Positions 1-64,000 of a DNA stretch of 64,000 nt are shown here, in pieces; within the stretch, counting starts at the first letter, position 1, and the number at the start of each line of letters is the position of its first letter. A program made the position numbers and the translations under genes. The notes beneath the pieces were generated by a model, which had not been told where the DNA came from, ran no database searches, and saw only the letters and a program-made list of their open reading frames with translations. Source of the stretch: Ignavibacteriales bacterium (lineage in GTDB: Bacteria; Bacteroidota; Ignavibacteria; UBA10030; UBA6906); assembly GCA_037441705.1 (NCBI GenBank), contig JBBIRR010000012.1:15001-79000 (forward strand). The letters run 5' to 3'.

Positions 1-1
1 G

Positions 2-1621
2 CGCGTGATGGTGGAAGATGTCGAGCTGCCATTTCCCGAGTCGGTTGCCGCGTCGGAAATTCACAAAGCAGGTCGGACGGGAGGTACGGGAGCGAAATTT
101 CTGTTCGGCGCAATGGGTGTCGGTGCATTCATTCAGGCGCTCGGACAATTTCGCTTCTTTGCAACCACGTGGGAACATTTCGTTTCCTTCAGCAAGTCGG
201 TCATCCCCTTGCGATCCAGCGGCGAGGTAACGGCGCAAAGCGGTATGTTGCTCAGCTCTCCCGGTGTCAGTCCGGCCTACATTGGCGTCGGTTACATCAT
301 CGGGCCAAAACTTGCCTCATTGAATTTTAGCGGCGGATTGGTTGCGTGGGGACTCTTCGTTCCCATCCTGACGTACTTCATCGGGCCGTCGCTCATTGAT
401 CTCAACGCCCCGCACGACGATGCAACCTGGGTGGGTCTGGCCAACAACGTGTGGCGCTACATCGTCCGGCCCATTGCCATCGGCGGGATGTTGATGAGTG
501 CGGGATTCACCCTCTTCAGAATGCGAAAGAGTCTTGCCGCGGGCCTGGCGCGTTCGATCAGCGACGTCAAGAAGGCCGCCACAGGTGAGCATGTTACGAT
601 TCGCACGGAGCAAGACCTCAGCTTCAAGTGGGTCATGACCGGCGTCGGCGCTGCGGCGGTAGCGACCTTCTTTATCTATAACTATTTCGCTCAGGATGTT
701 GCCGCGGCACTGGTGGCAACCGTCGTCATGGTTATCGCGGGTTTCTTCTTTGCTGCTGTCTCCGGCTACCTCGTCGGCATCATCGGTTCGAGCAACAATC
801 CCATTAGCGGACTGACACTTTCTACGCTTCTTGTTGCTGCGCTCCTGATGGTGGCGCTGGGAATGAAAGGTGCGCCGGGGGTGGCTGCCGTGCTTGGCGT
901 TGCCGCAGTGGTGTGCGTGGCGGCGGCGGTCGCGGGCGAAATGTTACAGGATCTCAAAGTCGGACACATTCTTGGCGGCACGCCGTGGAAAATGCAGGTG
1001 GGCGATCTGTTCGGCATTGCTGTTGCCGCCGTGGTGATGTTTCTGCCGCTGGTCGTTTTGCATCAAGGCGACATCAACACGGGCGGAGCCGGTTTTGGCG
1101 GGCGCAATCTTCCAGCCCCACAGGCAAGTTTGATGGCGCTGCTGTCGCAGGGAATCGTCGGCGGGCAAATGGCGTGGCCGCTCATCATCGTCGGCATGCT
1201 GATGGGCTTCGGGTTCATCCTCATGCAAGTCAAAAGTCCGATGCTTGTATGCGTGGGCATGTACCTTCCGCTCGAAACCACGTTCGCGATTTTCATCGGC
1301 GGATTGATCAAGGGCGTCGTGGAGCGGGCGAACGCGCGACGACAGCACAACGACGCGCAGAAAGCTCGCGTCGAAAATACCGGTGTGCTTCTGGCTGCTG
1401 GCTTGATCGCGGGGGAAGCACTAATCGGGTTGCTCTTTGCGGGACTTGCTTTCTTTGAAGTGCCGTATCAAGGTTTCTTCCCGTCCCTGATCAGCGCGCT
1501 GCCGCTTCCGTTCTCGGTCAGCCTTCTCGTGTTCGTGGCGATCGCCTGGATTCTGATTCGTATCCCCATCAAGAACGCAGGCAGGCCCGATGAGCCGGCT
1601 CCGCCCAGCGCGGTGATGTAG
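2..1621 (+). CDS. OPT-family oligopeptide transporter, 5'-truncated by the window edge
   Basis: Highly hydrophobic; OPT motifs LPFPESVAASEI, GSSNNPISG, LQDLKVGHILGGTPWKMQ, LPAPQA; frame is open to the window start. Confidence 0.9.
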   Translation, partial: RVMVEDVELPFPESVAASEIHKAGRTGGTGAKFLFGAMGVGAFIQALGQFRFFATTWEHFVSFSKSVIPLRSSGEVTAQSGMLLSSPGVSPAYIGVGYIIGPKLASLNFSGGLVAWGLFVPILTYFIGPSLIDLNAPHDDATWVGLANNVWRYIVRPIAIGGMLMSAGFTLFRMRKSLAAGLARSISDVKKAATGEHVTIRTEQDLSFKWVMTGVGAAAVATFFIYNYFAQDVAAALVATVVMVIAGFFFAAVSGYLVGIIGSSNNPISGLTLSTLLVAALLMVALGMKGAPGVAAVLGVAAVVCVAAAVAGEMLQDLKVGHILGGTPWKMQVGDLFGIAVAAVVMFLPLVVLHQGDINTGGAGFGGRNLPAPQASLMALLSQGIVGGQMAWPLIIVGMLMGFGFILMQVKSPMLVCVGMYLPLETTFAIFIGGLIKGVVERANARRQHNDAQKARVENTGVLLAAGLIAGEALIGLLFAGLAFFEVPYQGFFPSLISALPLPFSVSLLVFVAIAWILIRIPIKNAGRPDEPAPPSAVM

Positions 1622-1730
1622 AACGAAGTTGCAATCGGCAAGCTCCAAAGAACCTCTCGGAACACGAGCTTGAGAATTCTTCTGGAGCTTGACTTCTTCC
1701 CCGAACCGGCGGATAGAGCGTTGATGATGT

Positions 1731-2072
1731 ATGGAACAAGAACAATTCTTGAATCTGCTTGAGCTTAGGCCGCAGCGGAATCTCCGATGGGAGATGGGCG
1801 AGAACGGCCTCGTCACGCTGATTGTCCCGAAGTTCAAGAACAAGTATGTTGTAAAGTGGTTTGTACCGTTGCTGGCCAAACCGAACATCAAAGTGAAACT
1901 GGATGCCTTGGGCAGTTTCGTCTGGAGCAGATGCGACGGCCAGACTTCGGTGGAACAAATCGGTCGGGACATGACGGAGGCCTTCGGCGAGCCGTTAGAA
2001 CAACTGTACGACAGGATTGGCCGCTTCCTTGCGAAGCTGGCCAAAGATAAGTTTGTTATATTGACATCATGA
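1731..2072 (+). CDS. Stand-alone PqqD-family / RRE-fold protein
   Basis: 113 aa with KLDALGSFVWSRCDGQTSVEQI...FLAKL, the PqqD pattern (LxxxGxxxWxxxDG..tv..i). Confidence 0.8.
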   Translation: MEQEQFLNLLELRPQRNLRWEMGENGLVTLIVPKFKNKYVVKWFVPLLAKPNIKVKLDALGSFVWSRCDGQTSVEQIGRDMTEAFGEPLEQLYDRIGRFLAKLAKDKFVILTS

Positions 2073-2185
2073 TCTTGCGCGAGGCGAAACGGAGGATCCA
2101 CTCTCTCGCAATCATCATGTGATTCACATGCTCGATCACTCCTGATCATGAACAAGAACTCATCTCAGCTTGAAAGGAGCATCAA

Positions 2186-3640
2186 ATGAACCCGGCAATT
2201 GAAGGACTCAAACCCGAACTCGTCTGGAAATACTTTGCGGAAATCTGCACGATTCCTCGCCCCTCGAAGCATGAGGAGAAAATGACGAACTACGTTCTTG
2301 GCAAAGCCAAGGAGTTTGGGCTGGAAGCAAAGAAAGACAAGTACGGCAACGTCGTCGTGCGCAAACCCGCTTCGCCAGGACGCGAACATGTGCGCATGAT
2401 CTGCTTGCAGGGCCATCTCGACATGGTGGCGGAGAAGAACAAAGATAAAGTGCATGACTTTCTGAAGGATCCGATTGAACTGGTTCGCAAAGGAAATGTG
2501 CTGATGGCCAACGGCACGACACTCGGTGCGGATAACGGCATTGCTGTCGCGACAAATCTTGCCATCATGGAGGATAAGTCGCTGGAACACGGTCCGCTCG
2601 AGTTCCTCTTCACGGTCGATGAGGAGACGGGCTTGACGGGCGCCAGCAATCTTTCACCCGGATTTCTCCAGAGCAAAACGATGCTTAATCTCGACTCCGA
2701 AGAGGAAGGCTCGATCTATGTCGGCTGCGCAGGCGGGCGCGATACGACCTCGACATGGAAGCTCGCATTCGACGCAGCACCCCGTGACACCGTGGCGGCG
2801 ACGGTTTCCGTTAAGGGGCTGAAAGGCGGCCATTCAGGACTGGAGATCGATAAGGGACGAGGCAACGCCATCAAGATTCTCAACCGTGCTTTGCTGCAAC
2901 TGGACAAACTCGGCGCTCGTCTCTCCAGCATGGAAGGAGGCAACAAGCACAACGCCATTCCTCGAGAAGCCGACGCTCTAGTCTTCATTCCGAAAAAGAA
3001 GTGGAAGGCAGCAGCGGCGGCCATCGAGAAGTTCAATGCCGTTGCGCGAGCCGAGCTTTCCACAGTTGATCCCGACTTGAGTGTTTCGATCACCGAGACA
3101 TCAGTAAAGAAAGGAAAAGTGATCAAGAAAAAACTCCAGGATCAGATACTCAAGACGATTTCAGGGTTGCCGCACGGCGTGATCAAGATGAGTGCGGATA
3201 TTCCGGGACTGGTCGAGACTTCGACGAACGTAGCCGTCATTCGGACGGAAAAGGCAAAGATGGTTCTTGTCACCAGCCAGCGCAGCTCGGTGATGAGCGA
3301 GTTGGATGAGATTCAGCATTCCGTTGCTTCGATTTCCGAGTTGGGCGGCGCACAGGTGAAGACCGGCGACGGCTATCCGGGCTGGAAGCCGAACCTCGAT
3401 TCCGACATCCTTAAAGTCGCAAAGGCCACCTACAGACAACTGTATGGCAAAGAGCCCGAGATCAAGGCCATTCATGCCGGCCTCGAGTGCGGCATCATCG
3501 GCGAAAAGATGCAGGGAATGGATATGATTTCCTTCGGTCCGACTCTCGAAGGCGTTCACTCGCCGGATGAGAAAATCTATATTGATACGGTGGAGAAGTT
3601 CTGGAACTTCCTGCTGGCCATATTGCGGAATGTCAACTGA
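2186..3640 (+). CDS. pepD: Aminoacyl-histidine dipeptidase (peptidase M20C)
   Basis: IPRPSKHEE, LQGHLDMV, TTLGADNGI, DEETGLTGA, GGHSG, IHAGLECG, VHSPDE. Confidence 0.93.
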   Translation: MNPAIEGLKPELVWKYFAEICTIPRPSKHEEKMTNYVLGKAKEFGLEAKKDKYGNVVVRKPASPGREHVRMICLQGHLDMVAEKNKDKVHDFLKDPIELVRKGNVLMANGTTLGADNGIAVATNLAIMEDKSLEHGPLEFLFTVDEETGLTGASNLSPGFLQSKTMLNLDSEEEGSIYVGCAGGRDTTSTWKLAFDAAPRDTVAATVSVKGLKGGHSGLEIDKGRGNAIKILNRALLQLDKLGARLSSMEGGNKHNAIPREADALVFIPKKKWKAAAAAIEKFNAVARAELSTVDPDLSVSITETSVKKGKVIKKKLQDQILKTISGLPHGVIKMSADIPGLVETSTNVAVIRTEKAKMVLVTSQRSSVMSELDEIQHSVASISELGGAQVKTGDGYPGWKPNLDSDILKVAKATYRQLYGKEPEIKAIHAGLECGIIGEKMQGMDMISFGPTLEGVHSPDEKIYIDTVEKFWNFLLAILRNVN

Positions 3641-3676
3641 GATCTTCGAGAAGCCGTCACACGATAACTTGCTGTC

Positions 3677-5008
3677 ATGACAGTCCCTCTTGCTGGTGAT
3701 CCATCTCGCCCCGAGCCGCCGCGCACGTACCGGTGGCTCGTTCTCTTCATCATCAGTCTGCCGATGTTCGGCAACTACTATATCTACGACAGCATCAATC
3801 CGTTGACGGACATCTTTCAGCAGCAACTGGGATTCACGGACTCGCAGATAGGGTGGCTGAATTCCAGTTACAGCGTTGCAGCCGTCGTCACGCTGTTGTT
3901 GGGTGGCATCATCATTGATCGTCTCGGCGTGAGAAAGGCAATCCTTCTGTTTTCTTCCATCTGTGCTGTTGCCGCGCTGCTCAGCGCCATCAGCGACAGT
4001 TTTGTGACGATGGCTGTTGGTCGCACGGTGTTGGGTCTTGGCGCTGAGTCGCTCATCGTCGCGGTGACGACTGCTCTGGCAAAGTGGTTCAAGGGGAAGG
4101 AGTTGAGTTTTGCATTCGGCGTTAACCTCTTGATTGCGCGCCTTGCGTCGGTGGCAGCCGATAACTCGCCCACGTGGGCCGCGTTTGCCTTCTATCCCAA
4201 CGGTCCGGCTGCACCCCCGTCCTGGCAAGGCCCACTGTGGCTTGCCTTTGGTGCGGGACTCGTTTGCGTTATCAGCGCGGCTGCGTATTGGTGGATGGAA
4301 AACTACGCAACCCAGAAGTACCAACTCGGCAGGGCAGGGGCAGTGGACAAGTTGGAGATTGGCGCGGGCATGTTCAAGTACAGCAGGTCATACTGGTTCA
4401 TCGTCGGATTATGCTTTACGTTCTACTCAGCCATCTTTCCCTTCCGAACATTTGCCGTGAAATTCTTCCAGCACACGCATGCGATCTCGTTACAGGAAGC
4501 AGGATTCTTCAACAGTTTGCTTCCGCTCTCGGCGATGATAGCAACGCCTCTTTTTGGATTGTTGGTCGATCGCGTCGGCAAGCGGGCGTTGTTCATGCTC
4601 TTCGGATCGCTGTTGTTGTTCCCCGTGTATCTCTTGATGCTGAGTCCTGCGATAACCCTCTGGCTGCCGACGGTGATGATGGGAATTGCCTTCTCACTCA
4701 TTCCGGCGGTGATGTGGCCTTCGGTTGCCTACATCGTTGATGAGCGACGTCTCGGCACGGCCTACGCGTTGATGACGCTGATTCAGCAGATCGGGTTCTT
4801 CGCTCTCAACTGGCTCATCGGCGCGGCCAATGACTCGCAGGGGGCGAGTGCCGCGCATCCCGACGGTTACGCTCTGGGAATGTATCTGTTTTCTCTCCTC
4901 GGCTTTCTGGGATTACTCTTCTCGTATCTGCTGCGCCGCAGCGAGACGGGTCCCGGCGGCCACGGGTTGGAAACCATCACCGTCAGGTCTTCCCACGCAG
5001 CGCCGTGA
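3677..5008 (+). CDS. MFS transporter, MFSD1-like
   Basis: About 12 TM segments; MFS motif A (GIIIDRLGVRK, GLLVDRVGKR); N-terminal FGNYYIYD and GLGAESL...WFKGKELSFAFG resemble MFSD1. Confidence 0.8.
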   Translation: MTVPLAGDPSRPEPPRTYRWLVLFIISLPMFGNYYIYDSINPLTDIFQQQLGFTDSQIGWLNSSYSVAAVVTLLLGGIIIDRLGVRKAILLFSSICAVAALLSAISDSFVTMAVGRTVLGLGAESLIVAVTTALAKWFKGKELSFAFGVNLLIARLASVAADNSPTWAAFAFYPNGPAAPPSWQGPLWLAFGAGLVCVISAAAYWWMENYATQKYQLGRAGAVDKLEIGAGMFKYSRSYWFIVGLCFTFYSAIFPFRTFAVKFFQHTHAISLQEAGFFNSLLPLSAMIATPLFGLLVDRVGKRALFMLFGSLLLFPVYLLMLSPAITLWLPTVMMGIAFSLIPAVMWPSVAYIVDERRLGTAYALMTLIQQIGFFALNWLIGAANDSQGASAAHPDGYALGMYLFSLLGFLGLLFSYLLRRSETGPGGHGLETITVRSSHAAP

Positions 5009-5033
5009 CACGCATTCACCGAAGGGAGGGGAG

Positions 5034-5333
5034 ATGAGGATAGTCCTTCTGCTACTCATGGGTGTCTTTCTTCTCTCGTGTGCCGAGCGGCAAGAAGCAA
5101 AGCACGAGCAGGAGATCGAGTCCCTCAAAGGCAAAACGATGCAGGACGTACTCCACGCCCTCGGCACTCCGCGCGTGGTGGACTCATCAGCCTCGGCCGC
5201 TGAGCGGATCTGGGGCTACTATCAGGTGATGGTGCGTTCGACCGCAACGGCAGCGCCGCGCCAGCGCACGGTGCTTATTGTTTTCACGAAACGTGACTCT
5301 TCGTTCATCGTCACGGAAGTTCGAATCCCATGA
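5034..5333 (+). CDS. Small lipoprotein (SmpA/BamE-like fold possible)
   Basis: GGAGG RBS before ATG 5034; signal MRIVLLLLMGVFLLSC with lipobox; GKTMQDVLHALGTP...WGYY pattern. Confidence 0.65.
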   Translation: MRIVLLLLMGVFLLSCAERQEAKHEQEIESLKGKTMQDVLHALGTPRVVDSSASAAERIWGYYQVMVRSTATAAPRQRTVLIVFTKRDSSFIVTEVRIP

Positions 5334-5451
5334 ACGCCAGTCTCTGAAAGCGTGAGCTTCTTCACCGAGCGCATGCCCGGTCTTACATCCTTCCTTCAAA
5401 ATCCTTACCTTATGATGCAAAAGTTGATCTGTTCATTCTTGTGGGGAGAAG

Positions 5452-5847
5452 ATGCCCGAACGACTTCATCAACGACACTTCACACTTGAGGAAGCCCGTC
5501 GCGAACTTACCAGCGTTCATGCACTCGCCAGCAAACTTGTCGAACTCAAACGACAGCTCGATGCAAAAGGATGGGATGTGTACCGCCACCAATATTTCGG
5601 GGGAATGGGACCGAATGGGGATGGTACATTCCCGCAGGAGGTCGAGACGTTGGTTGAGATTGTTCGGGGACTTGAAGCTCGAGGCATTCTCGTGAAGGGT
5701 CTCGATCAGGGGCTGATCGATTTTCCCCATATCCGCTCGAACGGCGAAGAGGTCTATTTGTGTTGGATGGTCGGCGAAAACGACATCGCCTACTGGCATA
5801 GAATTGACGACGGGTATGCGGGACGACGAAGTATTGAAGAATTGTAA
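5452..5847 (+). CDS. DUF2203-family protein
   Basis: FTLEEA at N-terminus; GILVKGLDQGLIDFP, VYLCW..GE..I.YWH...GYAGRR. Confidence 0.85.
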   Translation: MPERLHQRHFTLEEARRELTSVHALASKLVELKRQLDAKGWDVYRHQYFGGMGPNGDGTFPQEVETLVEIVRGLEARGILVKGLDQGLIDFPHIRSNGEEVYLCWMVGENDIAYWHRIDDGYAGRRSIEEL

Positions 5848-5953
5848 TCTCTCCGCTTAAACCATACAAATGGACAGGTCGTCCAACTTGTGCTTTGGGA
5901 ACGAGCATGATTCGAAGGCGTGTCGTTACGATTGAATATTCGCTGAGGATTCT

Positions 5954-7210
5954 ATGAAAAAAAAATGGCTCTGGCTCGCTGTGGGCGCGGTTGTTGTTCT
6001 CGGCGGCGGGTTTCTGCTGCTGAACAACGGCAACAGCAACAAGATAACGTATCGGACGGCAAAGGTTGATCGCGGCGACATTGCAGTGCTGATCAGCGCG
6101 ACCGGAACCTTGCAGGCCGTCACGACGGTCGAAGTTGGCTCGCAGGTTTCCGGAACCATCGCAAAGCTGTATGCGGATTTCAACACGCGGGTCAAGGAGG
6201 GCCAACTGCTGGCACAGCTCGATCCCACGTTTCTGCAAGCAACGGTGAACGAGCAGCGCGCTAACGTGGATCGAGCAAGGCGCAGGTGAATGAAAGCGCA
6301 ACGCAACTTCAACCGGACGTCGGATCTCTTTGCGAAGTCGCTCGTCTCGCAAGCAGATATGGATGCCGCGACGACGGCGCTGGAGTCCGCCAAAGCGAAC
6401 CTCGCGCAGGCACAAGCGGCGCTCGATCGGGCGGTGGTGAACCTGCGCTATGCAACCATCCGGGCACCGATCAGTGGGGTGGTGATTTCGCGGGATGTGG
6501 ATGTCGGACAAACCGTAGCCGCGAGTTTGCAGGCGCCGAAGTTGTTTACCATCGCGCAGGACCTTCGCAAGATGCAGGTACAGGCAAGCGTGGATGAGGC
6601 GGACATCGGGAATGTGAAGGTGGGGCAATCCGTTTCGTTCCGCGTCGATGCCTATCCCGATCTGACCTTCAAAGGTACCGTGAGTCAAATCCGCCTTGCG
6701 CCCGTCATTACGCAAAACGTCGTTACCTACACCGTCATCATAGATGTCGACAACTCCGATTTGAAGCTCATGCCGGGGATGACGGCGACGGTGTCCATCG
6801 AGGTGGCGAGCGAAGAAGACGTGATGCGCGTTCCGATTCAGGCCATCCGCTTTACTCCGCCGCCTGATGTGCTGGAGGCGCTGGCGGCGGATACGACGGG
6901 CGGGGGAAGGCGGCGTGCATTTCAGCGAAGACCGGAAAACGGTGCAGCGGAAGGCGAGCAGCAGCGGATGATGCGTTCTCCGGAACAACGTGCGCGCATC
7001 TGGGTGTTGAAGGATGGGAAACCTGTCCCGAAATTCATTCGTCGCGGTCTCCAGAACGCCACACATGTTGAAGTCGTGCGGGGCGACGTGAACGAAGGCG
7101 ATGAGGTCATTGTTGGCGCGACCTCTGGAACGCAAACGCAGGTTGCTTCGGGACAGACGAACCCGTTCGCTCCGCGGTTCCCCGGCGGCGGTCGGCGCGG
7201 CGGTTTCTAA
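5954..7210 (+). CDS. Efflux periplasmic adaptor subunit (MacA/HlyD-like); in-frame TGA at 6287-6289 from compensating indels
   Basis: ORFs 5954-6289 and 6290-7210 share one frame; ATGTL, VEVGSQVSGTI, IRAPISGVV, GQTVAASLQAPKLF, VDEADIG, LMPGMTA. Confidence 0.85.
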
Positions 7211-7232
7211 TCGTTCTCGAGCGGGCAAACGT

Positions 7233-8450
7233 ATGAGATTCTTAGAAACAATCCGAATCGCAATCGATTCGCTTCTCCGGCACAAGATGCGAGCGCTGCT
7301 CACCATGCTCGGCATCATCATAGGAGTTGGAGCAGTGATAGCCATGGTTGCGGTCGGACAAGGGGCACAGTCGGCAGTGGAGGCACAGATCGCAAGTCTC
7401 GGCTCCAATGTTCTCATCGTCTTTCCGGGCGCAACGTCGGCCGGAGGCGTGAGCTTTGGCGCCGGCACCGCGCAGACCCTGACGCTTGCGGACGTTGAAG
7501 CAATCCGAACACAATGCCCTGCCGTTGCTGCGGTCTCGCCGATGAATCGTGTCACGCGCCAGGTTGTCGCGGGCAATCTCAACTGGAGTACATCCATTCA
7601 GGGCGCGAACACGGACTTCTTCCGGATTCGTGATTGGCGCGTTGAGGTGGGGGAACCGTTCACGGAGCAGGATGTACGCGCCGCAACGAAAGTATGCGTC
7701 ATCGGCAAGACCGTTGCCGACCGACTCTTTCCCGACGGCGATCCCGTGGGCGCAACGATTCGCATTCAAAAACTTCCGTTCAAAGTGCTGGGCGTGCTTG
7801 CGCCGAAAGGACAGAACGCAATGGGAATGGATCAGGACGATCTCATCATCGCTCCATTCCCCACCGTTCAACGAAAGCTGCAGGGCGTGGACTTTGTCAG
7901 CACGATTCAGATGTCCGCCGTAACGAAGATGCAGATTCCCGAAGCGCAAGAACAGGTCACCGAACTGCTGCGCATTCGCCATCGTCTTGCCGAGTGGCAG
8001 GACAATGATTTCACGATCCGCAACCAGTCGGATATTGCGGCTGCAGCCACCGCAACGTCGAGCTTCATGACGATCCTTCTGGGCAGTATTGCGTTCCTCT
8101 CGCTCGTGGTAGGCGGGATCGGTATCATGAACATTATGCTTGTCTCCGTTCAGGAGCGGACGCGGGAAATCGGCATCCGCATGTCGGTCGGAGCGCGACG
8201 CAACGACATCCTCCAGCAGTTTCTGATCGAAGCCCTCATGCTCAGCGTCATCGGCGGGTTGATCGGCATCGGCATCGGGGTTGCCAGCTCCGGCATCATC
8301 TCGAAGTTTGCAGGCTGGCCTGTGTTTGTTTCGCCCGGCGCTGTCGGCCTGGCGTTTTTCTTTTCAGGAATGGTTGGAGTGTTCTTCGGATTTTACCCGG
8401 CGAAGAAAGCAGCGGCACTCAGTCCGATTGACGCGCTGAGATACGAGTGA
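7233..8450 (+). CDS. ABC transporter permease, MacB/FtsX type
   Basis: [42 protein letters not shown]-terminal PIDALRYE; start set at ATG 7233. Confidence 0.92.
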
Positions 8451-8463
8451 AAGGCCTTCAACG

Positions 8464-10500
8464 ATGAGCATCTTCACCCTCAGATCGGATTTCAAACCCA
8501 GCGGCGATCAGCCCGAAGCCATCCGGCAACTGACCGAGGGCGTGCTGCGCGGGGACAAGTATCAGACGCTGCTGGGCGTGACGGGCAGCGGCAAGACCTT
8601 CACGATCTCCAACGTGATTGCCAACGTCAACAAGCCCGTGTTGGTCATGTCGCACAACAAAACCCTGGCTGCGCAGCTCTACGGTGAGTTCAAGAGTTTC
8701 TTTCCGCATGACAGAGTCGAGTTCTTCATCAGCTATTACGACTACTATCAGCCTGAGGCGTACGTTCCCAGCTCGGACACCTACATCGCGAAGGATGCAT
8801 CCATCAACGACGAGATTGACCGCCTGCGGCTGCGCGCAACAAGTGCCCTGCTGAGCGGCGACCGAAACGTCATCGTGGTTGCCTCCGTCAGCTGCATTTA
8901 CGGCATCGGTGCACCGGATGAATGGGCGAGCCAGATTGTTGTGATCCGGAAAGGCGAGAGGATGGAGCGGAACGAGTTTCTGCGCAAGCTGCTCAACATC
9001 TTTTATGTCCGCAACGACTTCGAGTTTGCCCGCGGGACGATGCGCGTCCGTGGCGACGTGGTCGAGGTAATCCCCGCCTATGAGAACGAAGAGGCCATCC
9101 GCGTCGAATTCTTCGGCGATGTCATCGAGCGGATCTCCTACATCAACAAGACGGACGGTCATGTGCTTGCCGAGACGGATTACGAAGTGATCTATCCGGC
9201 AAAACAATTTGTGACCTCGAGGGAAACGCTGGAGCGGGCATTTCGCGGCATCGAGGAGGAATTGGAGGAGCGACTTGCCGAGCTGCGTGCTGCCGGCAAG
9301 CTTGTGGAAGCCCAGCGGCTCGAACAACGTACGCGATTCGATCTGGAAATGATGCGCGAAGTGGGCTACTGCTCGGGCATCGAAAACTACTCCAGGCACA
9401 TCGCAGGCAGGCCGCCGGGCTCGCGACCGGCATGTCTGTTCGACTACTTTCCGGATGATTATCTGTTGGTCATCGATGAATCTCACGTCACCGTACCGCA
9501 GATCGCCGGAATGTATCACGGTGATCGCTCGCGTAAGCAGACACTGGTCGACTACGGCTTCCGTCTCCCCTCGGCGCTGGACAATCGGCCTCTCACGTTC
9601 GAAGAGTGGGAACAGATGGTGCATCAGGTCATCTTCGTGAGCGCGACGCCCGGGGACTACGAGCTGCAGAAGTGCAAAGGCGTCGTCGTCGAGCAGCTTA
9701 TCCGTCCGACAGGACTCGTTGACCCCGAAGTCGAGGTGCGCCCGGTGAAGAATCAGATTGATGATTTGATTGCGGAGATACGCAGGCGCGCCGAACGCAA
9801 GGAGCGTGTCCTCGTTACCACCCTCACCAAACGTATGGCTGAGGATCTGACCGATTATTTGATGGAGATCGGCATCAAGGTTCGCTACATTCATTCCGAA
9901 GTTGACGCCCTCGAGCGGGTAGAAATTCTGCGCGATTTGCGATTGGGAGACTTCGACGTCTTGGTCGGGGTGAACTTACTGCGCGAGGGTTTAGATTTGC
10001 CCGAAGTATCGCTCGTGGCAATCCTTGACGCGGACAAGGAGGGGTTTCTTCGGTCAGAGAAGTCGCTCATCCAGACCGCGGGCCGCACGGCGCGCAACGT
10101 GAACGGGCGTGTCATCCTCTACGCCGATACGATCACCGGTTCCATGCAGCGGATGCTTGACGAGACGCGTCGTCGCCGTGAGAAGCAGTTGCTCTACAAT
10201 CGCGAGCACGGCATCACGGCCAGAACGGTGTACAAGACCGTCAACGAAGTGCTCGCGGCTACCGCCGTTGCGGATGTCAAGGCGGAACGCGATGCACGCC
10301 GCGAGCGGCAGAAAATGCCCGTCGTTGCCGAAAGTGTCGTTCGCTATCTGACGGCGGAGCAGCGGCGAGATCTCATCGCTGAATTGCGCGCGGAGATGAC
10401 GAAAGCAGCAAAGGATCTCGAATTCGAGAGAGCGGCACAACTGCGGGATGAAATTGCGAAGCTCGAAGCCATGCCCGCAAAGAAAGCGAAGCGAAGTTGA
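8464..10500 (+). CDS. uvrB: Excinuclease ABC subunit B
   Basis: [45 protein letters not shown]-terminal UVR domain FERAAQLRD. Confidence 0.98.
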
Positions 10501-10557
10501 AGCGTTGCTCCTCGCGAGGATTCCATTCTCAACCACGTTCTCTCATAGGCCGACGCA

Positions 10558-11289
10558 ATGTCACGACCGGGCCTTCGTTTCGTTCATTCTCTCCTCCAGC
10601 CTCTGTTCGAGTTTGTATATCCGCCCGTCTGTCTTGCATGCGAGCGCTTTCTTCCCCACTCGTCATCGAGTGTGTGTGGGGAATGTTGGATGACGGTTAG
10701 GCGCGTCCAGCGCACCGATACACTGTACCACGACATGCGCGATCGTCTTCGTGCGCGAGAGCTCACGGATCTTGCTTCGCCTTTTTACTTCGAGAAAGAC
10801 GGAACGCTGCAAATCCTCATCCATCAACTGAAATATGATGAGATAACGATCGCCGGCGTGGAACTCGGCCGGCAGGTCGCCGTCGCGATGGCGACGTTGT
10901 TCGGGGAGATTCCGGATGCCACGCTTGTTCCTGTTCCGCTTCATGCCGCTAAAGAACGGGAACGGGGATACAACCAGAGCGTGTACATTGCTCGCGGCAT
11001 ACAGAGCCTCACCGGCTTGCCCGTTTCCGCTCGTCTTCTGCGGCGCAGGAGGAACACGCCCTCGCAGACGCACCTGAATCGCGAAGAGCGATTGGCGAAT
11101 GTGCAGGATGCCTTCGAGCTTGCGCGTGATGCCCGGGTCGAGGGTGCATCGTTCATCCTCGTTGACGACGTGATCACGACAGGGGCAACGATTCAGGAAT
11201 GCGCTCGCGTCTTGAAGGAACACGGCGCGCAACGTGTGTACGCCGCGTCTATTGCGCTTGCAGCGTATGCGGGCGATGTGGACCGCTGA
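10558..11289 (+). CDS. comF: ComF-family phosphoribosyltransferase-like protein
   Basis: N-terminal CxxC...CxxC; PVPLH, RGYNQS, LVDDVITTGAT. Confidence 0.9.
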   Translation: MSRPGLRFVHSLLQPLFEFVYPPVCLACERFLPHSSSSVCGECWMTVRRVQRTDTLYHDMRDRLRARELTDLASPFYFEKDGTLQILIHQLKYDEITIAGVELGRQVAVAMATLFGEIPDATLVPVPLHAAKERERGYNQSVYIARGIQSLTGLPVSARLLRRRRNTPSQTHLNREERLANVQDAFELARDARVEGASFILVDDVITTGATIQECARVLKEHGAQRVYAASIALAAYAGDVDR

Positions 11290-11443
11290 ACCCTGCACCG
11301 CTTCGTCTGATCGTCACATTTTCTCTCTCTTCCATCTGTTTGCAATTCAAAGCAATTCTTGGTAGATTGACGAGGGTTTTTCATAGCATGTTGCGTCTTT
11401 TTCGCTCTCTTCTACGATACTTGTTCAGTTTCCTCGGAGGTAG

Positions 11444-12439
<996 letters not shown>

Positions 12440-12492
12440 CCACGTTCGCACACCATCATTCGTACTCCCGCTGCGCTCAGCAGGCGGGAGCT

Positions 12493-12518
12493 GCCCGCGC
12501 CGCAGCGGGCTTTTCTTT
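12493..12518 (+). terminator. Putative intrinsic terminator/attenuator between gap and pgk
   Basis: GCCCGC-gccgca-GCGGGC followed by TTTTCTTT; a second hairpin CTCCCGC...GCGGGAG lies at 12465-12490. Confidence 0.6.
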
Positions 12519-12538
12519 CGATGCCCGGAGATCCGTTC

Positions 12539-13735
12539 ATGCAAATCAAGACTATTGACGACATAGAACTCAAAGGGAAGAAAGTCCTCGTCCGCGTCGA
12601 CTTCAACGTTCCGATGACGGATGACTTGAAAATCGCCGACGACAAACGCATCGTCGAATCTCTGCCCACGATCAGGAAGATTTTAGACGCCGGAGGGATA
12701 CCGATCTTGATGAGTCACTTAGGGCGACCGAAGGGCGGGCCAAGCCCGGAGTTTTCGTTGAGGCCTGTAGCCCAGCACCTCGGCACGCTCCTGAGCACGA
12801 ATGTGGTGTTTGCCAACGACTGCGTGGGTGAAGAGGCCAGAGTTGCGGTTGCCGCCTTGAGGCCCGGCGACGTGCTGCTGCTGGAGAACCTCCGTTTTCA
12901 TCCCGAAGAAGAAAAGAACGACCCCGGCTTTGCGAAGGAGCTTGCATCGTTGGGCGATGTGTACGTGAATGACGCCTTCGGTACCGCTCACCGTGCGCAC
13001 GCTTCCACGGAAGGCGTGACGAAATTCATCCGACCGTGTGTCGCAGGCTATTTGATGAAAAAGGAGATCGAGTATCTTACTCAGGCCGTGGGCAATCCGA
13101 AGCGGCCCTATGTCGCTATCCTGGGCGGGGCGAAAATCTCCGGCAAGATTGACGTCATCCAGAATCTTCTTCCCAAAGTTGACGTACTCGTCATTGGTGG
13201 CGGAATGGCATTTACGTTCTTCCGCGCACAGGAGATGGAGGTGGGCGACTCGCTTGTCGAGGTGGAGAAGATCCCGCTCGCGAAGAAGCTGCTTGATGAG
13301 ATCAAGGACTCGAACCGTCGCGTGATTCTGCCCGTTGATTGCGTCATCGCGGACAGGTTCGACAACGATGCCCAGCGGAGGACGGTTCCGGTCAGCAAGA
13401 TTCCAGCAGGCTGGCGAGGATTGGACATCGGTCCCGAGACAATCCAGCTCATCGGCCTCGCCATCAAGGGCGCGAAGACGATTGTATGGAACGGCCCGAT
13501 GGGAGTGTTTGAAATGAGCAACTTTGCCAACGGCACGCTGGAGGTAGCAAAGCTGCTTGCAGAAGCGACGCGTAACGGAGCGACGACGATTGTTGGCGGG
13601 GGCGATTCGGCAGCGGCTGTCGCCCAGATGGGATACGAGGCAGCTATCTCTCATGTCTCGACCGGCGGCGGCGCTTCGCTGGAGTTTCTGGAAGGAAAGC
13701 AATTGCCCGGAATTCTTGCTCTCGATCGAAAGTAA
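12539..13735 (+). CDS. pgk: Phosphoglycerate kinase
   Basis: [58 protein letters not shown]. Confidence 0.98.
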
Positions 13736-13798
13736 TCTGAACTAACGGACGCAAATCGTTGTTGCATCAATCAGCACAACGATGCCCGGCGTGAATCT

Positions 13799-14710
13799 AT
13801 GTCATTCTATCGTTCAACATACGGCGGCGGTGGTCGGTATTATCGTCCGAGTTTCTTCGGCGGGTTTTCGTTTTTTCCGCCCGTCATCAAAACGCTCCTC
13901 ATCAGTAATACCATCATCTGGCTGCTGACGGATTTCTTTCCGTTCAGCATCAACAACGTGCCGGTCAACAGCGTGATCATGAAGTTCTTTGCCCTCTGGC
14001 CGTGGGGAGCGAACTTCTGGCCGTGGCAGTTGCTGACGTACATGTTTCTGCACGGAGGGTTCGGCCATCTGTTTTTCAACATGCTCGCGCTCTGGATGTT
14101 CGGCATGGAATTGGAAAATTTGTGGGGGTCGAAGCGCTTCCTCACCTATTACCTTCTCTGCGGATTGGGGGCAGGAGTGACCAACCTGATTGTTCCGGTC
14201 ATGTTGGGAGAGGGCGCCCCGACCGTAGGCGCTTCGGGCGCGGTCTTCGGCGTGCTGGTGGCCTTCGGCATGCTGTTTCCCGATCGTCCCATCTATATCT
14301 ACTTCCTTCTTCCGATCAGAGCGAAATACTTCGTCACCGCATACATCCTTTTGGAGTTGTTCTACGGTGTGTATGGGATGCAATCGGGTGTTGCGCACTT
14401 TGCCCACCTCGGCGGCGCAGCCGTTGGTTTCGTCCTGACGATCATGACGATGCGAGGATATTCGATCGCCGATCTCTGGAACGTGATGAAGGGCGAGTTC
14501 CCGCATCGACGCGCAAAAAAACTCTCGCACGATGAAGTCCTTGATGCGCGATTTTATGATATCACATCCGGCAAGCCGCTGGACAGCGACAACGACGTGG
14601 ATCAGGAAGTTATCGATGCGATTCTCGATAAAATCAACAGAAGCGGGTATCAGAGTCTGACGGATGAAGAGAAGAAGATTCTGAACGACGCCAGCAGAAA
14701 GATTCATTGA
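13799..14710 (+). CDS. Rhomboid-family intramembrane serine protease with C-terminal soluble tail
   Basis: TYMFLHG, HLFFNM, catalytic GASG and AHLGG; tail IDAILDKINRSGYQSLTDEEK. Confidence 0.92.
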   Translation: MSFYRSTYGGGGRYYRPSFFGGFSFFPPVIKTLLISNTIIWLLTDFFPFSINNVPVNSVIMKFFALWPWGANFWPWQLLTYMFLHGGFGHLFFNMLALWMFGMELENLWGSKRFLTYYLLCGLGAGVTNLIVPVMLGEGAPTVGASGAVFGVLVAFGMLFPDRPIYIYFLLPIRAKYFVTAYILLELFYGVYGMQSGVAHFAHLGGAAVGFVLTIMTMRGYSIADLWNVMKGEFPHRRAKKLSHDEVLDARFYDITSGKPLDSDNDVDQEVIDAILDKINRSGYQSLTDEEKKILNDASRKIH

Positions 14711-14718
14711 GGAGAAGT

Positions 14719-15852
14719 ATGGAGATTCCCGTATTGAACATGACCGATCAGCCGCCGGTTGTGCCGCATCCGACCTATCGTGTGGGCGTTCGGCGGCATA
14801 CACGCCAGGTGTCCATCGGCGGCGTCAAGGTGGGCGGCGGCGCGCCGATTTCTGTTCAAACCATGACGAAAACAAAGACCGCCGACATCGCCGGAACCCT
14901 GAAGCAAATCCGCGATGCTGCCGATGCGGGATGCGACATCGTCCGCGTAACGGTCAACGATAAGGAAGCTGCTGAAGCCATCAAGGAGATCGTGCGGCAG
15001 TCGCCCATTCCCGTCGTTGCCGACATTCACTTCAATCACATCTTCGCGCTCAAGGCAATCGAAGCGGGCGTTGCAAAGGTGCGGATCAACCCGGGCAACA
15101 TCGGCAGCAAGAGCCGCATTTATGAAGTGCTGACGGCCGCGAAGGACAAGGGTATTCCGATTCGCATCGGTGTGAACTCGGGTTCGCTGGAAGAAGACAT
15201 CCTGGAGAAGTACGGCTACCCGACGGCCGAAGCATTGTACGAGAGTGCGATGCGGCACGTTGGCATTTGCGATGAGTTCGGCTTCAAGGATGTGATCATC
15301 TCCGTCAAATCCACCGATGTACGTTTGATGATTGAAGCTTATCGGCTTGTTGCCGAGAGAACGGACATCCCGCTTCACCTCGGCGTGACGGAAGCCGGGA
15401 CTACACGCGTCGGCACCATCAAGTCTGCGGTCGGCATCGGCACGCTGCTGGCGGAGGGCATCGGCGATACCATTCGCGTTTCCTTGACGGACGAGCCGGT
15501 GAAGGAAGTAGAGGTGGGAAAGGAAATCCTCCGTTCGCTCGGCCTTGCGTCGCGCAACGTGGAGCTGATTGCCTGTCCCACATGCGGGCGATTGGAAGTT
15601 GATCTGTTCGGGATTATGGCCGAGTTGGAAAGACGACTCGAGGGCGTGAAGAAACCCGTCAAGGTTGCCGTCCTCGGATGTGTGGTGAACGGGCCGGGCG
15701 AAGCCAGCGAAGCCGACATCGGCATTGCGGCGGGGAAGGGTGTCGGCATTCTCTACCGCAAAGGGGAGGTTGTACGCAAAGTGAAGGAATCCGAAATCGT
15801 TGATGTGATAGTGGAAGAGGTGAAGAATTTCCAGCCGGAAGAGAACGCATAG
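14719..15852 (+). CDS. ispG: (E)-4-hydroxy-3-methylbut-2-enyl-diphosphate synthase
   Basis: PISVQTMT, VADIHF, RINPGNIG, PLHLGVTEAG, CPTCGR, GCVVNGPGE; GAGGAG RBS before ATG 14719. Confidence 0.97.
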   Translation: MEIPVLNMTDQPPVVPHPTYRVGVRRHTRQVSIGGVKVGGGAPISVQTMTKTKTADIAGTLKQIRDAADAGCDIVRVTVNDKEAAEAIKEIVRQSPIPVVADIHFNHIFALKAIEAGVAKVRINPGNIGSKSRIYEVLTAAKDKGIPIRIGVNSGSLEEDILEKYGYPTAEALYESAMRHVGICDEFGFKDVIISVKSTDVRLMIEAYRLVAERTDIPLHLGVTEAGTTRVGTIKSAVGIGTLLAEGIGDTIRVSLTDEPVKEVEVGKEILRSLGLASRNVELIACPTCGRLEVDLFGIMAELERRLEGVKKPVKVAVLGCVVNGPGEASEADIGIAAGKGVGILYRKGEVVRKVKESEIVDVIVEEVKNFQPEENA

Positions 15853-15912
15853 GCTGATGCATTGTGAACACGGCGAAGGGTGCGATCAATTGTTTGTAGC
15901 GCGCTCGCGGAG

Positions 15913-15942
15913 AGACCCGCTCGGTAGCGGGTCTTTCGTTTT
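15913..15942 (+). terminator. Putative intrinsic terminator after ispG
   Basis: AGACCCGC-tcggta-GCGGGTCT followed by TTCGTTTT. Confidence 0.7.
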
Positions 15943-15981
15943 CAGGCTGGGGAACGACCTCGCCTCTCTCTCATTGAGTGC

Positions 15982-17319
15982 TTGATGATGACCGCTCCAA
16001 CAATCAGTGTCGGTATTCTTACTCGACAAGAGATTCGCTTCACGCTGCTCGGTACGTTTTACGCGCGGGACGCCGCCGGTTCATTTGTCGGCGAATTCCT
16101 CGCGCGCTCGGACGGGGAGGGTGTTCGGATCGTGCAGAACGGCCGGGAAATCTCTACTGCCGCCGAATTCGTTCTGATGCCGGAAAACGCCGGGTGTTCG
16201 TTCATCCTGCATCACGTGACGATCGGTCATCAATTCCACTGGCAGAGAAATGAAGATCAGCAGTTTCCGGGCGCGTTGAAGCTCATCCGCTCGGGCGAGC
16301 TTGTCACGGCCATCAACCTTGTGGATGTCGAATCGTATCTCACAAGCGTCATCTCTTCGGAGATGAGCGCCGAGAGTTCGACGAGCTTTCTGCGCGCGCA
16401 CACCATTATCTCTCGAAGCTGGCTCCTTGCCCAGCTCGAGAAATCATGTGCAGCGCGGAAGCCGAACCGGTATGCATTCCGGGAGAGTGACAATGAGCGT
16501 ATCATCTGGTACGATCGTGAAGAGCACGATCAGTTCGATGTCTGCGCCGACGACCACTGTCAGCGGTATCACGGGATCACGAAGGTGCATACCCCTTCGG
16601 TGCACGAGGCGGTGAAGTCCACACGCGGCCTGGTGTTGACATCTGATGGCAGCGTCTGCGATACCCGGTTTTCCAAGTGCTGCGGCGGAGTGACCGAGCG
16701 CTTCGAAAATGTGTGGGAGCCTGTTCCGCATTCGTATCTTGTCCCCATCGTTGATGCAGCCCGCCCTCCCGAGGAATTTGTCGGGACGCTGGAGGATGAT
16801 GCCCGCGCCGGGCAGTGGATTCGCCGGCGGCCGCCGGTGTTCTGCAACACTAACGATCAGGACCTGATTGCGCATGTTCTTCCCACCTTCGATCGTGAGA
16901 CGAAGGATTTTTTCCGATGGCGTGTCGAATACACTCAGCAAGAACTTTCCGATCTCGTAAACCGCAAGAGCGGCATGGACTTCGGAGGAATACTCGATCT
17001 GAAGCCGCGCCGGCGCGGTGCCTCAGGGCGGATTGTGGAGTTGACCATCGTTGGCAGGCGCAGGACGTGCACTATCGGGAAAGAGTTGGAGATTCGCCGG
17101 ACGCTTTCTCCGTCGCACCTCTTCAGCTCGGCATTTGTTGTCGAGAAGCAGGAGGTGAGCAACGGCCTCCCGTCGCGTTTCGTTCTTCGCGGAGCGGGAT
17201 GGGGTCACGGCGTTGGGTTGTGTCAGATCGGCGCGGCAGTAATGGGTGAACGCGGCTACGATCACGGGAAAATTCTCTCGCATTATTTCCCCCACACACA
17301 ATTGACAGCCCTGTACTGA
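15982..17319 (+). CDS. SpoIID/LytB-domain protein (peptidoglycan lytic enzyme)
   Basis: VESYLTSVISSEM, FDVCADDHCQRYHG, FSKCCGG, GAGWGHGVGLCQIGA, ILSHYFP. Confidence 0.92.
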   Translation: MMMTAPTISVGILTRQEIRFTLLGTFYARDAAGSFVGEFLARSDGEGVRIVQNGREISTAAEFVLMPENAGCSFILHHVTIGHQFHWQRNEDQQFPGALKLIRSGELVTAINLVDVESYLTSVISSEMSAESSTSFLRAHTIISRSWLLAQLEKSCAARKPNRYAFRESDNERIIWYDREEHDQFDVCADDHCQRYHGITKVHTPSVHEAVKSTRGLVLTSDGSVCDTRFSKCCGGVTERFENVWEPVPHSYLVPIVDAARPPEEFVGTLEDDARAGQWIRRRPPVFCNTNDQDLIAHVLPTFDRETKDFFRWRVEYTQQELSDLVNRKSGMDFGGILDLKPRRRGASGRIVELTIVGRRRTCTIGKELEIRRTLSPSHLFSSAFVVEKQEVSNGLPSRFVLRGAGWGHGVGLCQIGAAVMGERGYDHGKILSHYFPHTQLTALY

Positions 17320-17328
17320 GTCGAACGG

Positions 17329-19089
17329 ATGACGGCCTTTATCTTCATTCTCGTCGCTTCTTTCGTGGCAGTGCCTTGTGATGCACAGAGTAATGCCGGC
17401 ACCGGAAATTTCATTCTGCTTGTTGTGCCCGAATCCGACACCGTAACAACCTCATCGGCCGTTTACAGACTATCCGCGAGCACACTTCCCGACAGCAAAG
17501 TTGATGTCAACGGAAGGCCGTTCAAAGTGTATCCCTCAGGCGCGTTTTGCGGAAAACTCGACCTCGCTGTGGGCGATAATCTGTTCACCATCACTGCCGT
17601 CGATCCCTCTGGCGGCCGCGTCACGAAAGATTTTGTCATTCGCCGGTCGAAGCCTATCGAGTCAACCCCCAGCGATACGTTACTCATCGAGGACATCATG
17701 ATGCTGCCTACGCAGGATATGTGGCTTGCAGCAGGCGACATTCTCAATGTCCAGTTCAAAGGCACACCCGGCTGCAAAGCAAGCTTCATGAACGGCATAC
17801 CGATGAGTGAGCGCCAGCTCAACTCGGGCCGGGGCCTTGCGGGCATTTATCGCGGAACGTATCGAGTTCGAGACACGGATACGCTGCTCAGCCAGCGCAT
17901 CACGTTCCGACTCGAGGACAGTACAGGCAAGGCTGTTACGCGCTCCACTTCTGCTCGGGTCTCGTTCAAGCCGCACCAGCTGCCAGTCGTGGGAATTACC
18001 AAGGGCGAGCGCCCCTTCCTCAACACGAGTCTGGGTGACGATCGCCTGGGCGGGCACAAGTTCTCCATCATCAATCCCGGCATACGGCTGAAGATCACGG
18101 GCAAGGTGAATTCTCTGTTCCGCGTCGCGCTGACGGACAACCTCCAGGTCTGGATTGACACGAGTTTCGTCGATCTGCAGCCGGGCGATCCATTCATGCC
18201 CAAATCCCTCACGGGCAATATTACCGTGTCGGCGGAGCCTGACTACGATGTTGTTTCGGTAACACTGAGCGACCGGCTTCCGTATTCGACGACGCAGGAG
18301 CTTGAGCCAACGCGCATCGTTGTGGATGTGTACGGCGCAACATCCAACACAAACTGGATCACGCAAACGATGACGACGCGTGAAATCAAAAATGTGTATT
18401 ACCAGCAGATGGAAACGGATGTCTTTCGTATCATCATAGAATTGGAGCACCAACAGATCTGGGGATATGGGATTGGCTATGAAGGCACGAATCTTAAGAT
18501 AAGAGTCAAGCCGCAGCCGCAACGGCTAACGCTCAAGCATCTCACCATAGCGGTTGATCCCGGCCACGGGGGCGAGAATCTCGGAGCGCTCGGAGCAACG
18601 GGACTGAAAGAGAAGGACGTTGCGCTCATGATTGCCAATCATGTGAAGACGATTCTGGAAGACAACGGCGTACGTGTGATCATGACCCGCACGAACGATT
18701 CGAACCCGACGATTACCGAGCGATTCCTTCGCGCCTACAAGGGCAAGGCCGACCTGCTGGTCAGCATTCATGCGAATTCGGTCGGACTGACATCCGATCC
18801 TCTTGCAACCAACGGTGCTGCAACGTTTTACAAGCACATCTGCTATCGGCCCCTGTCGCGTTTCATTCTCGACGAGATTGTCAAAACGGGTCTCGGCTCG
18901 TTCGCAAATGTCGGCAGCTTCAACTTTGCGCTTCTGGGTCCGACGGAGATTCCTTCCGTGCTTGTTGAAACAGCGTTCATCTCTCATCCCGAAGACGAAA
19001 TGAAACTGCTCGACGACGATTTCCGAAAAGAACTCGCCGAGCGGATTGTTGATGGGATCGAGAACTTCTTGGATTGGTGTGAAGAATAG
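17329..19089 (+). CDS. N-acetylmuramoyl-L-alanine amidase (Amidase_3) with signal peptide and N-terminal beta domains
   Basis: VDPGHGG, LKEKD, VSIHAN, VLVETAFISHPED give the Zn/catalytic residues. Confidence 0.9.
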   Translation: MTAFIFILVASFVAVPCDAQSNAGTGNFILLVVPESDTVTTSSAVYRLSASTLPDSKVDVNGRPFKVYPSGAFCGKLDLAVGDNLFTITAVDPSGGRVTKDFVIRRSKPIESTPSDTLLIEDIMMLPTQDMWLAAGDILNVQFKGTPGCKASFMNGIPMSERQLNSGRGLAGIYRGTYRVRDTDTLLSQRITFRLEDSTGKAVTRSTSARVSFKPHQLPVVGITKGERPFLNTSLGDDRLGGHKFSIINPGIRLKITGKVNSLFRVALTDNLQVWIDTSFVDLQPGDPFMPKSLTGNITVSAEPDYDVVSVTLSDRLPYSTTQELEPTRIVVDVYGATSNTNWITQTMTTREIKNVYYQQMETDVFRIIIELEHQQIWGYGIGYEGTNLKIRVKPQPQRLTLKHLTIAVDPGHGGENLGALGATGLKEKDVALMIANHVKTILEDNGVRVIMTRTNDSNPTITERFLRAYKGKADLLVSIHANSVGLTSDPLATNGAATFYKHICYRPLSRFILDEIVKTGLGSFANVGSFNFALLGPTEIPSVLVETAFISHPEDEMKLLDDDFRKELAERIVDGIENFLDWCEE

Positions 19090-19140
19090 CATGCATGCCG
19101 ATGTGCCGTTTCGGCGATCATTCACTTTCCTGAGCTGCGC

Positions 19141-20421
19141 ATGAGCGATACACCAGCGCATCGAAATCCCTGGCTGTGGGTTCCATCGCTTTATCTCGCG
19201 CAGGGCATCCCGTACGTCGTCGTGATGACGGTTTCGGTGATCATGTACAAGCGGCTCGGCATCTCGAACACCGACATTGCGTTGTACACCAGCTGGCTGT
19301 ATTTGCCGTGGGTGATCAAGCCGCTCTGGAGCCCGGTTGTCGATCTGTTCAAGACAAAGCGGGTCTGGATCATCACGATGCAACTGATCATCGGCGCGGC
19401 GCTCGGCTCGGTCGCGCTCACGATTCCCCTGCCCGACTTTTTCCAGTGGACGCTCGCCGTCTTCTGGCTCATGGCGTTCAGTTCGGCAACGCACGACATC
19501 GCGGCCGACGGTTTTTATATGCTCGGCCTGAAGGAACATCAGCAGGCGGCGTTTGTGGGTGTGCGCAGTACATTCTACCGCATTGCAATGATTACGGGGC
19601 AGGGCGCGCTGGTGATGGTGGCGGGACATTTCGAAACCACGACCGGCGATATCCCTCGTGCGTGGACGTGGACGTTCGCGATTCTTTCCGCGCTCTTCTT
19701 TCTCTTCTTTCTCTACCACAAATTCATTCTTCCTCGTCCGACAACCGATGTGCCGAAAGTGGAAGGGAGCCCCGGCGATTTTCTGAAAGCGTTCGTTCAG
19801 ACATTTGTTTCATTCTTCACGAAGCAGCGCATCGGCGCGACGCTGGCCTTCCTGCTTCTGTTCAGATTTGCCGAGGCACAGCTTGTCAAGCTTGCCTCGC
19901 CGTTTCTTCTCGACCCGGCTGAGGAGGGTGGCCTTGCACTCAGCACGAGCGAAGTTGGATTTGTCTACGGAACGGTGGGCGTCGTCGCGCTCCTGCTTGG
20001 CGGTCTGGTAGGAGGCTTCGTCATCTCACGCCGCGGGCTCAAATTCTGGCTCATCTGGATGGTCCTGGCCATCAACGTGCCGGATGCTGTGTACGTCTAT
20101 CTTTCACACGCGTTGCCCAAGGACTTTCTCGCGGTGAATGTTGCTGTTGCGATCGAGCAATTCGGATACGGATTCGGCTTCACCGCGTATTTGATGTACA
20201 TGATCTATGTGTCGCAGGGCCCGTACCAGACTGCCCATTACGCCATCTGCACAGGGTTCATGGCGTTAGGCATGATGATCCCCGGCATGGTCAGCGGGTG
20301 GCTGCAGGAACACCTTGGCTACACGGGTTTTTTTTGGTGGATCATGATCGCAACGATCCCGAGCTTCGTTGTGACGGCATTTGTGAGAGTCGATCCGGAG
20401 TTTGGAAAGAAACACTCCTGA
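19141..20421 (+). CDS. AmpG-like MFS transporter (muropeptide permease)
   Basis: LPWVIKPLWSPVVD, SATHDIAADGFY; about 12 TM segments; peptidoglycan-recycling context. Confidence 0.85.
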   Translation: MSDTPAHRNPWLWVPSLYLAQGIPYVVVMTVSVIMYKRLGISNTDIALYTSWLYLPWVIKPLWSPVVDLFKTKRVWIITMQLIIGAALGSVALTIPLPDFFQWTLAVFWLMAFSSATHDIAADGFYMLGLKEHQQAAFVGVRSTFYRIAMITGQGALVMVAGHFETTTGDIPRAWTWTFAILSALFFLFFLYHKFILPRPTTDVPKVEGSPGDFLKAFVQTFVSFFTKQRIGATLAFLLLFRFAEAQLVKLASPFLLDPAEEGGLALSTSEVGFVYGTVGVVALLLGGLVGGFVISRRGLKFWLIWMVLAINVPDAVYVYLSHALPKDFLAVNVAVAIEQFGYGFGFTAYLMYMIYVSQGPYQTAHYAICTGFMALGMMIPGMVSGWLQEHLGYTGFFWWIMIATIPSFVVTAFVRVDPEFGKKHS

Positions 20422-20538
20422 CCGATAGCTCTCGGTGCACACGAAGGCGCGCGCCATTGTAATTCGTTGCTGTTTGATGTAGATTCCTGACGCAGATAAC
20501 GACCTGCATCGAGAACGACCTACTGTTATCAACGCTTC

Positions 20539-22044
20539 ATGTCGAAACCCATCACAGCATTTGTCCCGTACAGCGGGCAGCAAGCCATCAGGAGAACGAT
20601 TGAACAACTTCAACGCTCGGCGCTGGTCGAGCGAGTGTGCCTGCTGACGGCCGGCCCGACGCTCGACGGTTGTGTCCCGATTCCCGTTACAGGTCTTACC
20701 TCAACGCAAACGATGGACGCAATTGCGAGAGAAGCCCGGACGCATCTGTGTCTGCTCGTGCTGCACGAGACGAATATTGATTTCGACCGGTTTGCCCTCG
20801 AGCGGCTCCATGCCGTGGCCGAGACGACGGTGTCGAGCATTGTGTATTCCGATTGCATCGACGTGCGGCGTGGAGTTCGAGTTCCTCATCCGACGATTGA
20901 GTATCAGGAGGGGAGTATTCGGGACGAGTTTGACTTCGGCTCCGTGCTGATGATGAACAGCGTGATGGTGAGAGAAGCAGCAGAGGAGGTGTCTCATCAT
21001 ACGTTTCGCGCAGCAGGCCTGTACGCGCTGCGCCTTGCCCTCTTCCGGCGAGGCCGTCTGACCCGTGTCGGCGAATTCCTCTACGCCCGGCATGCGATGG
21101 AGACCCGGCCAGCCAGCGCCGCTCAATTCGACTATGTTGACCCAAGAAATCGTGACGTTCAGGTGGAGATGGAGATTGCGGTGAGTGAACACCTCAAGAC
21201 CATCGGAGCCTTTCTGAAGCCGGAGGTTGAAGAGGTTGACGTGACGGAAGGGTCGTTTCCGTTCGAAGCATCCGTGATCATTCCTGTGAAGAATCGAGTG
21301 AAGACGATCGCCGACGCCATCACGTCGGCGCTTTGCCAGCAGGCACGCTTTGCATTCAACATTATCGTCGTTGATAATCATTCATCCGATGGAACGAGCC
21401 GGATTGTGAAGGAGATGGCGGAGCGCGACGAACGCGTGCTGCACCTTGTGCCTGAGCAGGAAGGTCTGGAAATCGGAGGCTGCTGGAATGAGGCGGTGCA
21501 TCATCCCTCATGCGGCCGTTTCGCCGTCCAACTCGATAGCGACGACCTGTACAAGGACGCGACAACACTGCAGCGGATTGTTGATGTCTTTCGTAGCGAA
21601 CGGTGTGCAATGGTGGTCGGCTCCTATCAGATGACGGATTTCGAGCTGCGGGAGATTCCCCCGGGCGTGATTGATCATCGTGAGTGGACTCCCGCGAACG
21701 GCAGGAACAACGTGCTGCGTGTCAACGGGTTCGGCGCCCCGCGGGCGTTCTACACGCCGATTCTTCGCCGTATTCCCTTTCCGAACGTGAGTTACGGAGA
21801 GGACTACGCCGTGGGTCTCGCCATCTCGCGCGATTATCACGTGGGGCGCATCTACGAGCCGATCTACCTCTGCCGCCGCTGGGAAGGGAATTCCGATGCA
21901 AATCTCGACATCGCAACGCTCAACGCATTCAACTTCTACAAAGACAAACTCCGGACGCTGGAGATTTTTGCGCGCCAGCGAAAGAACGCGATGCGGCGTG
22001 CCGATGCGAGGAAAAGCCGTAAGAAGCCGCCGTCGACCGTATGA
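20539..22044 (+). CDS. Glycosyltransferase family 2 with long N-terminal extension
   Basis: [32 protein letters not shown]. Confidence 0.88.
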
Positions 22045-23045
22045 GTTTATTGCCGCTACTTCCCGCTCATCTCCTGTCGGGCAATCTCAGCGAGGATCTG
22101 CGCACACTTCTCCAGCAGCAGAAAGCCACGTGGGAACTTTTGCGCCGCAATTACGCGAGTCTTGCTGCGCTTGCTACGAGGGAGTTGAAGCTCGGCCCTT
22201 CGATGGTGCGTGTCCAGCATAATCCCGCCCGGCTAACTTCCACTGCTGCCCGGGTCGATGAGGCGTCCGTTCGCCAGAGGCCGTGCTTTCTGTGTGTGCC
22301 CAATCTTCCAATCGAACAACGGGGTGTGCAGTACGGCGATGAGTTTCTCATTCTGTGCAATCCGTTTCCCATCTTTCCGGAACATTTTACTATCCCGCAT
22401 ACGCGTCACGTGCCGCAGAACATCGAACAGGTTCTATCAACACTTCTGCAGTTGAGCAAGGACCTGGAAGGGGAATTTGTCGTGCTCTACAACGGCCCGC
22501 GCTGCGGTGCATCCGCACCCGACCATCTTCACCTGCAAGCGGGCAGCGCCGGCTCTCTTCCGTTGGAAGAAGACTATGAGCGGCTCATTATGGAGGCAGG
22601 AGAAAAGCTTGCCGACCGAAACGGCGTGCTGATCTTTGGCGTTGCGACTCACGATCGGCGGTTTGTGGCTATCGAGTCCGACGATCAGGTAGAGACACAG
22701 AAAGCGTGCGCGGCCGTGATGCATTCCCTGCAGGATATCGAGGAACGATCGGACGAGCCGATGATGAACATCATCTCGTGGTACGCAGATGGGGAGTGGA
22801 GGCTAATCGTCTTCCCGCGTGCGAAGCATCGTCCGTCGGTGTACGATGAACGCGGCGAGAAACAGGTTCTCGTAAGTCCGGCGGCGATTGATCTGGCCGG
22901 CGTTGTGATTACTCCACGCGTCGAGGACTTCGAGCGGCTGACGGAGAAGGATGTCGCGGCGATTTTCCACGAGGTGCTGATTTCGCCCGATGCCTTCGAA
23001 AAGCTGCGAACCCGGCTCGTTTTACGGTACGGAAGAATGACGTAG
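22041..23045 (+). CDS. DUF4922-family protein (HIT/GalT-like nucleotidyl phosphorylase fold)
   Basis: [37 protein letters not shown] (HxHxQ); ATGA overlap with GT2. Confidence 0.82.
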
Positions 23046-23047
23046 TC

Positions 23048-23648
23048 TCAGGCCCCGGGTTGAAAATCAGCGGGTTCGAATTCGATTTCCAATCCGTCGT
23101 CAGTCTTGCGATAGTATATCAGCACACCTTGAAGGGTCTCTCGCTGAATGACCTGATCCTTCCAGGATGCAGGCTTGATGGATACCTCGCGATCACCAAC
23201 GAGCCCGTCTATGCCACGGGCTTCTTGATCAGGCGAAGCGAGTGAGTAGTCTAAGGCCGGTGGTTTCCGCGACCTTCTTGAGAATAGCCTCTTGAAACTT
23301 GAGCCCGATGAAAGTCTTGACAAGAACGAGATCTTTGACCCATTGTTCGATCATCTCGTCTGTAATGTTGTCGATGACGCGTTTGAAGTCAGAAAGTTTG
23401 TTTCGAATGAGACGGATGGCTTCAGCGATAGCATCGGGATGTCGTTCTTGATACCACGCAGCCCAGTCGTTTAAGGTGCGACCGTCAAATTGTTGGATCA
23501 ACTCTGACATTTGACCCACGACTCTTGGTCTGGTACCGGAAGCGAAACGATTTGCAAGGTTTAAGATTGGAGACACATACGTGGGCAACTTGGGCGGTGG
23601 GGCATCGAGCAACTCACGGACCTCTGCAGAGCTTAGCGTAATTCTCAT
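23048..23648 (-). pseudogene. MjaI-family type II restriction endonuclease, +1 frameshift near 23252
   Basis: N-part (23229-23648) has NLANRFASGTRPRVVGQMSELI and KTFIGLKFQEAIL; the C-part in another frame has EARGIDG...VSIKP (PD-(D/E)xK-like core). Confidence 0.8.
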
Positions 23649-24970
23649 TCGGCTTGTGTGTCGATGTGAGATTGATTGAGTCGCTCATTTCGAAGGCGTA
23701 TGAATTTCTCCCGGAACTTGAAGCTCCTGGTAGTATCTATTGAGACGAACCCTGTCCTTGCCAAATGTGCGTTGATGAATGTCTTGTTTTTCAGGTAAAC
23801 ATAAGCAAGCAAGTTACGGCTCTCGTCGTGTTTATCTCTATCGAACTTGAGATAGATTCGTTGGCCTCTGAGCTTGGCTTGAAGGAACTGAATTGCGTGT
23901 TGTCGTTGGGATGGCTCCTCGGCAACACCGAGAAGTCGGACCATCAAATCGTTACTCAGTTTGATCAGTGTGGGGCTGATGATTTCCTTCACGGTGAATA
24001 GCTCACCTCTCCCTCCGTTATCGCCGTTTTCGATTTTCGACCCGAATTTCAACGTACGCGGATCAATCCTCTTGTCGAGGGCGTGCGGGTCGGAAAACTT
24101 GTAGGGCAAGCGTGCGATTTCTTTGTCGAAGTCAATGTCGTTCTCTTTCCGCACGACGAATTCGAAGGTCGCATCGCCGAAAATGTCTCGCTCGGCGATG
24201 TTCAGTTTGTTCTTGATGATCGGGATGAAGGAAGGATTGATCTCGTATCCAACAGAATTCCTGCTGAGGTTTTTTGCGGCGAGTGAAGTCGTACCGCTGC
24301 CCAAGAAAGGGTCGAGCACCGTGTCTCCGACGAAGGTGAACATCCTGATCAATCTTCGCGGAAGCTCCTCGGGAAACATCGCCAGATGGTTGTCCTGTTT
24401 CTCACCGCCGAAGTTCCAGTGTCCGGCAAAATACGTATTCCACTCCTCCGTGGTAAGTTTGGAGAGCTCCTTTGCCTCGCGGCTCACTTTGGGAGGATCG
24501 CCGAGTTTCTTGAAAATGAGGATGAACTCGTAATCGATCTTGAGGATGCCATTTCTTGGATAGGGAAAAGATCCCATAACGGATGCCCCGCCCGTCGTGT
24601 TCGTTGTCGTCACCTTTTGCCAGATGACGGCTCCCATGTAGTCCAGTCCAAGTGTTTCGCAGAACTTGATGATTTCTGTTCTGATCGGGATAACCTTGTA
24701 GCGGCCATAATAAACGGAGCGGGCAAACTGATCGCCAATGTTGATGCAGAGCCGACATCCTTTGTGCAGCACGCGGAAACACTCGTTCCAGACCAGATTC
24801 AGATTGTTGATGTAGCTCTCGTAGGAATCGTGAAAACCCAACTGGTTCTCGTCTCCGTAGTCCTTGAGTTGCCAGTACGGCGGGGAAGTCACGATGAGAT
24901 GCACGGACTCATCGGGAAGCTCAGACATTCTCCGTGCGTCGCCAATGATGATTTTGTGATGTGTAGCCAT
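23645..24970 (-). CDS. Beta-class amino DNA methyltransferase (probably N4-C) with C-terminal SNase-like domain
   Basis: TSPPY precedes VLDPFLGSGTT; HLAMFPEELPRRLI; C-terminal VRLLGV...LLAYVYL...FINAHL resembles thermonuclease. Confidence 0.9.
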   Translation of the reverse strand: MATHHKIIIGDARRMSELPDESVHLIVTSPPYWQLKDYGDENQLGFHDSYESYINNLNLVWNECFRVLHKGCRLCINIGDQFARSVYYGRYKVIPIRTEIIKFCETLGLDYMGAVIWQKVTTTNTTGGASVMGSFPYPRNGILKIDYEFILIFKKLGDPPKVSREAKELSKLTTEEWNTYFAGHWNFGGEKQDNHLAMFPEELPRRLIRMFTFVGDTVLDPFLGSGTTSLAAKNLSRNSVGYEINPSFIPIIKNKLNIAERDIFGDATFEFVVRKENDIDFDKEIARLPYKFSDPHALDKRIDPRTLKFGSKIENGDNGGRGELFTVKEIISPTLIKLSNDLMVRLLGVAEEPSQRQHAIQFLQAKLRGQRIYLKFDRDKHDESRNLLAYVYLKNKTFINAHLARTGFVSIDTTRSFKFREKFIRLRNERLNQSHIDTQAE

Positions 24971-25044
24971 ATCAGGACCGACCCTACAATGAGGATTGCT
25001 GCTCGTCGTTCAGTGTGAACAGAACTCGCAAGGCGCCATCGCGT

Positions 25045-26529
25045 CTAACTCGCGTATTTCTCACCGACCATGCCCAACGGGTTCTTAAACTTAAACCCGA
25101 ACAACTCCGGATTCTCGCCGATGACGGCCGCGGAGACGATGTAGAAGACGTAGTTATATGTCTCCTTTGGGACTCGATCCCTGTATTGGTTGAAGAACTG
25201 CCAGAAATTGCGCTCGCGCGGGTTTTGGGGCATCTTGCTGATCAATCCCTTCACAACATTATGCCCCCAGTTGTAGGAGGCCATCACGAGGAGGCCCGAA
25301 GCCTGCGCTTCGGTGTTGTAGATGTCGGCGATGTACAGAGCGGCGGCTCTGGTGGACTTCTCGAAGTCGTGTCGTTCGTCGGCTGGATCGTATTTGGGCA
25401 GCGCGGCTAACGGTCCAACGCGCAGCCCGTACTGCTGCGCAGTGGTGGAGATGAACTGCCACATCCCTTTTGCTACCCCGAAGCGCGTTTGCGGTCCCAC
25501 CTCTTGGACATCGAAGTCGCTTTCCTGCAGTGCGAGATAGAAATAATGCGGCGGCAGATTCTGATTCATCATCATTTCAGCGATGCGCGGAGCGTAGCCG
25601 TTCTCTTCGGCGCGAGCAATTGCCTGCCGCAGGCGCGGTGATTTCTTCCACTCCTGAATATAATTCTTCACCTCTTTCACGAACTCCTCGGGCATGTTCA
25701 CTTCGCATTCGCCGAAGACGCGCGCAACGTGCAGGATCGCTTTATCGGCTTCATCTTTCACGTCGTAGATGCCCAACTCTTTGACGAACTCTTCGTACTT
25801 GTCCTGCAAGGCGCGGCGGCGCGTAATGTATTTGGCCGCCTCTTCTTTCAGGCGTACATCACCGGACTCTGTCAGTTTCTGTACAAGCTGCGCGTAATCG
25901 AGGTCCATCTGTTTGATTTCATAGAAGATGTCCTCTGCTTGTGCGCGCAACTTCTCGACCTGAAGATGTTTGATGTAGGCGTACACACCCGCGGCGATGG
26001 CCAGCAGCGCCGCGAGAGCCACAAGCTTCATGTACTTTCCCTTTTGTTTTCGGGAAACTAGCTTGAAGGCCTTGCGCACCAACTGTGTCCTTTCGCCGGC
26101 GGGTGCAGTGCTGCCCTCCTCGAAGTAATGTTTGATCACGCCCGAAAGCGATGGGTCTCCTTTCTGCGCGGCGGTCGGGTCGACGACTTCCGTTCCTTCC
26201 ACCGTGAAGTAGAGAAGAGGGCCGTTTACACCCAATCCGATCCGCGTGGTCAGCGTGAGAGGCGTGCGCTCAACGCGTATCCCTTCCTTGTATGAGCCGT
26301 TGGTGCTCTTGAGGTCTTCGAACCACCATCGCCCGTCAACAAACTCTACCTTCGCATGTACGCGGCTGACGGCGGAGTCCTTCAGAACAACCTCGCACTC
26401 CTGCCCTCGGCCGATTGTGAAGCTGTGGGTAAACTCATACTGCTTCGTCTTCGATGTGTCGCGTTCGATACGAAGCGAAATCTTGGGCGGAGTTTCGGCA
26501 GCTTGCTTGGTCACGACTTTTGTATCCAT
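25045..26529 (-). CDS. FHA domain - TM - coiled coil - lytic transglycosylase (SLT/MltD-like) fusion
   Basis: FHA motifs TIGR, VSRVHA, DLKSTNGS; TM LVALAALLAIAAGVYAYI; SLT motifs LQESDF, GMWQFISTTAQQYGL, SYNWG, PKETYNYV. Confidence 0.85.
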   Translation of the reverse strand: MDTKVVTKQAAETPPKISLRIERDTSKTKQYEFTHSFTIGRGQECEVVLKDSAVSRVHAKVEFVDGRWWFEDLKSTNGSYKEGIRVERTPLTLTTRIGLGVNGPLLYFTVEGTEVVDPTAAQKGDPSLSGVIKHYFEEGSTAPAGERTQLVRKAFKLVSRKQKGKYMKLVALAALLAIAAGVYAYIKHLQVEKLRAQAEDIFYEIKQMDLDYAQLVQKLTESGDVRLKEEAAKYITRRRALQDKYEEFVKELGIYDVKDEADKAILHVARVFGECEVNMPEEFVKEVKNYIQEWKKSPRLRQAIARAEENGYAPRIAEMMMNQNLPPHYFYLALQESDFDVQEVGPQTRFGVAKGMWQFISTTAQQYGLRVGPLAALPKYDPADERHDFEKSTRAAALYIADIYNTEAQASGLLVMASYNWGHNVVKGLISKMPQNPRERNFWQFFNQYRDRVPKETYNYVFYIVSAAVIGENPELFGFKFKNPLGMVGEKYAS

Positions 26530-26662
26530 GCGCCACCCACTGTTTGTGATTCGAGAAGTTGACTTCGAGGATGCAAGCCGACGGAAGGACGTGAAGCCTG
26601 ACTCGCTGGCTCCAATATAACAAATCGGGAGTCAAGTTCCACGTGTGGGCTCGGCCTTTGTT

Positions 26663-27907
26663 TTATCGGTACAGAAGGTACTTCGCAGATTTTTTCCGGA
26701 ACGGCTCGACGTCGTTCTGCAGAACGTCCCGAATATCCTCGTATCTCATGCGACGGGCGAAGCGTGTTCGAAGCTGATTCGTGCCGGCAACTTTGTCGAA
26801 CATCGCCAGCCGCGAGCTGTCGGCAAGCAGAAAGGGATTCTTCTCGGGATACAAGTCGTTGTGAATCTGCAAACAAATGAATGGCAGACTCATCAGGCGA
26901 ACTCGGGAATCGTCGATGATGTGTACCTGGACGCCGCCCACGGTTTTATCCTTGTGCTTGCCGTAAAAAGGCCTGTAGGTGATGGGGCGAAACAAAACCC
27001 CATCGAGTTTCAATGCATTCAGTGTCTCGGCAAATCGCTGCGGTTCGATCCACTCGGCAGCAAACGTTCGAAAGGGAAGCGTGTAGCCGACGCCGACGGA
27101 AAGGACACTCAGTTCGCCGACCATCCCCATTGCCGCATAGTACTGCGGCGTGGAGGCATCGGGAATGTGCGGCGACGTTGGAACCCAGGGTAGACCGGTT
27201 TGTGCAAACGTCATGCTGCGCTTCCATCCGTGCATCGGTACGACGGTAAGCCTGCACGAAACTCCGTTCTTGAGCATCCCCTCGCCGTTCAGCAGGCGCG
27301 CCAGCTCGCCACAGGTCAGGCCGTAAATGTAGGGAATCGGGAACGGACTGACGAACGACTCAAAGCCCTTCTCCACAAGGTTGCCCTCCACACGCACGCC
27401 GCCCAGCGGATTCGGACGATCAAGCACGACAAACTCGACGTTGTTTTCTGCTGCCGCCTCCATGGCCAGGGCCATCGTGGCAATGTAGGTATATGAGCGA
27501 ACGCCGACATCCTGAATGTCATACACCAGCGCGTCGATGTCCTTGAGCATTTCGGGGGTCGGCTTGCGTGTCTTGCCATAGAGCGAATAGACGGGCAGGC
27601 CGGTGAGCGAATCGCTTGTGTGTTCGACGTACTCGCCTGCAGGAAGCGTTCCGCGCACGCCGTGCTCGGGACCAAACAGCGCCACGAGTTTGACAGTCGG
27701 TGTCCCGGCAAGAATATCCACCGTCGCCCGGAGCTTCGCGTCCACACCGGTGGGATTGGTAATCAGCCCGACACGCTTTCCCTTCAGCGCTGCGAATTGT
27801 GTCTCGCGGAGGACCTCGATGCCCGTCCTAACGTGAGGATACTGACAGAAAACGAGGACTGGCCATGAAAGAACGAATACGGAAAGGCGAAAAAAATTCA
27901 CAAGCAT
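26663..27907 (-). CDS. namZ: Exo-beta-N-acetylmuramidase NamZ (DUF1343/YbbC)
   Basis: VGLITNPTG, LFGPEHG, SLYG, YDIQDVGVRSYTY, VLDRPNP, WVPTSPHIP; start moved to the signal-peptide ATG 27907. Confidence 0.9.
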   Translation of the reverse strand: MLVNFFRLSVFVLSWPVLVFCQYPHVRTGIEVLRETQFAALKGKRVGLITNPTGVDAKLRATVDILAGTPTVKLVALFGPEHGVRGTLPAGEYVEHTSDSLTGLPVYSLYGKTRKPTPEMLKDIDALVYDIQDVGVRSYTYIATMALAMEAAAENNVEFVVLDRPNPLGGVRVEGNLVEKGFESFVSPFPIPYIYGLTCGELARLLNGEGMLKNGVSCRLTVVPMHGWKRSMTFAQTGLPWVPTSPHIPDASTPQYYAAMGMVGELSVLSVGVGYTLPFRTFAAEWIEPQRFAETLNALKLDGVLFRPITYRPFYGKHKDKTVGGVQVHIIDDSRVRLMSLPFICLQIHNDLYPEKNPFLLADSSRLAMFDKVAGTNQLRTRFARRMRYEDIRDVLQNDVEPFRKKSAKYLLYR

Positions 27908-27942
27908 CCTCTGACGAGAGTGAGGGAGAGTGAAAAACGAAA

Positions 27943-29142
27943 TCACAGTGCGTTGAGTGTTGCCTGGATGACTTCGTCCGTTCGTTCTTGCATGCGGTGC
28001 AGCAGCTCTTCGGAAGGACGCGCAGCAAGACGTATGGTGGCGCATGCCGTTTTTCCACCATCGAACACAACGTTTTCCATCTCTTCGACGTTGATGTTCG
28101 AAGCCTTCAGGTCACCCAGGATGTTGGCAAGCACGCCCGGCTTGTCGTAGTGACGAACGACGAGCTGCCAGGTGGCGGCGGTTTTCTTCGCGCGGTTGAC
28201 CCAGTTGCGCACGGTTCCCTGCCGGATGTATTCGCGTATGATGGCAACGGTTTCTTCGGCGACGGCATTCTGTGCCTGTTCGGTGGAAGCTCCGATATGG
28301 TGTGTGCCGTAGACGTTGGGCAGAGAAGCAAGCTTGCTCGTGAACGTTCCTGTCTTGTCCTCCGGCTCACCAATGAAGACGTCCGACCCGACGCGAATGC
28401 GCCCGGCAGCGGCGGCCTCGGCCAGCGCCCCCTCGTCCACGACCTCGGCGCGAGAAGTGTTGATGAAGATCGTTCCGGGCTTCATCATCTCGATAATGCT
28501 TCTGTTGATGAGTCCCTTTGTCTCCGGTTTGAGGGCCACATGGACCGAGAGGATATCGCATTGCGTGACAAGGTCCTGAACGGTTCCTGCGAAATCTATC
28601 CCGAGCGCAGCAGCTTTTTCGCGCGTGAGCGACCGTGACCAGCCGATCACGCGCAGGCCGAATGCCTTTGCCCGTGGAATCATTTCCCGCCCGATCTGCC
28701 CCACACCGATCAAGCCGAGTGTTTTGCCGAAAATGCCGTCGGCTTTGGAGTATTCACCCTTGTTCCATTTTCCGGCCCGCAGATCAATCACGTTATCCGC
28801 GATGCGACGATCGAGTGCCAGAAGCAATCCCATGGCAAGCTCCGCTACTGCAATCGAGTTTTTGCCGGGGCAGTTCGTAACATAGATGCCGCGCTCGTTG
28901 GCACTTGCAATATCAATCGTGTTGACTCCCGCGCCTGCCCTAATGATCATCGTCAGGGCCTTTGCCGATGTGATGCAGTCGGCTTTCACCTCGGTGGAGC
29001 GAACGACGAGGATGTTCGAGTCGCCGATATGGGCGCGCAGTTCTTCGGATTTGAGTTTCGGCTTGTACTCAACCTCAACCCCCAATTCCTTGATCTGCTT
29101 GAGGTATGGTTCGGGGAAGGCATCGGCAATCAGGGCTTTCAT
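27943..29142 (-). CDS. D-3-phosphoglycerate dehydrogenase-like D-2-hydroxyacid dehydrogenase with C-terminal ACT domain
   Basis: RAGAGVNTID, NSIAVAEL, GVGQIG, INTSR, HHIGAST; ACT motif HYDKPGVLA. Confidence 0.85.
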   Translation of the reverse strand: MKALIADAFPEPYLKQIKELGVEVEYKPKLKSEELRAHIGDSNILVVRSTEVKADCITSAKALTMIIRAGAGVNTIDIASANERGIYVTNCPGKNSIAVAELAMGLLLALDRRIADNVIDLRAGKWNKGEYSKADGIFGKTLGLIGVGQIGREMIPRAKAFGLRVIGWSRSLTREKAAALGIDFAGTVQDLVTQCDILSVHVALKPETKGLINRSIIEMMKPGTIFINTSRAEVVDEGALAEAAAAGRIRVGSDVFIGEPEDKTGTFTSKLASLPNVYGTHHIGASTEQAQNAVAEETVAIIREYIRQGTVRNWVNRAKKTAATWQLVVRHYDKPGVLANILGDLKASNINVEEMENVVFDGGKTACATIRLAARPSEELLHRMQERTDEVIQATLNAL

Positions 29143-29174
29143 GGGTGATCACGTCCTTTGATGATGATGGATGT

Positions 29175-30215
29175 TTATCGCGAATTCCTCACATATTTGA
29201 GAACCGCCCCCGCTTCGATCCCTAACCGGTCGGTCACGACTACGTAAACCCTTCCGTCATCTGACACTGCAACATCGAGCGGCACCATCGAGTACCCACC
29301 TACATCCGGGATGCTGTAGCGGGCGATAGTGCGTTCCGAGAGTGTCGCAATCACTATCAACTCCTGCGTGGCGGGGTCTGTAATATACAAATTTCCCGAT
29401 GCATCCATAGTCGATCCCAGTGCCGCGCCCGTGACAAAGGGCTCGGCCAAGCCATGGCTGAGGTTGGGACTCGACGGTGAATACGAATAGATACGTACAC
29501 GCGCTGGCGTACCCGCAAGGACGAAGGAGGTGAACACCGTGCCGAATCTATCTGCGGCGACGAAATGCGGACCTCGCTCGGCGGGGTTCTGCGGCGTCGA
29601 TGCCGACGATGCAAGGGCAGTTGCCGCTCCTGCCCGAATGCGTACGAGAAAGTTCTCCGGCGTCCCGTAGCAGCCGACGAATACATCGCCCGTCAATGAT
29701 CCGTCAAGATCGCCGAGCAGTTGAACGTCGAGCGTGAGGGCGCCCATCGTACGGGTGTTCACGTCGAAGATCGAAGAGCCGTCAATGGTCGTTCCGTTCA
29801 ACGTTGTGATAATCAGCGCCGTGCCTGTCTGTGGGTTGATGCGGTTGATCGTCAGGTTGTCGATCACGAGGAGCGTGTTGTTCGAGCGATCTATTCCCAT
29901 TCTCGTAGGGAAGGAGAATCCGACAACGGAATCCTGAAGCACACCGTCGGCAGAAAAGCGGCGGACCTTCCCTGCACGTGTATCGGCAACCCACACGTTA
30001 CCGGCGGCGTCCACCGAGATGCCCTGCGGCTGTCTCAGTACGCCAACAGGAACGAACACCGAAGGTAAGGAAAGGAAAGTTGCCTCGGATGGCTGTCCGG
30101 ATTCATTCTTGCAGGATGGGGCAGAGATGATCTGCGCAGCGAACAGTGCTGCTATCAGCGTTCTGCGTGCTGTTGTTTTTCTCGACATGATTGCCTTGCA
30201 GCGGCGTGCGTCCAT
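29175..30215 (-). CDS. Secreted or lipid-anchored NHL-repeat beta-propeller protein
   Basis: Signal-like N-terminus ending in SC; NHL repeats PQGISVDAAGNVWVADT, DASGNLYITD, PLDVAVSDDGRVYV; start may be 30188. Confidence 0.7.
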   Translation of the reverse strand: MDARRCKAIMSRKTTARRTLIAALFAAQIISAPSCKNESGQPSEATFLSLPSVFVPVGVLRQPQGISVDAAGNVWVADTRAGKVRRFSADGVLQDSVVGFSFPTRMGIDRSNNTLLVIDNLTINRINPQTGTALIITTLNGTTIDGSSIFDVNTRTMGALTLDVQLLGDLDGSLTGDVFVGCYGTPENFLVRIRAGAATALASSASTPQNPAERGPHFVAADRFGTVFTSFVLAGTPARVRIYSYSPSSPNLSHGLAEPFVTGAALGSTMDASGNLYITDPATQELIVIATLSERTIARYSIPDVGGYSMVPLDVAVSDDGRVYVVVTDRLGIEAGAVLKYVRNSR

Positions 30216-30561
30216 GTTCCGTTATTGAAGATATGAACAAACGGGAGACTCGCAAGCGTCGAGTACGGCGCGTTGATTTTTTCAACTCGCTGCTGCGGTA
30301 CTCTACATAAACCTAACCTGTTGTGCTTAAGGCAGAAAGGCGAACGCGCTGCCCGGCGCTGTTGAGTTTCACACCAACGTCCGGACGATTGCGAAGATGC
30401 ATTGTCGTAAAGAGATTCGGCGTCCTTGCAACGCTCTCGCCATCAACGAGTTACGACACCCGGCAAGATCGAGAAAAATGCTCACGAGCTGGCAAACTTC
30501 TTGGAGCATTCGGAGATGTGGTGATTTCCCAGAACTGACACAGGAAGGAAAGGAGCCGACA

Positions 30562-31203
30562 ATGTCAGTGCTATTAGCTGTCGCGACGGCAATCGTGCTC
30601 GTCATCTGGGGCATAGGACGAAAGCATAAGCCCGCCGACGTCGTGAAGCCGGTGTTTGTGAGGCGCTACATCCATCCCGGCCACACCTGGATGCGGATGA
30701 CGGAGGATGGCGACGTGCTTGTGGGGATCGATGACTTTGCCCAATCGCTGATTGGGACAGTCGACGAGGTGACGTTGCCCCGTTTGCTCAAGCATCTGGA
30801 CCAGGGTGGTGTAGCGTGGCGCGTCAGGCATCGTGAGCGCGTGGTGCCGATGGTCAGTCCGGTCAGCGGACGAGTGATTGACCGAAATGAAATGGTGCTG
30901 CGCGATCCTATGCTCATCAATGCTTCACCCTATGGCGATGGATGGTTGCTTCGCGTTCGACCGAGAAAGCTGAAGGTTCAACTGAACAATCTCTTCGAAG
31001 GAAAAGTCGGCCAGCAGTGGATTGAGATGGCGAGGAGGCAATTGAACCGCCTGTTCAACGGCACACCTGCGCTCATGTATCAGGATGGGGGTGTGATGGT
31101 GAATAATCTCGCCGACCGCTGTTCGGACGAGGAGTGGAGGAAAGTGGCAAAGGAGTTTTTTCTTGTTGAGCCGGACAGTGTACCAGAAACTGTGCATCCA
31201 TAA
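30562..31203 (+). CDS. Membrane-anchored GcvH-fold protein lacking the lipoyl-Lys (copy 1)
   Basis: AGGAG RBS; N-terminal TM; HPGHTW, VGIDDFAQ, SPVSG, PYGDGWL; Glu at the lipoyl-Lys position. Confidence 0.85.
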   Translation: MSVLLAVATAIVLVIWGIGRKHKPADVVKPVFVRRYIHPGHTWMRMTEDGDVLVGIDDFAQSLIGTVDEVTLPRLLKHLDQGGVAWRVRHRERVVPMVSPVSGRVIDRNEMVLRDPMLINASPYGDGWLLRVRPRKLKVQLNNLFEGKVGQQWIEMARRQLNRLFNGTPALMYQDGGVMVNNLADRCSDEEWRKVAKEFFLVEPDSVPETVHP

Positions 31204-31221
31204 CGGGAGTACTGGATCGTC

Positions 31222-32130
31222 ATGACAAAAAACACACGCCGAGATTTTCTCAAAGTAAGCGCCGCTGCCGGGGCTGCCCTTGCCTCAGCGTCGCTGCAGC
31301 CGGCGAAAGCCGGGCCGAAGAACATTCTTTCCCCCGATCGCATGGGCGTCCTCGTGGACACGACGGTTTGCGTCGGCTGCCGCTCATGCGAGTGGGCATG
31401 CAAAGTTGCACACGAGCGACCCACACCGCCGCTGACGGAATATGAGGATACGTCGGTTTTCGCCAGCCAACGCAGACCGGATCCGGAGTCTGTTACGGTG
31501 GTAAACAAGTACGATGAAGCAGGCACGGAAGGAAGCCCGGTGTACGTCAAAGTTCAATGCATGCACTGCGACCATCCATCGTGTGTCTCGGCGTGCATCG
31601 TTGGCGCGTTTACAAAAGAGGAAAACGGTTCGGTCATCTGGGATACGAACAAATGCATCGGCTGTCGGTACTGCATGGTTGCGTGTCCGTTCCAGGTGCC
31701 CGCCTTCGAATTCAACGAAGCGCTGAAGCCCGATGTGGTGAAATGCGATTTTTGTTTTTCGCGAACGAAGGACGGCAAACTCCCCGCATGTGTGGAGACC
31801 TGCCCTGTTGAAGCTCTCACGTACGGTCCTCGAACAGAGTTGATCAAAGTCGCGCGGGAACGCATCCGCCGCTCGCCCGAACGGTATATCAGCCACATCT
31901 ACGGCGAACACGAGGCCGGCGGCACATCCTGGATGTATCTGGCACGCAAGGACTTCGCAAGTCTCGGATTGCCGAACGTCGGGACGCATGCGATGCCGGG
32001 GACCTCGGAGTCTATTCAGCATGGGATTTTTGCGTACTTCATTCCCCCTGTGCTGCTGTACGCCATGTTGGGGGGAGTTATGTGGGCAACACGGCGCAGG
32101 AAAGAATCTGAACACGAGGAGCTCAAATGA
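31222..32130 (+). CDS. Tat-exported 4x[4Fe-4S] protein, NrfC/HybA/HmcB family (copy 1)
   Basis: TRRDFLK signal; CVGCRSCEWAC, CMHCDHPSCVSAC, CIGCRYCMVACP, CDFC...CVETCP; C-terminal TM. Confidence 0.92.
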   Translation: MTKNTRRDFLKVSAAAGAALASASLQPAKAGPKNILSPDRMGVLVDTTVCVGCRSCEWACKVAHERPTPPLTEYEDTSVFASQRRPDPESVTVVNKYDEAGTEGSPVYVKVQCMHCDHPSCVSACIVGAFTKEENGSVIWDTNKCIGCRYCMVACPFQVPAFEFNEALKPDVVKCDFCFSRTKDGKLPACVETCPVEALTYGPRTELIKVARERIRRSPERYISHIYGEHEAGGTSWMYLARKDFASLGLPNVGTHAMPGTSESIQHGIFAYFIPPVLLYAMLGGVMWATRRRKESEHEELK

Positions 32131-33395
32131 ATTCCGTACATCACAAACCGCAACCGATGACGGCGCCGTTCTTCACGCCGGGAGTGATCGTTCTGATCGT
32201 TCTTGCGCTGAACGGACTCGGCTTTCTTCTGGCGCGATTTCTCTTCGGCATCGGTGCCGTGACGAACTTGAACAATCAATATCCGTGGGGGATCTGGATC
32301 GCGATTGATGTTGCTGCGGGCGTCGCCCTTGCGGCCGGGGGCTTCACCACGGCTGCGCTGGGCCACGTCATGCACAGAGAAGAATACCACGTCGTCGTGC
32401 GACCGGCACTCCTGACCGCCATGCTTGGCTACACGTTCGCTGCTCTTGCCGTGTGCATTGACCTCGGGCGCTGGTACTACATCTGGCACCCGCTGATCAT
32501 GTGGAACGGCAACTCCGCGCTGTTCGAAGTCGGCATGTGCGTGATGATCTACATGACGGTGCTCTACATCGAATTCATTCCCATTGTGGCCGAACGCTTC
32601 GTCGGAAGAATCAATCTGCCGGGCATACTCGCGCGGCTCAACAAGCCGCTCGATGCGATCCTGCGGGCGCTCGACCGCGGCCTCTCCAAAACGATGTTCA
32701 TCTTCATCATCGCGGGCGTGGTTCTTTCCACCCTCCATCAGTCCTCTCTCGGAACGCTGATGATCATAGCGGGACCGAAAGTGCATCCGTTGTGGCAGAC
32801 CCCGATTCTGCCCCTCCTGTTCCTGCTCTCTGCCATCTCGGTCGGTTTTCCGATGGTGATCTTCGAGTCAATGATTGCGTCGCGATCGTTTGGGCTGAAG
32901 CCGGAAATGGATGTGCTGTCTCGTCTTGGGTCCTTCATGGGGCCGCTGTTGAGCATCTACCTTGCCTTCAAGATCGGCGACATGGTGATTCGCGAAAGCT
33001 TCGTGTATCTCGCGGAGATCAATACCGCAAGCGTCATGTTTGCCATCGAGGTTGTTGTCGGCGTGGCGATTCCTTTGCGCATGTTCCTCTCGGAGCCGGT
33101 GATTCGCTCGCCCCTGTGGCTCTTCGTCGCCTCGTGCCTGGTCGTGTTTGGCGTTCTGCTCAACAGAATCAACACATTCATCGTGGCGTATAACCCGCCG
33201 TATGCCGTGAAGCCCTACTTTCCCTCGCTGGGAGAAATCTCGGTGACCGTTGGGTTTGTCTCGCTTCTGGTTCTTCTCTATCGGGTGTACGTGCGCACGT
33301 TCCCCGTCATCAGCGTGGCTGAACCGGTGCCGAAGGCAAGAGTGAAGTATGCGATCCGAAGTCTGCAGGAAGCTCCTGCAGGAGGTCAGTCATGA
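32127..33395 (+). CDS. NrfD/HybB/HmcC-family integral membrane subunit (copy 1)
   Basis: YPWGIWIAIDV, DLGRW, LSTLHQSSLG, NRIN; about 10 TM segments; ATGA overlap with the Fe-S gene. Confidence 0.9.
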   Translation: MNSVHHKPQPMTAPFFTPGVIVLIVLALNGLGFLLARFLFGIGAVTNLNNQYPWGIWIAIDVAAGVALAAGGFTTAALGHVMHREEYHVVVRPALLTAMLGYTFAALAVCIDLGRWYYIWHPLIMWNGNSALFEVGMCVMIYMTVLYIEFIPIVAERFVGRINLPGILARLNKPLDAILRALDRGLSKTMFIFIIAGVVLSTLHQSSLGTLMIIAGPKVHPLWQTPILPLLFLLSAISVGFPMVIFESMIASRSFGLKPEMDVLSRLGSFMGPLLSIYLAFKIGDMVIRESFVYLAEINTASVMFAIEVVVGVAIPLRMFLSEPVIRSPLWLFVASCLVVFGVLLNRINTFIVAYNPPYAVKPYFPSLGEISVTVGFVSLLVLLYRVYVRTFPVISVAEPVPKARVKYAIRSLQEAPAGGQS

Positions 33396-34537
33396 AAAGA
33401 ATCGTAATTGGGGCGGTATCGGTATTCGTCGGCATTGCCGCATTCGGCCAGAGCACCGACACCCGAGTGCGGCCGGTGCCCGGCATGACGTGCATGACGT
33501 GCCACAGCGTCGAGGTGCCGACAAAAGAAAACCCGGCGCTTCGCAGTTGCCCGCGCACACTGATGGCAACAGTCAAGCATACGGCCGAGGAAGGTCCGGA
33601 CATCATTGTGATGAATGCGCTCTCGGACAGTGCGAGCCTCTATCTGCCCGTACGCTTCACGCACAAGGCGCACGCGGAGATGTCGGAGATGGCGGGCGGC
33701 TGCACGATGTGCCATCACTACAATCCTCCGGGGCGCGTACTCGGTTGCGGCGAGTGCCACGAAGTGAACAGGCTGCGGACCAACCTCGGACGTCCCGACC
33801 TGAAAGGCGCGTATCATCAGCAGTGCCTGAATTGTCACAAGCGTTGGAGTGAAGATACCGGCTGTCGAAGCTGTCACGCGCTGCGGACTCAAGCGGGGGG
33901 AATTCAGAGCGAGAAGGCGGCGAAGAGCGTTCGCAAGCATCCGGTGGTGGCAAAGCCTGCGCGGGTTGTCCGAGAAACGGCGTACGAAGAAGGGCGCTTT
34001 GTAACTTTCTACCACAACGAACACATCGCCCTTTTTGGTCTGGAATGCGCGGACTGCCATTCCAGTGAGAGTTGTCTGCGCTGCCATCAAAAGGGGAAGC
34101 GTGCATCGGCGCAGCCGGCGGCGGCAAGCCTCGGACACGAATCGTGCGAACGCTGCCACAACGTGAACGAGAACTGCAATCGTTGCCACGATGCTGAACC
34201 AAAGCCCGGCTTCGATCACCAGCGACGCTCCGGCTGGGCATTGAAGCAATATCATGAGCAACTGAACTGCAATCGCTGCCACACAAAGAAAAATGTTTTC
34301 GTCGGTCTCTCAAGCACCTGCACCTCCTGCCACAAGCCGTGGACTCCTGAGAACTTCCGGCATGCTGTGGTAGGGCTGACGTTGGATCAAACACACGCCG
34401 CCCTTAGCTGCGAGGTTTGCCACGCGGACGAGAAGTTTGCAAAACCTTCCTGCGAGGCGTGCCATGAAGGCTACACGTATCCGGAAAAGTCACCCGGCAA
34501 GCGCGTGAAGCGCCTTGCTGTCGCAAAAGGGAAGTGA
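33392..34537 (+). CDS. Periplasmic multiheme cytochrome c, 13 CxxCH motifs, containing a c3-like module
   Basis: Sec signal; CMTCH, CTMCH, CGECH, CLNCH, CRSCH, CADCH, CLRCH, CERCH, CNRCH (twice), CTSCH, CEVCH, CEACH; FTHKAH and AYHQQC c3 signatures. Confidence 0.92.
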   Translation: MKRIVIGAVSVFVGIAAFGQSTDTRVRPVPGMTCMTCHSVEVPTKENPALRSCPRTLMATVKHTAEEGPDIIVMNALSDSASLYLPVRFTHKAHAEMSEMAGGCTMCHHYNPPGRVLGCGECHEVNRLRTNLGRPDLKGAYHQQCLNCHKRWSEDTGCRSCHALRTQAGGIQSEKAAKSVRKHPVVAKPARVVRETAYEEGRFVTFYHNEHIALFGLECADCHSSESCLRCHQKGKRASAQPAAASLGHESCERCHNVNENCNRCHDAEPKPGFDHQRRSGWALKQYHEQLNCNRCHTKKNVFVGLSSTCTSCHKPWTPENFRHAVVGLTLDQTHAALSCEVCHADEKFAKPSCEACHEGYTYPEKSPGKRVKRLAVAKGK

Positions 34538-34540
34538 GTC

Positions 34541-36418
34541 GTGAATTCGAAGCTGTTCCGAAAACTTGGCTTTCGCCTGATCGTCGTTGTCAGCATCACG
34601 ACCATCGTGATCATCGGCGTGTATTCGTACTTCAGCATTCGGACGCAGCGGGCAATGCTGCTCGATGAGGTGGAGCGCCATGCGAATCAACTGAGCGAAA
34701 CCGTCAGGAAAAGCACGCGCTACGGCATGTTGGTGAATCAGCGAGAGCAGGTACACAAGATCATTAACGATGTCGGCACCGATCCGGCGATCCATGAGGT
34801 ACGGGTCTTCAACAAAGAAGGCGTCATCATCTACTCGTCGCGACAGGAGAACATCGGCCACGTTGTGGATAAGAACGCGGAAAGCTGCTACAAGTGTCAT
34901 GCAGCGGACCGTCCGCTGGAGCGGCTGCCGGATGTGGAGCGCACCCGGATCTTCCGCGTCCATCCTGACTCGTCGAGGATCCTCGGCGTCATCGCGCCGA
35001 TCTACAACGAGCCTTCATGCTGGCAGGGTGACTGTCATGCACACAGCAGACAGCAATCGGTGCTGGGGGTGTTGGATGTAACGTATTCGCTGGCGGACGT
35101 TGACCGCAAGATTGCGATGAGTCAGGTGGAGCTTGCCGTGTTTGCGCTTGCTGCCATCGTTGCCGTCAGCCTCATCATCATCTTCTTCGTCCGGCGTTGG
35201 GTGGTGGTTCCCGTCGACGCGCTTGTCGCGGCGACGCAGCAGGTAGGCAGCGGCAATCTGAGCTACCGCATCGGCGAAATGGGAGACAATGAACTCGGAA
35301 TGCTGGCGCGATCGTTCAACACTATGACGCAGAAACTCTCCGAGGCGCGCCTGCAGCTGTTCCAATCCGACAAGATGGCCTCGCTCGGCCGCCTTGCGGC
35401 AGGAGTTGCACACGAACTGAACAATCCGCTTACCGGCGTCCTCACATATAGTTCGTTCCTTCTCAAGCGAGCGAATAACGATCCCGCGCTGCGCTCCGAC
35501 CTGGAAGTGATCGTCCGCGAGACGACGCGCAGCCGTGAGATCGTAAAGAGTCTGTTAGACTTTGCACGTCAATCCGTTCCGAAGAAGTCGCCTGCGAATC
35601 TCAATCAGATTGCCGAACGGGCCATCGCCGTCGTGGAAAAACTCCCCGCACTGCGCGGGATCAGGATCATCCGTCAGTTCGATGAGAACCTGCCGGAAGT
35701 GACGGTGGATGCGAATCAAATGCAGCAGGTATTCACCAACCTGCTGGTGAACGCGGCGGATGCGATTGGGGACAAGAGCGGCACCATCACCATCGGCACG
35801 AAGCTTTCCACACTTCCGCCGTATGGGGTTGCCCGCATCAGGAAAGCCCTCTGCCCCAAGCGCCACGACTTGATGGACGAAGAATGCAAGATTGACGGGT
35901 TGCCTTCCATCAGAGTGAAGTCCCGCTGGAACGGCAACGAAGGCTTCATTCATCTCGACCCCGTCTATGGCAAGCGTCGGCACGAGTACGGCTACCCCGT
36001 ACCAGCAGGCAAAGAAGTAGAAGTCGCTTGCCCGCATTGCGGCGCTACGCTCATCGAGCGTGATGTGAAGTGTCCGCAGTGCGGCGCATCGAGCTTTGCC
36101 TTTGAAGTTCCACCGGCGGGAAAATTCAGAGCATGTGCGCGCAAGGATTGTGAGTGGCAGCGATGGGATGCGCTGGAGGCAGACGGCAAGCAGGAGTATG
36201 TAGAAGTGACGGTCAGCGACACCGGAGCGGGAATACCGGAAGAGCATCTAGGAAAAATCTTCGAGCCGTTCTTCTCAACAAAAGGACAAAAAGGAACGGG
36301 GCTGGGACTGGCGGTGATCTGGGGGATCATTGATAATCATAACGGAACGATTCGCGTGCAAAGCGAAGTGGGAAAGGGGACGACATTCACAATCCGGCTG
36401 CCGCTGCAGCAGAGGTGA
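34541..36418 (+). CDS. Sensor histidine kinase with heme-c motifs in the periplasmic domain, HAMP, and a Cys-rich insert in the ATPase domain
   Basis: Two TMs; CYKCH and CWQGDCH; H-box AHELNNP; N-box NLLVNA; DTGAGI, FEPFFSTK, GTGLGL. Confidence 0.92.
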   Translation: MNSKLFRKLGFRLIVVVSITTIVIIGVYSYFSIRTQRAMLLDEVERHANQLSETVRKSTRYGMLVNQREQVHKIINDVGTDPAIHEVRVFNKEGVIIYSSRQENIGHVVDKNAESCYKCHAADRPLERLPDVERTRIFRVHPDSSRILGVIAPIYNEPSCWQGDCHAHSRQQSVLGVLDVTYSLADVDRKIAMSQVELAVFALAAIVAVSLIIIFFVRRWVVVPVDALVAATQQVGSGNLSYRIGEMGDNELGMLARSFNTMTQKLSEARLQLFQSDKMASLGRLAAGVAHELNNPLTGVLTYSSFLLKRANNDPALRSDLEVIVRETTRSREIVKSLLDFARQSVPKKSPANLNQIAERAIAVVEKLPALRGIRIIRQFDENLPEVTVDANQMQQVFTNLLVNAADAIGDKSGTITIGTKLSTLPPYGVARIRKALCPKRHDLMDEECKIDGLPSIRVKSRWNGNEGFIHLDPVYGKRRHEYGYPVPAGKEVEVACPHCGATLIERDVKCPQCGASSFAFEVPPAGKFRACARKDCEWQRWDALEADGKQEYVEVTVSDTGAGIPEEHLGKIFEPFFSTKGQKGTGLGLAVIWGIIDNHNGTIRVQSEVGKGTTFTIRLPLQQR

Positions 36419-36424
36419 CGTGCC

Positions 36425-37204
36425 ATGAGCAAGCAATACGATCTGTTGGTGATTGATGATGAACCGGTGGTGTTGGATGCGGTCGTCAGAGTGTGCGGCG
36501 CGCATGGGATCAGTGTTGATGGTGCCTCCGATTCCCACGCGGGTCTGCGCCGCCTGCAGGCCAATCGGTATCGGCTCGTCCTGTGCGACATCATGATGCC
36601 CGACCTCGACGGCTTCCAACTTCTCAGCCGCATGCTGACGCAATCGCCCGATACGCCGGTGGTGATGACCACGGGGTACTCCACCATCGAGCACGCCGTC
36701 CGCTCGCTCAGCAGCGGAGCGATCGGCTATCTCCCCAAACCATTCACAGAAGAAGAACTCATCAGTACCGTTCAACGGGGTTTGAACTTCTCCACGATGA
36801 TACGTGCAGGAAACCTCGATGCCGCCTGCCCGGACCACTACTACGCGCTCGGCTTCATCAGCTGGGCAAAATTGGAGGAGACAGGAGCAGCCCTCATCGG
36901 TGCAGCCGATCTCTTCCTCAAAGCGATCGGGACAGTGAAGGAAGTACGTTTAATCTCACCTCAGGAAGAAATTGTGCAGGGGACAACATGTGCACGCATC
37001 GCTTCGATGACCGACCTGCTGCACGACGTGCTCGCTCCGATCAGCGGCAAGATTTTGGAAATCAACACAAAACTGCAGACTGATGTGGGCATCCTGCAGC
37101 ACGATCCGTATGGGCAAGGCTGGCTCTACCGGGTTGTTCCAGAAGATATTGAATACGAGATCAAACAACTTTCTGTTGGCGGGTTGGTGGAGAATAAAGA
37201 ATGA
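36425..37204 (+). CDS. Response regulator: receiver + GcvH-fold domain
   Basis: IDDE, LCDIMMPD, TTGY, LPKPF; then SWAK...IGAADLF...LAPISGKILEIN...DPYGQGWL. Confidence 0.85.
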   Translation: MSKQYDLLVIDDEPVVLDAVVRVCGAHGISVDGASDSHAGLRRLQANRYRLVLCDIMMPDLDGFQLLSRMLTQSPDTPVVMTTGYSTIEHAVRSLSSGAIGYLPKPFTEEELISTVQRGLNFSTMIRAGNLDAACPDHYYALGFISWAKLEETGAALIGAADLFLKAIGTVKEVRLISPQEEIVQGTTCARIASMTDLLHDVLAPISGKILEINTKLQTDVGILQHDPYGQGWLYRVVPEDIEYEIKQLSVGGLVENKE

Positions 37205-37306
37205 GCAGCGGATGTTTTTTGTCGTGCAGATTCTCTGGAGTCCCTCTTCCTATGAGAGAGGAGGAAGGGTGAGGCTGTAAAGAACCAAACTCAGGAGACA
37301 TGAACT

Positions 37307-38470
37307 ATGGCCATCTTCATCTTAGCTGTAATCACATTTATCATCGCTGATCTTCTGCTACGCTACGGGCTGAAGACGTGGAAGGAACGAAAAATTCGGC
37401 GGGAGCGCGAAGAAGCGCTGCAAACGAGCCTGCGCCTCGACTTCAGTCGTGAGGCGAAGACGCTCAAGCGAGTGACCGTTGAGCACCCGAAGGCACGCAT
37501 CCTGTGTGTCGATGACGAAGAAGTCGTCCTCGACAGCTTTCGAAAAATCCTTGTGCTCGATGGCTACTCCGTTGATACAGTGATGTCGGGGAAAGAAGCG
37601 CTCGGCCTCATCCAATCACATCATTATGACTTTGTCTTTACGGACCTGAAAATGCCGGAGATGTCCGGTGAAGAGGTGACCAAAGCGGTGAAGCACCTCA
37701 GGCCCGATATTGATGTCATCATCATCACGGGCTACGCGACCGTGGAGTCTGCCGTCGAGTGCATGAAATATGGCGCGATGGATTACATCCAGAAGCCGTT
37801 TACGGAAGATGAGCTGCTCGACATGACCCGGAAGTTCGTCATTCGCCGGAACGAGCGCATCAAGAAGGAGTTGAAGCCGCGCGTGCACGTCACGCATCTG
37901 CCGAAAGCAGAAGGGCTTCTCGAATCGGAGTTTGCGATTCCCGGCGGCGTCTTCATCTCCGAGGGGCACACGTGGGCTTGCATGGACGAGGACGGCACGG
38001 TGAAAGTGGGGCTGGATGATTTTGCCAAGAAGTTCATCGGCAGGATTGATGATCTTGAAATGCCGAATCTGGGTATGACGGTGAAGAAGGGACAGCCGCT
38101 GTTCTACGTCAAGCAAGGCTACCGCACGATTCCCTTCAGCAGTCCCGTCAGCGGGCGCGTTGCGAAAGTGAACGCCGCGCTGAAGGGAGATTTGAAAGCA
38201 TTGGATGTGACGCCGTACGGCGACAATTGGGTCTGCGTCATTGATGCCGACCATCTCGACGATGAAATCCCGAAGTTGAAGATCGGGAAAGCGGCGGTTT
38301 CGTTCTACCACGACGAACTTGAGCATGCCCACAAGTACGTTCATCGCGCGGCCGGCAACGGCCAGGACGGAAGCGGCAACGGCTCGTCCGAAGCATTCAA
38401 GTCCGGAGAGCTTGAAAAGCTGAATGACAGAGAGTGGGATGAGGCAGTGGCGGAGTTTTTTAAGCGGTGA
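37307..38470 (+). CDS. Membrane-anchored response regulator: TM + receiver + GcvH-fold domain
   Basis: AGGAG RBS; N-terminal TM; VDDE, TDLKMP, ITGY, IQKPF; then GHTWA, VGLDDFA, SPVSG, PYGDNW. Confidence 0.88.
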   Translation: MAIFILAVITFIIADLLLRYGLKTWKERKIRREREEALQTSLRLDFSREAKTLKRVTVEHPKARILCVDDEEVVLDSFRKILVLDGYSVDTVMSGKEALGLIQSHHYDFVFTDLKMPEMSGEEVTKAVKHLRPDIDVIIITGYATVESAVECMKYGAMDYIQKPFTEDELLDMTRKFVIRRNERIKKELKPRVHVTHLPKAEGLLESEFAIPGGVFISEGHTWACMDEDGTVKVGLDDFAKKFIGRIDDLEMPNLGMTVKKGQPLFYVKQGYRTIPFSSPVSGRVAKVNAALKGDLKALDVTPYGDNWVCVIDADHLDDEIPKLKIGKAAVSFYHDELEHAHKYVHRAAGNGQDGSGNGSSEAFKSGELEKLNDREWDEAVAEFFKR

Positions 38471-38471
38471 T

Positions 38472-38532
38472 GTAGGTCGAATCTCCAGATTCGACCCCTT
38501 AGGCCCGGAGCCGAGAGAGAGTCTCGCACTAC
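38472..38532. repeat. Inverted pair of GTAG-type REP-like palindromes
   Basis: GTAG overlapping GGTCGAATCT-CC-AGATTCGACC (10-bp perfect stem, 38475-38496); on the opposite strand GTAG-tg-CGAGA-ctctc-TCTCG ending at 38532. Confidence 0.5.
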
Positions 38533-38551
38533 AAAGAAGGAACATACCACC

Positions 38552-39418
38552 ATGAACCGAAGAACCTTTGTACGAACGATCGGCGCGGCGGGGGCTTCAG
38601 CTCTTCCGATATGTGTCGGACGCGCAGAGCAGGAAACACCTCCGAAGGAGTTCGTCGGTGTTCTCGTAGATACGACTCGCTGCGTGGGATGCCGGAGCTG
38701 TGAGATGACATGCGCCGAAGTGCATGGATTTCCGCAGCCCGATCCCGACGAGGCGGTGTTCGCGAAGGAACGATCGCCCTCGACAACGCAGTGGACGCTC
38801 GTCAATCGTTACAACACCGACAAGGGCGAGGTATTTGCCAAGAAGCAATGCATGCACTGCAACCAGCCGGCATGCGCATCCGCCTGTCTCACGAAGGCAA
38901 TGCTGAAAACGGAAGAAGGTCCCGTCATCTGGCGTGAGCCGAAATGCATGGGGTGTCGCTTCTGCATGATCTCCTGTCCGTTCGACGTGCCGAAATTCGA
39001 ATACGACAGTCCGATGCCCCGGATTCAGAAGTGTACGCTATGCTGGGAGCGGTTGCAGGAGGGCGAGCAACCTGCATGCGTGGAAGCGTGTCCGGCCGAA
39101 GCGCTGCAATTTGGTAAGCGTCGTGAGTTGATCGAAGAAGCGCGGCGGCGCATCGTCGAAAATCCGGAAGAGTATGTACACCACATCTATGGCGAGCATG
39201 AAGCCGGCGGAACATCGTACATGTACCTCTCGAAAGTTCCGTTCGAACAACTCGGCTTCCGCACGGACCTCGATACGACTTCGTATCCCGAACTGAGCAA
39301 GGACTATCTCTACGCCGTACCAATTGTGTTGACACTCTGGCCGGCATTTCTGCTCGCGCTGAGCAACGCCACGAAGAAGGAAGGCGAACCGGGCGAAGGA
39401 GGAGGTGGCGATGAATAA
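38552..39418 (+). CDS. Tat-exported 4x[4Fe-4S] protein, NrfC/HybA/HmcB family (copy 2)
   Basis: NRRTFVR signal; CVGCRSCEMTC, CMHCNQPACASAC, CMGCRFCMISCP, CTLC...CVEACP; C-terminal TM. Confidence 0.92.
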   Translation: MNRRTFVRTIGAAGASALPICVGRAEQETPPKEFVGVLVDTTRCVGCRSCEMTCAEVHGFPQPDPDEAVFAKERSPSTTQWTLVNRYNTDKGEVFAKKQCMHCNQPACASACLTKAMLKTEEGPVIWREPKCMGCRFCMISCPFDVPKFEYDSPMPRIQKCTLCWERLQEGEQPACVEACPAEALQFGKRRELIEEARRRIVENPEEYVHHIYGEHEAGGTSYMYLSKVPFEQLGFRTDLDTTSYPELSKDYLYAVPIVLTLWPAFLLALSNATKKEGEPGEGGGGDE

Positions 39419-40703
39419 GGACAGTCACGCTCTGGCACTTGTTGCAAGCGAAGCCAGACGCTTCGCAACCTTCATCCTTCAGGAGTTGAAGCCGAAGGGG
39501 AAACTCCTGACGCCGTTCAACATCTTTGCCGCGGTGGTTCTCCTGGTGGCTGCGGTTCTCCTGTTCATTCGCTTCACGAAGGGACTCGCCTACGCCACCA
39601 ACCTGTCGCAGGATTTCCCGTGGGGGATCTGGATCGGGTTCGACGTCATCACAGGCGTTGCATTTGCCGGAGGTGCGTACGTCATCACCTTCATGGTGTA
39701 CGTGCTGCGGTTGGAGAAGTATCATCCGATCGTTCGGATAACTGTTCTGAATGGTTTTCTCGCGTACGTGTTCTATGCGGGCGCGCTGCTGTTCGATCTC
39801 GGTCGTCCGTGGAATGTCATCAACCCTATCATCGGGAATGACTTCGGCGTCAGCTCCGTCATGTTCCTTGTCGCGTGGCACTTTATGCTCTACATGATCA
39901 CGGAGTTCATCGAGTTCTCCCCCGCCATCGCCGAGTGGCTCGGTTGGAAGCGCATTCGTAAGTTCCTCGGCTCACTCACACTCGGCGCGGTGATTCTTGG
40001 CATTACGCTTTCAACCCTCCACCAGTCGGGACTCGGTGCCCTTTTTCTGATGGCGAAGAACAAGATTCATCCCCTCTGGTACACGGAGTTCATTCCGATT
40101 CTGTTCTTTGTATCGAGCATCTTCGCCGGTTTATCCATGGTGATCTTCGAGGGCACCATCAGCCGTCGGGTGTTCCGCTCGCAGATCAGCCCTGCTCATC
40201 ACGCTGCCCACGACGATATCGTTATCGGGCTTGCACGCGTGTGCGCCGGAACGATGTACGTGTACTTCTTCCTGAAGCTGCTCGTTTTCGTTCATGGTCA
40301 GCATTGGGAGTACATCAACACGCCGATGGGATACTGGTTCCTCGTGGAGATGATCGGGTTCGTACTGATACCGGTACGGCTCTTCACGCGTGCAGTTCAG
40401 TTCGGTAATCTCACCCTCGTTCGCATTGCTGCAGTACTGACCTTGATCGGAATTGTGCTGAACCGGCTGAACGTGTCGGTCATCGCCTACAAGTGGTACG
40501 CCACCGAACACTACGTTCCGTCGTGGATGGAAATTGAAATCACGCTGGCGGTGGTTGTGGCGGAGATCCTGGTCCTTCGCTGGGTCGTGAATCGGATGCC
40601 GATTCTACGAGAGCCGCCAGAGTGGGCAACGGACAGAAGAGGAGGAGAGAAGATACAGTTTTATGTTCGAAAGGAGGAAAAGCAATGGGCAACAACTACG
40701 TAG
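39411..40703 (+). CDS. NrfD/HybB/HmcC-family integral membrane subunit (copy 2)
   Basis: FPWGIWIGFDV, DLGRPW, LSTLHQSGLG, NRLN; GGAGG RBS. Confidence 0.9.
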   Translation: MNKDSHALALVASEARRFATFILQELKPKGKLLTPFNIFAAVVLLVAAVLLFIRFTKGLAYATNLSQDFPWGIWIGFDVITGVAFAGGAYVITFMVYVLRLEKYHPIVRITVLNGFLAYVFYAGALLFDLGRPWNVINPIIGNDFGVSSVMFLVAWHFMLYMITEFIEFSPAIAEWLGWKRIRKFLGSLTLGAVILGITLSTLHQSGLGALFLMAKNKIHPLWYTEFIPILFFVSSIFAGLSMVIFEGTISRRVFRSQISPAHHAAHDDIVIGLARVCAGTMYVYFFLKLLVFVHGQHWEYINTPMGYWFLVEMIGFVLIPVRLFTRAVQFGNLTLVRIAAVLTLIGIVLNRLNVSVIAYKWYATEHYVPSWMEIEITLAVVVAEILVLRWVVNRMPILREPPEWATDRRGGEKIQFYVRKEEKQWATTT

Positions 40704-41368
40704 ATCTCTTTGCGACCAAGGGGCTGGAGTACATCCTGGTCATCGCATTTCTCTTCACGCTTGTCGTGTTCTGGAGATTCCTGAATAGACAGCGGCGTCC
40801 GGCCGTAAGCAATCCAGGAAAGCCCTCACGCCTCGAGTGGTTCACGCTGGGAGATCATCTTTACTACCATCAGGGTCACACGTGGGCTAATCCCGAAGGA
40901 GCGTATGCTGCGCGGGTCGGCATTGACGACTTCGCACAAAAGTTGGTGGGAAAGATGGATTCTATTGAGCTTCCTCCTGTCGGCGCTCATCTCTTTCAGG
41001 GAGAAGTCGGGTGGAAGCTCCGTGTGGGCGACAAGGTCATTGAACTCCTCTCGCCCGTGGAAGGTGAAGTGGTCGCGATTAACGAAGAGGCGAAGAAGTC
41101 CCCTGAGCTGCTCAACCGCGATCCCTACGGCAGAGGTTGGCTCATGCTGGTCAAGCTGTCTTCGATGAGAGGCAACTTGAGGAATCTGCTTTCGGGCGCG
41201 CTCGCCGGAGCGTGGATGGAACAAACCGTTGAGCAACTTCGTCGGCGGATATCGGGCAATCTCGGCATTGCCCTTCAGGATGGTGGCGTTCCCGTGACGG
41301 GAATTGCCAAGAGTATTTCACCGGAGAAATGGGATGAGGTGGCGAAGGAGTTTCTGCTGACGAAATAG
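40685..41368 (+). CDS. Membrane-anchored GcvH-fold protein lacking the canonical lipoyl-Lys (copy 2)
   Basis: AAGGAGG RBS before ATG 40685; TM; HQGHTWA, VGIDDFAQ, SPVEG, DPYGRGWL; Asp at the lipoyl position. Confidence 0.87.
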   Translation: MGNNYVDLFATKGLEYILVIAFLFTLVVFWRFLNRQRRPAVSNPGKPSRLEWFTLGDHLYYHQGHTWANPEGAYAARVGIDDFAQKLVGKMDSIELPPVGAHLFQGEVGWKLRVGDKVIELLSPVEGEVVAINEEAKKSPELLNRDPYGRGWLMLVKLSSMRGNLRNLLSGALAGAWMEQTVEQLRRRISGNLGIALQDGGVPVTGIAKSISPEKWDEVAKEFLLTK

Positions 41369-41428
41369 TTGATTCCTGTCAGTTACTGCGATGAATTCCG
41401 GGAAATTCTTCGCCGCCATTACGCGGCA

Positions 41429-42829
41429 TCATTCCTCGAAGATCTTTCCCGGATTCAGAATGTTATGCGGATCGAACGTCCGTTTGATTTCTCTCATCAA
41501 CTTCAGATCAACGGGGGAGAGGGCAATGGGGAGATAGGCTTTCTGAGAGTAGCCGATGCCGTGCTCACCCGAAATCGTTCCGCCCAACGAAACGGTGAGG
41601 TGGAAGATCTCGCGGATGGCAGTATCCAGGTGTCTTGCCCATGCTGCGTCATCCATCTTGTCCTTCAGGATGTTCACGTGGACGTTGCCGTCGCCTGCAT
41701 GTCCGTAACAGATGGAGGTGATGCCGTACTTTCCGCAGATGTCCTTCACGCCGCGGATGAGTTTCGGCAGTGCGGCGCGTGGGACAACGGTATCTTCTTC
41801 TTTGTAGGTCGAAATCTTCTTGACCGCTTCGCCCATGCTTCTGCGCAGCGCCCACACGTCTTCGATCTTCTGGCGATCTTCGGCAAGAAGAACGTCAAGC
41901 GCGTGATGCTGTTCGACGACATCCGCAATCACTTCAATGTCTCTGACGAGAGTTTCGTCGTAGTTGCCGTCAACTTCGATCAAGAGCTGCGCTTCGGCTT
42001 CTCCGTTCGGGAACTTCTTGCCTAACTGTGTCTCTGCTGCGCGCACGGCTGCGCGCTCCATGAACTCGAGCGCCGACGGCGTGACGCCGCGTTGAAAGAT
42101 GGTTGCCACGGAGGCTACGGCGTCTTCGAGTGAGCTGAAGGCCACGAGCAAGACTTTCCTCGCGCGTGGGAGCGGAATGAGTCGGAAGATGATTTTGGTG
42201 ATGACACCGAGCGTCCCCTCGCTTCCGATGAGGAGTTGCGTCAGGTTGTACCCGCTCACGTTCTTGAGCACGTGGCCGCCCGTGTTGATGATCTCTCCGG
42301 TGGGCAGGACGGCTTCGAGACCGAGAACGTAATCCTTTGTCACGCCGTACTTTACAGCCCTCGGCCCTCCGGCACATTCTGCAAGGTTGCCTCCGAGCTG
42401 AGAACTACCGCGTGAGGACGGATCCGGAGGATAGTACAGCCCACGCTTCTCACACTCCTCTTGAAATACCTGTGTGATGACGCCCGGCTCGACCACCGCC
42501 TGAAAATTCTTTTCATCGATCTCGATGATTCGCTTGAAGCGCTCCATCGAAAGCACAATGCCGCCGTACACGGGAAGCGCGCCGCCGGAGAGTCCCGTGC
42601 CGCCGCCGCGCGGCGTGACGGGGATGCGATGCGAGTTCGCGAGCTTCAGGATTTCTGCAACCTCCCCTACAGTCGAAGGCTTGACGATGGCTTCCGGCGG
42701 GAAGGAGAAGTCCTCCGTCTCATCGCGGCTGTGGAGTGCCTTTGCGTCTTCGTCGGTAAGAACAGCCTCTTCACCGACAATCTCGGCAAGTCGGTTGAGG
42801 AGCGCAGGAGTAAGTTTGTTGTACTGCAT
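41429..42829 (-). CDS. FAD-linked oxidase, GlcD/D-lactate dehydrogenase family
   Basis: PRGGGTGLSGG, YPPDPSS, GSEGTLG, GHAGDGNVH, SGEHGIG, LNPGK; start set at ATG 42829. Confidence 0.9.
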   Translation of the reverse strand: MQYNKLTPALLNRLAEIVGEEAVLTDEDAKALHSRDETEDFSFPPEAIVKPSTVGEVAEILKLANSHRIPVTPRGGGTGLSGGALPVYGGIVLSMERFKRIIEIDEKNFQAVVEPGVITQVFQEECEKRGLYYPPDPSSRGSSQLGGNLAECAGGPRAVKYGVTKDYVLGLEAVLPTGEIINTGGHVLKNVSGYNLTQLLIGSEGTLGVITKIIFRLIPLPRARKVLLVAFSSLEDAVASVATIFQRGVTPSALEFMERAAVRAAETQLGKKFPNGEAEAQLLIEVDGNYDETLVRDIEVIADVVEQHHALDVLLAEDRQKIEDVWALRRSMGEAVKKISTYKEEDTVVPRAALPKLIRGVKDICGKYGITSICYGHAGDGNVHVNILKDKMDDAAWARHLDTAIREIFHLTVSLGGTISGEHGIGYSQKAYLPIALSPVDLKLMREIKRTFDPHNILNPGKIFEE

Positions 42830-42902
42830 GGGATTGTTGTTTGGACAAATGTACGAAGTTTCTTGCAAAGGGAAAACCGCACGAGTGGGCGTGGGTGGAC
42901 GT

Positions 42903-43658
42903 TCAGATGCTCTCAAGGCGGGCAATAACCTCGGCAACCGAGCCACGCTCGCCAAGCCGAATGCAGTTGGTAATGGTTCCGACGACAGGCCCGGGGTGCT
43001 GGATGGATCGCCCGATGGAGGCGACGGCTTCATCGAGGGTTGCAATGGCAGAAGCCTTTGCCGGTTCATCAAGAAACGCAAGATGTTGGGCCGTAAGCCA
43101 TGCACTGCGCCGCGCAACGCCGATGCTGAAGTTGATCACTTCCTCATCGTTCCTTCCGCCAATCCAATCTAACAACTTTAACATAGGCCAGACGTTCGTA
43201 AGGGCGGATTGGACGGTATCAACAAGTGAAGCGAGAATCCGATTGATCTTCTCGAAGTCGTTCTTCAAACCGTGAATCGTCTGGCCCGGTGCCGTCTCTG
43301 CTGCGGCAATGCCCAGGTCAAGATTGATGTGTGCGTTGATGCCGAGGAGAAGATGCTGAAGGACGATCGCCCACCGATCGTCGGATGCAGTGAAGGCAAC
43401 GTGCCACGCCCTTGTCACCGGAGTGCCGGCGCGATATGACTCGAACGCGCGAAGGTAGCGGTTGGCGAAGAGGACATCGAGGCGTTCCATGCGCGGCCCG
43501 TTCTCGAATGAATTCTTGCCGATTCCTTCTTTCACCTGCTGCGTGACCTTGCGATATAACGCGGGAAAGTAGCCGAGCCGGCTGCCGCACTCACGAGACC
43601 AGGCAATGATCTCGTCGAGCTGCTGGATGACCTCGTCTATTGTTCGTGCTTCGGGCAC
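42903..43658 (-). CDS. DUF5995-family protein
   Basis: GYFPALYRKVT, LDVLFANRYL, LLLGINAHINLDL. Confidence 0.75.
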   Translation of the reverse strand: MPEARTIDEVIQQLDEIIAWSRECGSRLGYFPALYRKVTQQVKEGIGKNSFENGPRMERLDVLFANRYLRAFESYRAGTPVTRAWHVAFTASDDRWAIVLQHLLLGINAHINLDLGIAAAETAPGQTIHGLKNDFEKINRILASLVDTVQSALTNVWPMLKLLDWIGGRNDEEVINFSIGVARRSAWLTAQHLAFLDEPAKASAIATLDEAVASIGRSIQHPGPVVGTITNCIRLGERGSVAEVIARLESI

Positions 43659-43667
43659 AGAGGGCCG

Positions 43668-44384
43668 TTACTCTTGTTGAGGGGCCGACTCCGGCAGTTT
43701 CACGGAGGGCGGATCGTAGCCGACAACGGAACCCGCACGAATGCGGGCAAGGAACGGTGAGACCGTTGCACCGGGCAGCGTACGTACATTGTCTTCGATC
43801 TTGATCATGCCGATGCCCGTACCCGCGCCGATGGTGCAGTTGGAGCCGATCTCCACAAGTCCGTAGCGAAACTTGCCGCACCCTTCATACGCGTGGCAGG
43901 TAATGCGCGTGAACGCGCCGAGCAGCGTGTTGTCGCCGATGAAGATGAGTTCGGGGCGGAAATGATCAAGCCACGCCATCTGCATAATCTCCACGTTGCG
44001 TCCGATGTGGCATCCCATCCACCGATACCATCGGTTCTTGAACGGCGTGCCCTTCATGAAGAACGAAACGCCGACTTGAAACTGGACAAGGATTCTTCGC
44101 CACAACGGAAGATTGATCTTCCGCCAATTGATGGCGTTCGGCTCTTCGGGAGCGCCCAGACCCGAGAAGGTGTAGTGACGCGCGGGCGAAGCAAAGAACT
44201 TCTCAAGGTTTGTTCTTCCTTCAGCCGTTCGCGGATCGAGTGTGCTGATGTCAATCCCCTTGCCTTTCGCCGTCTTGCTGATAAAGATCGTTCGCCTGTT
44301 TCGTCGGGCAAGTTTCAGCGCGCGCAGAATCATATCGGTGGTTACCTTGCGCATTACCTCCTCGGGTGTCTGTGCATGAGTCAT
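43668..44384 (-). CDS. Hexapeptide-repeat (left-handed beta-helix) acyltransferase-like protein
   Basis: GCHIGRNV, LIFIGDNTLLG, VEIGSNCTIG, IKIEDNV repeats. Confidence 0.75.
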   Translation of the reverse strand: MTHAQTPEEVMRKVTTDMILRALKLARRNRRTIFISKTAKGKGIDISTLDPRTAEGRTNLEKFFASPARHYTFSGLGAPEEPNAINWRKINLPLWRRILVQFQVGVSFFMKGTPFKNRWYRWMGCHIGRNVEIMQMAWLDHFRPELIFIGDNTLLGAFTRITCHAYEGCGKFRYGLVEIGSNCTIGAGTGIGMIKIEDNVRTLPGATVSPFLARIRAGSVVGYDPPSVKLPESAPQQE

Positions 44385-44411
44385 GAGGCGGTGTCTTTCA
44401 TGTGAGTGCTC

Positions 44412-47400
44412 TTACGGCCTTTGGGCATCCAGCACCTGCCGAACCGTGAGGAGCATGCTATCGGGCCGGTAGGGTTTCTGGATAAACTCCAGAACCCCGA
44501 GCGCCTGAAGATCCGATCTGACGGCAGGGTCGATGAAACCGCTGGCGATCACAATATTGGCGGCCGGATTCATTTCACGCATTCTGCGGGCTACCTCCGA
44601 GCCTTCCAGTCTTGGCAAGCCGAGATCGCAGATGACAAGGTCAATTGTCGCCCCGTGTTTGGCGTATTGTGCAACACCCTCTTCACCATCTCTTGCCGAA
44701 AGAACACGATATCCTTTTGACGAGAGAACAAGCTCTGCAAGATTACGAAGCATCTCCTCATCCTCCACCAACAGAATCGTCTCGGTGCCACCGGGTATTT
44801 CTGCCGTCATCACCTGTCGAGTTTCCTCCGACAAGCCGAATCGCTCGTCAATCGGGAGGTAGATGTGGAAGGTACTTCCCCGGCCCGGCCTGCTGTCCAC
44901 TTCGATAAAACCGTTGTGCGTTTCAATGATACTGTAGACGAGGGCGAGTCCCAGGCCGGTTCCTTTGCCGGGACCTTTTGTTGTAAAGAAGGGATCGAAG
45001 ATGCGCTGCCGTGTTTGTTCATCCATGCCGATGCCGGTGTCGGCGACCTCGAGATGAACGTACTGACTGCCACCGGCTTTGGGGAACTTCGCTGCAAGGC
45101 GGTCGGCCGGTACAGTAGAGCTTCGGATGGACAGCAAGCCGCCCTTGGGCATTGCATCTCGTGCGTTCACGCAGAGGTTGAGCAGGACTTGATGCATCTG
45201 CGTTGCATCAGCGACGATCGGAGGGAGACCGGGTTGAAGCGTCGTGTCAATCTCTATTGTTTTTGGGAAGGTTCCCCGAATGAGTTTCGTCACCTCTTGA
45301 ATACTGTCGTTGAGGAGAACGGACTCCATGACGGTCTCCGTTTTCCGGGCGAAGGTGAGCAACTGTCGCACCAACGACGCGCCGCGTTGCGTTGCCTTGT
45401 TGATGGCCTCGATCGTCTGAGAAAGTTTCTTAAAGGTCACCGGGCCTTGTTCGAGCACGGACGTGTAGCCGAGAATGATGCCGAGGATGTTGTTGAAATC
45501 ATGGGCGATACCGCCGGCAAGTGTCCCAAGGCTCTCCATCTTCTGCGCCTGGCGAAGCTGCTCCTCCAGAAGTTTCCTCGGCGTGTCGTCGAAGAGGTAC
45601 GATTGAATCCGCTGCAGCGCTCCATCGCTGTCGAAGATACCGATAATGTTCGAGATGACATAGACAGGACGGCCGCTGCGATGTCGCAATTCGAGGGGGT
45701 GATATTTTAGCGTACGCTCGCGTATCAACAACTCGATCACCTCTTTTTGTTTTTCGGGACTTGGCCAGAGGTGAGTAATGTTGGTTTGCATGGCTTCCTC
45801 TTCGGAGGCGAAGCCGAACATCCTGACATACGCGGGATTGCACATGAGCACACGCCCGTCGGGCGAAACCACGATATCGGCAGTCAGGTCTTGCTCAAAG
45901 AACGTACGGTATCTCTCCTCACTTTCGCGGAGAGCTTCTTCGGCCCTCTTACGATCGGTGATATCGAAGGCCGTCCCCACCCCGGCCGTTTTCCCCTCGA
46001 ACTCAATGATGCCCGCGGTGAAGTCGAGCCAGCGTTCTTCTCCATTCTTGGTGAGAATCTTGAACTCGTAGCGGGACGGGACGGACTCTCCTCGCTGGCG
46101 GGCAAGGCCTCGCGCTCGAATCATCTCCCGATGGTCCGGATGTACAAGGTCCCAGAACTTCATGCGCACAAGTTCTTCTTCGGAGTATCCGGTGAGTGTA
46201 ACCGCATACCTGTTGACATACCTGAAATACTCGTCTTGATAGATGAAGATCGCTGTTGCGGCGGTTTCGGCGACGGTGCGGAATTTCGCCTCGCTCTCAC
46301 GCAGCGCCTGCTCTGCTCGCTTCCGCTCGGAGATGTCGCTGGCAACCCCGATGAGCGCCATAGGATTTCCATGATCGTCCTTGACCACAGAAGTAGAAAG
46401 GAAGATGGGAAACTCCGTTCCGTCCTTTCGGCGGTTTATCAGTTCGCCGCGCCAGCCACCGCGAAGTGTTCCGGGACGAATCTCCTGATACACGGTGGCC
46501 GGCGTTTGCGGAGAGCGCAGAATATTCACGTGCTTGCCGAGCAGTTCGTCGGGCGTGTAGCCGTACGTCTTCAGGAATGCGTCGTTCACGAACATCAGAT
46601 TGTCCTGCATGTCCGTAATACTGACGGCTTCATCAATACTGCGCAGGGCATGCGCAAGCATGTCGATTTGTTTGCCGGCGCGTTTCCACTCCGTAACATC
46701 CCGTGCCACCCACAACGTCTCCGTATCGCCCATCGGCGAGATGGAAGTAGAAAACCACAGTTTGCGCCCGCGGATCGTGAGTTCGTACTCGATGATAGTC
46801 GTCTGCTGCACGGCGAGGGTGTGGCGGATGGCTTGGAGAAAGCGGTCAGCTTGCTCGGGCGGAAAAATCTCGTGCAGATGCTTGCCGAGAAGTTCCTCTG
46901 CCGGCCTGTAGAGAAGTTCGGGGCGAGTAGGCGCGATGCGACGATAAACGCCGTCTCGGTCGAGTACCATCACGACGTCGTGCATGGCGGCGAACAACGC
47001 GCGCAGCTCAGCCTCGGACGCGGCAAGTGCCTCCTCTGTCCGTTTGCGTGCGGTGATGTCCTCCACCAGCGCCTGCACGCACGGCTTCCCCTGCATGTCG
47101 ATCGGCGTGAGGGTCAGAAGCGTTTCGTAGGGCGTTCCGTCTTTCCGCTTGAACTTGACGGGAAGCTGGCGCACAAATCCCTGCTGCTGAAGCAGCGCAA
47201 GGGCCTCCGTACGCTGGGCGGGGTCGTAGTAAAGCGCGGCGACGTTCCCCAAACGCCTGATATCTTCCGGAGTATACCCGCCCTGCTCCAGCATTGTTTT
47301 GTTGAAGATGAGAAGACTGCCCTCGCGATCCGCAACGCCGATACCGATGGGGGCAGCTTCAAACAACGTACGATACTGCGTTTCGCGCTCGCGCAGCGCG

Positions 47401-49520
47401 TCCTCGGCGCGTTTGCGTTCGACCTCTCGCTGGTATGCTTCCAGCGCGAACGAGATATCCATCGCCAGCTCGTCGAGAAGCTGAACCTCTTCTTCGGTGA
47501 AGTATCCGGGTTCGCCTGCATACAAACTGTACACACCAATCGTCCTGTCTCCGCGTTTCAAGGGGAAAGCTGCGAACGCTCGGAATCCCTCACGCAGCGC
47601 CTGCTCTCGCCAGGCCGGAAGGCACGGACCGTGCTCAATGTCGTTGCAGATGACATGCGTTCCTTGCCGGAATGCGTTCAGGATGGGACAGTGCGCATCT
47701 TCAAGCGACAGATGAAGTCCTTGCAGAAAGGTCGTGTTCGGCCCTGCATGGGCCGCCGGTTCAATCTTGTTGGTTGCCGCGTTGTACACCCCGACCCACG
47801 CAAAACGCAAGCCTCCTTTCTCCACGGCGATGCGGCATGCTTCGGCAAACAGTTGCTGCGGCTCGTTCAGGCGCACGATGGCCTGATTGATTTCAATGAG
47901 GACGGCATAAACGCGGTTGAGATGGCGAATCCGTTCTTCGGCGCGTTTTCGCTCCGTGATGTCGATCAGCGTGCCGATGATGGCGGGTTTGCCTCTGTGC
48001 TCCAGGCGCGAACCGAACACCTCGACAAAAATAGTGCTTCCGTTTTTCTGCACGGCCCGGAACTCGTATCGGATATTCGGAATGTCGCCTCGCTCGCGGC
48101 GGCGGATGTTCTCTTGTACAAGGGCGCGGTCGTCGGGATGGGTGAGTTCGATCGGTCCTATTTTCCCCACGATCTCTCCCGGTTCATAACCAAAGATACG
48201 TTCGAACGCGGGGTTCACATAGTGAAAGAGATTATCCTGAAAGAGATAGATGCCGGTGAGGGATGACTCGGCAAGAGTTCGAAATTGCTCCTCGTTTTCG
48301 CGAAGTGCATCCAGAGCGCGTTTCTGCTGCGTAATGTCTCGCGTAATGCACAGAACATCGGCCATCGGTTTATGTTTAGATCGCAAGGGAACGGCGTGGG
48401 TCTCCATCCAGCGGGATGCCCCTCGCAGTCCGACGATCTGAAATTCGATGGAGCCTGAGTCACCGTTTGCGACGCGCTGCAGAAGCCGTGCATAGCCCTC
48501 GCGATGTTCGGCCACAATGAGCGGGAAAACAGATTTGCCGGCTACTGCCTCAAAGCTCTCGGCCTCAATCATGCGCAAGCCCGCCGGGTTCATTTGCAGA
48601 AGCGTACCATCGGGTGTCACGACTTTGACGCACTCGGGTTCGGCTTCGAGAATTGCCCGGAGACGCTCTTCGCGCTCGCGCAGCACATCTTCCGCCTCCT
48701 TCCGTTCGGTGATGTCTTCTGCCGCACCGTAGATGCGAATCACGCGTTGCTGCTGTTTGTCCCACACCGGCACGGCAACATCGCGCAGCCATCGCGAGGT
48801 ACCGGCTCGTGTCACGAAACGCATCTCGCACACATCCGGCTGGCCGGCAATCACCGCGGAAGCATGGCGAAGGGCAAGCGGGAGGTCATCGCGGTGTACC
48901 ACGATCTGCCATCCTCCTTTGCTCTCAAGTTCCTCCAGCGTGTAGCCAAACACCTGTGTGAACGAATCGGTTACCCACTCTCCCTTCAACGTTCCATCGG
49001 GTCCAACACTGAAAGCATACGCATAGTCCGTGATGAGATGAGAGATGTGGCTGAATCGTTCCTCGCTTTCCCGCTGGCCGGACTCGGCCTCTTTACGATC
49101 AGTGATATCCTCGATAGCAAGAAGGATGAGATTCGGACGCCCGTTGTTTCCATGCAGCCGTCTGGCATTGAGCAACATCGTCCGTCGTCCGAGTTGCTGG
49201 AACTCGTGTTCGACCTCGTAGTCATCAAAATGACTGTTCGACAGGAGGATGTTCTCCAGCAGCAGCCGCAGCTTGGGAATGTCCCACTGGCGATTGCCTA
49301 AATCGTACACTTTCTTGCCGATGGTGTCTTCCGGCTGGACGTGAAAAGTTCTGTAAAACGATCGGTTGGCGGCAACGACGGTGAGAGCGTCATCGAGGAC
49401 GAGCAATGCTTCATGCATTGTTTCCACGATGCTTTCGGCAATCTCACCGGAGAGGATAGAATCGTACTCCATGGTCATCGTTGCTTGGAGGGTGTTTCTG
49501 TTCGATTGTGAATATGTCAA
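44412..49520 (-). CDS. Cytoplasmic hybrid histidine kinase: about 9 PAS + GAF + HisKA + HATPase + receiver
   Basis: Repeated DIT.RK.AE linkers; [36 protein letters not shown]; no TM; true start may be about 49472-49478. Confidence 0.93.
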
Positions 49521-49643
49521 GCAGGCGAGGCTGCATGCTTCGTGAAGATACAGAACTCCCAGTTCAGAATCACTCGGCGGGCGTCACATCAAGGGAGCTC
49601 GGCCAGTTTGGCGCGCGCCGTAGAGTGCGGCGATGCCGGCGGT

Positions 49644-51221
49644 TCATTTGCGTGGAATCCGTTCTGATCTCATCGCAGCATGATAGGCAAAGATGGCCAT
49701 GATGACGGCACTCTGCTGGAGGTCCTTCGGCACGATGCGGTCGGCGACATCCATCGTCGAGTGATGGGTGAGTGTGCTATATTCGATGTGATCCTGAATG
49801 AACTGGAAGGCGGGAAGTCCAATCTGGTCAAACGAAATGTGATCCGTCGAGCCGGTACTGCGCAGCGTCAGCGTCTGCGCACTCGGGTCACCGATGGCGG
49901 TCAGCCATTTGCGAAAGATCGGCCGGACCGCTTCATTGCCCTGTAAGTACACGCCGCGGAAGCGACCGGTGCCGTTATCATCATTGAAGTACGCGTAGAA
50001 TTTCTCTCCCTGCGGTGTCAGCGTCGGCGGTTGTGTGCTGTCGCCTCGTGTGCCCAGATATTTTTTCACATAAGCTTGAGAGCCGAGAAGTCCCTGCTCC
50101 TCGCCGCCCCAGAGGCCGATGCGAATGGTGCGTCGCGGTTTGAGGTCCAACGCACGCAGGATGCGCATGGCTTCAAGACAGACGGCGGAGCCGCTTGCGT
50201 TATCCGTCGCGCCCGTGCCGCCGTGCCATGAATCCAGATGCGCGCCGATCATCACCACCTCATCGGCAAGGTCTGATCCGGGAATTTCGCCGATGACGTT
50301 GTAGCCCGAATCTACAGGACCGAAGGTGACATCGAGATGCATTTCGATCCGCACGCGCTCGCCGCGTTGAAGCAGGCGGGCGAGCCTGTTGTAGTGTTCC
50401 GCCGCCACCGCTATCTGCGGAATGATGGGAGCGACCTTCTTTTCCCAGACGCGCGGGCGTCGCGCGAAGGGCGTATCCGGGTGGCTGGGAACGAATGCCT
50501 GCTGGACGAAAATCGTCCCGCCATCGCCGCGGCTTGGTGCCAGCAGAGCGGCGGCACCTTCCTGGTAAAGCATCAACAGTTTTTTGTACTCGATCAGTGC
50601 ACTGGCGCGGCCTTCCGGCGTAAGCGCTCCGCGACGGAAGCGGCGCGGCGGAGAAACGTCCGCGTTGGCCATGTCGAGCAACGTCGTGTCATGGATTCGC
50701 GAAGCGCGCGGCTCAAACGCAGGCTCCAACTGCCGCGGTTCGTTCATGAGAATGAACTTGCCCTTGAGTTTTCCGCGGAAGGTTTCGAGCGCGCTGTCCG
50801 TTGTTGCATCGAAGTAGAGTGCTTCACCCTGCACAGTTCCCTTCGTGCCGGGCGACCATGCACGGGGGTAGGAAAGGAGAGGAAATACATCCGGCGCGAC
50901 GACGTTTGCCCAGAATCGCTTCAGCGTCCAGCTTCGTCCGAACGGTCCCCAGCCTTCAAGATGCGCGTTTGCCACGCCCCACTCACGCAGTTTGCCTACT
51001 GCCCACGTTGCCGCCTTCATGTACTGAGGCGAGGCCGTCAGCCGAGGTCCGCACACGTCGGTTAAATAGTGCAGGAGGTCCATGACGCGCGAATTCGTCG
51101 TCCCTTCGTCCCACATTTTCCGGATTACCGTCGTATCCACTTCGTCGGTCCGTGGTCGCTGGGCCGGCGAGGACTCGACAAGAACAAAAGCGGAGATGAG
51201 CAGGATCGTCAATCGGTGCAT
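49644..51221 (-). CDS. Secreted M28-family peptidase (carboxypeptidase Q-like)
   Basis: Signal peptide; GPRLTAS, GAHLDSW, GATDNASG, GEEQGLLGS, STDH, THHS. Confidence 0.9.
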   Translation of the reverse strand: MHRLTILLISAFVLVESSPAQRPRTDEVDTTVIRKMWDEGTTNSRVMDLLHYLTDVCGPRLTASPQYMKAATWAVGKLREWGVANAHLEGWGPFGRSWTLKRFWANVVAPDVFPLLSYPRAWSPGTKGTVQGEALYFDATTDSALETFRGKLKGKFILMNEPRQLEPAFEPRASRIHDTTLLDMANADVSPPRRFRRGALTPEGRASALIEYKKLLMLYQEGAAALLAPSRGDGGTIFVQQAFVPSHPDTPFARRPRVWEKKVAPIIPQIAVAAEHYNRLARLLQRGERVRIEMHLDVTFGPVDSGYNVIGEIPGSDLADEVVMIGAHLDSWHGGTGATDNASGSAVCLEAMRILRALDLKPRRTIRIGLWGGEEQGLLGSQAYVKKYLGTRGDSTQPPTLTPQGEKFYAYFNDDNGTGRFRGVYLQGNEAVRPIFRKWLTAIGDPSAQTLTLRSTGSTDHISFDQIGLPAFQFIQDHIEYSTLTHHSTMDVADRIVPKDLQQSAVIMAIFAYHAAMRSERIPRK

Positions 51222-51241
51222 GAGTGTCCCTCTGATGATCT

Positions 51242-51670
51242 TTACAAGAAATGGATGATGTTCTTCAACAAATGCAGCGTTTTCTCACTTACACGGAGCC
51301 GTGAAAGCTCTTCGGGCGCGAGCCAGGCGGCCATAGCGGCATCATCTCCTGCGACAGGCTTGCCGCTCACATACGTTGCGTTCAAATCAACAATAACATA
51401 ATGAAAAAGGATCGTGCCGCGCTCGTCTCGTTCAATTGTTTCGAACGTGAAGATCGGCTCACCGGCTTTAATGGTAATGCCGGTTTCCTCGAGCAACTCA
51501 CGCTCGGCGGCCTGTTGCAGCGTTTCGCCGAACAGCAGTCGCCCGCCGGGAATCGCCCACTCACCTTCAGCCGGCGGTCGCGCGCGCTTCACCAGAAGCA
51601 CGCGCCCGCCTTCCACCACGACGGCCCCAACGCCGACGATCGGCACGTTGAGCACGCTGGTATCCTTCAT
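51242..51670 (-). CDS. NUDIX hydrolase (ADP-ribose pyrophosphatase-like)
   Basis: Nudix box GGRLLFGETLQQAAERELLEETG. Confidence 0.9.
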   Translation of the reverse strand: MKDTSVLNVPIVGVGAVVVEGGRVLLVKRARPPAEGEWAIPGGRLLFGETLQQAAERELLEETGITIKAGEPIFTFETIERDERGTILFHYVIVDLNATYVSGKPVAGDDAAMAAWLAPEELSRLRVSEKTLHLLKNIIHFL

Positions 51671-51679
51671 TCTATCACC

Positions 51680-53659
51680 CTATTCTTCCTTTGCGCGCAT
51701 CGAATCCCACACAATGTACGCGAAAAGAAGAATGAACATGAACAGACCCAGAAGTTCTCCCGCTTGCGACTCAGCCCAGTGCGCGTTGTAGTAATCCATG
51801 CCGCCGAACTTCAGCAGGGCGTTGAACACGCCGAACAGCGAACCGCCCGCGATGAAGCCGGAGGCGATCAGCGTTCCGCGCTGGAAGCGTGCCGTGTTCA
51901 GCTTCTCATTCTTTGTTCGACTCGTAACGTACCAGGCAACGATGCCGCCGAGCAAGAGCGGTGTATTCAATTCCTGCGGGATGTACATACCCAGCGCAAA
52001 TGCCAGAGGCGAGACGTTGATCATGACAAGAACGAGCGAGACAACCGCGCCGACCAGATACAGGATCCATGGTGCCGGCGTCTCCGACATCAGCGGCTGG
52101 ATGACGGCTGCCATGGCGTTTGCCTGCGGCGCCACCATCGCATTCGGACCCTTGAAGCCGTAGGTTTCGTTCAGGATGTAGATCACCCCGCCCACCGTTG
52201 CGGCGGAAATCAGCACGCCGAGAAACTTGTATGTTTCCTGCTTCTTCGGCGTCGAGCCAATCCAGTAGCCGATTTTCAGATCCGTGATGAATCCGCCTGC
52301 CATCGAAAGTGCCGTGCAGACAACTCCGCCGATCAACAACGCGCTCACCATTCCCGATGTGCCGGAAAGCCCGACTTTCACGAGAATAAATGACGAGATA
52401 ATGAGCGTCATCAGCGTCATCCCGGAAATCGGGTTCGTGCCGACAATGGCGATGGCCGTTGCGGCGACCGTCGTGAAGAGGAAGGCAATGACTAACACGA
52501 TCAACAACCCAACCCCGGCGTGCGTCAGATTGAAGACGACGCCCGTGTAGAAGAACACAAAAATGAGCAACGCGGTCAGAACAATGAGAAAAACGTTGTG
52601 CTTCATCTTGATGTCGGTTTGCCAGCGGGTCTGGGAATCTTCTCCCCCGACTTTCTTGCCGAGAATCTCGTTCACCGCGAGCTTGAAGGCATTGCCGATG
52701 ATCTTCGAGGAACGAATGACCCCGATGATGCCTGCCATTGCAATCCCGCCGATCCCGATTTGCCGCACGTAGTTGCGAAAGATTTCTTCTGCGCTCATGT
52801 CGGCGATCAGCTTCGTCGCGGTTGCCCCTAACGGCGTTTGCAATCCATGGCCGATCTCGTAGAAGAGCGGCACAAGCACAAACCACGAGAGGAACGAACC
52901 GGCAGCGATGATGGCCGAGTATTTCAATCCGACGATGTAGCCCAGACCGAAAATCATTGCCGAGACATTCAGCTTGAAGACCATCTTCAGCTTGTCAGCC
53001 AGAACCTGACCCGCATCGAACATTCGCGTGCTGATGACTTCTGCCCATGCACCGAACGCGCTGAACATGAAGTCGAAGAGTCCGCCGATGAGACCCGACA
53101 CGACCAGGACGCCCGCCTGCTTTCCTCCTTTTTCTCCGGCGACGAGAATCTCGGTCGTTGCGGTGGCTTCGGGGAAGGGAAACTTGCCGTGCATATCCTT
53201 CACGAAATATTTTCGAAAAGGAATGAGAAAAAGAATGCCGAGGAACCCGCCGAACGCAGAAGCGAAAAAGATCTTGAAGAAATCGACAGGAAGGTCGAGA
53301 ATGTACAACGCGGGAATCGTGAAGATTGCCCCTGCAACGATCACCCCGGAGCTTGCGCCGATAGATTGGATGATAACATTCTGTCCGAGAGCATTACTCT
53401 TTTTTGCCAGTGCGGATAGCCCGACCGCGAGGATGGCGATGGGAATGGCGGCCTCGAACACCTGGCCGATCTTCAATCCTGAATACGCTGCAGCGGCGGA
53501 GAACAACACCGCCATGATCAATCCCCAGAAGACCGACCATCCCGTTACCTCCGGAAATGTGCCGGCGGGGTCGAGGATGGGGCGGTACTCTTCGCCGGGT
53601 TTGAGTTCTTTGTACGCATTCTCCGGTAATCCGGTTGTTGTGGTGGGTTGATGTTCCAT
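51680..53659 (-). CDS. OPT-family oligopeptide transporter (second paralogue)
   Basis: FEAAIPIAI, FPFPEATATTEI, GTNPISGM, DLKIGYW, APQANAM. Confidence 0.92.
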   Translation of the reverse strand: MEHQPTTTTGLPENAYKELKPGEEYRPILDPAGTFPEVTGWSVFWGLIMAVLFSAAAAYSGLKIGQVFEAAIPIAILAVGLSALAKKSNALGQNVIIQSIGASSGVIVAGAIFTIPALYILDLPVDFFKIFFASAFGGFLGILFLIPFRKYFVKDMHGKFPFPEATATTEILVAGEKGGKQAGVLVVSGLIGGLFDFMFSAFGAWAEVISTRMFDAGQVLADKLKMVFKLNVSAMIFGLGYIVGLKYSAIIAAGSFLSWFVLVPLFYEIGHGLQTPLGATATKLIADMSAEEIFRNYVRQIGIGGIAMAGIIGVIRSSKIIGNAFKLAVNEILGKKVGGEDSQTRWQTDIKMKHNVFLIVLTALLIFVFFYTGVVFNLTHAGVGLLIVLVIAFLFTTVAATAIAIVGTNPISGMTLMTLIISSFILVKVGLSGTSGMVSALLIGGVVCTALSMAGGFITDLKIGYWIGSTPKKQETYKFLGVLISAATVGGVIYILNETYGFKGPNAMVAPQANAMAAVIQPLMSETPAPWILYLVGAVVSLVLVMINVSPLAFALGMYIPQELNTPLLLGGIVAWYVTSRTKNEKLNTARFQRGTLIASGFIAGGSLFGVFNALLKFGGMDYYNAHWAESQAGELLGLFMFILLFAYIVWDSMRAKEE

Positions 53660-53706
53660 AAGAATGTTCCTTCGTTGTTGTGAGGGGGAAACGACGCCGA
53701 GCAGAA

Positions 53707-54534
53707 CTATATGCCGACGATAGTCTTGACCAGCATGCCCGCGAACATCGCAACCAGCAAGCTCGCCGAGGTGCCGAGGAGGTAATACTCGGCAAATTCT
53801 TTATCTTCCAAGTCCTTGAAACGGGCGATAGACTTTGCTGTGAGCGCAAATGCCAACGCCGTAAAGCTGTCGGTCAGGACGAACGTGAGGGTGATCAGGC
53901 GTTCGAGAATGCCGATCCATTCTCCGACGTTTTCCTCATTCTCGCGATGCGGCGATGCAGTTTGTTTCCGCAGGACATTGGCATACAGCGTCGGAAACTT
54001 TCGAAACACTCCGCGAACGATACGCGTGCCGCCGTCAATCACGAAGAAATACGCCGTGAGCACCAGAAGCACACTGAGGCGTTGCGTGCCGAACTCTGCC
54101 GGCGCAATGCCGGATGCGGCGAGCACGTGATGTTCGATGTTCTTGTACCACGGCCAGGGGCTGAATGGTTGTGCCGCACTCCACAGCGTGAGCAAGGCAA
54201 TGCCGCTCGCGATCTGTCGCAGAAGAAACCATTCCAGTGCAAGGGAGGCGCGTTGGGCCGACAGACGTCCATCCAGCAGTTCGTAAAGATACGTCAGCGC
54301 AGCGAGAATCAGGTATCCTGCGATGAGGGGGAGGGAAAGCACGCCAACGGTACAGATACTCATGGTGAGAAAGATGATGAGCGCCGAGACGATCGCTCGT
54401 CGTGAATGATCGCGCAAAGCATGCAGGTACGTTGGCAGGACGCGTCGGAGAAAAAACTCATACATTGCGTATGCACAGACCAGGGCAGCAAGGTCCACGA
54501 CCTCGTAGCGTGCGAGTGTGCCGGTGTCGTTCAT
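53707..54534 (-). CDS. DUF3307/SatE-like membrane protein
   Basis: C-terminal GEWIGILER, AKSIARF, AEYYLLGT; follows SatD; start 54534 preferred to 54582, which overlaps the palindromes. Confidence 0.75.
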   Translation of the reverse strand: MNDTGTLARYEVVDLAALVCAYAMYEFFLRRVLPTYLHALRDHSRRAIVSALIIFLTMSICTVGVLSLPLIAGYLILAALTYLYELLDGRLSAQRASLALEWFLLRQIASGIALLTLWSAAQPFSPWPWYKNIEHHVLAASGIAPAEFGTQRLSVLLVLTAYFFVIDGGTRIVRGVFRKFPTLYANVLRKQTASPHRENEENVGEWIGILERLITLTFVLTDSFTALAFALTAKSIARFKDLEDKEFAEYYLLGTSASLLVAMFAGMLVKTIVGI

Positions 54535-54581
54535 AGAGATGGTGCGGTAGAGCAGAGGGTATCGTATCCCCAATGAGATCA

Positions 54582-54657
54582 TATAACCGCATGAGGTTAT
54601 ATCTCAAATTATAACCTATAAAGGTTATATCTCAATCTATAACCGATAAAGGTTATA
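54582..54657. promoter_or_regulatory. Three tandem palindromes TATAACC-N6-GGTTATA with 28-bp period (putative operator array)
   Basis: Copies start at 54582, 54610 and 54638; linkers TCTCAAAT and TCTCAATC. Confidence 0.8.
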
Positions 54658-54679
54658 TCATCATACAGGCCTGTACACA

Positions 54680-55312
54680 TTATGGTGTCTTCTCCAGGGC
54701 ATATACATGCAAGAACTGACGCACGGCGTCTTCCGCATCAAGAACATGGCGGAATGACGAAGCGACCTTCGATACCGCCGGCTGGCTGATCCGCAGGCGC
54801 CGGGCCACGGTTGCCTGGTGTTCGGTTTCTTCCAGCAGGAGCATGATTTGCTGCTGGCGTTTCGTCATACGGCGCCGTTCGTGTTCCATCAGCCCGATGA
54901 GCGCGTTGAGGAGACCCAGCGCCGGCGAATCGAGGTCGTAGAGGATGCTGCGCCTGGACTTCTTGGCGTTCTGCAGTGCGCTGCGAGCGCGATGAAATGC
55001 CTCACCGTCCATGCCCAACGCTTCGGGCTTGAGCGGGGTGGACAGGGTTCCGACGCCGATCCCAAAGGAGAACTCGACCGGCGCCATCAATTCCTCGAAC
55101 CGCCGCACGACGCGATAGCTCGCTGCGACCGAGTGCAACAGGCCTTGGAATTCATCCCCTAACGTCAGCAAAAATTTGGAGGCGATTTCTTTTTTGAACT
55201 CGCGATTGATCGTGGCGATGGCGTCGGCAAAGCGCTGCTGCACGCGCCCGCGCCGCGGCAGCACGCGTGATCGCTTGATGTCTCCAATAATAGCGCAATA
55301 CCTGTCCGGCAT
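54680..55312 (-). CDS. SatD-family protein (nucleotide-cyclase-like domain + C-terminal HTH)
   Basis: AIIGDIKRSR, TLGDEFQG, DGEAFHRAR; HTH QATVARRLRISQPAVSK. Confidence 0.85.
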   Translation of the reverse strand: MPDRYCAIIGDIKRSRVLPRRGRVQQRFADAIATINREFKKEIASKFLLTLGDEFQGLLHSVAASYRVVRRFEELMAPVEFSFGIGVGTLSTPLKPEALGMDGEAFHRARSALQNAKKSRRSILYDLDSPALGLLNALIGLMEHERRRMTKRQQQIMLLLEETEHQATVARRLRISQPAVSKVASSFRHVLDAEDAVRQFLHVYALEKTP

Positions 55313-55372
55313 CGTTAGTGTGTACCGGCAATGAGAAAATGTGTTATGAGTGAAGAGACGGCCGACCGCGCG

Positions 55373-56623
55373 CTACGCTGCATGCTCAGCCCACACCTGA
55401 ACGAGGTTGACGACCGTCTCGACGGATTTCTCCATGCCCCAGACCGAGAGCCACTCGGTGGGTCCGTGATAATTCTGTCCGCCGGTAAAAATGTTCGGGC
55501 AGGGGAGTCCTTTTTCCGTCAAGCGCGAGCCGTCCGTGCCGCCGCGAATCGGAACCCACTTCGGTTCAAGCCCGGCACGTTTCGTTGCCTCCCACAGGTA
55601 CTTCAAGCCCGGTGCATCATCGCCCATGTAGTCCTTCATGTTGCGGTACTGTTCGATGATCTTCAGCTCGATCTTTGCTTTCGGATGGAGGGGCTGAACC
55701 TCGGCGATGATGTCTTCGAGTTTCTTCTTCAGCACATCGAGACCAGCGGTGTTGAAGTCGCGCAGGAGAATCTTCAGCTCGGATTTTGCTTCCTCGCCGG
55801 AAAGAAGGTGAGGATGGATGTAGGGCTCGTAGCCTTCCGTAGTTTCTGGCGACAAGGTTCCTTTGGGGAAACGGACGATGATATCGGCAATGCACTTGAT
55901 AGAATTGACCATGATGTTCTTCGCGCTGCCGGGATGGATGTTGCGTCCGTGCACGGTGATGACGGCAAGATTGGCGCTGAAGGTTTCCTTGTTCAACTCA
56001 CCCGGCGTGTCGCCGTCGACCGTGTACGCAAAGTCGCAGCCGAACTTCTTCAGATCGAAATACTTCGTGCCCGCGCCGATCTCCTCATCGGGCGTGAAGC
56101 AGACCCTGACCTCGCCGTGCAAGAGGCGCGGATTGTTGATGAGCGTCTGCATCGCCGTCATGATGATGGCAACGCCGGCCTTGTCGTCCGCGCCCAGCAG
56201 TGTCGTTCCGTCGGTCGTCACGATCGTCTTGCCGATGTTGTTCTTCAGCTCCGGGTTCTCGGCTTCGGTAATCACAACGGACGGGTTGCCGGGCAGAACA
56301 ATGTCGCCTCCCTTGTACACCATCACCTGCGGCTTGACATCTTTGCCGCTTGCAGAGGGTGATGTATCCACGTGCGCGACGAAGCCGATGCGCGGCACTT
56401 TCCCGTATGCTTTGTGGGATGAAGGAAGATTGGAGGGGAGTGTCGCCATCACGTACCCGTACTGATCAATCTCGACATCCTTCATTCCTAATTCTTTCAA
56501 CTCCTTCACGAGGAGGTGAAGGAGATCGAATTGCTTTTGCGTGCTGGGATAGGTTGTCGCGTTCTCATCCGATTGTGTGTCAATCTTGGCATAGCGGATA
56601 AACTTCTCTAATGCTGATTCCAT
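55373..56623 (-). CDS. pepT: Peptidase T (tripeptidase, M20B)
   Basis: IDTQS, AHVDTS, TLLGADDKAG, FTPDEEIG, PIRGGTDG, NYHGPTEW. Confidence 0.95.
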   Translation of the reverse strand: MESALEKFIRYAKIDTQSDENATTYPSTQKQFDLLHLLVKELKELGMKDVEIDQYGYVMATLPSNLPSSHKAYGKVPRIGFVAHVDTSPSASGKDVKPQVMVYKGGDIVLPGNPSVVITEAENPELKNNIGKTIVTTDGTTLLGADDKAGVAIIMTAMQTLINNPRLLHGEVRVCFTPDEEIGAGTKYFDLKKFGCDFAYTVDGDTPGELNKETFSANLAVITVHGRNIHPGSAKNIMVNSIKCIADIIVRFPKGTLSPETTEGYEPYIHPHLLSGEEAKSELKILLRDFNTAGLDVLKKKLEDIIAEVQPLHPKAKIELKIIEQYRNMKDYMGDDAPGLKYLWEATKRAGLEPKWVPIRGGTDGSRLTEKGLPCPNIFTGGQNYHGPTEWLSVWGMEKSVETVVNLVQVWAEHAA

Positions 56624-56868
56624 AAGAGTCCCTGTCTGGCCATGTGGAGAAGATTCTGGATTCGTAAGAAAATGGGTCTGATGGCGAATGCTTCATTCCC
56701 CTTGTTCATTCGCCGGCGCCGAGGTTGGCAGCATAAGAAAACTCTGTTCGTCCGTAGTCTTTTCCGGATTGAGTTTCGTACGACACGCTGGGGTCACGGG
56801 CGTCTGGAAAACCTATACAAAAGGTCGTAACCTAACGGGTGAAAATCAACAGTCGCGGCAACAAAATC

Positions 56869-57426
56869 TCATCGGTGGGGCTGTTCGCGTCGTTGTTCCT
56901 CTGATGGCTGCTCGAGTTGTTCCGGGTGAGGCTGAGGACGCGACCTGGTGACCAGCGGAGTGGAGAAGAGGAGAAGGATGGTGCCGAGAAGAATGATGAC
57001 GTCGGCAACGTTGAAAATGGCGGTTCGCACGCCAGCAATCCCGACATTCAGAAAATCAATCACATGCCCGTCGTGTCGGATTCTATCGAGCAAGTTGCTG
57101 AAGCCGCCTCCGACGATGAGAGTGAGCGCAACAGTCTGCAGCCGCGTGAGATGCTTGTTGATCAGAGTAAACACAAACAGACTGGTGAGCATGATCCCGA
57201 CAAACACGGTGAGAAACCAGAAGCGGGCTTCGTCGGGGAACTCGGCACCGAAACTCATCATTCCCCCGGGGTTTTCGGCGTACTGCAGTCGTACGAAATC
57301 ATTGAACAACGATTGCGGGATGGAGTATTGCAACGAGGTGCGAGCGAGTTGCTTCGTTGTTTGGTCACAGCCGATGCATGTTATGAACAAAATGGCAACA
57401 AGAACAAGTTTGTGAGTCAGATGCAT
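56869..57426 (-). CDS. lspA: Lipoprotein signal peptidase II
   Basis: DQTTK, ENPG, GGGFSNLLDR, VIDF, FNVAD. Confidence 0.92.
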   Translation of the reverse strand: MHLTHKLVLVAILFITCIGCDQTTKQLARTSLQYSIPQSLFNDFVRLQYAENPGGMMSFGAEFPDEARFWFLTVFVGIMLTSLFVFTLINKHLTRLQTVALTLIVGGGFSNLLDRIRHDGHVIDFLNVGIAGVRTAIFNVADVIILLGTILLLFSTPLVTRSRPQPHPEQLEQPSEEQRREQPHR

Positions 57427-57474
57427 CCTTCGTCTCCTGGGTCCTTCGTTGATAGTACGTCAACCATCGCCGGC

Positions 57475-59910
57475 CTAAGCAACCTTCACCACCACCATCG
57501 TCATGTCATCATGTTGCTGATAGCCCTTCGTAAACGAATCAACGTCCTTGCAGATGCCGTTGATAATCTCCTGCGACGATTTGTCGCGATGACGAGTGAT
57601 GGACTCCACGAGACGATGCTCGCCGAATTCCTCTCCCGATTCGTTGCGTGCTTCGGTGAAGCCGTCCGTATAAAACACCAGCACCTCACCGGAGTGCAGA
57701 GCAAGTTCCTGCTCTTCGAGAACGGAATCGAACACCCGCCCGATTTCAAGCCCTAACGCCATCCCTTTTGGTGTAAGGAAAGACCCGTGTTCCTTCGAGC
57801 GCTGAGCAAGGATCACCGGGCACTGCCCGGCGCGCGCAAAGCGGATTGTCCGCGACGCAAGGTCGAGAACCGCGTAGAACATGCTGACGAACGAGTTGCG
57901 ATCGATCGTCCGATACATCAAGCTGTTGACCTTGCTCAGGACGGTCTTGGGCGAGATGTTCTCTTCTGCATGCGATTGCAGGATACCTTTGGTGAGTGTC
58001 ATATAAATCGCCGCAGGCACGCCTTTTCCCGACACATCGCCGATGGCGATGCCGATTTTTCTTCCGCCCAGAGCAACAAAATCGTAGTAGTCGCCGCCGA
58101 CTTCAAGAGCGGGGATGCAAATGCCGGCAATGTCGTAGCCGTTCAAACGCGGGCTTGCCTTCGGCAGCAAACTCATCTGGACACGTCGAGCGATCTCCAG
58201 TTCCTTTGCCATGCGTTCGCGTTCGCTGATGCGCTTCACATGTTCGGGAACGAATTCGGCCTGGAGTTCAAACCTCTCGCCGCGAACCAGGCCCGCTGCT
58301 GCGATTCCTAACGGCAGTGCAAAGAGACCAAAGAACAGCAGCGCTTGCGTCGAGTAGTAGCCGCTCTGCGATGCAAAGAGGGGGATGGCAGCGGGCAGAG
58401 CCACGATGACAAAGTTCGCGGCCATCGCAGTCAGGAGATCATACTTGTGGAAGATGAAAGAGAAAGCAATCCCGAATGCGACCAGCACCGTTATCGCAAT
58501 CGGAAGTTGTGGGAACCCGAACGGGATGGGCCATAACGGAAACATCGCAAGTGCCCACAGCAGCGACGAAACGAGAATGCCGAGCCACGGCTTCTTCAAC
58601 TTCTCCCGCAGCACACTCAGAAAGAACAGCCGAAACACGATTTCGCCGAAGAGCGCTGCTTCGATTCCATCGAGGATTGGGCTTGCTGCAGGAACAATCC
58701 CGTCCGTCACACCGGAGGCAGACAGGACATAGAATCCCGTAGGCAGGTGGCGCGTAGCAAGAAATCCGATGACGGCAAAAGCACCGAGAAGAACCAGCCC
58801 GAGCGAGTATCCGCGCAGCAGTCCGTCGGCAACATCCACCGTGAAGAAGCGACGGAAGAGCATGCTGTCACCGCCTGCAAGCTTCTGCGGCCAGAAGCTT
58901 CTGGAGTACGACTCTCCCACGCTCCACGCGGCAAGAACCATGACGCTGAGAAAGACGTACACCACCAGCACATTCAACGCGAAGAGAACAAGTCGAACGT
59001 TGAACTTGTTCAGATCGGCCATCTGCGCGTTGGAGCCGATCGAGGTGAACACATTGATGGAGCCGAGAAGGTAGACCACAAAGAGGGCACCGAGTACCAT
59101 CAGCCCCGTCTTGATGCCGACCTCTCCTTCGTGGTATTTTTTCAAGAAAAAGATGACGATGAAGAAGAAGAGGAGAAAGATCGTTGCGAACGAAACCGTT
59201 CCAAGCAATGCAGCATTCGTGGCTGTTCGACTGCTGGTAGCTTCGAACGCCGCGTCCGGTTGAATCCACTGCTTGTAACCGCCGACCTCGTTGCCCTGAA
59301 TGCGTATCCATAAGCCGAGCCGAACGGTTGTGTCGATCGTCTCCCAATCGAAATTATAGTCCAGTCTGTTCTGCTGCTTGATCTGAGATGAACTCTTGAG
59401 CTTGTACTGTCTGAGGTCCACACCCTGACCGACGAGAAAATTTTCTGCAAGCGCTTGTGCTTCCTCCTGCGTGAGTGACGCGCCCGAGGCAGTGTCCTTG
59501 ATGTCGTGCTTGAGGCCTACGACGCGCCCCCCGGGGGTCATGGACAGCTCGAAGGATTCGACACTCTGGCTTCGGGGGACGGTCGCGTCGTACCATGTGA
59601 TCCGCCACAGGTGAGCCGGAAGCTTGTTCTGACGCAAGAGAGCGTTTGCCGAATCCAGCCCGAACTTAATCCGCAGGGCCAGCTGCGTGTTGCCGTCGAA
59701 GTCGAACCATCCGTCCTGATGATACTTTCGGACATCAAATCCTCGAGCGACCATGAAGTCGGTTGCCCGCGTGAGAATCTCGCTGCGGCTATACTCGAGG
59801 TTGAGTGAGGCTTTCGGAGTGATCTTCGGGTACAACCAGAAAAAAACGACTGTTCCGAGAATCGCCAGCACTAACAGCACACCGTATCGTCGGTGAAACG
59901 TTTGTCCCAT
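57475..59910 (-). CDS. Membrane PP2C/SpoIIE-family phosphatase with extracytoplasmic domain and degenerate CPBP-like membrane domain
   Basis: C-terminal VGGDYYD, GDVSGKG, YTDGFTEA, DDMT; multi-TM centre with GEIVFR. Confidence 0.88.
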   Translation of the reverse strand: MGQTFHRRYGVLLVLAILGTVVFFWLYPKITPKASLNLEYSRSEILTRATDFMVARGFDVRKYHQDGWFDFDGNTQLALRIKFGLDSANALLRQNKLPAHLWRITWYDATVPRSQSVESFELSMTPGGRVVGLKHDIKDTASGASLTQEEAQALAENFLVGQGVDLRQYKLKSSSQIKQQNRLDYNFDWETIDTTVRLGLWIRIQGNEVGGYKQWIQPDAAFEATSSRTATNAALLGTVSFATIFLLFFFIVIFFLKKYHEGEVGIKTGLMVLGALFVVYLLGSINVFTSIGSNAQMADLNKFNVRLVLFALNVLVVYVFLSVMVLAAWSVGESYSRSFWPQKLAGGDSMLFRRFFTVDVADGLLRGYSLGLVLLGAFAVIGFLATRHLPTGFYVLSASGVTDGIVPAASPILDGIEAALFGEIVFRLFFLSVLREKLKKPWLGILVSSLLWALAMFPLWPIPFGFPQLPIAITVLVAFGIAFSFIFHKYDLLTAMAANFVIVALPAAIPLFASQSGYYSTQALLFFGLFALPLGIAAAGLVRGERFELQAEFVPEHVKRISERERMAKELEIARRVQMSLLPKASPRLNGYDIAGICIPALEVGGDYYDFVALGGRKIGIAIGDVSGKGVPAAIYMTLTKGILQSHAEENISPKTVLSKVNSLMYRTIDRNSFVSMFYAVLDLASRTIRFARAGQCPVILAQRSKEHGSFLTPKGMALGLEIGRVFDSVLEEQELALHSGEVLVFYTDGFTEARNESGEEFGEHRLVESITRHRDKSSQEIINGICKDVDSFTKGYQQHDDMTMVVVKVA

Positions 59911-60031
59911 GGACGTCCTTTAGAAATGTACCCTTGCTCATCAATCAACGTGGTACGCGTGGAAATGTTACGGGGACAATATACGAAGTGTCGAACAGGG
60001 CTTCCAGCGCGTTGTGCAGAAGCACCGATGC

Positions 60032-60754
60032 TCAGGCTTCTCGCAAATCCTCAGGAAGAAGGATGAAGCCCGTCCGAAGACTGCCAATGATCTGGCTTCT
60101 TGTTCCTGCATGCTGCCAGTGCCACAGACCGATGAGCGCGCACAGAAGCGCGTCGGTTTGGTCCTCAACGGCTTTGCTCCACGGTGCCTTGAGTGTGCTG
60201 CGCGTATCATCGTCAAGCGAAAGAGCGGGGAATTCGCGCGTGAGGCATCGCGACAGAAGTCGCTGATAACGCCTGAATTCTCTTCGTCGGTCTGCTACCT
60301 TCCCCTTCTTGTACTTGATAATGCGAGGGAGGCGAAACAACCGTACGATTGCGGGATGAGGATACACCTCCGCCACGATTCTTCGTCCGTTCCCGATCTT
60401 CCAACCGGTCGTGAAGCCGAGTCTCTCCAACTTTTTCCGGATGCGAACCGGACGCGGGCATTTCGTGAGATTGGCAGGATGACACGCCGCGTGTTCCCGA
60501 TGAAACATCGTGTGCGTGAGTCTATCGACAGGACGCGTCCCTGTGCGGTTGGGACATACAATCGGCGCATCAATGGTTATGAAGACGGATTGATGGCGGT
60601 TGATAGCGTGGCTCAGCGCCGCGAGCAGCGAGTCGTCGCCTTGCGGATAGGCGAAGCCTGTTACGCGCGCTGCCTGCGTGCCCGCTTCGATGAAACAGAC
60701 ACCGTCGGGTTTCTTTTCGCCCCACGCGAGATCAACGCCGACGAGGAGCATCAA
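60032..60754 (-). CDS. DUF429-family protein (predicted RNase H-fold nuclease)
   Basis: [30 protein letters not shown]. Confidence 0.82.
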
Positions 60755-61152
60755 TCCTCCGTCCCGGTTACGACTGCGTCGGCTTCGATTTCGACAAGCA
60801 TCTCGGGAACAATCAACCGGCTCACCTCCACCATCGTTGTTGCGGGCATGATGTTCTGGAAAAACTCACGATGGGCCTTCCCTACCTTTTCCCAATCTCG
60901 CTCGATGTTGATGACGAACATGCGGGTGCGCACGACGTCCTTCATGCTTGCGCCCGCCTTTGTCAACGCCCGCTCGATGTTCCTCAGTGCTTGAACTGCC
61001 TGCGCGTACGCGTCGTCTTTGCCGACTATTACGCCTGTGTCGTCTGTGGCCGTTGTGCCGGTCACGTAGATGTGCTGCCCGACTCGCACCGCGCGCGAGT
61101 ACCCTACGATCGTCTCCCACTTCACTCCGCTGCTGATGTTAATGCGTTTCAT
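60751..61152 (-). CDS. RidA/YjgF/UK114-family protein
   Basis: [38 protein letters not shown]; start set at ATG 61152. Confidence 0.92.
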
Positions 61153-61180
61153 GGCTTTCCCTTTGTTGTTGAAATGGAAC

Positions 61181-61210
61181 CGCGAATGAGCGCGAATCAC
61201 CGCGAATGAA
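61181..61210. repeat. Short tandem repeat CGCGAAT-NNN x3 (10-bp period)
   Basis: cgcgaatgag cgcgaatcac cgcgaatgaa in the intergenic gap. Confidence 0.7.
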
Positions 61211-61276
61211 AACAAAGAAATTTTAGATGAGGGGTCTGTCGTTTGACGGCGTTCTCGACCTCTCGCGCACGATCGG

Positions 61277-62827
61277 TTAGTCATAGTGCCGGAGGCGCTG
61301 CCACATTTCGCGCAAGGGGACCCTCAGGTTCCGGCAAAGATAAATGTTGAGATTGTTTTCGTACGGCATGCTGTACGGAGATGAAACGGTTGCCTTGACT
61401 TCAACCGATTCGAACACTTCCTGCGCGTCGTCGAGGTCACCGCCGAGGATCAGCACGAGTTCGCCCGTATAGTGCCTCGGTCCCCACAGCAAGTAGCTGT
61501 TGTGCGGTCCGATAGATTTTGGCAGGCCATAACGCGCTCCGTAATAATCGATCGCGGCGCAGCGGCCATAGTTGTCGGCAAAGATCGCGCAGCGCTGTTG
61601 TTCATCCGGCGTCAGCGAGTGAAAGACATCGGCGACGGCGCGAGCCTTTTCCTCCCAGCCAAACATGTCGGCATAAAACTGCGGCAACTGGCCTAACTCT
61701 TTCCCTTCGGCAGTAGAGGGAGTGATGCCCAGCGCGTTTGCATACCGGATGTACGATTCGACGGGAAGGATGGGCAGCGCTGCTGGCGCAAGTGCCAAGC
61801 CGCCTGCAATCGTGAGTGCAGCGCAGGCAGGACGGAGCCATCCGAATCGTTCCGCGGTCGCACGTTCAATCATCACGCCGCCTGCGCCGAATAGCATTGC
61901 GTAGGCCGGCGCCAGATACTCTGGCTTGCTGTGAATGTTGAGTAAGAGAATGCCGGCGACGGACAGAAAGGCGATGCCGAGAAGCCTGAAGCGTTTTCCT
62001 TCTGTCTTGAAGAAATAGAAGTACAACCCACTTAACCACACAGGAAGCGTCACGGGATTGTTGACCAGCAGTTGACCGGTAAGGAACGTCAAGGGCCGCT
62101 GACTTGCGTACTTGTTTTGTGTCGCGTTGCGGATGAACTCCAGGTGAGCGAAGTCGTTCTGGATATTCCAGATGACGTACGGGAGGGAAAGAACGAAAGC
62201 AATCGCCGCGGCAATCCACGGCCGGCGCGTAGCAAGCCACGATCGTTGCGGCGTCATAAGCATGCCGACCAACAAACCGGCTCCCAACCAGCCGATGCCG
62301 ATTTTGTTCAACAGGCCGATGCCCAGAATGAAGCCGAGCAGCTGCCAGTCTCGTTCCTGTTCACGCTTGATCAACCGAATGACGACGTACGCCGCGAACG
62401 CCCAGAAGAGATGATCGAACGTGTTCATCGAGTAGAATGCATCCATGCCCAACTTGATGAGTGACGCGATTGCAGCGAGGGCCGCAAGTGCTTGCGCCCA
62501 CTTTCCGCCTCCGAGTTCCTTTGCGATCATTCCGGTGATGAAGACGGTTGCCGCACCGACAACGGCAGGCACAAACCTGATTGCAAAGAGCGAGTCGCCC
62601 AACAGCATCCGGCTTACCATCAACACGAAGATAGAAAACGGAGGATGGTCAACGTAACCGGCGGCCGGGTGTTCGCTGCAGGCGATGTGGTACAGCTCAT
62701 CTCTGAAGATCCCGTAGCCCGCAAACGCGTTGGTGTACAGATGCAGCAAGAGTTTGGCGAGCGCAAGCCCGAGAAGCAGCGCCGTGTCGCTTCTCAGAAA
62801 TTCATGGCTCGAGCGAGTTGTGTTCAT
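61277..62827 (-). CDS. GT-C membrane glycosyltransferase (GT39/ArnT-like)
   Basis: FRDELYH, GYVDHPP, GLLNK, multi-TM, C-terminal NYG. Confidence 0.85.
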
Positions 62828-63327
62828 GAGGGAGTTGTTCTTCTTTCAGAAGAAAGATATGTAAGGATGGAAAATCGATCCGATCGAGAGAAGAGCAGAA
62901 GAATGCCGAGAAGCATGAGTCCGCTATTCTCCAACACTTTCATCCAACCGATTTTGTCAACGTTCGGGTCGCGGGTGAAGCAGCCGCAGGAGATATCCAA
63001 CCCGCGAACGATACCGGAGATGACGCCTCCTGTAAAGAGCACAAGCATCACGAGAATCAGCAGGCTGCTGCCGCGCATCATGATGCCGAAGATGAGGAAC
63101 AAGCCGCACAGCAGCTCAGCCCACGGCAGGATGGTCGCGATAATCAGCGTGAACGGCTCACCCACCAGGCGGTAGTACGAAACGGACACGGCGAAAGCGT
63201 TCGGGTCGGCGACCTTGTCGATGCTTGCGACGACGAAAACGAATCCCAACAGTACTCTTGCCGAGAGCGTCACATAGTCGTTTTCAAGAAGCGCTTTCAT
63301 CTCACTTGATAGACTCCGCAAACTCAC
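62824..63327 (-). CDS. MauE/DoxX-family membrane protein
   Basis: ARVLLG, ILPWAEL, RGLDISCGCF. Confidence 0.85.
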   Translation of the reverse strand: MSLRSLSSEMKALLENDYVTLSARVLLGFVFVVASIDKVADPNAFAVSVSYYRLVGEPFTLIIATILPWAELLCGLFLIFGIMMRGSSLLILVMLVLFTGGVISGIVRGLDISCGCFTRDPNVDKIGWMKVLENSGLMLLGILLLFSRSDRFSILTYLSSERRTTPS

Positions 63328-63800
63328 TCAACCGGACGATGACGTTCCTTCCATTCGTTCCATCCCCCAAAAAACATCTTGACATTGGTGAATCCGGCGG
63401 CGGAAAGTTTCTGCGCCAGCTCGATGCTCGAGTTGCATTCGGCTCCATCGCAGTAGGTCACGATGAGTTGTTCTTTGGGGATGGAAGCCAGCGGCGATTT
63501 TTCCAGCGAGAAATCCTTGAGCGGCACATTGATGGCGCCTTTGATGTGCCCGAGTTGGTAGTCGTACTCGTGCCGCGCATCGACAAAAAGGGCGGTGCCG
63601 GCGTTGTAGAGTTGGACGGCTTCTTCAAACGAAATGAACTCGGGTGCAACCGCTGCCCTCGGTGCCGGGGGTTGTTGGGCCGCGCTGAAGAACCCCTTCT
63701 TCATGACGAACGTGTATGCAAACCCCAGAAGAGCGGACGCGAGGAGAAGAAGTCCCGCTTCGCGCACGGCGATCCGTATCGGTGCAGACGAGTGTTCCAT
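63324..63800 (-). CDS. Membrane-anchored rhodanese-like protein
   Basis: FVDAR, GHIKGAINVP, TYCDGAECNSS, GGWNEW. Confidence 0.88.
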   Translation of the reverse strand: MEHSSAPIRIAVREAGLLLLASALLGFAYTFVMKKGFFSAAQQPPAPRAAVAPEFISFEEAVQLYNAGTALFVDARHEYDYQLGHIKGAINVPLKDFSLEKSPLASIPKEQLIVTYCDGAECNSSIELAQKLSAAGFTNVKMFFGGWNEWKERHRPVE

Positions 63801-63809
63801 GTGTACGCG

Positions 63810-64000
63810 CTACGTCTTCTTCATCTTTGACAGTTGAACGATGGCAACGCCCGTAAGAATCACCAGCGCCGCAATTCCGGTTCGGAGTGTAACAGGCTCA
63901 TCCAGAATCAACCAGCCGAGGAAGATCGCCACGATAGGATTGACGTACGCATACGTCGAAGCTTTCGCCGGCGGCTGATGTCGCAGCAAATAGACATAGG
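63810..64000 (-). CDS. EamA/DMT-family transporter, C-terminal fragment (not in the ORF track)
   Basis: Manual translation ...YLLRHQPPAKASTYAYVNPIVAIFLGWLILDEPVTLRTGIAALVILTGVAIVQLSKMKKT*. Confidence 0.85.
   Translation of the reverse strand, partial: YVYLLRHQPPAKASTYAYVNPIVAIFLGWLILDEPVTLRTGIAALVILTGVAIVQLSKMKKT

Follow-up and report, generated by a model that had tools for sequence, protein, structure and literature searches.

A cluster of ten genes in the window, the 64,000-nucleotide stretch of Ignavibacteriales DNA analysed here, consists of two separable cassettes joined by a 7.4-kb indel. Its products are two subunit pairs of the HmcB/HmcC (NrfC/NrfD) type, a cytochrome with 13 haems, a sensor kinase with haem motifs and four H-protein-fold (GcvH-like) domains that lack the lipoyl lysine. 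We give roughly even chances to the reading that these are two nested operons for membrane modules of the Nhc/Hmc type, in which the lysine-less domains serve the NrfD modules as docking parts on the cytoplasmic side and, in cassette A, are phospho-switched by the kinase. The genes and their nearest neighbours are as follows.

29175-30215, minus strand: flanking NHL-repeat protein, unrelated to the cluster
30562-31203, plus strand: g1, the 'pre-B' subunit (G'), with an N-terminal TM helix, a lysine-less GcvH-like domain (Pfam GCV_H, E = 7e-20) and a C-terminal extension; cassette B
31173-38545, no strand assigned: 7.4-kb block that comprises all of cassette A (g2-g7) and is missing from the collinear same-genus locus
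31222-32130, plus strand: g2, HmcB1, a 4x[4Fe-4S]-type ferredoxin exported by Tat and anchored by a C-terminal TM helix (Pfam Fer4_11, TAT_signal); cassette A
32127-33395, plus strand: g3, HmcC1, an integral membrane subunit that belongs to the NrfD family and is of the 10-helix HybB/HmcC type (Pfam NrfD, E = 2e-22); cassette A
33392-34537, plus strand: g4, a periplasmic 13-haem c3-type (c3/c7) cytochrome with an N-terminal signal/anchor (13 CXXCH); cassette A
34541-36418, plus strand: g5, a sensor histidine kinase with two TM helices, HAMP, HisKA and HATPase_c (Pfam); cassette A
36425-37204, plus strand: g6, a soluble response regulator, REC plus a lysine-less GcvH-like domain, without the C-terminal extension (Pfam); cassette A
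37307-38470, plus strand: g7, a membrane-anchored response regulator, TM, REC, a lysine-less GcvH-like domain and C-terminal helices (Pfam); cassette A
38552-39418, plus strand: g8, HmcB2, a 4x[4Fe-4S]-type ferredoxin that has an RR signal and is anchored by a C-terminal TM helix (Pfam Fer4_11); cassette B
39405-40703, plus strand: g9, HmcC2, a membrane subunit of the NrfD family (406.6 bits on NCBIfam HmcC, cut-off 550); cassette B
40685-41368, plus strand: g10, an HmcD-like TM helix, a lysine-less H-protein fold (Pfam GCV_H, 6e-24) and a C-terminal extension; cassette B
41429-43117, minus strand: flanking FAD-linked oxidase, unrelated to the cluster

An earlier sequence-only reading had described ten co-oriented, often overlapping genes, and both coordinates and Pfam domains agree: all ten lie on the plus strand between 30562 and 41368, spaced from -82 to +102 nt with four overlaps (by the listed ORF starts). 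Its statement that gcvT/P/L, lipoate ligase, hydrogenase, molybdoenzyme and DNA-binding regulator genes are missing also holds for the ten-gene cluster and its two flanks. Overall its interpretation is partly supported; its 'twin' NrfCD modules and its single system built around four GcvH-fold domains both gave way. By sequence the two pairs are old paralogues (FeS proteins g2 and g8, 45% identity; NrfD proteins g3 and g9, 34%), and the single system resolves into two. By blastn, contig C99 of a same-genus genome (G285) matches the window at 25044-31172 with 79% identity and then at 38546-39096 with 82%, with 213 nt between the two segments; since that locus is collinear to 31172 and resumes at 38546, cassette A is nested inside cassette B. 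The g1 orthologue in G285 is 84% identical and lies directly 5' of HmcB2. The g1 start itself is the ATG at 30562, with GGAAAGGAG upstream.

Elsewhere cassette A is a stand-alone six-gene operon of fixed order in 20/20 genomes fetched, from several families (24 genomes matched), and it co-occurs with cassette B in 2 of 25 cassette-A genomes. Cassette B is found in many phyla. The neighbourhood survey proposed by the sequence-only reading, which had named non-conservation as the result that would count against it, found the combination conserved: besides the 20/20 for cassette A, FeS and NrfD genes lie on the same strand within 4 kb of 72/80 g10-type genes, and of 47/48 where at least 2.6 kb is available on both sides. 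A further GcvH-like gene is present in 44 of those 48 loci, and a kinase lies within 7 kb in 43/48 g10-type loci with enough flank; both types of cassette come with a kinase bearing this two-haem-motif sensor, and every one of the 20 cassette-A loci has a kinase. In 17/20 cassette-A loci no non-REC GcvH-like gene occurs in the fetched stretch (about 9 kb either side), so the REC-fused copies are those cassettes' only H-protein folds. Cassette B of other lineages comes with a sigma-54 activator and an M54 peptidase, and a trio including these two is on another contig of the present genome; Thermodesulfobacteriota variants have a 4-haem cytochrome 3' of the NrfD gene.

The redox subunits point to modules with a periplasmic electron-transfer side. 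The Tat signal of g2 scores 25.4 bits (Pfam TAT_signal, cut-off 22.7) and its C-terminal TM helix spans residues 268-287; g8 begins MNRRTFVRT, its closest solved relative is FdnH (1kqf_B, E = 2e-35), and an RR-x-hydrophobic signal is present in 68/70 HmcB2 orthologues with a complete N-terminus, which places the clusters in the periplasm. The 13-heme cytochrome of the sequence-only reading is confirmed by exactly 13 CXXCH in g4, a number shared by 20/20 orthologues, and g4 residues 99-165 resemble the HmcA C-terminal domain (2e84_A, E = 1e-16) and nine-haem cytochromes.

The H-protein-fold domains are unable to carry lipoic acid, in line with the 'lipoyl-less' label of the sequence-only reading. 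Aligned to the genome's own canonical GcvH (a separate gene on contig C24, 155.9 bits), the four domains have E (in g1) and T, Y and D (in the other three) where the lipoyl lysine would be, and the lysine is not conserved in any of the three orthologue alignments (g10, g7, g6). The fold itself is intact: the AF2 model of g10 (pLDDT 87.8) superposes on pea H-protein 1dxm_A with Z 19.0 and rmsd 1.5 Å over 131/131 residues, and that of g7 (TM helix 2-41, REC 64-188, H-protein fold 215-325) matches E. coli H-protein 3a8i_E by Foldseek with TM 0.91 and rmsd 1.5 Å. A structural comparison of the g10 C-terminal extension gave no match. In the tree, g6-type domains form their own clade (8-9 rows, support 95-99), and the g7 domain falls beside the membrane-anchored 'pre-B' forms with weak support (69-71, 105 columns). 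Tandem fusions of two g10-type units, about 418 aa long, form 16 protein clusters; the sole apparent NrfD-GcvH fusion (P0257) was rejected as a frameshifted gene call, and a kinase-REC-GcvH fusion (L015) was rejected for a frameshift.

The kinase had been called heme-sensing, and its motifs support a haem-containing sensor only. Between its two TM helices, the predicted periplasmic domain of g5 bears CYKCH (CXXCH) and CWQGDCH (CX4CH), both invariant in 7/7 aligned orthologues and found in 20/20 cassette-A kinases. A Cys-rich insert of about 120 aa interrupts HATPase_c; C438, C497, C500, C511, C514, C532, C537 and H442 within it are likewise invariant in 7/7. Both cassette-A receivers retain the phospho-acceptor residues: D12, D55 and K105 are invariant in g6 (Pfam Response_reg 8e-28, GCV_H 2e-16; 7/7 aligned orthologues), as are D69, D70, D113, T141 and K163 in g7 (9/9), and 40/40 REC-GcvH proteins have the receiver's acidic pocket, phospho-Asp and Lys motifs. 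No DNA-binding protein is encoded with the kinase and two receivers of cassette A, which bears out that part of the post-translational setting proposed earlier. Response regulators with a protein-binding rather than a DNA-binding output include CheY and RssB. By analogy, g6 and g7 combine an intact receiver with presumed phosphorylation-dependent docking and have no DNA-binding domain; unlike CheY and RssB, they use an H-protein fold as output, anchored to the membrane in one of the two copies, and their presumed target is a respiratory module.

Among known systems the modules are closest to the Desulfovibrio Nhc and Hmc complexes. In the accessible text of a review (PMC8076601), NhcABCD, the nine-haem cytochrome complex, is a TpI-c3:quinone oxidoreductase built from a periplasmic c3-type cytochrome with several haems, a subunit with 4x[4Fe-4S], an NrfD-type subunit of 10 helices and a small membrane subunit; it has no cytoplasmic redox subunit. 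This composition is shared here. The c3 domain of g4 matches nine-haem cytochromes (1ofw, 19hc), but g4 has 13 haems against 9 (NCBIfam 9HemeCytC 31.7 bits, cut-off 640), lysine-less H-protein folds on the cytoplasmic side are joined to the small membrane subunit or stand in its place, and cassette A has its own kinase and two REC-GcvH regulators. HmcABCDEF of Desulfovibrio vulgaris supplies the best NCBIfam names, HmcB (335 bits for g2, 336.4 for g8), HmcC (g9) and the HmcD-like helix of g10 (23.8 bits; 21/40 orthologues match at E ≤ 0.01), as well as the best PDB match of g4, HmcA; g8 and g9 share 43-47% identity with their counterparts HmcB and HmcC from true hmc operons. All these scores are nevertheless under the equivalog cut-offs (420, 550, 34 and 400), HmcE (cytochrome b) and HmcF (cytoplasmic FeS) genes are missing from the cluster, and 13 haems stand against 16. 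None of eight true hmc loci examined has a REC-GcvH gene; in one of them a pair of GcvH-like genes is oriented divergently to hmcA.

Cassette A also resembles HybA/HybB of E. coli hydrogenase-2 in pairing a tail-anchored, Tat-exported ferredoxin (g2, HybA 261.4 bits, cut-off 263) with a haem-less NrfD subunit (g3, HybB 364.7, cut-off 450; HmcC 268.4, cut-off 550); unlike that system, the cluster and its flanks have no hydrogenase subunits, and the H-protein folds, kinase and cytochrome are additional. The GcvH family (PF01597, TIGR00527) shares the full fold and the HxW, DDF/DYA, SPVSG and DPY..GW motifs, whereas the cluster domains lack the lipoyl lysine, score 57.9-81.4 bits against TIGR00527 (cut-off 115.85), are membrane-anchored or REC-fused, in part bear the extension, and are not encoded with gcvT/P. 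Geobacter sulfurreducens Cbc4 (tetrahaem CbcS, 4x[4Fe-4S] CbcT and membrane subunit CbcU), a complex with no assigned function, has the same three part types, a likeness of described composition alone, and the accessible portion of its source makes no mention of H-protein-like neighbours (10.1101/2025.04.14.648717); nor does the word 'glycine' occur in the accessible text of PMC8076601. The literature searched holds no described counterpart of the cytoplasmic H-protein-fold parts and, in keeping with the sequence-only reading, no characterised example of the system.

We therefore favour, at the even chances given above, a docking role. Each module would hold its HmcB-like, Tat-exported ferredoxin on the periplasmic face of a haem-less, quinone-interacting HmcC-like subunit, module A with the 13-haem cytochrome in addition, and electrons would pass between the menaquinone pool and periplasmic cytochromes, in one direction or the other. 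All redox cofactors would be periplasmic and all four H-protein folds cytoplasmic; for g7 this follows because its REC must be cytoplasmic to meet the kinase, and basic residues come after the TM helix in g1 (residues 52-76, long ORF numbering), g7 and g10. Having neither lipoate nor a conserved redox ligand, the domains are probably not electron carriers and may serve the NrfD subunit in docking or regulation at its cytoplasmic face, as constitutive parts in cassette B (g1 and g10) and as the output domains of g6 and g7 in cassette A. There g5 would use two c-type haems to read the redox state of the periplasm and would phosphorylate both regulators, altering how their H-protein folds engage module A. 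Electron flow between quinone and cytochrome, or its proton coupling, would thereby gain a rapid valve that bypasses transcription.

Candidate contact sites are the HmcD-like helix of g10, the N-terminal peptide of HmcC2 and the QDGGxP loop of g10. The peptide (ELKPKGKLLTPFN), predicted to be cytoplasmic, is confined to the HmcC subfamily whose genes accompany g10-type genes: its motif P.G...TP.N occurs in 63/68 HmcC2 orthologues against 0/28 others (0/20 HmcC1, 0/8 HmcC from true hmc operons). If it is the docking site, cassette A needs another. The loop is near-invariant (Q198, D199, G200, G201 and P203 invariant in 21 sequences) yet modelled at low confidence (AF2, about pLDDT 54), as expected for a contact peptide; the g1 extension bears a QDGG motif too.

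Other roles for the module and its H-protein folds fit parts of these data. The FeS/NrfD module, with or without the cytochrome, could be a signalling input device rather than a bulk respiratory enzyme, equilibrating with the quinone pool or periplasmic carriers with the H-protein folds passing its state on to the kinase(s) or to unlinked targets in the cytoplasm. We consider this unlikely: neither cassette encodes a catalytic subunit, the two-haem-motif kinase is beside both cassette types (43/48 loci with room, 20/20 for cassette A) and cassette B elsewhere carries the sigma-54 activator and peptidase, but a 13-haem cytochrome and a four-cluster ferredoxin would be heavy machinery for sensing, the kinase has haem motifs of its own and needs no second input, and the relatives Nhc, Hmc and HybAB are electron-transfer modules (accessible text of PMC8076601). 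Decidedly less plausible is that the H-protein-fold proteins are dedicated cytoplasmic chaperones for the FeS or NrfD subunit during cofactor insertion and export, with REC fusion making assembly signal-conditional. Tat substrates with a C-terminal anchor, as the FeS subunits are, often have private cytoplasmic chaperones, and the sequence-only reading likewise allowed control of assembly. However, we know of no Tat chaperone with an H-protein fold; each operon has two or three distinct paralogues, mostly self-anchored, one anchor resembling the structural HmcD; and true hmc operons manage similar FeS subunits without them, 7/8 loci having no nearby GcvH-like gene.

It is very doubtful that the domains still work as swinging-arm carriers, loaded with a different prosthetic group at a different residue, and hand either reducing equivalents or some small group on from the membrane module to cytoplasmic metabolism. 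They keep the full fold, hairpin included, many g10 orthologues have a Lys one position from the canonical site, and in g6 orthologues a Cys and a His around the hairpin are invariant; yet in the alignments the four clades have no residue in common at the hairpin tip or beside it, the g10 protein has no cysteine, and no ligase or modifying enzyme is encoded in or beside the cluster. Moreover, the NrfD subunits are without cofactor and no HmcE/F-like cytoplasmic redox subunit is encoded, so there is no evident electron route to the cytoplasmic face. Finally, the REC-GcvH regulators might act elsewhere, for instance on true glycine cleavage or lipoylation enzymes, their adjacency being incidental: the cassettes are joined here by an indel and mostly apart elsewhere, and the fold belongs to a protein that binds GcvT, GcvP and LplA (PDB titles). 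The fixed order of cassette A in 20/20 genomes from several families, its tight spacing here and the absence of gcv or lipoate genes nearby make this highly improbable. If the docking reading is right, a sensor kinase would work directly on a respiratory complex and not on gene expression, as suggested by the fusion of two lysine-less domains to phosphorylation switches.

The ten co-oriented genes reported by the sequence-only reading are all present on the plus strand of the window, with domains assigned by Pfam and NCBIfam as follows, and every NCBIfam score of the ten falls under its equivalog cut-off:

29175-30215, minus strand: NHL-repeat protein, flanking gene unrelated to the cluster
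30562-31203, plus strand: g1, TM helix and GCV_H domain
31222-32130, plus strand: g2, four-cluster ferredoxin with Tat signal; top names HmcB (335 bits) and HybA (261.4 bits)
32127-33395, plus strand: g3, NrfD family; HybB 364.7 bits, HmcC 268.4 bits
33392-34537, plus strand: g4, cytochrome, c3/c7-type
34541-36418, plus strand: g5, histidine kinase
36425-37204, plus strand: g6, REC and GCV_H
37307-38470, plus strand: g7, TM, REC and GCV_H
38552-39418, plus strand: g8, ferredoxin; HmcB 336.4 bits
39405-40703, plus strand: g9, NrfD family; HmcC 406.6 bits
40685-41368, plus strand: g10, TM and GCV_H
41429-43117, minus strand: FAD-linked oxidase, flanking gene unrelated to the cluster

We refer to g2-g7 as cassette A (HmcB1, HmcC1, cytochrome, kinase, REC-GcvH, TM-REC-GcvH) and to g1 (G', a 'pre-B' subunit), g8 (HmcB2), g9 (HmcC2) and g10 as cassette B. 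By script, four gene pairs of the cluster overlap; the start previously proposed for g1 (30562) is indeed an ATG behind a Shine-Dalgarno sequence, GGAAAGGAG. Both NrfD-family proteins exceed the gathering cut-off of the NrfD Pfam (PF03916; 25.8 bits), g3 with 80.6 and g9 with 47.4 bits. Source records name the GcvH-like genes 'glycine cleavage system protein H' or 'CheY-like'. The stretch occurs, whole or in part, in six DNA sequencing runs from five studies, and no RNA run is listed for it. Scanning for sigma-54 promoters (TGGCAC-N5-TTGCW, at most two mismatches) gave 21 matches against 31.9 expected, and the sigma-54-like match 5' of g1 (30490-30505) has a broken GC in its -12 element; sigma-70 and terminator scans stayed at chance level. 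The spacer between g7 and g8 holds a perfect 10-bp inverted repeat at 38475-38496, GGTCGAATCT-CC-AGATTCGACC, without a T-run (read by eye, unfolded), which coincides exactly with the boundary between the two cassettes and could, from its sequence, be a processing or attenuation site.

The genome encodes one canonical gcvH (contig C24, 155.9 bits) plus the four GcvH-like domains of the cluster, all of which pass the Pfam GCV_H cut-off. As the sequence-only reading had held, these four are lipoyl-less: aligned to the genome's own GcvH, they have E, T, Y and D in place of the lipoyl lysine, and the lysine is unconserved in alignments of 21 g10, 9 g7 and 7 g6 orthologues. An AlphaFold2 model of g10 (40 sequences, pLDDT 87.8) comprises a TM helix (residues 5-34) and a complete H-protein fold that superimposes on pea H-protein (1dxm_A) with Z 19.0 and rmsd 1.5 A over 131 of 131 residues; the extension beyond this fold has no structural match, and its QDGGxP loop is near-invariant in sequence and modelled at low confidence. 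In the g7 model (9 sequences, pLDDT 75.8), the TM helix spans residues 2-41 and the receiver 64-188, and residues 215-325 form an H-protein fold matching E. coli H-protein (3a8i_E; TM 0.91, rmsd 1.5 A). The models thus share the barrel-sandwich H-protein fold with GcvH (PF01597/TIGR00527), whereas the cluster domains differ from it in three respects: the lipoyl lysine is missing; scores lie below the equivalog cut-offs, both for TIGR00527 (g1 57.9 and g10 81.4 bits, cut-off 115.85) and for NF002270 (g6 63.5 and g7 60.5, cut-off 117); and partner genes are absent, Pfam finding no gcvT, gcvP or lpd among the cluster genes or flanks, with the canonical gcvH on a different contig. A weak sixth GCV_H match in the same genome (C26, 44921-45049; 26.8 bits, profile positions 32-75, within a 447-residue open frame) is probably the lipoyl/biotinyl-type domain of another enzyme.

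In a FastTree phylogeny of 194 GcvH-like domains (105 columns, many forks unresolved), g10 falls within a clade of 73 rows (support 95), g7 within a clade of 8 (99) and g6 within a clade of 8-9 (95-99), while g1 joins two orthologues (100); the g7 clade adjoins the membrane-anchored 'pre-B' forms with a support of just 69-71. The protein database assigns g10-type proteins to Pfam PF28260, and an ESM Atlas search returned nothing beyond 'GCV_H family' clusters. Sixteen clusters (P0241-P0256), from Gemmatimonadota where the source gives a name, hold proteins of ~418 residues; in P0241, the one whose architecture was examined, two g10-type units are joined in tandem (TM, fold, extension, fold, extension). 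An apparent NrfD-GcvH fusion (P0257) was rejected, as the final third of its NrfD part is out-of-frame sequence.

Judged by sequence, the redox parts of both cassettes are of the Nhc/Hmc/HybAB kind, and they differ from each named system. None reaches the Hmc cut-offs (HmcB 335 and 336.4 bits against 420; HmcC 268.4 and 406.6 against 550), and HmcA carries 16 haems, whereas g4 has 13 CXXCH motifs and scores 59.7 bits on the HmcA model (cut-off 400). No HmcE cytochrome b or HmcF cytoplasmic FeS domain was found among the ten genes or flanks; the N-terminal helix of g10 scores 23.8 bits on the HmcD model (cut-off 34), on which 21 of 40 orthologues reach E<=0.01. HybOABC is likewise not reached, HybA scoring 261.4 (cut-off 263) and HybB 364.7 (cut-off 450), and the absence of hydrogenase subunits reported earlier holds: no hydrogenase domain occurs in the cluster or flanks. 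NhcABCD combines a multihaem c3-type cytochrome, a 4x[4Fe-4S] subunit, a 10-helix NrfD subunit and a small membrane subunit, NhcD, without a cytoplasmic redox subunit, according to the accessible part of a review of NrfD-like subunits (PMC8076601). That composition is matched by g2-g4 together with the TM helices of g1, g7 and g10; NhcA, by contrast, is a nine-haem protein, and g4, with its 13 motifs, scores 31.7 bits on the 9HemeCytC model (cut-off 640), its c3 domain matching both HmcA and nine-haem cytochromes. The closest solved relative of g8 is FdnH, and the PDB holds no sequence relative of g9. The same part of the review lists a quinone-site Asp/Ser and a mid-membrane Arg for NrfD-like subunits and describes a half channel on their cytoplasmic side (PMC8076601); compared by eye with its residue numbers, unaligned, D131, S151 and R354 of g9 and D112, S130 and R347 of g3 are spaced as reported for HybB and NhcC.

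We also considered whether Rrf1 of the Desulfovibrio hmc operon might be a REC-GcvH protein, and rejected it for the loci sampled: none of 8 hmc loci has a downstream REC-GcvH gene, and a small stand-alone REC occurs in one. One of these 8 loci, L172, in a genome with a bona fide hmcA, has two GcvH-like genes divergent from hmcA (3108-4837, minus strand). Both products carry a TLPSGG-type C-terminal motif and score just 32-36 bits on NCBIfam GcvH_rel_desulf (cut-off 150); in one of them the N-terminus forms a Cys-rich module (C-x12-C ... C-x2-C).

By script, the cytochrome g4 contains exactly 13 CXXCH motifs, the number originally counted, and the kinase g5 has one CXXCH and one CX4CH between its two TM helices; both kinase motifs are kept in all 20 cassette-A orthologues. 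A ~120-residue insert (residues ~425-545) interrupts the HATPase_c domain of g5, separating the N box from the DxGxG box. Seven Cys and one His in it, two CPxC pairs included, are invariant in 7 of 7 orthologues; zinc-ribbon Pfam matches to it fall under cut-off. At least two CPxC motifs occur in this Cys-rich insert in 16 of 20 cassette-A orthologues, and inserts of this type are absent from cassette B kinases. Through such an insert, ATP binding could respond to metal or redox state. On the receiver side, D69, D70, D113, T141 and K163 of g7 are invariant (9/9), as are D12, D55 and K105 of g6 (7/7), and all 40 REC-GcvH proteins possess the REC (PF00072) acidic pocket, phospho-acceptor Asp, Thr/Ser and Lys. 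The adjacency of kinase and receivers, fixed in 20/20 loci, suggests phosphotransfer from g5 to its neighbours. When three genomes were searched with the REC-GcvH alignment, the matches were mostly generic receivers and were set aside; a seeming kinase-REC-GcvH fusion in one relative (L015) was discarded because the kinase C-terminus is out of frame there. Other signalling genes of this genome include a 1702-residue hybrid kinase in the window (44412-49520, minus strand; about nine PAS, GAF, HisKA, HATPase_c and receiver domains) and, on contig C24, a trio of kinase, sigma-54 activator and M54 peptidase (locus L138, 7173-10760, minus strand). The sensor motifs of the latter kinase, CISCH and CSDAACH, are of the CxxCH + Cx4CH type seen in g5; this regulatory trio normally follows cassette B in other lineages and is unlinked to the structural genes in the window's genome.

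To what extent do the ten genes travel together? All of the top 120 g7 relatives combine REC with GCV_H in ~387 residues (61-100% identity) and, where named, come mostly from Ignavibacteria or Bacteroidota; full-length TM-REC-GcvH proteins form at least 120 clusters. Of 401 genomes sampled from the phylum, 25 carry the g7 gene, and these cluster in the window's class; one family (f7) has it in 16 of 22 genomes, and none of the five other genomes sampled from the window's own genus does. For 20 of the 24 other matches we retrieved ~20 kb of surrounding sequence. In all 20, HmcB1, HmcC1, the 13-CXXCH cytochrome, the insert-bearing kinase, REC-GcvH and TM-REC-GcvH follow one another in order, so that the gene combination is conserved elsewhere. 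A g1 gene upstream with HmcB2-HmcC2-g10 downstream accompanies them in only one (the genome of loci L034 and L117), a non-REC GcvH-like gene is absent from the fetched stretch in 17, and in a complete genome with cassette A unrelated genes flank the six. In L117/L034 the NrfD gene and the 13-haem cytochrome share one stop-to-stop frame (from ~4052 in L117), which could be a real fusion or a missed stop; in the window, these genes (g3/g4) overlap by 4 nt in different frames.

Cassette B occurs in many phyla. Of 1551 candidates in a search with g10, 1111 proteins pass E<=0.001; the top 120 are full-length, 52-99% identical and called 'glycine cleavage system H' where the source names them. Relatives of g10 are encoded on 197 stretches of one-genome-per-species contigs; the 80 kept as loci belong, by MAG record titles, to Bacteroidota, Ignavibacteria, Calditrichia, Thermodesulfobacteriota, Gemmatimonadota, Acidobacteriota, Planctomycetota, Myxococcota and other groups. 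HmcB- and HmcC-like genes lie within 4 kb on the same strand in 72 of the 80. The sequence-only reading had proposed a survey of gene neighbourhoods, and among the 48 g10-type loci with at least 2.6 kb on either side, FeS and NrfD genes are both present in 47, a further GcvH-like gene in 44 and a kinase within 7 kb in 43 (synteny classes by BLAST against the window's own proteins, E<=1e-5, stop-to-stop ORFs). The usual form is seen in a Caldithrix abyssi MAG: G', FeS, NrfD, g10-type gene, kinase, sigma-54 activator, M54 peptidase and multihaem cytochrome. The last of these (L036, 14462-15868) is of the Cytochrome_cB family (PF11783, E 7e-68), which suggests a possible connection with electron transfer in the periplasm or outside the cell.

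These distributions argue against the earlier view of the ten genes as one system. A g10/g1-type profile detects 15 of the 401 genomes at E<=1e-40, weaker GcvH-like genes being possible in the others, and only 2 of the 25 cassette-A genomes (the window's and G037) are among them; the composite, nested layout is common to L015 and L034. HmcC1 and HmcC2 are 34% identical and HmcB1 and HmcB2 45%; by this divergence the paralogues of the two cassettes are old. A genome of the same genus, G285, is informative here: its contig C99 matches window 25044-31172 (79% identity) and, after 213 nt, resumes at 38546-39096 (82%), with a second contig continuing through HmcC2 and g10. By collinearity, G285 therefore has G'-HmcB2-HmcC2-g10, and the window carries a 7.4-kb cassette A between G' and HmcB2, a difference that may reflect either insertion in the window or loss in G285. 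Also missing from the collinear G285 contig is window 23042-25043 (~2 kb), which includes a DNA methylase (N6_N4_Mtase) with an SNase-like tail (23645-24970, minus strand) and looks like a strain-specific methyltransferase islet.

We next considered how the parts may be disposed about the membrane. A TM helix followed by basic residues occurs in g1, g7 and g10, and the g7 receiver must be cytoplasmic to meet the kinase; we infer from both that the H-protein folds face the cytoplasm. The ferredoxins would lie on the periplasmic side: g2 has a Tat signal scored by Pfam, g8 begins MNRRTFV, and of the 70 orthologous ferredoxins whose N-terminus is complete, 68 have RR-x-hydrophobic. This arrangement would place all redox cofactors outside the cell membrane and the lysine-less folds inside. 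HmcC2 begins with a peptide (ELKPKGK..TPFN) whose motif, P.G...TP.N, recurs in 63 of the 68 orthologues that accompany g10-type genes, and in none of 20 HmcC1 or 8 HmcC proteins of true hmc operons. This subfamily-specific peptide, taken to be cytoplasmic, is a candidate contact site. Complex prediction for g9 with g10 (40-row alignments) scored 0.13, 0.35 and 0.31 against a mark of 0.32, with controls at 0.00, and counts neither way. Given the HmcD-like helix of g10, the HmcC2 peptide and the tandem g10 fusions, the lysine-less folds are best read as cytoplasmic docking or regulatory subunits, a reading that agrees in substance with the sequence-only one.

In cassette A, a haem-c kinase would serve two receivers whose output is an H-protein fold, and a signal with such an output would act on the module itself. 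The periplasmic haem-c kinase would phosphorylate receivers fused to the lipoate-free fold; the fold of a phosphorylated receiver would dock on an NrfD-type quinone module from the cytoplasmic side; and docking would open or close electron flow, or its proton coupling, within seconds. We put forward tentatively, with somewhat less than even confidence, that this is a non-transcriptional two-component output, and that the receiver-less fold is a class of cytoplasmic subunits, so far unrecognised, in Nhc/Hmc-like complexes of many phyla. A literature search combining GcvH with NrfD found no paper, and no paper listed for glycine cleavage with HmcB/HmcC contains the former term (supplementary gene-neighbourhood tables lay outside the search); among the papers listed for GCV_H with response regulators, none is relevant by title. 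The accessible part of the NrfD-like subunit review makes no mention of glycine or H-protein (PMC8076601), and a paper on Tat tail anchors contains neither 'GcvH' nor 'glycine cleavage' (PMC10924467).

Among the devices that couple anaerobic respiration to quinones, NrfD-type modules belong to the most widespread. The available portion of the review describes their cytoplasmic face as bare except where there is a separate redox subunit (PMC8076601). The window adds clear RR signals on the ferredoxins of this HmcB-like subfamily and the HmcC2 peptide as a candidate contact site, and annotators are warned about the current 'glycine cleavage system protein H' and 'CheY-like' names. In the window the constitutive and receiver-fused forms are neighbours, its indel shows how cassettes A and B were joined, and the co-occurrence counts show the two to be separable, so that clean constructs for pull-down and activity tests can be made. 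Together, these data point to a large family of cytoplasmic partners with the H-protein fold, spread over many phyla, that, if the proposal is true, would be a new subunit class and would provide a case in which a kinase targets a respiratory complex directly.
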